From: Symbiobacteriaceae bacterium
Lineage (GTDB): Bacteria > Bacillota > JAAYKD01 > WRDA01
Direction of reading: 5' to 3'
DNA length: 34,631 nt
Assembly (NCBI GenBank): GCA_009779515.1
Contig: WREE01000001.1
Location: 1 to 34,631, forward strand
Under the pieces are notes generated by a model that was given only the letters and a program-made list of their open reading frames with translations, made no database searches and was not told the DNA's origin. The position numbers were made by a program, and so were the translations under genes. Positions within the stretch are counted from its first letter, which is position 1; each line of letters starts with the position of its first letter. Shown here in pieces: positions 1 to 34,631 of this stretch.

Positions 1-327
1 AAAGCCACCCTGCAGGGTTAGAGCCGCTTCCACCTTTTTGAACTTCGCTACTTCGGCATCTAGCTCTTCGTGGATGGTCTGGGTACCGGCAATGGAACGG
101 ACCGCCGCCGGTCCTACTCCGTAGTGGTCGATCGCCTCTTTGGCAGCTGCCACCAAACGGGGGTGGTTAGCCAACCCCAGGTAGTTGTTGGAGCACATGT
201 TCAGCACCCGACGACCGTCAATCTGTAGCCAGGCGCCCTGGGCAGAATCGATAGTGCGGATAGAGTTAAAGAGACCGCTCTCTTTGAGGCTGCCCAGAGC
301 CTCTTCTAAAAACTGTAGTTTGTCCAT
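1..327 (-). CDS. PLP-dependent alpha-oxoamine synthase family, N-terminal part (glycine C-acetyltransferase Kbl / 8-amino-7-oxononanoate synthase BioF-like). The 3' end lies outside the window.
   Basis: It is missing from the ORF track because it runs off the window edge. Minus-strand translation from the ATG (complement of 325-327) gives [109 protein letters not shown]. This is the typical Kbl/BioF N-terminus (SNNYLGL, GxGxVRxIxGT). An AAAGGAG RBS lies on the complement of 334-340. Confidence 0.85.
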
Positions 328-371
328 GAGAATCTCCTTTCGTGGCAAAAATATTGTTAAAAGTTAATGTT

Positions 372-1160
372 TCAGGAAATCTTTTCGTAGTTGCTAGACG
401 GTTCTTCCCGGCTGATGATTACCCGGCGGGCATAAAAACCTGCCATGGCCACACTAAGATAGGGACCAACATAAAGTACTGCCAACCCCAGGGTCAACGC
501 CGTCAGAGCTAACCAGCCGAAGAAGGAGAGCTCAAACAGGAATACCCGCCGGCGGTAACCGCGAGCCAGTTGCAAGGCGCGGCGCCAGGCATCACGATAG
601 GAGATATCAGGGTCTTCGCCGATGATATAAGGGAGCATCCAGAAGTTTAGTTGGATGAAAGCTGTTATAATACCCACGATAACACTGGGGAGCAGCGCTA
701 AAGCCGAAATAGGGGTTTCCAAGTTGACCGTAGCCGAAGATACCCCCTGGCCGAATAGAGCGCTGCTAAGTTGTAGCAACCCGTTGACCCACTGGACCAG
801 GTAGAGAGGTAGCACCCCTAACATACTGCGTTTAATATCGTTAAAGCCCCAGAGGATATCGCGAAAATGCGCCGTCTCTCCCTGCCACACGGTCAGGTAG
901 ATTCTGGATGCTCCCACGCTACAAGCCATATATACCGGAAGTAGCAAGAGGGAGCTGAGTTGGATAAGGCGGTTGGTTTGGGGTAGGGAAAAAGCATACA
1001 ACACTTCCTCGAAACCGTAACGAAAGAATGGCCAGACAGCGGCACAGTTAACCAGTAGCCCCAGGAGGGGCATGAGATTAAAAGCTAAAAAAGCAGGGCG
1101 AAACTGGGCTTGCAGTTTGCTCTGGGCTTCCCGCTTAACTTCGGTAAAATTTATCTCCAT
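372..1160 (-). CDS. Polytopic integral membrane protein, tentatively DUF975-like.
   Basis: 262-aa ORF with several hydrophobic segments. The N-terminus (FTEVKREAQSKLQ..) resembles DUF975 proteins as I remember them. It is probably co-transcribed with the downstream Kbl-like gene (44-nt gap). Confidence 0.6.
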   Translation of the reverse strand: MEINFTEVKREAQSKLQAQFRPAFLAFNLMPLLGLLVNCAAVWPFFRYGFEEVLYAFSLPQTNRLIQLSSLLLLPVYMACSVGASRIYLTVWQGETAHFRDILWGFNDIKRSMLGVLPLYLVQWVNGLLQLSSALFGQGVSSATVNLETPISALALLPSVIVGIITAFIQLNFWMLPYIIGEDPDISYRDAWRRALQLARGYRRRVFLFELSFFGWLALTALTLGLAVLYVGPYLSVAMAGFYARRVIISREEPSSNYEKIS

Positions 1161-1304
1161 ACCCTCACCTCAGGCTCTCACGTTAACATGGTAAATTTCT
1201 CTTCGCCGGTGAAACGGTTTATTCCTGCTATCCCGGCAGCTTTAATAATCAAGGCAACTAAGATGCATACCCTGTGGGGATAAAGAGAGAAAGTCGGTGA
1301 CCAT

Positions 1305-2648
1305 ATGGATCCCCTGGATTTATTCTCCACCACCCAAAGTGAGCTTCCGACGACGGCCTATATGCCTTTGGCGGCGCGTATGCGTCCTCGCCAACTGGAG
1401 GATCTGGTGGGGCAAGAGGAGGTGCTGGGTGCGGGTCGCCCTCTGAGGCGTGCTATCGAAAGTGATCGCCTCACTTCCCTAATCCTTTTTGGTCCTCCTG
1501 GATGCGGTAAGACCACCATTGCTGCCCTTATCGCTGGTAGCACCAAAGGGCATTTCGAGCAAATCAGTGCTGTAACCAGCGGGGTTGCCGATATCAAGCG
1601 GATCATTGGTGAAGCTAAAGATAGGCGGCGCATCTATCGGCAGCGCACCATTCTTTTTATCGATGAAATCCACCGTTTCAACAAGGGGCAGCAAGATGCT
1701 TTGCTACCGGCGGTGGAAGACGGCACCGTGGTTCTCATCGGAGCAACTACTTCCAACCCTTTTTTCGACATCAACGCCGCTTTAGTCAGCCGCTCGCAAA
1801 TGGTTCGCCTCAAGCCTCTGGATGATGCCGCCATCGCCCAAATTGTGCAACGCGCTTTAGCCGATAAAGAAAATGGCTATGGTAATTTAACCATAGCTCT
1901 TACCCCCGAAGCCTTGGAGCATCTTTTGCGTTGCTCGGTGGGTGATGCCCGGAACGCCTTAAATGGCTTGGAAGCAGCAGTGTTGGCTGCCGAACCTGGC
2001 GCAGACGGCGCTATCATCTTGGGGGAAACCGAGATGGCGGAGGCTATCCGCCAAAAAGCGTTGCGCTACGACAAAGATGGCGACCAACACTACGATATTG
2101 TCTCGGCTTTTATTAAATCTATGCGGGGGAGCGACCCGGATGCAGCTATCTACTGGATGTCCCGTATGCTGGCAGCCGGGGAAGATCCTCGCTTTATTAT
2201 GCGCCGGGTGGTTATCTGCGCCAGCGAGGATGTGGGTAACGCCGATCCCACGGCGCTGTTGGTAGCTGTCGCCGCAGCCCAGGCTTTGGAGCTAATTGGC
2301 TTGCCGGAAGCGCGGCACAACATCAGCCAAGCGGTTATCTATGTTGCCTCCGCTCCTAAAAGCAACTCGGTCACCGTCGCCATGGGCAAAGCCGCCACCG
2401 TAGTGGAGGAACAGAGGGGCTTAGGGGCGGTTCCTATCCCTTTGCGTGATGCCAGCTATCCCAGCGCGGCACGCTTGGGGCATGGCCAGGGCTATCTTTA
2501 TGCTCATAACTATCCGGAGCATTTTGTTTACCAGCAATACCTTCCTGATGAACTGCGGCAGGAGCGGTTTTATGAAGCCAGCAGCAACGGTGCCGAAAAA
2601 GCGACCAAGGAGCGGCTGGCTCGTCTGTGGAAAGATCGGTATCAGTAG
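1305..2648 (+). CDS. rarA: Replication-associated recombination protein A (AAA+ ATPase RarA/MgsA).
   Basis: 447 aa with Walker A GPPGCGKTT, Walker B ILFIDEIHRFNK, and the conserved C-terminal MgsA region (HYDIVSAFIKSMRGSDPDAAIYW, GYLYAHNY). Confidence 0.95.
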   Translation: MDPLDLFSTTQSELPTTAYMPLAARMRPRQLEDLVGQEEVLGAGRPLRRAIESDRLTSLILFGPPGCGKTTIAALIAGSTKGHFEQISAVTSGVADIKRIIGEAKDRRRIYRQRTILFIDEIHRFNKGQQDALLPAVEDGTVVLIGATTSNPFFDINAALVSRSQMVRLKPLDDAAIAQIVQRALADKENGYGNLTIALTPEALEHLLRCSVGDARNALNGLEAAVLAAEPGADGAIILGETEMAEAIRQKALRYDKDGDQHYDIVSAFIKSMRGSDPDAAIYWMSRMLAAGEDPRFIMRRVVICASEDVGNADPTALLVAVAAAQALELIGLPEARHNISQAVIYVASAPKSNSVTVAMGKAATVVEEQRGLGAVPIPLRDASYPSAARLGHGQGYLYAHNYPEHFVYQQYLPDELRQERFYEASSNGAEKATKERLARLWKDRYQ

Positions 2649-2657
2649 CCTAAGGCG

Positions 2658-3284
2658 GTGATAACTATCTCCAACGATTATTTTACCATAGCCCAGGAGG
2701 CGCGTTGCAAGGTGCAAGTAGGCGCTTGTCGCTTCTTTGGCAGTGTCGCCCAGGTGACCTCGGAAGAGGATACCAAGGAGTTTTTAGCCAAAGTCCGAGA
2801 GGAGCACCCCAGCATTAAAGAGCATTGCTGGGCTTACCGCCTGGGAATAGCGCCTAACCAGGTGGCTCGCTATAGTGATGCCGGGGAGCCTTCCCAAACA
2901 GCGGGACCACCTATACTGCGTGCTATTGACCATCTGGAGCTTACCAACACCATGGTAGTGGTTACCCGTTACTTCGGGGAGAAGCAGGGGGTTGGGGGGC
3001 TGATCAGAGCTTTTCATCTCACTGCCGCCACGGTTTTAAAAGAGGCAGGGGTGCGTCAGGAACTGGTTTATATTCCTATTATCTTAGAGTGCCGTTATGA
3101 ACAGCTCTCTTATATCCTCCATGAATTGACCAAAGCCGAAGCTAAAGAGCTTCGGCAGGAGTATGGCGAGAAGGTTCTGCTGACGGCGACCCTTCGCCCC
3201 ATGGCTCTCCCCGACTTAGCTAACAGTATTGGGGAGTGGACTAAAGGGAGTGTCCAAGTGCGGGAAGCTAAAGAGCTTGACTAA
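2658..3284 (+). CDS. yigZ: YigZ / IMPACT-family (UPF0029) protein.
   Basis: 208 aa with a GTG start. Motifs HCWAYRLG, SDAGEPSQTAGPPIL and VVVTRYFGEKQGVGGLIRAF match the IMPACT N-terminal domain consensus. Confidence 0.85.
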   Translation: MITISNDYFTIAQEARCKVQVGACRFFGSVAQVTSEEDTKEFLAKVREEHPSIKEHCWAYRLGIAPNQVARYSDAGEPSQTAGPPILRAIDHLELTNTMVVVTRYFGEKQGVGGLIRAFHLTAATVLKEAGVRQELVYIPIILECRYEQLSYILHELTKAEAKELRQEYGEKVLLTATLRPMALPDLANSIGEWTKGSVQVREAKELD

Positions 3285-5130
3285 AGAGAAAAGATAAAAT
3301 AATAAAGAGACCAGCAGCAGCTAAAAGTAGGCTTAGGGTGGTCGAGGGATAAGAGATAGTTACCGGTCGCCGGTTGGCTTCGGCAGCGGTGGAACTAAAG
3401 AGATAATAGTGCCCTTCCAAAAAGGAACCGGGTTGGTAGGGATTACGGGTGGCTGTCAGCAGAGCTACCCGTATTTTTTTTACCAGCAGCTCAGGCAGGG
3501 AAGCAAGACGCTGCATGGCTGCGATCAGGTGCCCAAGTATGCCCTGTAACAAGGGGCGGTACCCTTTATCTTCCAGGTCGTAGCTCCCTTGCTGGAATAG
3601 TTCGTAGAGCTTTGCTCCCAGAGTACCTGCTGCCCTCTCATGACGCATAACAAGGAAGATACCGCCGCCGATAGTCAGGGAGATCAGAGCCCCTCGTAAG
3701 TTAATCCAAGCATAATAAGGAATAGGGTGGTCTACTTCGTGGCTGCGCAGGAAGGTAAAGGCAGGGTCTACTACCCTTTCAGCCAAGATAGGGAAGATCC
3801 CCAGCAAAGGGAAAAGGAGAGCTACTGCCAGGAGAAGCCACAGCACCCGGTAGCCGGGGGATAAGGCTTCCCTTACTCCCTCAACTGCCGGTGGGGGGCG
3901 GCGCTGCCCAGGTGAGCGCCTTGTTCTTGGGGTGGTTCTTGGCATCTTTCCCTTTGAGGAAGCATTTCCGGTAAGCAAGGTCTCTCCCAGGAGCGCCATA
4001 TAGGCGAAGGTAATACCGCCGCTGCTAAGAAAAATTATCTCCACTATTTGCAGAAAGGCAGCTAGGGCACCACTGGGGGCATAGTATATCCCTTCCACGA
4101 GGGCTTCGTGGAGCAAGGTTTTGCTAATATAGCCGCTGAAAAGGGGGATCCCCGCTAAAGCACCAGCCGCCAGCAGGAAGAGGAGGGTAAAGAGAGGTTT
4201 ACCCTTGGCAAAGCCACGTATACTCCGGTAGCTTAAGTCGTGGGTTTGGAGGTAGACTACCCCTGCCAGGGTAAACAGCACCAGCTTGATCAAGGTGTGG
4301 TTCACCATATGGAGCAGCACTCCCCGGGCAGCGATACCGTCGTGGTAGCCCAGTAGGGCTAAGCTGGCAATGCCGCTGGTGATAAAACCTATCTGAGAGA
4401 CCGAAGAGCAAGCCAAGGTGCGCTTCATATCTCGGGAGAAGAGAGCAGCTACAGCTCCCCACAACATGGTGATAGAGGCCACAGCCATTAAGGCCACGCT
4501 CCAGGGAATATCGGAAGCCAGCAATGTGGTGCTGGCAACTATAACCCCAACTATACCGGTTTTTGTCAGCACGCCGGAGAGCAGGGCGCTGGCGGGTGCC
4601 GGTGCCACCGGATGAGCCTTGGGAAGCCAAATATGCAAAGGCCATAGCCCAGCTTTGGCGCCAAACCCCAACAGGAGGAGAGCAGCCGGTAGATAGAGCT
4701 CTCCCTTATCTGCCAGAGCCTGGCTGTACTCGTAGAGCAGGTTATAGTTTAGAGTGGCAAAGCGCTGATAAAGAAGCATCATGCCTATCAGGATGGACAT
4801 ACCTCCGGCGATGGCTATCGCCAAATAGGTTTGTGCCCCTCGCAAAGCCTCTGGACTCTCTTCATGAGCTACCAAAGCGTAGGAGGTAAAAGCCATCAAT
4901 TCAAAAAAGAGGAAAGTTGTGGCGAGGTTGTCAGCCCCAAAAACCCCCAGCACCGTGACCAGAGTTGCCAGAGAAGAGAGGGTGTAACGTGTCCGATGGG
5001 TAGATTTGGCCAAATACTCCCTGGCAAAAAGGGTAGAGACCAGCCAAGCGCAGCAGGTAAGTACCCCATATAACGAGGAGAAACCGTTAAGGCTAAAGCT
5101 TAGCTGCCAGCTTCCTAAAACGAACTCCAT
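3268..5130 (-). CDS. Proton-conducting antiporter-like subunit (NuoL/NuoM/MrpD/HyfB superfamily) with a long C-terminal extension that looks like a lateral amphipathic helix plus a terminal TM anchor.
   Basis: 620 aa. It has the TM5-like FFELMAFTSY and HIWLPKAHPVAPAPASALLSGVLTKTG motifs. The core is followed by an Arg/Pro-rich linker (KGKMPRTTPRTRRSPGQRRPPP) and ~230 further residues ending in a hydrophobic helix. It is the last gene of the mrp-like cluster and overlaps the convergent yigZ by 17 nt. Confidence 0.85.
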   Translation of the reverse strand: MEFVLGSWQLSFSLNGFSSLYGVLTCCAWLVSTLFAREYLAKSTHRTRYTLSSLATLVTVLGVFGADNLATTFLFFELMAFTSYALVAHEESPEALRGAQTYLAIAIAGGMSILIGMMLLYQRFATLNYNLLYEYSQALADKGELYLPAALLLLGFGAKAGLWPLHIWLPKAHPVAPAPASALLSGVLTKTGIVGVIVASTTLLASDIPWSVALMAVASITMLWGAVAALFSRDMKRTLACSSVSQIGFITSGIASLALLGYHDGIAARGVLLHMVNHTLIKLVLFTLAGVVYLQTHDLSYRSIRGFAKGKPLFTLLFLLAAGALAGIPLFSGYISKTLLHEALVEGIYYAPSGALAAFLQIVEIIFLSSGGITFAYMALLGETLLTGNASSKGKMPRTTPRTRRSPGQRRPPPAVEGVREALSPGYRVLWLLLAVALLFPLLGIFPILAERVVDPAFTFLRSHEVDHPIPYYAWINLRGALISLTIGGGIFLVMRHERAAGTLGAKLYELFQQGSYDLEDKGYRPLLQGILGHLIAAMQRLASLPELLVKKIRVALLTATRNPYQPGSFLEGHYYLFSSTAAEANRRPVTISYPSTTLSLLLAAAGLFIILSFLFSQAL

Positions 5131-5151
5131 ATGTCGGCACCCCTCTCCCGG

Positions 5152-6627
5152 CTAAAACAAGCTGGCTGCCAGCAGTTGCAGAGCATCCAGCAAGGGAGAG
5201 GCGAAAAGCCCTAAAGCTACTCCCAGAAGCGCCAACAGCATAGTAGGAGCTAACAGGAGGGGAGGAGCTTCCTTGACCTCGTTCTCTTTAACCCACTCTG
5301 TCCCCGGAAAGAAGGCCTCAACCAGTAGAGGAAAAAGATACCCCGCAGTTAGTAAAGCGCTGGCGATAAGCACTAGCGGTCCACACCAGGAGATTGCCTT
5401 GGGCAGCGCCGCTAGAGCTGCAGTTGCCAAATACCACTTACTGGTAAAGCCACCGCTAGGTGGGATGCCCACCAGACACAGGCTCAAAAGAGCCAGCGCC
5501 CCAAAGGTGAAAGGCATATTTCGTCCTAAGCCTTGAAGTTCATCGGCAGCGCTTTTCTGGCTGGCGCTGGTTATAGCGCCTATATTTAAGAAAAGACCAT
5601 TTTTGGCTACTCCATGGAGAAACATATGAAAAAGTGCCCCCACCAACCCCAGGGGAGATAAGGTAGCGATGCCGAAGAGGATATAGCTCACCTGACTGAT
5701 CGAGGAGTACGCCAGCCGTTTTTTAAGGAGCAGTTCTCGGTAAGCCTGCAGTGAGCCTAAAAGAATGGTGAACAAGGTTAAAGCCAACCAGACCCCCTGC
5801 ACCCAAGTGCCGCGAAGGAAGTCGCCTCCCACCAGGTAAAGGGTGTAACGGATAACGGCAAAGACCCCGGCTTTAGTGATAACTCCCGACAAAATGGCAC
5901 TGGCGGGAGCCGGGGCGACCGGATGAGCTGCTGGCAACCAAGCATGTAAAGGAAAAAGACCGGCTTTGGCACTAAAGCCGATGATGACCGCCATAGAGGC
6001 AACCAGGAGCAAAGGGGAATTTTCTCCTGCCTGGGGGGGTAAATTTCCCCCGGGCACAAAATCTAGGTTCCAGGAATTGGTGTAGAAAACAAAGAGTCCT
6101 AACAACCCTAAAGATGCTCCGGCAATGGAATAGTAAAGATACTTAAAAGCTGCGGCTACAGCTTCCAGACTCTGGGAGTGCAACACCAGGGGTACGGATA
6201 CCAGAGTGAGAAGTTCAAAAAAGAGGTAGAGGGTCAGCAGGTTACCGGCGTAAGACAGCCCCAGTAGCATACCTAAGGCTAGCAAGTAGAACATGACAAA
6301 GTGCTCGGGGCGCTCTTCATGGGTTAGGTAATCTTGACAGAAGATACTAACAATGAGGAAAATAAAAGCCACAAAGATAGCAAAAATGTTGCTTAAAGTA
6401 TCGGTAGCCAGATATAAGGGTAACTGGGCGCCTAAAGAGAACAGCCCCAACCTTATAGGAGGCTGTATAGCTATTAACGCTACCACCAAGGTGGTAAGAG
6501 CCAGGCAAAGTAATAAAGAGGGAAGCAGGGAACGCTCTTTACCTCTGTAGGATCCAAGTCCTAAGCCTATTCCCGCCAAAGTAGGAATAAACAAAGGGAG
6601 AAGTAAGACCAAAGAAGGGAACATCAC
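5152..6627 (-). CDS. mrpD: Proton-conducting antiporter-like subunit (MrpD/NuoM/HyfB-type).
   Basis: 491 aa and polytopic, with motifs LFFELLTLVS and HAWLPAAHPVAPAPASAILSGVITKAG. An AAGAGGTGA RBS lies just upstream on the minus strand. Confidence 0.9.
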   Translation of the reverse strand: MMFPSLVLLLPLFIPTLAGIGLGLGSYRGKERSLLPSLLLCLALTTLVVALIAIQPPIRLGLFSLGAQLPLYLATDTLSNIFAIFVAFIFLIVSIFCQDYLTHEERPEHFVMFYLLALGMLLGLSYAGNLLTLYLFFELLTLVSVPLVLHSQSLEAVAAAFKYLYYSIAGASLGLLGLFVFYTNSWNLDFVPGGNLPPQAGENSPLLLVASMAVIIGFSAKAGLFPLHAWLPAAHPVAPAPASAILSGVITKAGVFAVIRYTLYLVGGDFLRGTWVQGVWLALTLFTILLGSLQAYRELLLKKRLAYSSISQVSYILFGIATLSPLGLVGALFHMFLHGVAKNGLFLNIGAITSASQKSAADELQGLGRNMPFTFGALALLSLCLVGIPPSGGFTSKWYLATAALAALPKAISWCGPLVLIASALLTAGYLFPLLVEAFFPGTEWVKENEVKEAPPLLLAPTMLLALLGVALGLFASPLLDALQLLAASLF

Positions 6628-6661
6628 TTCACCTCTTTATTAGATATGACCCAACCAGCAA

Positions 6662-6832
6662 AAAACCAGTTTCATATTACTTGTTTTCTACCTAACTTAC
6701 CTTAAAGGGATAAAAGTAACTGCTTTTTGGCGACATGCGCGTCAAAAAGCAAACTTTTTCGCAAGAACACGTCTTAATTCGCCGAAGAGCGCACTCTGAG
6801 GCGAGAGGGTGAAGACTTTGTCTTCAGCCTCA
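6662..6832 (+). repeat. Intergenic repeat family 2, copy A (~170 nt), inserted between two mrpD-type genes.
   Basis: It aligns along its whole length with 19771-19944 and 31314-31481. It contains hairpins GCTTTTTG..CAAAAAGC (6722-6750) and GAGGGTGAAGAC-TTT-GTCTTCAGCCTC (6805-6831). Confidence 0.9.
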
Positions 6833-6836
6833 AACA

Positions 6837-8333
6837 TTAATGCAGGTTAATTATACCTTGCTCCAGGATCTGCCACACCTGAGGGGCGAAAAATCCCAAT
6901 AGCACGGTTAGGGAGATAAAAACTCCCAAAGAAGCGGGGAGTAAAGCTGGCGGTGACTTATCCCCTTCGGCACTTTCCCTATCTGACCAGGCAGCGGTGT
7001 CGCTACCGAAAAGGGTGGCTAAAGCCGGCAGATAATACATGGCGCCCAGCACCGTGCCCAGGAGGATAACCGGTACCACCAGCCACCCCTCCGGTGAAGC
7101 GAGAGCGCTTTGGGCTAAGTAGAGCTTCGCCATAAAGCCAGGGAGAGGGGGAATACCTACCAGGGACAAGGCGCCGACCACAAAGGCTGCGGCAGCTACA
7201 GGGTTGCGCCGAGCCGCTCCTCGTAAGGTTTTGTAGCTGGTCTCCCCCTGGGAGGCTTCAGCCAACCCGGCAGTTGCCATAAAGAGCATACTCTTGCTTA
7301 AAGCGTGGCTCACCATCTGGAAACAGGCTGCCACTAGAGCGGGAATAGTACCCACTCCCAAAGCCACAGAGATATAACCAATTTGCGAAATAGAGGCATA
7401 GCTAAGGGTTTGTTTAAGGTCGCGCTGACGCATGGCTTGGAGGGAACCGTAGAGAATAGCCATAACCCCGCAAGCTAAAAAGATGCGGGAGAGGAGCATA
7501 GAAGCCCAGTAAGCCCGCCCAAAGACGCGACAGATAAGCTTAAGCAAAAAGACCAGGTAAGTTTTGGTTACGATACCGGCCAGGAGGGCCGAGGTAGGGG
7601 TGGTGGCGCTGCTGTAGGCTTCCGGCAACCAGCCGTGGAAGGGGAAGATAGCACTTTTAATGGAGAGCCCGGCTATGGTTAAGGCGGATAGCACCGCTAG
7701 AGGGAGGGTGTAGCTTCCCGTGGCTACCAAAGAGGCAATGCTCTCCGCTAAACCGGCGAAGAGAAGATGCCCGGTAATACTATATAGAATAGAGATAGCC
7801 AAAAGCAACAAACCAGAGCCTAGCAGACTCATCGCCAAATAAACAAAACTCGCCAGGAGGGAGCGACCATTCTCTCCGGCACTGACTAAGCTACAGGCAG
7901 CAATCGTGGCTATTTCGATGAAGACAAAGGTGGTAAAGATATCGTTACTATAAATAATCGCCAGGAGCCCCGCCAGGAGCAGGTTTTCCATTAAATAGTA
8001 AAAGCGGAGCTTGCTGGGGTGAATATCGCAGCGTACCGTTGCCGTACCTCCCCACATGGTCAGCAGAGAGATGCCGCTAAAGAGGGAAGCCATGAAAGCT
8101 TCCAGGGCGCCAAAGCGAATTTCGTTGCCAAAGGGAGCGGGAAAATGCCCCATCAGGTAGGTAACACTAAGAGCGTTACTATAGATATAGTTTAAGGTGG
8201 CTAGGGAAAGCAGTAGGGTGATGGCGGTAGACCCTAAGGTAAAGTGCCAAGCATATCTTTCATGCCAAAGCATACAGAAAATGGCAGCGAAGATGGGGAG
8301 GAAGATAGAAAAGAAGGGGAAGTTTTCGACCAA
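6837..8333 (-). CDS. mrpD: Proton-conducting antiporter-like subunit (MrpD/NuoN-type).
   Basis: 498 aa with an apparent TTG start. Motifs FVFIEIATIAA and HGWLPEAYSSATTPTSALLAGIVTKTY. Confidence 0.88.
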   Translation of the reverse strand: MVENFPFFSIFLPIFAAIFCMLWHERYAWHFTLGSTAITLLLSLATLNYIYSNALSVTYLMGHFPAPFGNEIRFGALEAFMASLFSGISLLTMWGGTATVRCDIHPSKLRFYYLMENLLLAGLLAIIYSNDIFTTFVFIEIATIAACSLVSAGENGRSLLASFVYLAMSLLGSGLLLLAISILYSITGHLLFAGLAESIASLVATGSYTLPLAVLSALTIAGLSIKSAIFPFHGWLPEAYSSATTPTSALLAGIVTKTYLVFLLKLICRVFGRAYWASMLLSRIFLACGVMAILYGSLQAMRQRDLKQTLSYASISQIGYISVALGVGTIPALVAACFQMVSHALSKSMLFMATAGLAEASQGETSYKTLRGAARRNPVAAAAFVVGALSLVGIPPLPGFMAKLYLAQSALASPEGWLVVPVILLGTVLGAMYYLPALATLFGSDTAAWSDRESAEGDKSPPALLPASLGVFISLTVLLGFFAPQVWQILEQGIINLH

Positions 8334-8341
8334 GATAATGG

Positions 8342-8707
8342 CTACATCCCCTCCTTAACTACCAGTTTACTTAACTCGTCGATATCTAAGGTCTGGTAAC
8401 GTTTATATAAGCGAACCACCAGGGCTAAGGCAAAAGCCGTAACCGAAACGGAAATAACTATACCGGTAAGGATGAGCCCGGTAGGAACAGGGTTGATATA
8501 AAGTTGCACGCCATCAGCGACAATGGGCACAGCTCCTCCCCGGATATACCCTTGGGCAGCCAAGAAAAGGTAAATACCACTGTTGCAGATATTCAAACCG
8601 ATTAGTTTTTTGACTAAGTTGCGGTCTAACAGGAGAGCGGATAACCCGATGCCAAAGAGGAACATGGCGGTTATCTGGTAATAGTTTTCACGCAGGTAGA
8701 GCCACAT
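8342..8707 (-). CDS. mrpC: MrpC/MnhC (NuoK-like) subunit.
   Basis: 121 aa with three TM segments and the characteristic LIGLNICNSGIYLF and LILTGIVISVSVTAFALAL. Its position is between the MrpB-like and MrpD-like genes. Confidence 0.85.
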   Translation of the reverse strand: MWLYLRENYYQITAMFLFGIGLSALLLDRNLVKKLIGLNICNSGIYLFLAAQGYIRGGAVPIVADGVQLYINPVPTGLILTGIVISVSVTAFALALVVRLYKRYQTLDIDELSKLVVKEGM

Positions 8708-9484
8708 TTAACGCATCTCCCCCTGACTGAAAAGGACGTAGATAGCATAGACCGTGCCAGCAACGACACATCCCACGGCTATATTTAAGGGGAGAATTAA
8801 CCCGGCGCTGAGAAGGTCTCCGGGTTTGCCCAAAGGGATGCCACTGGGGAGATGATTGGCCCCCATGAAAAAGGAATATCCTTTAAAAGCGGCATAAAAG
8901 AGAAGGCTAAAGGAGACCAGGCGTCGGTAAATAGTGAAGTTGATAAAATGGCTGGCGCGGCGGATCCCGTAACTGTTGACATACAATATTAAAGCAGCGC
9001 CTAAAATGGAACCGCCGGAGAAGCCGCCACCCGGGGAGAGATGCCCATTGGCGATGACATAACAACCAAAAACCAACATGATGCCGACCAGCAGGAAAGA
9101 AACACTTTGTAAAATTATATTGGTATGAGGCTCCTCCATTTGGTGCAGCATGGTATCGTAGGCGTCGGGGGTATCGCTTCGTAGTAAGATAATTATCGCA
9201 CAGGTGGCAGTAAAAAGAACACACGCTTCACCGAAGGTATCAAAAGCTCGGTAATCTAAAATCATCCCGGCGACAATGTTTAAGGCACCGGTATCCCCCA
9301 AGCCGTCTTCAATATACTTCAAGGAGACCAAGTTGTGGCTGGGGTTGCCGACTTCCCCCAAAGGCGGTAAGGCAGCCAGGGTGACCAGAAGCAAAGCGGT
9401 AATGCCCACGGTCAGAGAGAGGGCGACCAGAGGGTAGTAGCGCAACAGCCGGTGACGCCAGGCGCTTAATGAAAATAAATTCAT
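8708..9484 (-). CDS. mrpB: MrpB/MnhB-domain subunit (fused MbhE-like plus MnhB-like regions).
   Basis: Motifs NIVAGMILDYRAFDTFGE and GHLSPGGGFSGGSILGAA are typical MnhB-domain signatures. I place the start at the ATG at 9484 (MNLFSLS..), which follows a GAGGAGG RBS inside the end of the upstream gene. The track's 9520 start would overlap that gene by 32 nt. Confidence 0.8.
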   Translation of the reverse strand: MNLFSLSAWRHRLLRYYPLVALSLTVGITALLLVTLAALPPLGEVGNPSHNLVSLKYIEDGLGDTGALNIVAGMILDYRAFDTFGEACVLFTATCAIIILLRSDTPDAYDTMLHQMEEPHTNIILQSVSFLLVGIMLVFGCYVIANGHLSPGGGFSGGSILGAALILYVNSYGIRRASHFINFTIYRRLVSFSLLFYAAFKGYSFFMGANHLPSGIPLGKPGDLLSAGLILPLNIAVGCVVAGTVYAIYVLFSQGEMR

Positions 9485-9488
9485 TTGA

Positions 9489-9752
9489 CTACACCTCCTC
9501 GTCCAAGGAGTGTTCGGCATCCATGGCTTGGATCCTTTTCAACACCACGAAGAACAACACACCCGAGATACCGGTAGCTACTGCCGCCTCGGTGATGGCT
9601 AAATCCGGCGCTAACAACAAAAGCCAGACAGCCGATAAGACCACGCTATAGGAAGCATAGATAATTACCGCATCCAGGAGGCGCTGTCGCAGGAACACCG
9701 TCACCGCCGCAACAATTAAGTAGAGCAAAAGGGCCATTTCTAAATACATCAC
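9489..9752 (-). CDS. Small MbhD/DUF4040-like subunit (homologous to the C-terminal part of MrpA).
   Basis: 87 aa with three TM segments. The motif LLAPDLAITEAAVATGISGVLF resembles the DUF4040 (MbhD) signature. It overlaps the upstream mrpG-like gene by 4 nt. Confidence 0.7.
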   Translation of the reverse strand: MMYLEMALLLYLIVAAVTVFLRQRLLDAVIIYASYSVVLSAVWLLLLAPDLAITEAAVATGISGVLFFVVLKRIQAMDAEHSLDEEV

Positions 9753-10069
9753 TTGTGTATCACCTCATACTCGCTGGTTACCTGGGGGTTACTGGCTACC
9801 TCCAAGTGAGCTATCAGATGAGCGGATACGGGGTTTGACAGCCAGAGAAAGACAATAATCAGCAAGAGTTTCCAAGAAGCTGCCGAAAAACCGTAGTAAA
9901 ACATCAGAGCAGAAAAAGTAAGAACCATGCCAAAGGTGTCACATTTAGCCGCCGCGTGGATACGGTTGAGCACATAGCTAATGCGAAAAAGACCAACGAC
10001 CGCCACGGCGATGACCAGCAAACCTGCTACTAGCAAGAGGGCGATAAGAGCAAAGACGAGGTAGCTCAT
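9749..10069 (-). CDS. mrpG: MrpG/MnhG subunit.
   Basis: 106 aa. GLFRISYVLNRIHAAAKCDTFG matches the MnhG signature (R..D...R.HA..K). It overlaps its neighbours by 4 nt. Confidence 0.85.
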   Translation of the reverse strand: MSYLVFALIALLLVAGLLVIAVAVVGLFRISYVLNRIHAAAKCDTFGMVLTFSALMFYYGFSAASWKLLLIIVFLWLSNPVSAHLIAHLEVASNPQVTSEYEVIHK

Positions 10070-10383
10070 ACTTCCTCCCGCCTATCTTCCAGCTTCACCG
10101 GACGAGTATGGTGGGGGAGGATATAGCATTTGGAAAGGACTACCACTGCCAGGAAGGAGATCATGGCATAGACAATGGCCACATCCAGCATCGCGGCTTC
10201 TCCCAACAGGCAGGACAAAATAGCTATAAGGATAATGCCTTTGGTGCAGATTAAGTTGATGGCGATGAGCCGGTCGGTAAAACGCGGTCCCAAAATGGCT
10301 CGGATTAAGCTGATAAAAATTAAAAGGACTAGCAGGGTAGCACTAAAGATAAAAAGAGTGTTGTAGGCTACACTTAGGTTCAC
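10066..10383 (-). CDS. mrpF: MrpF/MnhF subunit.
   Basis: 105 aa. RAILGPRFTDRLIAINL and LDVAIVYAMISFL fit the MnhF pattern. Confidence 0.85.
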   Translation of the reverse strand: MNLSVAYNTLFIFSATLLVLLIFISLIRAILGPRFTDRLIAINLICTKGIILIAILSCLLGEAAMLDVAIVYAMISFLAVVVLSKCYILPHHTRPVKLEDRREEV

Positions 10384-10865
10384 ATACGTCCCCCCTCTAT
10401 CTGCTGCTCAATCTGTTTGAGTAGGCGCACAAAAATGGAGCTATCTATATCTTCGGCTAGACTGGGGTTTAGGCAGTGGATACAGAAGGTATCGTGGTCT
10501 AAGTCCACCGTTAAAGTGCCAGGAGTGAGGGTAATGGAGTTGGCTAAAACCACTTTGGCAGCATTACTTTTCAAGTCGCTTTTAAAATACAATAGACAAG
10601 GCTGCAGCATCGCCTTGGGATCAGGAGATAGCACAATCTTGATAACTGCCAGGGTAGCTTTTCCCGTTTCCGCCACTAAAACCAAACCATAAAGGACTAG
10701 CCAGCGGAGGTTGCGCCACAGGCGTCCGGCTAATCTGGGACGGTAACGCAGGTAGCGATGAGCAAACCAAGCAATCATCGCTGAAACCAGAGACCCTACA
10801 GTTAAAATCTGCCAGGAGAGTTGCATGGAAAAAAGGAGCCAGAGGAGAAGATAAAGCAGGAACAA
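10380..10865 (-). CDS. mrpE: MrpE/MnhE subunit.
   Basis: 161 aa with a TTG start 9 nt after an AAGGGGGG RBS. LANSITLTPGTLTVDL is the classic MnhE motif. It is the first gene of the cluster. Confidence 0.85.
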   Translation of the reverse strand: MFLLYLLLWLLFSMQLSWQILTVGSLVSAMIAWFAHRYLRYRPRLAGRLWRNLRWLVLYGLVLVAETGKATLAVIKIVLSPDPKAMLQPCLLYFKSDLKSNAAKVVLANSITLTPGTLTVDLDHDTFCIHCLNPSLAEDIDSSIFVRLLKQIEQQIEGGRM

Positions 10866-11047
10866 GGCGTTTTACCCCCCTTTAGCTAATAATATCTCGC
10901 CTATTATACAATTAAAGCAGCAAATGTGTCAATAACCACGGAACATAAAAATTGGACTGTACCAATTAGGCAATACCAAAAAATGGCAAGCAAGAAAGCC
11001 TCTCTTGATAGCCTTTGGTATTGTCTTTTCTTTTACTTTAGTATAGA

Positions 11048-11235
11048 ATAGACGCGCATGAACTGCGTTCACCCAGAAAATGATAAATGCTCGCGTCTAT
11101 TCGCCACGCGACCGCGTGGTGCTGGAACGTAGTTCCTGTAGGTGCAAACAAACTTTTCCTACGGGACCCGGGGTCCCCGCGCACATGTGCGTGGGGTGGG
11201 AGTCTGGGGTTTGGGGGCGGGTAGCCCCCATATAG
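11048..11235 (+). repeat. Structured repeat family 1, copy 1 (candidate cis-regulatory RNA or small mobile element), 115 nt upstream of hydC.
   Basis: It aligns with 17736-17926. The 61-nt 5' module is 57/61 identical, the 3' module has identical blocks of 34 and 26 nt, and the central 60 nt has diverged but keeps its hairpins. Hairpins lie at 11048-11100, 11124-11136, 11138-11162, 11175-11196 and 11213-11229. Confidence 0.85.
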
Positions 11236-11350
11236 CATAATTATTAGCACGATCATAGTTATCTGAGCGATTATTGAACCTCACGTTTGGAGCCAATTTG
11301 GAAAAGCATCCACAAAAAAAGGGAGCACTGCTCCTGTAGGAGGTTTTGCT

Positions 11351-11863
11351 ATGTCTCAAAGTGCTAGCTGCCTGACGGAGAAGTATGGGGAGATCGATAA
11401 GTATATCGATAACCTTCCTTCCCTGCGGGGAGCCTTGGTAACTGTCCTGCACCAGGCACAAACCATCTATGGTTACCTACCCGAAGAACTACAGCTTCAT
11501 ATTGCCCGGCGGCTGAATGTTCCTGCCGCTCAGGTGTATGGTGTGGTTTCTTTCTATTCCTTCTTTACCATGGAGCCTAAAGGGCAATGCGCCATCTCTC
11601 TGTGCATGGGAACCGCCTGTTTTGTGCTGGGAGCAGGAGGCGTCCTCCAAGAGTTTGAGAAAGAGCTGGGGATTAAAGCCGGAGAAACCACCCCGGATAA
11701 CCTCTTCTCCCTGGATGCTCTGCGCTGTGTCGGTGCCTGCAGTCTGGCTCCGGTAGTACTGGTGGGAGACAAGGTTTACGGTAAGGCAACAACCTCGCAG
11801 GTTCGCGGTATCATTGAAGAGCACATGCAGCGCATGGCTAAAGGAGGTGGCAGCAATGAGTAA
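11351..11863 (+). CDS. hydC: [FeFe]-hydrogenase NuoE-like [2Fe-2S] subunit (HydC type).
   Basis: 170 aa with the thioredoxin-like 2Fe-2S ferredoxin cysteine pattern (SLCMGTAC .. RCVGACSLAP). A GGAGG RBS precedes it, and its stop overlaps the next start (ATGAGTAA). Confidence 0.9.
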   Translation: MSQSASCLTEKYGEIDKYIDNLPSLRGALVTVLHQAQTIYGYLPEELQLHIARRLNVPAAQVYGVVSFYSFFTMEPKGQCAISLCMGTACFVLGAGGVLQEFEKELGIKAGETTPDNLFSLDALRCVGACSLAPVVLVGDKVYGKATTSQVRGIIEEHMQRMAKGGGSNE

Positions 11864-13754
11864 AAGGATAGGAAGCCCTGAAGAGCTGCGTGAGCTCCAA
11901 GTCAAGCTGGCACCTCGCACCGCCCTACGCCTTTCCCCGGCTGAAAGAGAAGCCCTGGGAATTCCCGCTGCCGAGAAAATGAATATTCTGGTCTGCGGCG
12001 GACCTGCCTGCAAATCTACTGACAGCGACCATATCATTACCCAGCTTAGGGTAGAGTTGCAAAAAGCCGGTTTAGCCGAGGAGGTTAAGGTTGTACCTGC
12101 CGGTTGTATGGGCTACTGCGCCCAGGGACCGGTGCTCAAAGTCCAGCCAGACAACACCTTTTATGTTCAAGTTAAAGCTACCGATGCTGCCGAAATAGTG
12201 CAAAAGCATATTTTAAACCACCAGTATGTGGAACGCCTCATGTTTCATCACCCCGCCAGCGGAGCCCCCTGCCGTCAAGAAGAAGATATCCCCTTCTTCC
12301 AGGGTCAGGTGCGCATCGCTTTGCGTAACTGTGGGGTAGTAGACCCGGCGTATATCGAAGACTATATCTCTCTCAAAGGTTACCAGGGATTAGTTAAAGC
12401 CATGGAGATAGGACCCGATGCCACCGTGGCGATGATTAAGCAGGCTGGTTTGCGGGGGAGAGGCGGTGCCGGCTTCCCTACCGGCACCAAGTGGGAGTTT
12501 ACCCAAAGCTATACAGCTACACCCAAGTATGTGGTTTGTAATGCCGACGAAGGCGACCCCGGTGCTTTTATGGACAGGTGCATTATGGAAGGCGACCCCC
12601 ACTCCGTGCTGGAAGCCATGGCTATCGCCGGGCACAGTATCGGCGCCGCAGAAGGGGTTATCTACGTTCGTGCCGAGTATCCTCTGGCGGTGCAATCACT
12701 GCAAACAGCTATCAAGCAAGCCGAAGAGTTCGGCTTATTGGGAGAAAACATTCTAGGCACAGGCTTTAACTTCTCCATCCGCTTAAACCTGGGGGCAGGT
12801 GCCTTCGTGTGTGGGGAAGAAACGGCTTTGCTATCTTCTATTGAAGGTAACCGTGGTGAGCCACGGGTGCGTCCCCCCTACCCGGCAGAGAAAGGGCTCT
12901 GGGGGCAACCCACCGTGTTAAACAATGTGGAAACTTACGCCAACGTACCTGCCATTATGCTGCGTGGCGCCGCATGGTTCTCCTCATATGGCACCGCTGG
13001 CAGCAAAGGGACAAAAGTCTTCGCTCTGGCAGGTAAAATTAATAATATTGGGCTCATTGAAGTCCCTATGGGGACTACCCTCGACCATATCATCAACCAT
13101 ATCGGAGGCGGCATTCAAAACAACCGGGCGTTCAAGGCAGTACAGACCGGCGGTCCTTCGGGAGGCTGCATGCCCACCGCTCTGCTGCAAACCGAAGTGG
13201 ATTACGAATCTCTCACCCAAGCAGGCTCCATGATGGGCTCGGGAGGGATGATCGTTCTAGACGAAGACGACTGTATGGTTAATATTGCCAAATACTTCTT
13301 GGAGTTTACCGTAGATGAATCCTGCGGTCGCTGCACCCCGTGTCGTATTGGCACCAAGCGACTCTACGAAATGCTGGAGCGTATTACCACCGGTAAAGGG
13401 ACGAACAAAGATATTGTCGATCTCCAGGAGTTGGGGGACATCATTCGAGATTGTTCCCTCTGTGGTTTAGGGCAAACGGCGCCTAACCCGGTTATCTCCA
13501 CCTTGCGTTATTTCAAAGATGAATATATTGCCCACGTGGAGGAGCATCGTTGCCCAGCTTTAGCTTGCACCGAACTGCTCACCTTCACCGTAGTGGCAGA
13601 TAAGTGCATTGGTTGTACTGTCTGTGCCCGTAACTGCCCGGCAGATGCCATCAGCGGTGTGGTGCGGGCTGCTCACACCATCGATCCCGATAAATGCGTT
13701 AAGTGCGGCATCTGTCTCGATAAGTGCCCCACCAAAGCTATCATACGCTACTAA
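11856..13754 (+). CDS. hydB: [FeFe]-hydrogenase NuoF-like flavoprotein subunit (HydB type; NADH/FMN-binding, multiple Fe-S clusters).
   Basis: Start chosen at ATG 11856, after an AAAGGAGG RBS (MSKRIGSPEEL..). It has an N-terminal 2Fe-2S domain (VCGGPACKS..CMGYCAQGP), GRGGAGFPTGTKW, ESCGRCTPCR, and a C-terminal 2x[4Fe-4S] ferredoxin domain (CIGCTVCARNCP, CVKCGICLDKCP). Confidence 0.92.
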   Translation: MSKRIGSPEELRELQVKLAPRTALRLSPAEREALGIPAAEKMNILVCGGPACKSTDSDHIITQLRVELQKAGLAEEVKVVPAGCMGYCAQGPVLKVQPDNTFYVQVKATDAAEIVQKHILNHQYVERLMFHHPASGAPCRQEEDIPFFQGQVRIALRNCGVVDPAYIEDYISLKGYQGLVKAMEIGPDATVAMIKQAGLRGRGGAGFPTGTKWEFTQSYTATPKYVVCNADEGDPGAFMDRCIMEGDPHSVLEAMAIAGHSIGAAEGVIYVRAEYPLAVQSLQTAIKQAEEFGLLGENILGTGFNFSIRLNLGAGAFVCGEETALLSSIEGNRGEPRVRPPYPAEKGLWGQPTVLNNVETYANVPAIMLRGAAWFSSYGTAGSKGTKVFALAGKINNIGLIEVPMGTTLDHIINHIGGGIQNNRAFKAVQTGGPSGGCMPTALLQTEVDYESLTQAGSMMGSGGMIVLDEDDCMVNIAKYFLEFTVDESCGRCTPCRIGTKRLYEMLERITTGKGTNKDIVDLQELGDIIRDCSLCGLGQTAPNPVISTLRYFKDEYIAHVEEHRCPALACTELLTFTVVADKCIGCTVCARNCPADAISGVVRAAHTIDPDKCVKCGICLDKCPTKAIIRY

Positions 13755-13769
13755 CGGAGGTGAAGAGCC

Positions 13770-15533
13770 ATGAATAATAATGACGAAGTAAAAAAGGTTA
13801 ACCTAACCATCAACGGTACCGCTATCGCGGTGGCGCCGGGCACTGTTTTATTGGCGGCAGCTCATCAAGCCGGGGTGCATATCCCCTCCCTTTGCTATCT
13901 TAATTCCGATGAGTTCCAATACCGCAACAGCGTCGGCTCTTGCCGTGTCTGTATGGTGGAAGTGGTAGGCAGACGCGGCTTAGTTCCCGCTTGCTCCACC
14001 ACCGTCTACGAAGGTATGGTTGTGCGCACCGATTCTCTCAAAGCAATCCGTGCGCGGCGCACCATGGTGGAACTGCTTCTTTCCAACCACCCCAGCGACT
14101 GTCTAATTTGTGAACGTAACGGTAACTGTCAGCTGCAACAGATGGCTGCCGATATGGGGATTCGCAGCATTAAATACAAGGGAGCTGTCTCTTCCCACCC
14201 TAAAGATATCGAAAGCTTCTCCATTGTCCGCAACCCGGACAAATGTATTCTCTGCCGCCGTTGCGAAACCATGTGCAACTCTATCCAGAGTGTGGGGGTC
14301 TACTCCGCTATCGGGCGCGGCTTCGAGACCACCATGGGCACTGCTTTCAACAAGCCGATTATCGAAACCACCTGCACCTTCTGTGGACAGTGCGTTTCCG
14401 TTTGTCCTACCGGTGCTCTTTCGGAAGTGGATGCCACTGAAGAGGTCTGGAAGCTACTGCAGGCTCCCGGTAAAGTGGTTATCGCTCAAACCGCTCCTGC
14501 TATCCGGGTGGCGTTAGGGGAAGAGTTTGGCATGGAGCCAGGCTCGGTAATCACCGGCAAGCTAGCGGCGGCTCTGCGTCGTTTAGGTTTCGCCAAGGTC
14601 ATGGACACTAACTTCACCGCCGATGTCACCATCATGGAAGAAGCCAGCGAGTTTGTTCACCGCTTCCAGCACGGTGGCAAGCTGCCTTTACTCACCAGTT
14701 GCTGCCCTGCCTGGATTAAATTCTTTGAGCATCAGTTCCCGGATTTGCTGGATGTCCCTTCCAGTTGTAAATCACCCATGGAGATGATGGGCGCTCTCAT
14801 TAAGAGCTACTACGCCGAAAAAGCCGGCGTCGACCCCCAAGACATTGTCGTGGTTTCGATTATGCCCTGCCTGGCGAAAAAGTTTGAAGCGGCTCGTCCG
14901 GAGCTGGTTTCATCCAAAGGGCATTCCGATGTAGATATTGTCCTCTCCACCAGGGAGCTAGCGCGTATGATTCGGGAAGCCGGTATCGAATTCCTCTCCC
15001 TCCCCGATGAAGAGTATGATAACCCCTTAAGCGACAGCACCGGCGCTGCCGATATCTTTGGCACCACCGGCGGGGTTTTAGAGGCAGCTTTACGCACCGC
15101 CTACAAAATGGTTACCGACGAAGATTTACAAGCTGTGGAGTTTCAAATGCTGCGGGGTGTCGACGGAGTGCGCGAAGCCGAAATACCTTTTGGCAACACC
15201 AAAGTCAGGGTGGCTATTGCCAACGGTTTGGCTAACGCCCGAGAGCTGCTCCAAAAGGTGCAGTCCGGAGAAGTGGAATACCATATCATCGAAGTTATGG
15301 CCTGCCCCGGCGGCTGTATCGGTGGCGGTGGGCAGCCCTACACCAAAGGCAATATGGAAATCCTGCGCCGTCGCGCCGCAGGGTTATACGCTATCGACAG
15401 CGCCAAAACTATCCGCCGCTCCTACGAAAACCAAGCCATGCTCACTATGTATGCTGAGTATATTGGGGTGCCTTACGGGGAAAAAGCCCACGAGTTGCTG
15501 CATACCTCTTATGTGCGTCGGGAAGATAAGTAA
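13770..15533 (+). CDS. hydA: [FeFe]-hydrogenase catalytic subunit (H-cluster domain with N-terminal 2Fe-2S and 4Fe-4S domains).
   Basis: 587 aa with H-cluster signatures TSCCPAW, MPCLAKKFE and EVMACPGGCIGGGGQP. The N-terminal Fe-S modules include CRVCMVEV, CILCRRCETMC and CTFCGQCVSVCP. Confidence 0.95.
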   Translation: MNNNDEVKKVNLTINGTAIAVAPGTVLLAAAHQAGVHIPSLCYLNSDEFQYRNSVGSCRVCMVEVVGRRGLVPACSTTVYEGMVVRTDSLKAIRARRTMVELLLSNHPSDCLICERNGNCQLQQMAADMGIRSIKYKGAVSSHPKDIESFSIVRNPDKCILCRRCETMCNSIQSVGVYSAIGRGFETTMGTAFNKPIIETTCTFCGQCVSVCPTGALSEVDATEEVWKLLQAPGKVVIAQTAPAIRVALGEEFGMEPGSVITGKLAAALRRLGFAKVMDTNFTADVTIMEEASEFVHRFQHGGKLPLLTSCCPAWIKFFEHQFPDLLDVPSSCKSPMEMMGALIKSYYAEKAGVDPQDIVVVSIMPCLAKKFEAARPELVSSKGHSDVDIVLSTRELARMIREAGIEFLSLPDEEYDNPLSDSTGAADIFGTTGGVLEAALRTAYKMVTDEDLQAVEFQMLRGVDGVREAEIPFGNTKVRVAIANGLANARELLQKVQSGEVEYHIIEVMACPGGCIGGGGQPYTKGNMEILRRRAAGLYAIDSAKTIRRSYENQAMLTMYAEYIGVPYGEKAHELLHTSYVRREDK

Positions 15534-15540
15534 CCACCTG

Positions 15541-15563
15541 AAACCGGTTTGTCTTCAGCCTCA
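15541..15563 (+). repeat. Family 2 ends-only junction (left terminus AAACCGGTTT joined directly to right terminus GTCTTCAGCCTCA).
   Basis: The 23 nt AAACCGGTTTGTCTTCAGCCTCA combine the first ~10 nt and the last ~13 nt of the full copies at 31314-31481 and 19771-19944, with nothing in between. Confidence 0.6.
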
Positions 15564-15605
15564 GCCGTTAGAGAGCCATACGCTCTCTAACGGCTTTGTG
15601 GTTTT
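15564..15605 (+). terminator. Rho-independent terminator of the hyd operon.
   Basis: A 13-bp perfect stem, GCCGTTAGAGAGC / GCTCTCTAACGGC (15564-15576 / 15582-15594), with a 5-nt loop, followed by TTTGTGGTTTT. Confidence 0.85.
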
Positions 15606-15767
15606 GGGGGTTTGTTAGCGGAAGATCACGACGAGCAAGATTACAGGGATATGATAAAGAAATTGAAAATATATATAATTATCTTTGATGATTTACAAAA
15701 TATTGTTATCGCTATGCACCTTAGATATTTATTCTTACGCGGTAAAAAATTGAAATTTTAAAAAATG

Positions 15768-15796
15768 TTGAAATGTCTACAAAAATACTGTAAAAT
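15768..15796 (+). promoter_or_regulatory. Sigma-A-type promoter candidate for the first MCP gene.
   Basis: TTGAAA (15768-15773), a 17-nt spacer, then TAAAAT (15791-15796), within a very AT-rich 235-nt spacer. An AAGGAG RBS lies at 15824-15829. Confidence 0.5.
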
Positions 15797-15841
15797 GGTT
15801 TTACCGCTTCCGAAAATTTTAATAAGGAGCAAAATTCATCT

Positions 15842-17650
15842 ATGAAAAATCTCAAAATCAGTCACAAAATTCTGTTGTCTTTCGGCATAATAACGCTAGT
15901 GATTCTCGCGTTTTCCGTTTTTGTAGTCATTTCCAACCTGTCTACCAACGCCAACGCTTATACGATGCGTTATGAGATGCAGATGCAAGCCCTGGGCACT
16001 AGTTTAGTAGATGATTTTTCGCAGGCGAACGCTGGGGTCAATATCATCAACTTTTCTTTTGATAAAAGGGAGTTTGACAGTATTTTAACGAATATTTCCT
16101 CCAGTCAGCTCGTGCTTCAGCAAATGAAAACCTATATTGCCGATCATCGGGAATTGGCTGTCTATCGACCTGAAGTGGATGCGGTATCCAATAGCATAAA
16201 CATATGGAGTAAAAACATAAATGAAATTCTTGCTCTTAGCCAAGAGCTGGATGCGATCATCGAGGGAGCTCACAACAATCAGCGAGTACTCACCAACCAA
16301 AGTGCAGGTGTTTTAGATTATCAAATGGAGCTTTCCCGGGAGGAAGCATATCAAGATATTGACGAAGCGGCTCGGATTCGTCGCGTCGACCGCGTGGAAC
16401 AGGGCGTGGACATTTCCAATAGACTTAATGCTATTGGGGCTTCATTTGAACTAATGTTTCGGTCTCTCGATATCTCGCGCATCTATGAAGATATGGCGTT
16501 TCTCGAAGAAACTGTTATTATTTTAACAGAGTTTCGTGATGGAAGCGCTCTGCAGTACAACATCGATACCTCTACCGCCATGCTGGAAGCTCTCGAGGCT
16601 TATCGAGGGAACATTGCTAGTTTCTTGTCGTGCTTTTCGAAACGAACTAACCTAACGCAAGCTGGGATATTATACAGTGCAGATGCCCTGACAGCTGTTC
16701 ATAATTTGGTTTCTGCGGTGGAAGCGTCTTCCATAAGACATGCAGACGAAACCATCAAAATAACATCAACGCTGCGCATTGTTTCATTCGTCATTGTCAT
16801 CGCTGGGGTTGTCATATCCATGTTACTCGCCTTCTACATATCCGATCTCATTAGCAAGCCTCTGATAAATGCCACGGAAAAGTTGCGGGAAGTCAATGAT
16901 AATATTGGCAGCGCCGCCAACGAACTCTCGGATGCTTCAAATTCCCTTGCTGAAGCCAGTTCGGAGCAAGCTGCCTCTATTGAGGAAACATCTGCCACCA
17001 TGAACCAGACAGCGTCCATGATCTTACAGACCGTGGAAAACACTTTCCTAGCCAAGGAACTGGCTAATGAAGCTGGCATAACCATGTTAGAAGCCTTGGG
17101 TCACGCGGAAGAGCTGATCAAAAGTATGAGCGAGCTAAGCGCCAGTTCATCTGAGATCGGCAAAATAGTCTCGACCATTTCATCTATATCGTTTCAGACC
17201 AATATCTTGGCGCTCAACGCCTCAGTGGAAGCTACTCGCGCCGGTGAGGCGGGTCGAAGCTTCATGGTAGTGGCGGAGGAGGTGCGTTCCCTGGCGCAAC
17301 AGAGCGCCCAGATGGCCAATGATACTGACGCTATTATTAAAAATAACAATGCGCTTACCCTAAAGAGTGTGGATGACTCGAATTCTGTGAGCCAAATAAT
17401 GGACGCCGTAGGGGAAAAAGCCCGGAAAACGGCGGAACTTTTAAGTGAAATATCCATTGCTTCGGAGGAACAGTCCCGGGGCATCCAGCAAATCAATCTT
17501 GCCATGTCCGAGATGGAGAAAGCGACACAGTCCAGTGCGGCTATATCCGAGGAGTCGGCAGCGGCGGCTATCGAACTGCAAAGTCAGACCTTCAGCTTGC
17601 AACAGATATATGAAGATATCTGTATACTGGTCTATGGTAAAAAACAATAG
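15842..17650 (+). CDS. Methyl-accepting chemotaxis protein with a helical extracytoplasmic sensor region, two TM segments and no obvious HAMP domain.
   Basis: 602 aa. The signalling hairpin motif is [39 protein letters not shown]1 lies near residues 10-32 and TM2 near 310-335. GC content is visibly lower than in neighbouring operons. Confidence 0.9.
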
Positions 17651-17735
17651 GGCTCGTTAAATATTGGGTACGAGTAATATGTCGACGTAATAAATTGCCG
17701 AAGACCACCATCAATGAGTAGTGACGTTAATTGCT

Positions 17736-17926
17736 ATAGACGCGCATGAACTGCGTTCACCCAAAAAATGACAGATGCGCGCGTCTATTCGCCACGGGAA
17801 CCGGGGCGCAGGAGCGGAGCTCCTGTAAGCGCAGGCGGGCTTTGCCTGCCGTAGCGCGGGGTCCCCGCGCACATGTGCGTGGGGTGGGAGCATCCAGGGG
17901 TTTGGGGGCGGGTAGCCCCCATCTAT
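17736..17926 (+). repeat. Structured repeat family 1, copy 2, 41 nt upstream of the second MCP gene.
   Basis: See copy 1. Hairpins lie at 17736-17788, 17811-17823, 17831-17849, 17863-17884 and 17904-17920, and there is a perfect palindrome GCGCGGGG-T-CCCCGCGC at 17854-17870. Confidence 0.85.
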
Positions 17927-17967
17927 CAGAGTAGTAATGGAACACTATTTGGAAAGAAGGTGTGTTA

Positions 17968-19770
17968 ATGAGCATCAAGAGTCTGGGTCTGAAAGTGTCC
18001 CTCATAGTATCGCTTATGATCGCCGTGATTATCGGAGTCATCGTATATATTGTATCTGTCCAGAGTGATGTTTTGGTAACTGAGCTGGTGGCAGAAGACG
18101 CCAGGGCAAGTAACTACTCCTTTACTAAGGAGTTGGAGATTCTTAAATCCAGCGCCTTGATCAATGCGGAAATTATAGCCCGGTCGCCCAAAGTTGTCTC
18201 GGCAGTAATCGATAAAGACTATGGGCAGCTCCGGGAAGCTCTCTTGGAGTTGGCTTGGGATTTGGATTTAGTTACGGTATGCGATGTAAGTGGGGCTGTA
18301 ATTGCACGGATGCACGACCCTTTGAAAGACGATGTTGTCTTGAACCAAAAAGCGCTTACCACTGCACTCAACACAGGTAGAGGTATGAGTACCATCGAAA
18401 AGGGAACTGTCGTGGGCTTGTCCACACGGGGGAGCGCTGTCATAACCGATGATCGAGGAAATATCCTGGGAGCGCTCACCTGCGGTCACGATTTGTCAAA
18501 TCCCAAATATGTCGAAGAGATCAAAGAATTAAGCAACTGTGAAGCGACAATTTTTGACGGAGACACGCGCTTAATGTCTACCCTCTTCGATGAAACAGGT
18601 AGCCGCGTCGTGGGTACCACAGCGAGCCCTGCTGTCGTCAACATAGTTATACACCAGAGAAAAGAATACTCGGCGCCCATCACCCTGTTCGGACATGAAT
18701 ACTATGCCCATTATTCGCCCCTTATAGTTGATGGCACTGTTATTGGCATGTTGTTCACGGGCATAAGCATCGACAGTGCCCTGGCGGAACAACGGGCTAT
18801 GATGAACATGGTGCTATGGGCTGGGATCATATGCGGTATCGTATGTATCTTACTGGTTATTCTCTTCAATATCTTTGCGGTGAGTAGACCGCTGATGAAA
18901 ATAGGCGTTTTTGCAGATAAAATACGTAACGGAGATTTAGATATATTGTCCTCCGTCACATCCACCATCGGTATCCGCTCCTCCGACGAAATTGGTGTTC
19001 TGGCTAGGGCATTAGAACAGGCGTATGAGCAACTGCGGGGATATGTGGGTGAAATAAACTTACAACTGCAGTATATTGCCGAGGGGGATCTGGCAACTGA
19101 AAGCGTATATAATTTCCAAGGGGATTTTGTCCTTATTAAAGACTCCATTAATAATCATATCCGCCAGTTAAACCATACTATGGCCGAAGTCAATAGCTCA
19201 TCCTCGAATGTATCTTCCGGTGCGAAGATGGTGGCAGACGGTGCCCAATTTCTGGCGCAAGGCGCTATGGAGCAAACTACGGTTATTGAAAGCAACATCT
19301 TGGTAAACACCGAAAAAGGGAACCGCCAAATGAAGGAAATGACCGTTGCTGTTAAGGATATAAACCAGGCCAACGAGGATATAAAAATGGCTATGAAGTT
19401 AATTGACGACATAGCTATCCAAACAAACATCTTGGCGTTAAATGCCTCGATTGAAGCGGCCAAAGCCGGTGAATATGGTAAGAGCTTTGCCGTGGTAGCG
19501 GAGGAAGTTCGTAACCTTGCTGCCAGAAGCGCGGAAGCCGCTAGTAAAACCGCTTCTTTAGTCGAAAACTCTATCGAGAAAGCCCAATTGGGTTCTCGTA
19601 TTACCCATGAAACCACCGAGAGTTTTGCCATGATTATGTCCGGTATCAACAAAGTAGCCCAAATCGCCCAACAAAACAGTGCGACTGCTGAGGAACAGGC
19701 TGCTGCCTCAGAAGAATTAAGTGGACAATCTTCTGTTTTAGAGCAATTAATCAGACAGTTTAAACTTTGA
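17968..19770 (+). CDS. Methyl-accepting chemotaxis protein with a Cache-like extracytoplasmic sensor, a HAMP domain and an MA signalling domain.
   Basis: Start placed at ATG 17968, 7 nt after AGAAGG; the track's GTG 17962 is 2 codons upstream. The signalling motif is [42 protein letters not shown]-like segment follows TM2 ([20 protein letters not shown]). The periplasmic region has the alternating beta/alpha pattern typical of Cache domains; this part is a tentative call. Confidence 0.88.
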
Positions 19771-19944
19771 AAAGCCGGTTTCAGGTTTGTTGTTTCCTAC
19801 CTAAATTACCTTAAAGGGACAAAAGTAACCGCTTTTTGGCATCACATACCCGGTAAAAAGCAAACTTAATGGCAAGAACATAACTTAATTCGCCGAAGAG
19901 CGCACTCTTAAAGGTGAGAGGCTGAAGACTTTGTCTTCAGCCTC
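19771..19944 (+). repeat. Intergenic repeat family 2, copy B.
   Basis: It starts directly after the MCP stop codon and ends with the perfect 12-bp hairpin GAGGCTGAAGAC-TTT-GTCTTCAGCCTC (19918-19944). It aligns with copies A and C. Confidence 0.9.
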
Positions 19945-19972
19945 TCGTGGTATCTCCGACAAAAAACGACAG

Positions 19973-20001
19973 TTGACATTCTAACGGCGGGTGGTTATAA
20001 T
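19973..20001 (+). promoter_or_regulatory. Consensus sigma-A promoter of the pyr operon.
   Basis: TTGACA (19973-19978), exactly 17 nt of spacer, then TATAAT (19996-20001). Confidence 0.75.
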
Positions 20002-20077
20002 TCCCGAGATATAACCTTTGCGACCAAAAATTTTGCAAGGGGGTTTAAGGACATATGTGGTCAGGCCTGCCGTCACT

Positions 20078-20116
20078 ACCGCTTCCGTGATATTTTTACG
20101 GAATCGGTATTTTTTT
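20078..20116 (+). terminator. Intrinsic terminator within the pyr leader (attenuator candidate).
   Basis: ACCGCTTCCGT (20078-20088) pairs with ACGGAATCGGT (20098-20108), giving 11 bp with 1 mismatch and a 9-nt loop, followed by A then T7 (20110-20116). It lies between the promoter and the pyrB start. Confidence 0.65.
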
Positions 20117-20151
20117 GTGCCACGGCAGTCCAGCGATAGGGGGGAATAGCC

Positions 20152-21087
20152 TTGCGACGGTTACCGCGTAAAGATATTTTAGGTTTGGAAGAAATCTCCA
20201 CCCAGGAGATGGATATTATTTTGGCTACTGCCCGCAGCATGAAGGAGCTGGTGCAATCTCCCGTTAAGAAGGAAAGCTCCTTGAAGGGTAAAGTGGTTAT
20301 CAACCTTTTTTATGAGCCTTCCACCCGCACCCGTTCCTCCTTCGAGTTGGCAGGTAAATATTTAGGTGGCGATGTTATCAATATCACCACCGCCACCTCC
20401 AGCGTGGTTAAGGGGGAGTCTTTGCTGGATACTGCCCGTACGATTCTCATGATGGGGTGTGACGTTTTAGTTGTGCGCCACTCCTCTTCCGGCTCCCCGC
20501 ATTTTCTAGCGCAGCATCTTTCCTGCAGCGTCATCAACGCCGGCGACGGTATGCACGAACACCCCACCCAAGGTTTGCTGGATCTTTTTACCATTCGCGA
20601 CCAGCTAGGCTCCGTTGCTGGTAAAAGGGTGGTTATTCTGGGGGATGTAGCCCACAGCCGAGTGGCACGTTCCAATATTTGGGCGCTGACCAAATTTGGC
20701 GCTAAGGTAACTGTGTGCGGTCCGAAAACCTTAATACCTGTCGAAGTTCGCTCTTTGGGGGTGGAGGTTAGCTATGATGCCGATACTGCTTTAGCCGAAG
20801 CAGATGTCATTAATGTCCTGCGCTTACAACTGGAGCGGCAACATAAAGGACTCTTTCCCAGCATTAGGGAGTATCATGCTGGCTGGGGCTTAAACCAGCG
20901 CCGCCTTAATTTAGCCAAGCCGGGCGCCTTAGTGCTCCATCCGGGACCGATGAACCGGGGAGTGGAAATAAGCAGCGACATCGCCGATGGCGACCAGTCT
21001 TTAATCGAAGAGCAAGTAACCAATGGAGTGGCTATCCGCATGGCGCTACTCCATCTACTGGTGGGGGAGGTGGCACGGGATGAGTAA
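20152..21087 (+). CDS. pyrB: Aspartate carbamoyltransferase catalytic subunit.
   Basis: 311 aa with a TTG start after a GGGGGG RBS. Motifs are STRTR, HPTQ and [12 protein letters not shown]. Confidence 0.95.
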
Positions 21088-22441
21088 GCTGAGCTTGACG
21101 GTCTTTCCCAACTACCAGGAAGCTGCCGGGGAGCTAACCAGCTTTTCCCCCTCCCTTCTCTTGCAAAAGGGGCGTCTGCTAGACCCCCAGCAGGGGCTGG
21201 ATGCTGTTGGGGATGTGCGCCTTCAGGGAGATAAAATTGTCCAGGTAGGGAATAACCTCCCCCCTCTGGCTGGGGAACGGGTAGTTTCCTGCCAAGGGCT
21301 AGTTCTGGCTCCCGGTTTTATCGATATGCATGTGCATTTGCGTGAACCCGGCTATGAATACAAAGAGGATATCGCTAGTGGCAGCCAGGCAGCCTTGGCA
21401 GGGGGTTTTGCCCAAATATGCTGTATGCCCAACACCTACCCTATCTGCGATAACCGCAGTGTGGTGGAGTTTATTAAACAACAGGCGGCTCATGCCAATG
21501 GCGCTATCGTCTGGCCGATAGCAGCTATTACCAAAGGGGAAGCAGGATACGAGCTCAGCGAAATGGTCGAGCTGCGCCAGGCTGGGGTAGTCGCTTTTTC
21601 TGATGATGGTCGCCCGGTCATCAACGGCGAGGTTATGCGTAACGCTTTAGAGTATAGCTCCATGTTGGGGGTGCCGGTGATCAGTCACCTGGAAGACCCT
21701 TATCTCAGCGAAGGTCGAGTTATGCACCACGGCGCTGTCTCCACTCGGCTAGGGCTTAAAGGTATCCCCGCCGCGGCGGAGGAGATTATGGCTTACCGGG
21801 ACTTGCAACTGGCTAAACTGGTGGACGGGCAAATCCACCTGGCGCACCTTTCTGCCGCTGGCACGGTGGAGCTACTGCGTCAGGGTAAGGAGCGGGGCAT
21901 CAAAGCCAGCGGCGAAGTGACCGTACACCATTTGCTGTTAACCCACGAAATGGTGGCGGAGAGCGGCTACGACAGTAACACCAAAGTTAACCCACCCTTA
22001 CGTACCGAGGAAGACCGCCAGGCTTTGCTGGTGGGGCTTCGGGAAGGGGTGATCGATGCTATTGTCACCGACCATGCACCCCACCACTTAGACGATAAAC
22101 GTATGGATTTCGACGGAGCGGCTTTTGGTATTTCCGGGCTGGATGTTGCCGTAGCTCTGATCTTAAGCCGATTGGTCAGCAGGGGAGAACTCTCCTTAGA
22201 GCGCATGATAACCGCTTTCACCACCGGACCTGCCCAGATCCTAGGCTTAACCCCTCCCAGTCTCACCCCAGGCAGTAGCGCGAATATCACTGTTTTAGAC
22301 TTGCAACTAACCCAGGAGATTGCAGCTACCGCCCTTAAGTCTAAAGGAAAAAATATGCCCTACCTGGGCTGGACTCTCACCGGTTGGCCGGTGATGACCA
22401 TCGTTCGCGGGAAGCTATATGCCCACCCCAGTTTAGCTTAA
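21080..22441 (+). CDS. pyrC: Dihydroorotase.
   Basis: Start placed at ATG 21080, overlapping the pyrB stop (ATGAGTAA). Motifs [10 protein letters not shown] and the later metal-binding histidines ([14 protein letters not shown]) are present. Confidence 0.93.
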
Positions 22442-22469
22442 GAGGGCGTAATAAAGGAGGAGAGTATCC

Positions 22470-23549
22470 ATCGACGGCATTTTACAGTTAGCAGATGGCA
22501 CCTGCTTTCGCGGCAAACTGCACCAAGCTGTAGCTCATCCCACCCCGGGTGAGGTGGTCATCATCACCCATATGTCCGGCTATTACGAATATATATGCGA
22601 CCCCTGTTCGGCAGGGTTAATCCTTGTCTTTGCTTACCCCCTTATCGGCAACTACGGCGTGGCTCCTCCCGCCGGAGCCCAAGGGTACGCTCAGGCGGTG
22701 GTGGTGCGGGAAAGCTGTTCGCACCCCAGCCATCATCTGACAACTTCTTCCTTGCCCGCCTTTCTTGCCACTCAGGGTATCCCTTTGCTCAGCGAAGTAG
22801 ATACCCGGGCGGTTACCCAGCATATCCGCATCTCAGGTGAAGTAAGGGGTGTAGTAGGCGCTCCAGATAGCCAGCCTCCTGTGTCTTACCCCGAGGCAGC
22901 TCTGCCACTAACTCCTACCTCATGGGAGGAGGAGCCAGTCGCAGTTAAATCTGACCTCCCGCCACTAGCCGTTCTCGACTTAGGTGCGGCGGCAGCTATC
23001 TGTCAAGAGCTAAAACGCTTGGAGTATCCTCTGGTGGTTATCCCTGCGACCCAACCAGTTGCCAGCCATTTACCTTCGGAATGCACGGCTCTCATCATCT
23101 CCGACGGTCCCGGGGATCCTGGCGTCTATCGCCACCTGCTGCCGGAGTTGCAGCAGCTGACTACTTGCCTCCCAGTTTACGCCTTTGGCTTGGGGCACCT
23201 CCTGTTGGCACTGGCTCTGGGGGGGGATTGCTACCGTATGCCTTGCGGGCACCGGGGCAGTAATTATACCGTGCAAACGCTGCCGCCGGTTACCTTGGGG
23301 GATGCCACCCTGGAGCCTATGCATATCACCAGTCAAAACCATGGCTACGCCGTGCTTGAATCCAGCCTTTTAGGTACCCAGCTGGAAGTGAGCCACCGCG
23401 AACTGCACGACGGTACCGTCGAAGGGATGTGGCACCGTAGCTTACCCCTCTGGTCGTTGCAATACCTACCCGACTGCTCTCGGCTCACCTTAGACCAAAC
23501 GGAGGAGTGCCGTGCTTTTTGGAGCTATATTCGGAAAGTAGGTTCCTAA
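22470..23549 (+). CDS. carA: Carbamoyl-phosphate synthase small-subunit (CarA) homolog. It is full length, but all three glutaminase catalytic-triad positions are substituted and there is no canonical start codon.
   Basis: The reading frame is open from 22455. The CarA N-terminal homology (ILQLADGTCFRGK..GEVVIITHMSGYYEYICDP..YPLIGNYGV) begins upstream of the track's GTG 22554. The only start-like codon at proper distance (9 nt) from the AAAGGAGG RBS (22453-22460) is ATC at 22470. At the active site, the canonical GICLGHQ reads AFGLGHL (GGC at 23187-23189 replaces Cys), and the canonical HPE reads LPD (CTA at 23466-23468, GAC at 23472-23474). Confidence 0.8.
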   Translation: MDGILQLADGTCFRGKLHQAVAHPTPGEVVIITHMSGYYEYICDPCSAGLILVFAYPLIGNYGVAPPAGAQGYAQAVVVRESCSHPSHHLTTSSLPAFLATQGIPLLSEVDTRAVTQHIRISGEVRGVVGAPDSQPPVSYPEAALPLTPTSWEEEPVAVKSDLPPLAVLDLGAAAAICQELKRLEYPLVVIPATQPVASHLPSECTALIISDGPGDPGVYRHLLPELQQLTTCLPVYAFGLGHLLLALALGGDCYRMPCGHRGSNYTVQTLPPVTLGDATLEPMHITSQNHGYAVLESSLLGTQLEVSHRELHDGTVEGMWHRSLPLWSLQYLPDCSRLTLDQTEECRAFWSYIRKVGS

Positions 23550-23576
23550 GCCGAATATGAAAGGGGAAGATGAGTT

Positions 23577-26500
23577 ATGCCCCAGGATCTCCGCCTCAAA
23601 AAGGTTCTTGTTATCGGTTCCGGTCCGATTGTCATTGGTCAGGCAGCAGAGTTCGACTACGCAGGCACCCAGGCGTGTCGCGTCTTGCAGGAGCAAGGAG
23701 TCGAGGTTGTTTTAGTCAACAGCAACCCTGCCACCATCATGACCGATCCCGAAGTGGCTCATCGCACCTACCTAGAGCCTCTCAGCCCAGAGTTGATTCG
23801 CCAGATTATCGCCAAGGAGCGTCCCCAAGGCCTTTTAGCCACTTTAGGGGGGCAAATTGGTTTGAATATGGCTTTACTACTGGGTAACGATGGCACTCTG
23901 GAGAGTTATGGCGTGGAGCTGCTGGGCACCCCTCTGGAAGCTATTCGTCGTTCCGAAGATAGGCAGCTTTTTAAAGAGTGCATGCAACAGGTAGGGCAGC
24001 CGGTGTTGGAAAGTTACACCGTGCAGACCCTGGAAGAAGCCTTCCCCTTAGCCGAACTGCTAGGTTACCCCTTAATCATCCGCCCCGCTTTTACCCTGGG
24101 AGGTACTGGCGGCGGTTTTTGTTATAGTGCCCAGGAACTTAAGGAGATGCTCCCCATCGGCTTAGCAGCCAGCCCTATCCAGCAATGCCTCTTAGAGCGC
24201 TCTCTGCAGGGCTGGAAAGAGATTGAGTACGAGGCGGTGCGAGATAAAAACGATACCTGCCTGACTATCTGTTCTATGGAAAATGTCGACCCCTTAGGGA
24301 TTCACACCGGAGATTCCATTGTCGTCGCCCCCACGCAAACTTTAGACCATCAGGATGCCACCATGCTGCGCCATGCCGCCATCGCCATCATCCAGGCTTT
24401 GGGTATTGAAGGGGGGTGCAATGTCCAGTTTGCGCTCAATCCCCAGAGTCGAGAGTATTATGTCATTGAAGTTAACCCCCGGGTTTCCCGCTCCTCGGCG
24501 CTGGCTTCCAAAGCCACGGGGTATCCCATTGCCCGTGTCGTCTCCCTTATTGCCCTGGGTTTCACTCTGGATGAAATAACCAACCCCATAACCGGACACA
24601 CCACGGCTTGCTTTGAACCGGCTATCGACTATATCGTCTGCAAGGTTCCCCGCTGGCCTTTCGATAAATTTCGTATCGCCAACCGTAAACTCTCTACCCA
24701 AATGAAATCTACCGGCGAAGTTATGGCTATTGGTCGCTCCTTTCCGGAAGCGCTGCAAAAAGCGGTACGCTCCTTGGAGCAAGGGTATGAGGCTCTCTAC
24801 AGCCAGGATATTGCCGCTTACAGCACCGAGGAGCTCCAGGAGGGGATATCCGAAGGGAACGACCTGCGCCTCTTCCTGATGATGGAAGCGTTGCGCCGCG
24901 GGGTTACCCTGGCCGAAATTGGGGAGGCTTCCCAAATCGACCCCTTCTTTATTCAGGAAATAAACCGGATATGCCTTATGGAACAAATTATACAGCAACA
25001 ACCTCTTACCCGTGACCTTCTGTGGGAGGCGAAGCGCCTGGGATTTGCCGATAGCGAAATAGCTAGGCTGACCGGGAGTAGTAAGGAGCAGGTACGCCAA
25101 ACCCGGGAAGGTTGGGGTTTAAAGCGTGTCTACAAAATGGTAGATACCTGCGCCGGGCTCTACCCTTCGGAAGCTCCCTACTACTACTCCACCTTCGAAG
25201 AGTATGACGAGTTAGTCCCTTTAGGCAACCAGACAGTGGTAGTTATCGGCTCTGGTCCTATCCGCATCGGTCAGGGGGTGGAGTTCGACTACTGCTCGGT
25301 GCATGCCGCTCAGGCTTTACAGGAAGCTGGCTACCAAGCGGTAATGATCAACAACAACCCCGAAACCGTTTCCACCGATTTTAACGTCTCCGACCGCCTA
25401 TTTTTTGAACCACTGCAAGAAGAAGAGGTCTTGGATATCCTTTGGCGGGAGCAACCGGTGGGGGTGCTAGTCCAGTTTGGCGGACAGACGGCCATCAACT
25501 TAGCATCAGCCATTCACGAAGCTGGTTTTACCATCCTCGGCTCCTCTTTGGATACCATCGACTTAGCGGAAGACCGCGCTCGTTTCGAAGCCATGCTGGA
25601 GGAGCTTGCTCTGGCACGCCCTCCCGCTCGGGGGGTACGTTCCCTGGCGGAGGCCTATCAGGCAGTGGAAGTTATCGGTTACCCGGTTTTGGTGCGCCCC
25701 TCCTATGTGCTGGGCGGGCGGGGGATGGAAATATGTCGTTCTCCCGAAGAATTGGAGGGTTTTTTAGAGGAAGCAGCGAAAATCACTCCTAACCACCCGG
25801 TACTGATCGACCGCTACATCCCTGGGAAAGAGTTAGAGGTAGATGCTATTGCCGACGGGGAGCATGTAGTAGTGGTAGGGATCATGGAGCATATCGAGCG
25901 CGCCGGTGTTCATTCCGGGGACTCCCTGGCAGTTTACCCCTGGTCTGACCTGGAACCCTGGCTGATTGAGGAGGTCGTGGAAGCTACTAAAAAGCTCAGC
26001 CTAGCCCTGCAAGTCAAAGGCTTAATCAATATCCAGTTTGTCGCCCATGAGGAGAAGCTTTATATCCTGGAAGTTAACCCCAGATCCTCCCGCACCGTCC
26101 CCTTTTTATCTAAGGTTTCCGGGCTGCCTATGGTACGGGTCGCCACCAAGGTTGCCTTAGGCCAGAGCTTGCGGCAGCAGGGGATTACCCGAGATCTCTG
26201 GCATAAAAATGGCTTCAGTGCCGTTAAAGCCCCGGTCTTTAGCTGGAGTAAGCTACGCGGGGTGGAGATTGGCTTAGGACCGGAAATGAAGTCCACCGGG
26301 GAAGTTATCGGCATGGGGATTAGCCGGGAGGAAGCGCTGGCACGTGCCTTTTGGGCTTCCGGTTGGAAGCCTGGGAAGAATAAAGCCCTTTTAGCCACCA
26401 TAGCCAACCGAGACCGCAAGGAAGCCATTCCCCTTATCAAGCTGCTCTGGCGAGAAGGATACGAAATCTATGCTACCCCCGGCACCGCCGTCGACCTGGA

Positions 26501-26786
26501 AGCAGTGGGGGTGGAAGTCACCCTAGTCCACAAAATGAACCTGGGCACCCCTTCGGTTTTAGATGTCATCAGCAGTGGCTTGGTGGATTTAGTCATCAAT
26601 ACGGTCTCCAAAGGGCGAGATCCCCAGAGGGACGGCTTTATTATACGCCGTTGTGCCGTGGAGCACGATGTTCGCTACTTTACCTCTCTGGATACGGTAA
26701 CTTGCTTCTGGCGTTGCCTCTCTTTTTTCCAAAGCACCGAGTTTATACCGCCTATCTCTTTGCAAGAACGCTTGAACTGGATTTAA
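23577..26786 (+). CDS. carB: Carbamoyl-phosphate synthase large subunit.
   Basis: 1069 aa with two ATP-grasp halves, each beginning (V)LV(I)GSGPI.IGQ..EFDY, and a C-terminal MGS-like domain. Confidence 0.97.
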   Translation: MPQDLRLKKVLVIGSGPIVIGQAAEFDYAGTQACRVLQEQGVEVVLVNSNPATIMTDPEVAHRTYLEPLSPELIRQIIAKERPQGLLATLGGQIGLNMALLLGNDGTLESYGVELLGTPLEAIRRSEDRQLFKECMQQVGQPVLESYTVQTLEEAFPLAELLGYPLIIRPAFTLGGTGGGFCYSAQELKEMLPIGLAASPIQQCLLERSLQGWKEIEYEAVRDKNDTCLTICSMENVDPLGIHTGDSIVVAPTQTLDHQDATMLRHAAIAIIQALGIEGGCNVQFALNPQSREYYVIEVNPRVSRSSALASKATGYPIARVVSLIALGFTLDEITNPITGHTTACFEPAIDYIVCKVPRWPFDKFRIANRKLSTQMKSTGEVMAIGRSFPEALQKAVRSLEQGYEALYSQDIAAYSTEELQEGISEGNDLRLFLMMEALRRGVTLAEIGEASQIDPFFIQEINRICLMEQIIQQQPLTRDLLWEAKRLGFADSEIARLTGSSKEQVRQTREGWGLKRVYKMVDTCAGLYPSEAPYYYSTFEEYDELVPLGNQTVVVIGSGPIRIGQGVEFDYCSVHAAQALQEAGYQAVMINNNPETVSTDFNVSDRLFFEPLQEEEVLDILWREQPVGVLVQFGGQTAINLASAIHEAGFTILGSSLDTIDLAEDRARFEAMLEELALARPPARGVRSLAEAYQAVEVIGYPVLVRPSYVLGGRGMEICRSPEELEGFLEEAAKITPNHPVLIDRYIPGKELEVDAIADGEHVVVVGIMEHIERAGVHSGDSLAVYPWSDLEPWLIEEVVEATKKLSLALQVKGLINIQFVAHEEKLYILEVNPRSSRTVPFLSKVSGLPMVRVATKVALGQSLRQQGITRDLWHKNGFSAVKAPVFSWSKLRGVEIGLGPEMKSTGEVIGMGISREEALARAFWASGWKPGKNKALLATIANRDRKEAIPLIKLLWREGYEIYATPGTAVDLEAVGVEVTLVHKMNLGTPSVLDVISSGLVDLVINTVSKGRDPQRDGFIIRRCAVEHDVRYFTSLDTVTCFWRCLSFFQSTEFIPPISLQERLNWI

Positions 26787-26886
26787 AATAAACAACCGTT
26801 GTCTATTAATGGAGCGAGTGGGCAAATAGGTCGCGTCATATAATTAGAATTTTGTTATCGCCGCGCTGGCGAAATGGGGGTAAAAT

Positions 26887-27747
26887 ATGCAGTATAAAGC
26901 TACCGTCTATGCCAACGACAGGCTCTTTCCGGAACCTATTCCCCACCCTTTGCAGCAGCTTGCACCTTGTTCGGATAGGGGTTCTCCTTATCCGGAGCTG
27001 TGGCGTCTCACCCTCCATGCTCCGGAGCTGGTCTCCCTCCTTAAGCCAGGTCAATTTTTACATCTTCTTACCCGTCCCCTCTTGAGCCACGACCCTCTGT
27101 TACGTCGCCCCATCAGCGTGGCTTCCTGGCATGAAGAACACGGCACCTGTAGCCTCTACTATCAGGTAGTAGGGCGAGGTACGGCTTATCTCAGTCAATT
27201 GCAGGCTATGGAAAGGCTGGATTTGCTGGGACCTTTGGGGCAGCCATACCCCATGCCACCTACCGGGCAACAAAGCGTGGCTCTGGTCGCCGGTGGGATT
27301 GGCATACCTCCCCTCTTCCCTTTAGCCAAAACTTTACTGCAGAAAGGGCATAAGGTCACCTTATTTTTAGGCGCTCGCACCCGGGGGCAGCTTCTCATGC
27401 TGGGAGAATTCCGTCAGGCAGGGGTTCCCTACTTCGTGACCACCGACGATGGCAGCGCCGGTCGCCTGGGGCGGGTGGTGGACGATTTTCACGATAAACT
27501 CCTACACTCCCATCACTTCGACTATATTTATACCTGCGGTCCTAAGGGGATGTTGCAGGCAGTGCAGACCATAACAGCGGCAGCGGGGCTTTCCGGGTGG
27601 CTGATTATGGAGAGCCATATGGCTTGTGGTCTGGGGGCTTGCCTCGGTTGCACCATTCGGGTGCAAGAGGGCGAAGGTTGGCGCTACGCTCTCCTTTGTC
27701 AAGAAGGAGTTGCCTTTGCGGTAGGGGAGGTTTGTTTCGATGTCTAA
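26887..27747 (+). CDS. pyrK: Dihydroorotate dehydrogenase B electron-transfer subunit (FAD, [2Fe-2S]).
   Basis: 286 aa with the RRPISV FAD motif and the C-terminal cluster motif MACGLGACLGC..C. It overlaps pyrD by 8 nt. Confidence 0.9.
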   Translation: MQYKATVYANDRLFPEPIPHPLQQLAPCSDRGSPYPELWRLTLHAPELVSLLKPGQFLHLLTRPLLSHDPLLRRPISVASWHEEHGTCSLYYQVVGRGTAYLSQLQAMERLDLLGPLGQPYPMPPTGQQSVALVAGGIGIPPLFPLAKTLLQKGHKVTLFLGARTRGQLLMLGEFRQAGVPYFVTTDDGSAGRLGRVVDDFHDKLLHSHHFDYIYTCGPKGMLQAVQTITAAAGLSGWLIMESHMACGLGACLGCTIRVQEGEGWRYALLCQEGVAFAVGEVCFDV

Positions 27748-28690
27748 TAGCCCTGCTCAAGCTGGTGTCACCCCGGATCTGGCAGTTACCCTGGGCACTA
27801 GGCGCCCTTTGCGTCTGAAAAACCCTGTTACCACCGCTTCTGGCACCTTCGGTTACGGCGTGGAGTTTGCTCCCTACATGGATATCACCGCCCTGGGGGC
27901 CTTAACCACCAAAGCGCTAACTTTGGAAGCCCGAGAGGGGAACCCAGGTCGCCGCTTGGTGGAGACTCCCGCCGGGATGCTTAACTCTATTGGGCTTATG
28001 AATGCCGGCTTAGAGCATTTCCTCCGGGAAACTCTGCCTCAGCTCCGGCAGTTTGGCGATTTGCCTATTATTGTTAACATTAGCGGGCATACGGTTTCCG
28101 AATATGCCACCTTAGCCGAACGTCTCAACCAGGAACCGGGTATAGCTGCCTTGGAGGTAAATATCTCCTGCCCTAATGTGGAAAATGGGTTGTTGTTCGC
28201 TTCTTTGCCCGAAAGCGCCGCCCTGGTTACCCGAGCGGTGCGCGAAGTCTGCGATTTGCCTCTTTTTATTAAACTTACCCCTAATGTTTCCGATATTGCT
28301 CCTATCGCTAAGGCGGTGGAGGAAGCTGGTGCGGACGGAATATCACTTATCAACTCCGTGCTGGGGATGGCTATAGATATTCAGACGCGTCAGGCTATTC
28401 TCCAAGCTACCTTCGGCGGTCTTTCAGGTCCGGCGATTCGCCCCATCGCTTTAAGAATGGTTTATCAAGTTTACCAGGCGTGCTCTTTGCCTATTATCGG
28501 TATGGGCGGTATTACCACCTGGGAAGATGCTCTGGAATTTATTTTTGCCGGCGCCAGCGCAGTGGCTATTGGCACGGCCAATTTGGTTAACCCCCGGGCA
28601 ACGGTGGAAGTTATCCAGGGGCTTGGGGAGTATTGTCAATACCATAAAGTTGCCTGCTTGGCGGAGCTGATTGGAGCGGCGCACCGCTAG
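27740..28690 (+). CDS. pyrD: Dihydroorotate dehydrogenase (class 1B) catalytic subunit.
   Basis: 316 aa with motifs NPVTTASGTFGYG, NISCPN, GGLSGPAIRPIAL and GMGGI. Confidence 0.95.
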   Translation: MSNSPAQAGVTPDLAVTLGTRRPLRLKNPVTTASGTFGYGVEFAPYMDITALGALTTKALTLEAREGNPGRRLVETPAGMLNSIGLMNAGLEHFLRETLPQLRQFGDLPIIVNISGHTVSEYATLAERLNQEPGIAALEVNISCPNVENGLLFASLPESAALVTRAVREVCDLPLFIKLTPNVSDIAPIAKAVEEAGADGISLINSVLGMAIDIQTRQAILQATFGGLSGPAIRPIALRMVYQVYQACSLPIIGMGGITTWEDALEFIFAGASAVAIGTANLVNPRATVEVIQGLGEYCQYHKVACLAELIGAAHR

Positions 28691-28793
28691 GTCTTTCTAA
28701 AAAAATATTTTCCATAGCGAACTTTTTACTTGTGTAAAACGTCTAAAATAACAATAGTAAATATATGTAGCTGTTCTAAGGATGTGATCCCTT

Positions 28794-30233
28794 TTGTCTA
28801 TTTTTCGCAAATTTTCAGCTAATAATAAGCGTCCCCCATCACCCCCACGCAACCGCTCGGCGCCCTCCAGGGGTAGTTTTTTGGGTTTTAACTGGCGTAC
28901 GGCTATCTTAATTGCTACCATGGCGGTACTAGTAACTTCGGTGGCAACCGCCGTCTTTTTTATCGGCAGCATCTACGAAACTGCCAACAAACCGTGGGTG
29001 CCTACTACCCCTTACGATCCCGAGCTGCCAACTGTTGCCATGGTGGTTCCCGAAGAGCTGGCAGAATTAACTAACCGCACTAATGTTTTGGTTATGGGAG
29101 TAGATGAAAGGGAGTGGGATGCAGGGCGTTCCGACACCATGTTCGTGGTTTCTGTCCCTTCCGACGGTGGGGCTATTTCCCTTATCTCTATCCCCAGGGA
29201 TACCATGATTTGGCTGCCGGAAGTCTCCACCTACGATAAAATCAGCCACCTTTATAACTATCGGGGACCGGAATTTTCCACCAATGCGGTTTCCCGCCTG
29301 TTGGACATTCCTTTAGCTGGTTATATCGTCATTAATCTCGAAGGTTTTGTCGGCCTAGTGGATACTATCGATGGGGTGACTCTCGATGTGGGTCCCGATC
29401 CCCTTTACTACAACGACCCTTATCAAGACCTTTATATCAACATACCGGCAGGGGTGAACCACTTAAACAGCGAACAAGCTATGCACTTTGTCCGTTACCG
29501 CAACGATACCGATGCCGATATCGGCCGTATTCAACGGCAACATATTTTCTTAGAGGCAGTAATAAAGAAAATTGTCGCTGCCGAGTATAGCGTCACCCGG
29601 ATACCGGTGCTCCTGGCTCAGGCAGTTTCCATGGTAACCACCAATATCCCTATCGGCACCCTAACCTCCCTGGCCTATTCGGGTATGAAGTGCCTTCACG
29701 AAGAGATCCACGCTGTCACTCTGGTGGGGGATGGGCTTAAATACAAAGGCTTAGCTTATTATATTCTGCGCTTTGAAGAAAGCCTAGAAGCGGTAGCCGA
29801 GGCTCTCTTCCCGCCGGAAGAGCGTTACGCCTATGTTCAAGAGCATCTTCACGAGTCCTGGGTGCGGGAATACGAATGGTTGCGCTCCGATATCTGGCGC
29901 CGCACGGTGGAAAACTACGAACGGACAGGTATTTGGGATTATGTGGAGGAAACTCTTCCTGCCACTTCGGTTTCCTCCGGCGGTGGCTACGAAGAGGAAG
30001 AGGATGATCCGGAGGCATACGAGGTGCCTGAGGAAGAGGAAGAGCCGGAGGAGTACGAGGCGCCGGAAGATGAAATAGAAGATCCTGAGAGCACGGTACC
30101 TTTAGGGGATGAACCGGAGGAGGAGGAAGCGGAAACCCCTGAGGAGGAGCCAGAGGAAGTTATTATAGTTATCTCTGACGAGGACGAAGCGGCGGATGAG
30201 GAAGACGAAGAAGAACCGGAAAGCGGAGGTTAA
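28794..30233 (+). CDS. LytR-CpsA-Psr (LCP) family envelope protein with an N-terminal TM anchor and an 81-residue extremely acidic C-terminal tail.
   Basis: 479 aa with a TTG start. The LCP core is NVLVMGVDEREWDAGRSDTMFVVSV..ISIPRDT. The tail (29988-30230) is Glu/Asp/Pro-rich. Confidence 0.85.
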   Translation: MSIFRKFSANNKRPPSPPRNRSAPSRGSFLGFNWRTAILIATMAVLVTSVATAVFFIGSIYETANKPWVPTTPYDPELPTVAMVVPEELAELTNRTNVLVMGVDEREWDAGRSDTMFVVSVPSDGGAISLISIPRDTMIWLPEVSTYDKISHLYNYRGPEFSTNAVSRLLDIPLAGYIVINLEGFVGLVDTIDGVTLDVGPDPLYYNDPYQDLYINIPAGVNHLNSEQAMHFVRYRNDTDADIGRIQRQHIFLEAVIKKIVAAEYSVTRIPVLLAQAVSMVTTNIPIGTLTSLAYSGMKCLHEEIHAVTLVGDGLKYKGLAYYILRFEESLEAVAEALFPPEERYAYVQEHLHESWVREYEWLRSDIWRRTVENYERTGIWDYVEETLPATSVSSGGGYEEEEDDPEAYEVPEEEEEPEEYEAPEDEIEDPESTVPLGDEPEEEEAETPEEEPEEVIIVISDEDEAADEEDEEEPESGG

Positions 30234-30235
30234 CT

Positions 30236-31285
30236 ATGCATCGCCCCAACCGATGGTATATCTTATCCCTTTGGCTGCTCATTTTTATTCTTTGGGGGAG
30301 CAGTATCACTGCCCAGGCTACAGCTACCTCCCCTGAGGTAGTAGGACGCCGTGTGGAAGCGGAGCTGGCGAATATCAGCATGTATATCAACGGGGGAGAG
30401 GTAGCGGTGGCTCGTTCCCGCTACCCTCTGCTGCTTTATAACGATATTACCTACCTACCCCTTACCTGGTACCTGGGGCAAGCTCTGGGGCTGGAGGTTA
30501 GCTACGATTATGCCAACAACATCCTAAAGGTGCGTCCGGATAACCTTATCCCCCTTTTGTCCCTGCGTCAGGAGCTGCTGGCACCGGAACAACCGAGTTT
30601 ACAACTGGGCAGTAAGGTGCAAGCCACCACCGTAGCTTACACGGTATATATAGGCGAGGAAGAGGTTACCAGCAGCGCCACATGGCCGCTCCTCAGCTAC
30701 CAGTATATTACCTACCTCCCCTTAACCTGGCACTACGCGTACGAACTGCTTAACATTAACTACCAATTTAGCTCTTTTCCCCAAAGCAAACTAACCCTCT
30801 CCCGTTCTCCCGGCAGTGCTGGGGTGCAGCAAGCTCAACTGGAGCGTATATTAAACTCTGCTCGCACCAAACTGCTCTCCGAGCCCTTTACCAGTACGGT
30901 GCAAACCTTTCGAAGCGGTCGTCTGATTGCCGAAGAAGTCAAACTCTTCGACCCCACCCTGCAAACCAACAACCCAGCCTACCCCTCACTGCTGCCGCAA
31001 ATCCCTGCTCTGGATTTACGTACCCCACCTGGGGGATGGCAGGTTTCCTTTGCCAACGGCGATTGGTTCTTAACATTAGACCATCTTACCGTGGAGCTAG
31101 ATAACAGTAGCGCTGGGAGCGCTTGGTTATACACCTTCACCTTCAATATGGATGACTGGTCGCTCTTTTCGTTGGAAGCCCGGGAGGTTTCCCTGCGTCA
31201 AGGGGAGCTTGCCCCCAACGCCAACGACACCACCATCATGACCTGGATTGCATATACGCCAAACACCCCCCTTAGCTTACCATAA
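30236..31285 (+). CDS. Secreted hypothetical protein with two internal repeats that resemble copper-amine-oxidase N-terminal (stalk) domains.
   Basis: 349 aa with a signal-peptide-like N-terminus (..ILWGSSITAQA). The duplicated module is YINGGEV..YPLLLYNDITYLPLTWY / YIGEEEV..WPLLSYQYITYLPLTWH. It is translationally coupled to the LCP gene (2-nt gap, GGAGG RBS). Confidence 0.7.
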   Translation: MHRPNRWYILSLWLLIFILWGSSITAQATATSPEVVGRRVEAELANISMYINGGEVAVARSRYPLLLYNDITYLPLTWYLGQALGLEVSYDYANNILKVRPDNLIPLLSLRQELLAPEQPSLQLGSKVQATTVAYTVYIGEEEVTSSATWPLLSYQYITYLPLTWHYAYELLNINYQFSSFPQSKLTLSRSPGSAGVQQAQLERILNSARTKLLSEPFTSTVQTFRSGRLIAEEVKLFDPTLQTNNPAYPSLLPQIPALDLRTPPGGWQVSFANGDWFLTLDHLTVELDNSSAGSAWLYTFTFNMDDWSLFSLEAREVSLRQGELAPNANDTTIMTWIAYTPNTPLSLP

Positions 31286-31298
31286 GCTTAAGGGGGGT
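31262..31298 (+). repeat. 37-bp direct repeat, copy 1 (the last 24 nt of the upstream CDS, stop codon included, plus the rest of its terminator hairpin).
   Basis: AACACCCCCCTTAGCTTACCATAAGCTTAAGGGGGGT is identical to 31482-31518. Confidence 0.95.
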
Positions 31299-31313
31299 AT
31301 TTAGGTTGTAGAT

Positions 31314-31481
31314 AAACCGGTTTCGTGTTCTTTGTTCCTGCCTAAATTAGCTTAAAGGGATAAAGTAACCGCTTTTTGGCGACATGCGCGTCAAAAAGCA
31401 AACTTAGTTGCAAGAACATAACTTAATTCGCCGAAGAGCGCACTCTTAAGGCGAGAGGCTGAAGACTTTGACTTCAGCCTC
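31314..31481 (+). repeat. Intergenic repeat family 2, copy C.
   Basis: It aligns with copies A and B. Hairpins lie at 31371-31399 and 31455-31481. It sits between the two copies of the 37-bp direct repeat. Confidence 0.9.
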
Positions 31482-31518
31482 AACACCCCCCTTAGCTTAC
31501 CATAAGCTTAAGGGGGGT
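31482..31518 (+). repeat. 37-bp direct repeat, copy 2. It contains a terminator-like hairpin that could serve the convergent genes on both sides.
   Basis: It is identical to 31262-31298. The hairpin CCCCCCTTAGCTT / AAGCTTAAGGGGGG (31486-31517) is followed by the T-rich GCTTGTTTTAGCTATTTT. Confidence 0.9.
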
Positions 31519-31547
31519 GCTTGTTTTAGCTATTTTGCTACTTTTAC

Positions 31548-33182
31548 TTATACCTTAAAGGTATGCTTAGCTACGCCGGAGCGTTCGCCTTGCGCGGTAA
31601 TAGTTACTTCGGTGCCGGGGGCTGCCTGAATAACCCACTCGGCTTTCTTCTCGGTGCGCCCAGCCATATGTCCCATTTCCAGCTTCGCTTTGCCTTGGAT
31701 GACGGTGACACCGTCGCCACAAATACAGGCCTCCACCGGTTTAGTCACCCTGATGCGGGTGGCAAGAGCAGTACCGGCAGTGTTGAGATAGCCGCCATTG
31801 ACAATACCGCAAGTAACCCGGTAAACCCCTTCGGCAACCTTCTCTACCTTAACCTTGCGGACTTCCAGGAAAGCCATAGCTTTGGCTTGCATATTGGTGA
31901 AGCGCAGGTTCTTCTCACAGACATCGGGGAGGAAGCGGGGTGGCGGGTTCTGGAACATATACTTATTCTTCCAGCCACCAATCTCCACCGTGCCCAGTTG
32001 GGGATGCTCAAAGGTCGTCCAGGGGATAAAGCTATCCAGCTCTTCCTTATCGTGCCAAGCCAGAACCTTCAGCTGATCTTGCTCTTGCTCCTTGTCGCTC
32101 TTAGGCGTCCTTAAACCATCGAACTTGGGCTTATCGCAGCCTGCCATGGTTTGGGCATTCCAAAGCTCGGTAGACCAGGAGAGAATACCCCGGTGATTAT
32201 AAATCCAGTCCAGATAAACACCCCTTAAAGGGTTGTTTCTGTCCGAAGTGAAACCGTCGTAGACGGAGCAGTGACCATACCCGGTAACTTCAGCTCCCAG
32301 GGTGCCCAGCAGCCGGTAGGCTTGAAAGTCTTCCCGGATCATCTGGCTGTCGGGAGTAGTGCAGCAGGGGCGGAGATGGACATCCCCAGAGGTATGGTAG
32401 CTCATGGCACCGGCAATATTCTTTTTGCTAATAAGGAAATCGGCAACAGATTTGGTCTCCGGCTCGGAGAGCGCGTAATCGCCGGAACCTACCTGCTTGG
32501 CATCGATATCCCAGAAAGCGGGCATATTGCGGTTGACATCGAGACCCCAGCGGGAGCGGGCAGTGCGCACTTCAATGCCATCGAAGTCCACAATGCGCCC
32601 TTCCGGGTATACCCGATAGAAAGTACCGCAGACATCGTCCGGTTGACGACGCACCATCAGGCGGGGATCGGACTCCGAAACCTTAAAGTCGCCGTGGGGG
32701 TCTTCAATACGCATTTGGGAAATCCAACCATCCCCGTCCATATCCTCGTTATGCAGCCCAGGCTGATCTTCGGTATAAGGGAAGAGGCGGGTAGAGGAGC
32801 GTAGGGTGAAGGGGGTGTGCAGATACATCTCCGAGCCGTCGATAGAGACCCGGGGCACAATATACCAAGTGCGGTTATCTAACAGGTAAGTGGCGTCATC
32901 GTCGGTGCCATAGTTCTCCAACAGCCAGCTGATTGTATAGAGAGCCACTGCCGAACCGGTAACCTCACCGGCGTGGAAGTTGGCGTCCACGTAATAACCA
33001 GGCTTCTCGTCGGGGCAACCGTTGGGGGTGGTAATTTCCAGACAGATAATCTCCCTGCCCTCATAGGTTTTACCTATGGGGTAGGATTTACAGAGCTCCG
33101 GAAAGGCTTTTTGCCAAGCTTCAATAAGCTCCAGAATCTCTGACCACGTGTAGTACTTGGCAGCATTGTACTCAACCTTCAT
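31548..33182 (-). CDS. M14-family zinc carboxypeptidase-like protein (no signal peptide) with a C-terminal beta-rich domain.
   Basis: 544 aa. The zinc and catalytic motifs are HAGE (FHAGEVTG), DVNRN, SYHTSG and STELWN. Confidence 0.85.
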   Translation of the reverse strand: MKVEYNAAKYYTWSEILELIEAWQKAFPELCKSYPIGKTYEGREIICLEITTPNGCPDEKPGYYVDANFHAGEVTGSAVALYTISWLLENYGTDDDATYLLDNRTWYIVPRVSIDGSEMYLHTPFTLRSSTRLFPYTEDQPGLHNEDMDGDGWISQMRIEDPHGDFKVSESDPRLMVRRQPDDVCGTFYRVYPEGRIVDFDGIEVRTARSRWGLDVNRNMPAFWDIDAKQVGSGDYALSEPETKSVADFLISKKNIAGAMSYHTSGDVHLRPCCTTPDSQMIREDFQAYRLLGTLGAEVTGYGHCSVYDGFTSDRNNPLRGVYLDWIYNHRGILSWSTELWNAQTMAGCDKPKFDGLRTPKSDKEQEQDQLKVLAWHDKEELDSFIPWTTFEHPQLGTVEIGGWKNKYMFQNPPPRFLPDVCEKNLRFTNMQAKAMAFLEVRKVKVEKVAEGVYRVTCGIVNGGYLNTAGTALATRIRVTKPVEACICGDGVTVIQGKAKLEMGHMAGRTEKKAEWVIQAAPGTEVTITAQGERSGVAKHTFKV

Positions 33183-33324
33183 GGATAATCCTCCTTGTAT
33201 GCGTTAATTATAAGGTTATGTAGTTGGCGGATAACAGTGTTCGGCTAACCTAAAAACTAAACCGAACTGGGGTTGTATATATGGGATGACTTAAGCCGCA
33301 GGGCAGGTAACTCGCGCTTCTAAC

Positions 33325-34631
33325 CTAGCCTAGGGTTACCTTAGCACAAACCGTGCCGGCACGAGCGCCTACCGCTACCAAAGTTACCTCGGTGCCTGCC
33401 GGTGCTTCCACCAACCATTCTACCTTTTTGGCGAAGCCAGGGGTACTTCCACCACCGCCGCCACCGCCACCGCCGCCTCTGCCGGAGCTGCGCCCCTGCA
33501 GATGACCTAAGTTAAGCTCGCACTCCCCTTGCAGCACCTTCGCTCCGCAAATATGGGCTGTTACTGGGGCTACTATGCGGTTGTTGATAGCCTTTTGGGT
33601 GCTGGAAGTGGGCAGGAAGCCGGTGTTCTCCACGGCGGCGGTAACCCGCCAGACCGAGCCACCCAAATTTTCCTGCTTAACTTTGGTAATAGCCAGCATA
33701 GGCAGGCTCTCCATGTGCATTAAGGAGAAGCGCATATTCTTCTCGCACTCTTCTTCCAGGAGCTTGGCAGGTGGGTTCTGGCGTCCTTCTTTGGGGTTCC
33801 AGCCGCCAATTTCCACTTCACCTAACTGCGGGTGGGTAAAGGGTGTCCAGTTAAAGAAGCACTCGCCGTTCATGACTTCGTCATTCCATTTTAAAGTTTT
33901 AAGCTGAATTTCTTCCTGTTGTTTGGGGGTCAGGCGCTGCGTGGCGCGGGACCCTTTCTCTTTGACCCCAGAGCGACCCATGAGATCCCACAGCTCGGTA
34001 GCAAAGGAGCTTATGCCCAAATACTCGTAGCTTAAATCCATAAAGGTGCCCCATTGGGGGGTATTGTTAGCAAAGACCCCGTAAATATCTTGGCAGGGGT
34101 AGCCGGTAATCTCCTCGCCACGGGCACCCAACACCCGGTAGGTGCTCAGGTCGGCAGGGGGCATTTTGTCGTCCCCTTCCACACAGTTGGCTCTGAGCAA
34201 AATACCTCCCGAGGTGTGGTAATACAAAGCACCAGCAATATTCTTTTTGCTGATCAGGAAGTCGGTTACCGCTTTGCTCTCTGGCTCGGAGAGAGGTAAA
34301 TCCCCGGCGCCGTTTTGCACATGTGGGGGTTTCCAGTTAATAGGGTAGTTGCGGTTCATATCGATGCCCCACTTGCTGGGAGCATTGCTGAAGGTAATGC
34401 CATCGTAGTTGATAATTAACCCTTCGGTGTAAAGGTGATAAAACTCGCCACAAAGATCATCGGGGCGGCGAGGGATCATAAGGCGAGGGTCTTCGGCGGA
34501 GACCTTAAAGCCGCCTGCCAGGTCGTCCCGCACCCGCATTTGTAGAATATAGCCATCACCGTTGATATCTTGAGGGGTTAAGCCGGCGGGATCGGCATAT
34601 TCCGGGTAGTGCCATTCATGGACAGTGGAGC
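33325..34631 (-). CDS. M14-family carboxypeptidase-like paralog. Its N-terminus lies outside the window, and it carries a Gly10 insertion.
   Basis: The frame stays open upstream of the track's Met (34539) to the window edge (..STVHEWHYPEYADPAGLTPQDINGDGYILQMRVRDD), which aligns with residues ~135-165 of the neighbouring paralog. Motifs DMNRN, YYHTSGG and ATELWD are present. Confidence 0.85.
   Translation of the reverse strand, partial: STVHEWHYPEYADPAGLTPQDINGDGYILQMRVRDDLAGGFKVSAEDPRLMIPRRPDDLCGEFYHLYTEGLIINYDGITFSNAPSKWGIDMNRNYPINWKPPHVQNGAGDLPLSEPESKAVTDFLISKKNIAGALYYHTSGGILLRANCVEGDDKMPPADLSTYRVLGARGEEITGYPCQDIYGVFANNTPQWGTFMDLSYEYLGISSFATELWDLMGRSGVKEKGSRATQRLTPKQQEEIQLKTLKWNDEVMNGECFFNWTPFTHPQLGEVEIGGWNPKEGRQNPPAKLLEEECEKNMRFSLMHMESLPMLAITKVKQENLGGSVWRVTAAVENTGFLPTSSTQKAINNRIVAPVTAHICGAKVLQGECELNLGHLQGRSSGRGGGGGGGGGGSTPGFAKKVEWLVEAPAGTEVTLVAVGARAGTVCAKVTLG

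Follow-up and report, generated by a model that had tools for sequence, protein, structure and literature searches.

A carbamoyl phosphate synthase small subunit without its glutaminase triad, retained in the pyrimidine operon of a bacterial lineage

The window analysed here, a stretch of 34,631 nucleotides, is contig WREE01000001.1 of a Symbiobacteriaceae bacterium. Its pyrimidine (pyr) operon contains a carA gene whose product, the small subunit of carbamoyl phosphate synthase (CPS), has lost catalytic and substrate-site residues, is retained throughout a lineage, evolves faster than its partner but under constraint, and lies beside an intact carB. Judging from these sequences, the window CarA is probably a pseudo-glutaminase that persists as a partner of CarB but no longer as a catalyst, which would give an ammonia-dependent CPS. 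The original prediction had proposed this reading, and it is supported by a triad loss shared with orthologues, by their open reading frames, by the better preservation of the N-terminal domain and by a normal CarB.

The pyr operon of the window

The genes around carA, and a site that precedes them, are the following.

19973..20001, + strand: promoter-like site before pyrB (TTGACA-17-TATAAT, 12/12), a consensus match only, in a region that has no more such sites in all than its shuffled versions
20152..21087, + strand: pyrB, aspartate carbamoyltransferase catalytic subunit (NF002032, 400 bits; 79% identical to the orthologue in L001)
21080..22441, + strand: pyrC, dihydroorotase (TIGR00857, 403 bits; the gene call in L065 is 21080-22441); its start is uncertain, the reading frame opening at 21023 and homology beginning near 21150
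22470..23549, + strand: carA homologue without the glutaminase triad, putative pseudo-glutaminase CPS small subunit (PF00988, PF00117, NF009475)
23577..26786, + strand: carB, CPS large (synthetase) subunit, from its sequence apparently fully functional (NF003671, 1455 bits)
26887..27747, + strand: pyrK, dihydroorotate dehydrogenase electron-transfer subunit (NF000799, 182 bits)
27740..28690, + strand: pyrD, dihydroorotate dehydrogenase (NF005574, 406 bits)

The carA and carB genes are separate reading frames, carB beginning 27 nt past the carA stop. An Rfam scan of the window gave no match, the PyrR-binding attenuator included.

Loss of the glutaminase active site

The predicted absence of the Cys-His-Glu triad was borne out by mapping the protein to E. 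coli CarA with HMMER. In phmmer alignments with the CarA structures 1c30_B, 1a9x_B and 1m6v_B, E. coli PVFGICLGHQLLALA is paired with window PVYAFGLGHLLLALA, so that Cys269 becomes Gly and Gln273 becomes Leu, and E. coli FSFQGHPEAS is paired with window WSLQYLPDCS, so that His353 becomes Leu and Glu355 becomes Asp. Two MAFFT alignments, one including 116 and the other 148 further CarA sequences, place the triad in identical columns; the agreement of three independent alignments rules out a triad located elsewhere in the protein. The codons GGC, CTA and GAC also stand exactly where the original prediction had placed them.

22605..22607, + strand: Cys (TGT) in place of E. coli Ser47, a glutamine-site residue of the N-terminal domain
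23187..23189, + strand: Gly (GGC) in place of the nucleophile Cys269
23199..23201, + strand: Leu (CTC) in place of Gln273, GHQ becoming GHL
23466..23474, + strand: Leu-Pro-Asp (CTA CCC GAC) in place of His353-Pro-Glu355, with CTA at 23466-23468 and GAC at 23472-23474
23481..23489, + strand: Arg-Leu-Thr (CGG CTC ACC) in place of Pro358-Gly359-Pro360, the ammonia-tunnel loop

A comparison of columns with canonical CarA adds the replacement of Lys202 by Ala. All 116 canonical sequences have Ser47, and Lys202, Gln273, Pro358 and Gly359 are likewise 100% conserved in canonical CarA; the window has Cys, Ala, Leu, Arg and Leu at these five positions, which we take, from the E. coli structures, to belong to the glutamine site and the tunnel.

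How selective is this pattern? Of the 106 columns with at least 95% conservation in canonical CarA, 33 are changed in the window CarA. With that many changes, random placement would strike all three triad residues with P = 0.028, and nine active-site and tunnel positions with P = 1e-5, the list of sites for the latter having been picked after the data were seen. The amidotransferase (GATase) domain retains 40 of its 63 highly conserved columns, and the N-terminal domain 33 of its 42. The original description of the rest of the protein as well preserved thus holds for the N-terminal domain and fails for the remaining amidotransferase domain.

Two less biased samples give a background for the triad. 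One consists of metagenome loci found by searching contigs with the clade alignment; the matches listed were all canonical CarAs, with identities of 31-40%, and 78 of the 80 loci among them keep the triad, one exception being a gene cut by a contig end and the other a C-H-D variant (L132). The other consists of 41 genome loci, all with an intact triad. Since L132 is otherwise an intact CarA, the change of Glu355 to Asp alone may be tolerated.

The fold, as predicted, is still that of CarA. Both domains of the architecture are detected (PF00988, 107.8 bits; PF00117, 75.9 bits), and the AlphaFold (AF2) model, with pLDDT 82.7 and pTM 0.84, superposes in Foldseek on E. coli CarA (1a9x_B, 1c30_B) with TM 0.79-0.80. 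The protein passes the looser family NF009475, 'carbamoyl phosphate synthase small subunit', with 247.3 bits for a cut-off of 221; its 239.5 bits do not reach the cut-off of 307.35 of TIGR01368, the family of glutamine-hydrolysing CarA (EC 6.3.5.5).

Retention in an orthologous lineage

The block pyrB-pyrC-carA-carB-pyrK-pyrD-LCP recurs on four other contigs, with hydABC adjoining pyrB, and the gap between carA and carB is 0-27 nt in the window and in all four. The same substitutions were sought in these orthologues, as the original prediction had suggested: Gly at the nucleophile and the loss of His353 are common to all five members of the clade, together with Cys for Ser47 and the disappearance of Lys202 and of the PGP loop, Gly359 included. 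The clade is most closely related to bacterial pyr-operon CarAs, among them a sister clade with an intact triad (P0003/L150); P0003, the nearest intact relative, has the same gene order as the window operon. Since the clade nests beside intact pyr-operon CarAs, an ancient and separate paralogue family is ruled out.

The first alternative to consider is that carA is a decaying pseudogene, its carbamoyl phosphate being supplied by a second intact CPS elsewhere, for example an arginine-type carAB. Two CPS enzymes are common in many Firmicutes, Thermosinus carboxydivorans appears twice among the matches (P0011 and P0105), and the gene does evolve fast. Within the clade, identity is 36-45% for CarA and 70-78% for CarB; at 72% CarB identity, the observed CarA identity of 44.7% compares with a prediction of 61% (z = -5.2), that is, 16 points under expectation, CarA evolving about three times faster than CarB. 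This prediction was calibrated on 820 pairs of normal carAB loci taken from a CarB search of genome contigs, a search whose matches, from Chloroflexota and other groups, were all distant (57% identity or less) and included no relative of the window organism.

However, decay is difficult to reconcile with the state of the genes. All five are open, with 352-414 codons, and the window carA has 359 codons plus a stop with neither internal stop nor frameshift, so that the full length originally claimed was confirmed. Synonymous divergence is saturated, pS being 0.75-0.90 for every operon gene between clade genomes; for this reason we give only pN versus pS and no dN/dS figure. Seen as a candidate unitary pseudogene, carA has no frameshifts or stops, and its non-synonymous divergence does not equal its synonymous divergence: pN is 0.41-0.46 (dN 0.58-0.71), well below saturation, for a pS of 0.79-0.86. 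The dN of carB is 0.21-0.23, about one third of that of carA, and that of pyrK, which is functional, is 0.49-0.58 and similar to that of carA. The five proteins share 61 invariant columns, and the fold predicted for the window protein remains intact. Conservation favours the N-terminal domain, with 45% identity within the clade against 38% for the GATase domain; in canonical CarA the order is reversed, at 45% against 51%.

The start codon is where the pseudogene reading retains some footing. The following sites precede the reading frame.

22453..22462, + strand: Shine-Dalgarno AAAGGAGGAG of carA; the orthologues have GGAGG-like sites at equal distance from their ATG or GTG
22470..22472, + strand: ATC where the ancestral start codon stood; the orthologues have ATG or GTG at the same place

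In-frame stops, TAA TAA, lie upstream at 22449-22454, and the first ATG, GTG or TTG that follows them is the GTG at 22554, 28 codons past the ATC; GGAGG ends 9 nt ahead of this ATC. A codon scan thus confirmed that the homologous N-terminus opens 28 codons before the first GTG and that only ATC is properly spaced from the ribosome-binding site. The peptide predicted from position 22470 begins (M/I)DGILQLADGTCFR, and this conserved N-terminus is cut off in each of three public gene calls. The orthologues start with ATG (L001, L062 and L063) or GTG (L064), 4-9 codons ahead of the LxLxDG motif, and have Shine-Dalgarno sites. The ATC start is thus real but specific to the window strain, which keeps a strong Shine-Dalgarno and no canonical start codon: little or none of the protein may be produced there, and the ATC could mean a very recent silencing in one strain. 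As the history of the gene, the early decay that the original prediction had offered as its alternative finds no support in five orthologues that have stayed open while their synonymous sites became saturated, and we consider a decaying pseudogene unlikely.

The partner of CarA

CarB has the appearance of a normal enzyme. It keeps 205 of 214 highly conserved columns, its ammonia-gate residues Cys232, Ala251 and Ala314 are conserved in an alignment to 1bxr_A, and its allosteric domain aligns to that of E. coli CarB as in a normal bacterial enzyme. In E. coli, CarA touches CarB at its carboxyphosphate and oligomerisation domains (PMC6245113).

It might still be argued that CarA has left the CPS complex for a regulatory or structural role unrelated to CarB, as an independent triad-less carA in another pyr operon (L068) persists without a neighbouring carB; partnership with an adjacent CarB is thus not universal among triad-less CarAs. 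In the window and in the four orthologous contigs, however, the pyr operon places carA directly before carB, with 0-27 nt between them, and the better conserved domain is the N-terminal one, in a subunit that in E. coli contacts CarB (PMC6245113). A departure from the complex appears quite improbable.

A different catalytic chemistry is another candidate: a re-wired amidotransferase, for example one whose nucleophile has moved to the Cys that replaces Ser47, or a nitrogen donor other than glutamine. This Cys is indeed common to the whole clade of five and recurs in the unrelated triad-less P0206 and P0211, and Asn311 and His312 are invariant across the clade. However, no conserved substitute for the general base can be found, position 353 being L/F/S/Y/L and position 355 D/D/D/A/K in the five members; the glutamine pocket varies as well, with Glu for Gly243 in two members, L/H/Q/L/Q at Gln273 and G/G/L/G/A at Gly313; of the two halves of the protein, the GATase domain is under the weaker constraint; and position 47 is occupied by Ala, Thr, Ser or Asn in other, independent triad-less CarAs. 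A re-wired site is thus very improbable.

Finally, that errors of sequencing or assembly produced the triad substitutions and the ATC, an idea for which we found no supporting evidence beyond the contig being metagenomic and without culture, and which the original prediction had already judged unlikely, is a negligible prospect: at least nine functional positions are changed, the losses are common to orthologues at 36-45% identity, and a second assembly (L065, ENA ERZ27257304 k141_3627471), the only close relative of the window that we found and 99.977% identical to it over 12.8 kb, has its three differences elsewhere, with no difference in carA and identical bases at ATC, GGC, CTA and GAC, which rules it out for these sites.

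We return to the pseudo-glutaminase as partner of CarB. As the active site of CarA is dead and the gene is nevertheless kept across the lineage, the enzyme probably uses free ammonia, which we infer by analogy with the biochemistry of E. coli CPS and CPS1. The proposed mechanism is as follows. The window CarA would have kept the CarA fold and lost glutamine hydrolysis, its nucleophile Cys being Gly and its general-base His being Leu; selection would keep the dead small subunit bound to the adjacent and conserved CarB; the CPS of the operon would draw its nitrogen from free ammonia; and ammonia would reach the carboxyphosphate site by a path other than the old tunnel from the glutaminase site, as proposed for CPS1. 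E. coli CPS uses ammonia only at very high concentrations, which are probably unphysiological (PMC6245113); a working enzyme here would thus require an ammonia-rich niche or an adapted CarB.

Other triad-less CarAs

In an exhaustive profile search, Cys269 or His353 is missing in 55 of the best 151 CarA cluster representatives, and a rough neighbour-joining tree distributes the triad-less ones among about 16-21 separate groups. Their genes are found in pyr-type operons (the window clade and L066) and in an arg-type operon (L069), and two cultured anaerobes, Thermosyntropha lipolytica DSM 11003 (P0174) and Desulfonispora thiosulfatigenes DSM 11270, have such a CarA. Gly359 is also lost in the independent cases P0005 and P0006; the P0005 cluster has three members, one non-synonymous base apart. 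The source of P0006, SRR8925759, is linked to an anaerobic-digester study.

Databases label these proteins "glutamine-hydrolyzing", RefSeq included for both cultured species, and metabolic reconstructions that follow the automatic label would therefore assign the wrong nitrogen donor. Our literature searches found no description of a bacterial triad-less CarA. Glutamine is stated to be used by every CPS except vertebrate CPS I (PMC4655335), and all eubacterial CPSs studied so far are stated to be glutamine dependent (PMC8121099).

It is tempting to conjecture that the retention of a dead CarA is a recurrent adaptive route to ammonia-dependent CPS in anaerobic bacteria, with a pseudo-subunit that CarB requires as its structural or allosteric partner; we hold this tentatively, as a possibility that falls a little short of an even call. 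The pseudo-subunit would perhaps also shape the entry of external ammonia. If the conjecture is true, the textbook view of glutamine-dependent bacterial CPSs is overturned, and bacteria have converged with vertebrate CPS I. A dead CarA kept for so long by a normal CarB points to a direct feed of ammonia into pyrimidine synthesis in some bacteria, and indicates a role of the small subunit beyond the production of ammonia, for instance in the stability, activation or gating of CarB, a role that in E. coli is not easily told apart from catalysis. With the cultured species, the idea of an ammonia-dependent CPS becomes directly testable.

Comparison with known systems

The canonical pyr-operon CPS of Firmicutes (PyrAA/PyrAB) shares the operon position, the domain architecture and the fold of the window enzyme, but it has the triad and the glutamine site, both of which are absent from the window CarA, whose score is under the TIGR01368 cut-off.

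The E. coli mutants C269S (1C30), H353N (1A9X) and G359F (1M6V) are altered at positions 269, 353 and 359, as is the window CarA; these are laboratory point changes in a glutamine-dependent enzyme, whereas the changes of the window are natural, multiple and lineage-wide, in a GATase domain that is generally relaxed. Rubino and colleagues reportedly made C269G and C269S in 1986, with ammonia-dependent activity retained. Neither Cys269 nor His353 can be dispensed with in glutamine hydrolysis; from ammonia, CarB makes carbamoyl phosphate on its own (PMC6245113, PMC8121099). Where the E. coli tunnel has been blocked or perforated, the variants no longer use glutamine but still use ammonia (PMC4655335, citing Huang and Raushel 2000).

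Bacteroides thetaiotaomicron offers another bacterial CPS, the orphan CarB2, that has been proposed to be ammonium-dependent and important when ammonium is plentiful (PMC8121099). CarB2 has no small-subunit partner, whereas the window retains, just upstream of carB, a carA that is dead, apparently co-transcribed and constrained, which implies a non-catalytic role.

An ammonia-dependent window enzyme would be a bacterial counterpart, made from two genes, of vertebrate CPS I (PDB 5DOT/5DOU), in which a two-domain module of CarA type has also lost its catalytic Cys beside an intact synthetase; the N-terminal moiety of CPS1 matches the model of the window CarA with TM about 0.80. CPS1 is ammonia-specific through the replacement of Cys by Ser, and the change of Gly293 to Gln closes its old tunnel (PMC4655335); the tunnel position Gly293 is altered in the window clade too, to Ser or Asn. 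Several features differ. Human CPS1, with Ser for Cys, keeps His and Glu in an incomplete triad, whereas Cys, His, Glu and the glutamine-binding residues are all replaced in the window; CPS I is one fused polypeptide, and carA and carB are separate genes; CPS I requires N-acetylglutamate and serves the urea cycle, and the window carA belongs to a pyrimidine operon. Since the window CarA nests among bacterial pyr-operon CarAs, its inactivation and that of CPS I do not share a common descent.

Catalytic residues of the carA product

The pyrimidine operon of the window lies on the + strand and contains the following genes:

20152-21087, +, pyrB
ending at 22441, +, pyrC
22470-23549, +, carA homologue
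23577-26786, +, carB
26887-27747, +, pyrK
27740-28690, +, pyrD
3' of pyrD, +, LCP-family gene

A perfect sigma-70 consensus, TTGACA-17-TATAAT, is found at 19973-20001, 5' of pyrB, and the pyrB leader has a hairpin with a T-rich stretch behind it (20083-20113), possibly an attenuator; the window matched no Rfam family, PyrR-binding ones included, and has no pyrR gene. The LCP-family gene is followed by an ORF of 349 aa (30236-31285), which has no match in Pfam and NCBIfam, and is 31% identical to a 404-aa ORF at the matching place in L001, the contig of the closest orthologue.

The carA product has both CarA domains, PF00988 and PF00117. Its score with TIGR01368, 239.5 bits, is under the cut-off of 307.35, and it passes the looser model NF009475 (247.3 bits, with a cut-off of 221). 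A phmmer comparison with solved E. coli CarA chains pairs PVFGICLGHQLLALA with PVYAFGLGHLLLALA, and FSFQGHPEAS with WSLQYLPDCS: in E. coli numbering, the substitutions are thus Cys269 to Gly, Gln273 to Leu, His353 to Leu and Glu355 to Asp. The same columns come out of two larger MAFFT alignments, and the predicted loss of the Cys269-His353-Glu355 triad is confirmed. Direct reading likewise finds the expected codons, GGC at 23187-23189, CTA at 23466-23468 and GAC at 23472-23474, in a frame that is open over 359 codons. Sequencing error, already doubted in the original prediction, is ruled out as the source of the substitutions: L065, a contig of another public assembly, is 99.977% identical to window 12572-25375, with three mismatches, none of them in carA, and has the same GGC, CTA and GAC, as well as the same ATC at 22470.

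Of 106 alignment columns with conservation of 95% or more across 116 canonical CarAs, 33 are altered in the window CarA. These include all the positions that we take to form the glutamine site and the ammonia tunnel of the small subunit:

Substitutions in the window CarA (E. coli numbering)
Ser47 to Cys
Lys202 to Ala
Asn240 to Asp
Cys269 to Gly
Gln273 to Leu
His353 to Leu
Glu355 to Asp
Pro358-Gly359-Pro360 to Arg-Leu-Thr

With 33 changes placed at random, all three triad residues are struck with P = 0.028, and nine active-site or tunnel sites with P = 1e-5, the latter for a list picked after the fact. In samples with less bias, the triad is nearly universal: it is intact in 41 of 41 genome carAB loci, in 78 of the 80 metagenome loci among the matches listed (the exceptions are one C-H-D and one gene at a contig end), and in 116 of the 119 best word-based database matches, the window's own protein excluded. 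The CarA of L132, a locus on metagenome contig AMWB02044735.1, is otherwise canonical and keeps Cys and His, with Asp for Glu355; judged from this sequence, the change of Glu355 to Asp need not by itself inactivate the enzyme. The window protein is missing the defining catalytic features of a glutamine-hydrolysing CarA, and keeps the fold and the operon position.

Orthologues and selection

The database protein closest to the window CarA, P0002, has the NCBI label Symbiobacteriaceae MAG, and its 54.9-kb contig, L001, carries the block found in the window: pyrB-pyrC-carA-carB-pyrK-pyrD-LCP and M14 peptidase genes. Further members came from an exhaustive HMMER profile search: P0121, P0122 and P0123, on contigs L062-L064 with the same block. 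All five CarAs of this clade have Gly at the nucleophile position 269 and Cys at 47, and none keeps Lys202, His353 or the PGP loop; position 353 reads L/F/S/Y/L, position 355 D/D/D/A/K, and Gly293 is replaced by Ser or Asn.

In every contig of the clade, the hydCBA genes, of the bifurcating [FeFe]-hydrogenase type, adjoin the pyr operon (within 11351-19770 of the window and 3210-7376 of L001): they have the orientation of pyrB in the window, and are inverted next to pyrB in L001 and on the opposite strand in L063 and L064 as well. Two methyl-accepting chemotaxis genes, at 15842-17650 and 17962-19770, stand between them and pyrB in the window, which also has, on the - strand at 3268-10865, a seven-gene Mrp/Mnh-type cation:proton antiporter cluster (three Proton_antipo_M subunits, 4L-like, MnhB, MnhG, MrpF and MnhE).

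Within the clade, identity is 70-78% for CarB (first 500 residues), 60-73% for PyrC and 36-45% for CarA, the last being no higher than the identity to the outgroup L150, the locus of the nearest relative with an intact triad. The relation CarA = 0.70 x CarB + 10.6 (sd 3.15), fitted to 820 locus pairs with ordinary carAB, predicts 61% CarA identity between the window and L001, and 44.7% is observed (z = -5.2). In Nei-Gojobori counts of the window against L001, L063 and L064, pS is 0.75-0.90 for all operon genes, which is synonymous saturation; carA has pN of 0.41-0.46 and dN of 0.58-0.71, about three times the dN of carB (0.21-0.23) and about equal to that of the functional pyrK (0.49-0.58). 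The pyrK gene itself diverges in the clade nearly as fast as the dead carA, at 45-51% identity, and pyrB, carB and pyrD are far more strongly conserved.

A frame of 350-400 codons is nevertheless open in all five lineages, and 61 columns are invariant among their CarAs. Neutral drift over such a distance would not preserve both, which argues that purifying selection on carA in this clade, though relaxed, is real. A gene in early decay, the alternative raised with the original prediction, is rejected as its history by the five open frames, the invariant columns and the constrained pN at saturated pS.

Domains, fold and CarB

The mean pairwise identity of canonical CarAs is 51% in the GATase domain versus 45% in the N-terminal domain; the pattern is reversed in the clade, with 38% versus 45%. 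In E. coli, the small subunit touches the carboxyphosphate and oligomerisation domains of CarB (PMC6245113). An AlphaFold model of the window CarA (pLDDT 82.7, pTM 0.84) reaches TM 0.79-0.80 when superposed on E. coli CarA, and 0.80-0.82 on the N-terminal part of human CPS1. Confidence is low in the interdomain linker, in the former His353/Glu355/PGP loop, and in a clade-variable GATase insertion between GHRGSNYxV and TSQNHGY (23270-23320, residues ~268-284, pLDDT 55-58). This insertion has ~15 residues in the window and ~35-40 in P0002 and P0121, and is missing from P0122, P0123 and canonical CarA. The window CarB has every appearance of a normal enzyme: it reaches 1455 bits with NF003671, keeps 205 of 214 highly conserved columns, and retains the gate residues Cys232, Ala251 and Ala314.

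The start codon

As originally predicted, no ATG, GTG or TTG occurs between the in-frame TAA TAA at 22449-22454 and the GTG at 22554; the only near-cognate codons are ATC 22470, ATT 22479 and CTG 22518. The 28 codons ahead of this GTG specify ILQLADGTCFRG...GEV, the first strands of the N-terminal domain, which are conserved; all aligned CarAs share Leu5, Leu7, Gly10, Phe13, Gly15, Gly27 and Glu28. In the four orthologues, the start codon, ATG in three and GTG in one, comes 4-9 codons ahead of the LxLxDG motif and follows a GGAGG-like site. The window has ATC at the same position, 9 nt after AAAGGAGGAG, which places ATC 22470 at the ancestral start. Either this codon initiates weakly, possibly aided by coupling to pyrC, whose stop is 28 nt upstream, or expression was recently reduced or lost in the window strain. 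The three public calls, all N-terminally truncated (22470-22572), lack the conserved first strands:

Public gene calls for carA
JGI, 331 aa, from GTG 22554
NCBI, 343 aa, from CTG 22518
ENA, 325 aa, from ATG 22572

Triad-less CarA in other lineages

From the profile search of 1.84 billion cluster representatives, the best hits were aligned with E. coli CarA, 151 sequences in all. Cys269 or His353 is missing from 55 of the 151, mostly by Cys to Gly; this is not a frequency, since the profile was derived from triad-less proteins and favours them in the ranking. A rough neighbour-joining tree splits these 55 into ~21 groups, a count made approximate by long-branch attraction, with a Fitch parsimony minimum of 16 state changes.

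Outside the clade, L066 has a triad-less carA in a full pyr operon with carB. An independent case, Gly/Phe/Glu, is at 8001-9146 of L068 (Logan DRR066660, Bacillota MAG protein HHW08947.1), in the order pyrR-like/pyrB/pyrC/pyrF/carA/pyrK/pyrD/pyrE; carB is not adjacent, and either it is located elsewhere or the dead CarA has a role without CarB. The carA at 4978-6012 of L069 (Logan SRR32069045), with Cys to Gly, Glu to Gln and His kept, belongs to an arginine operon, argJ-argD-carA-carB...argF-argG-argH: nucleophile loss is thus not limited to pyrimidine-type synthetases. Two cultured anaerobes are also concerned, Thermosyntropha lipolytica DSM 11003 (WP_073092557.1; Gly, Asp, Glu) and Desulfonispora thiosulfatigenes DSM 11270 (WP_084053652.1; Cys to Gly only). 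The source labels on triad-less CarAs, including these two RefSeq entries, read 'glutamine-hydrolyzing carbamoyl-phosphate synthase small subunit'.

A putative ammonia-dependent synthetase

Glutamine hydrolysis requires Cys269 and His353 (PMC6245113), CarB on its own produces carbamoyl phosphate with ammonia (PMC6245113, PMC8121099), and blocking or perforating the tunnel in E. coli variants abolishes the use of glutamine but not that of ammonia (PMC4655335). Taken together, these properties lead us to infer that the carbamoyl-phosphate synthetase (CPS) encoded in the window would make no use of glutamine and rely on free ammonia. Its dead small subunit, presumed partner of CarB, would be retained for a non-catalytic role such as CarB assembly, stabilisation or activation. 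The original reading of a pseudo-glutaminase is supported, at the level of sequence, by lineage-wide triad loss, purifying selection, a better-conserved N-terminal domain and a normal CarB.

The tunnel-lining positions Gly293, Ala309, Pro358 and Gly359 are degenerate in the clade, which suggests that ammonia does not need the old CarA route. A bypass has been proposed for vertebrate CPS1 too, whose tunnel is closed by Gly293 to Gln and for which another path, at the surface, was suggested (PMC4655335). The weak point of the mechanism is that E. coli CPS requires very high ammonia concentrations (PMC6245113), so that an ammonia-rich niche or an adapted CarB would be needed here. The source run of one independent triad-less CarA, P0006, was used in an anaerobic-digester study.

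Comparison with known systems

Eubacterial CPSs have so far all been found glutamine dependent (PMC8121099), and all CPS types but CPS1 use glutamine (PMC4655335). We found no description of a bacterial triad-less CarA in the open-access literature searched, and no proposed bacterial ammonium-dependent CPS there besides CarB2 of Bacteroides thetaiotaomicron, an orphan that lacks any small subunit (PMC8121099). The closest analogue in predicted function is vertebrate CPS I. However, the window CarA does not belong to that family: it arose independently in bacteria, and is a separate subunit encoded in a pyrimidine operon.
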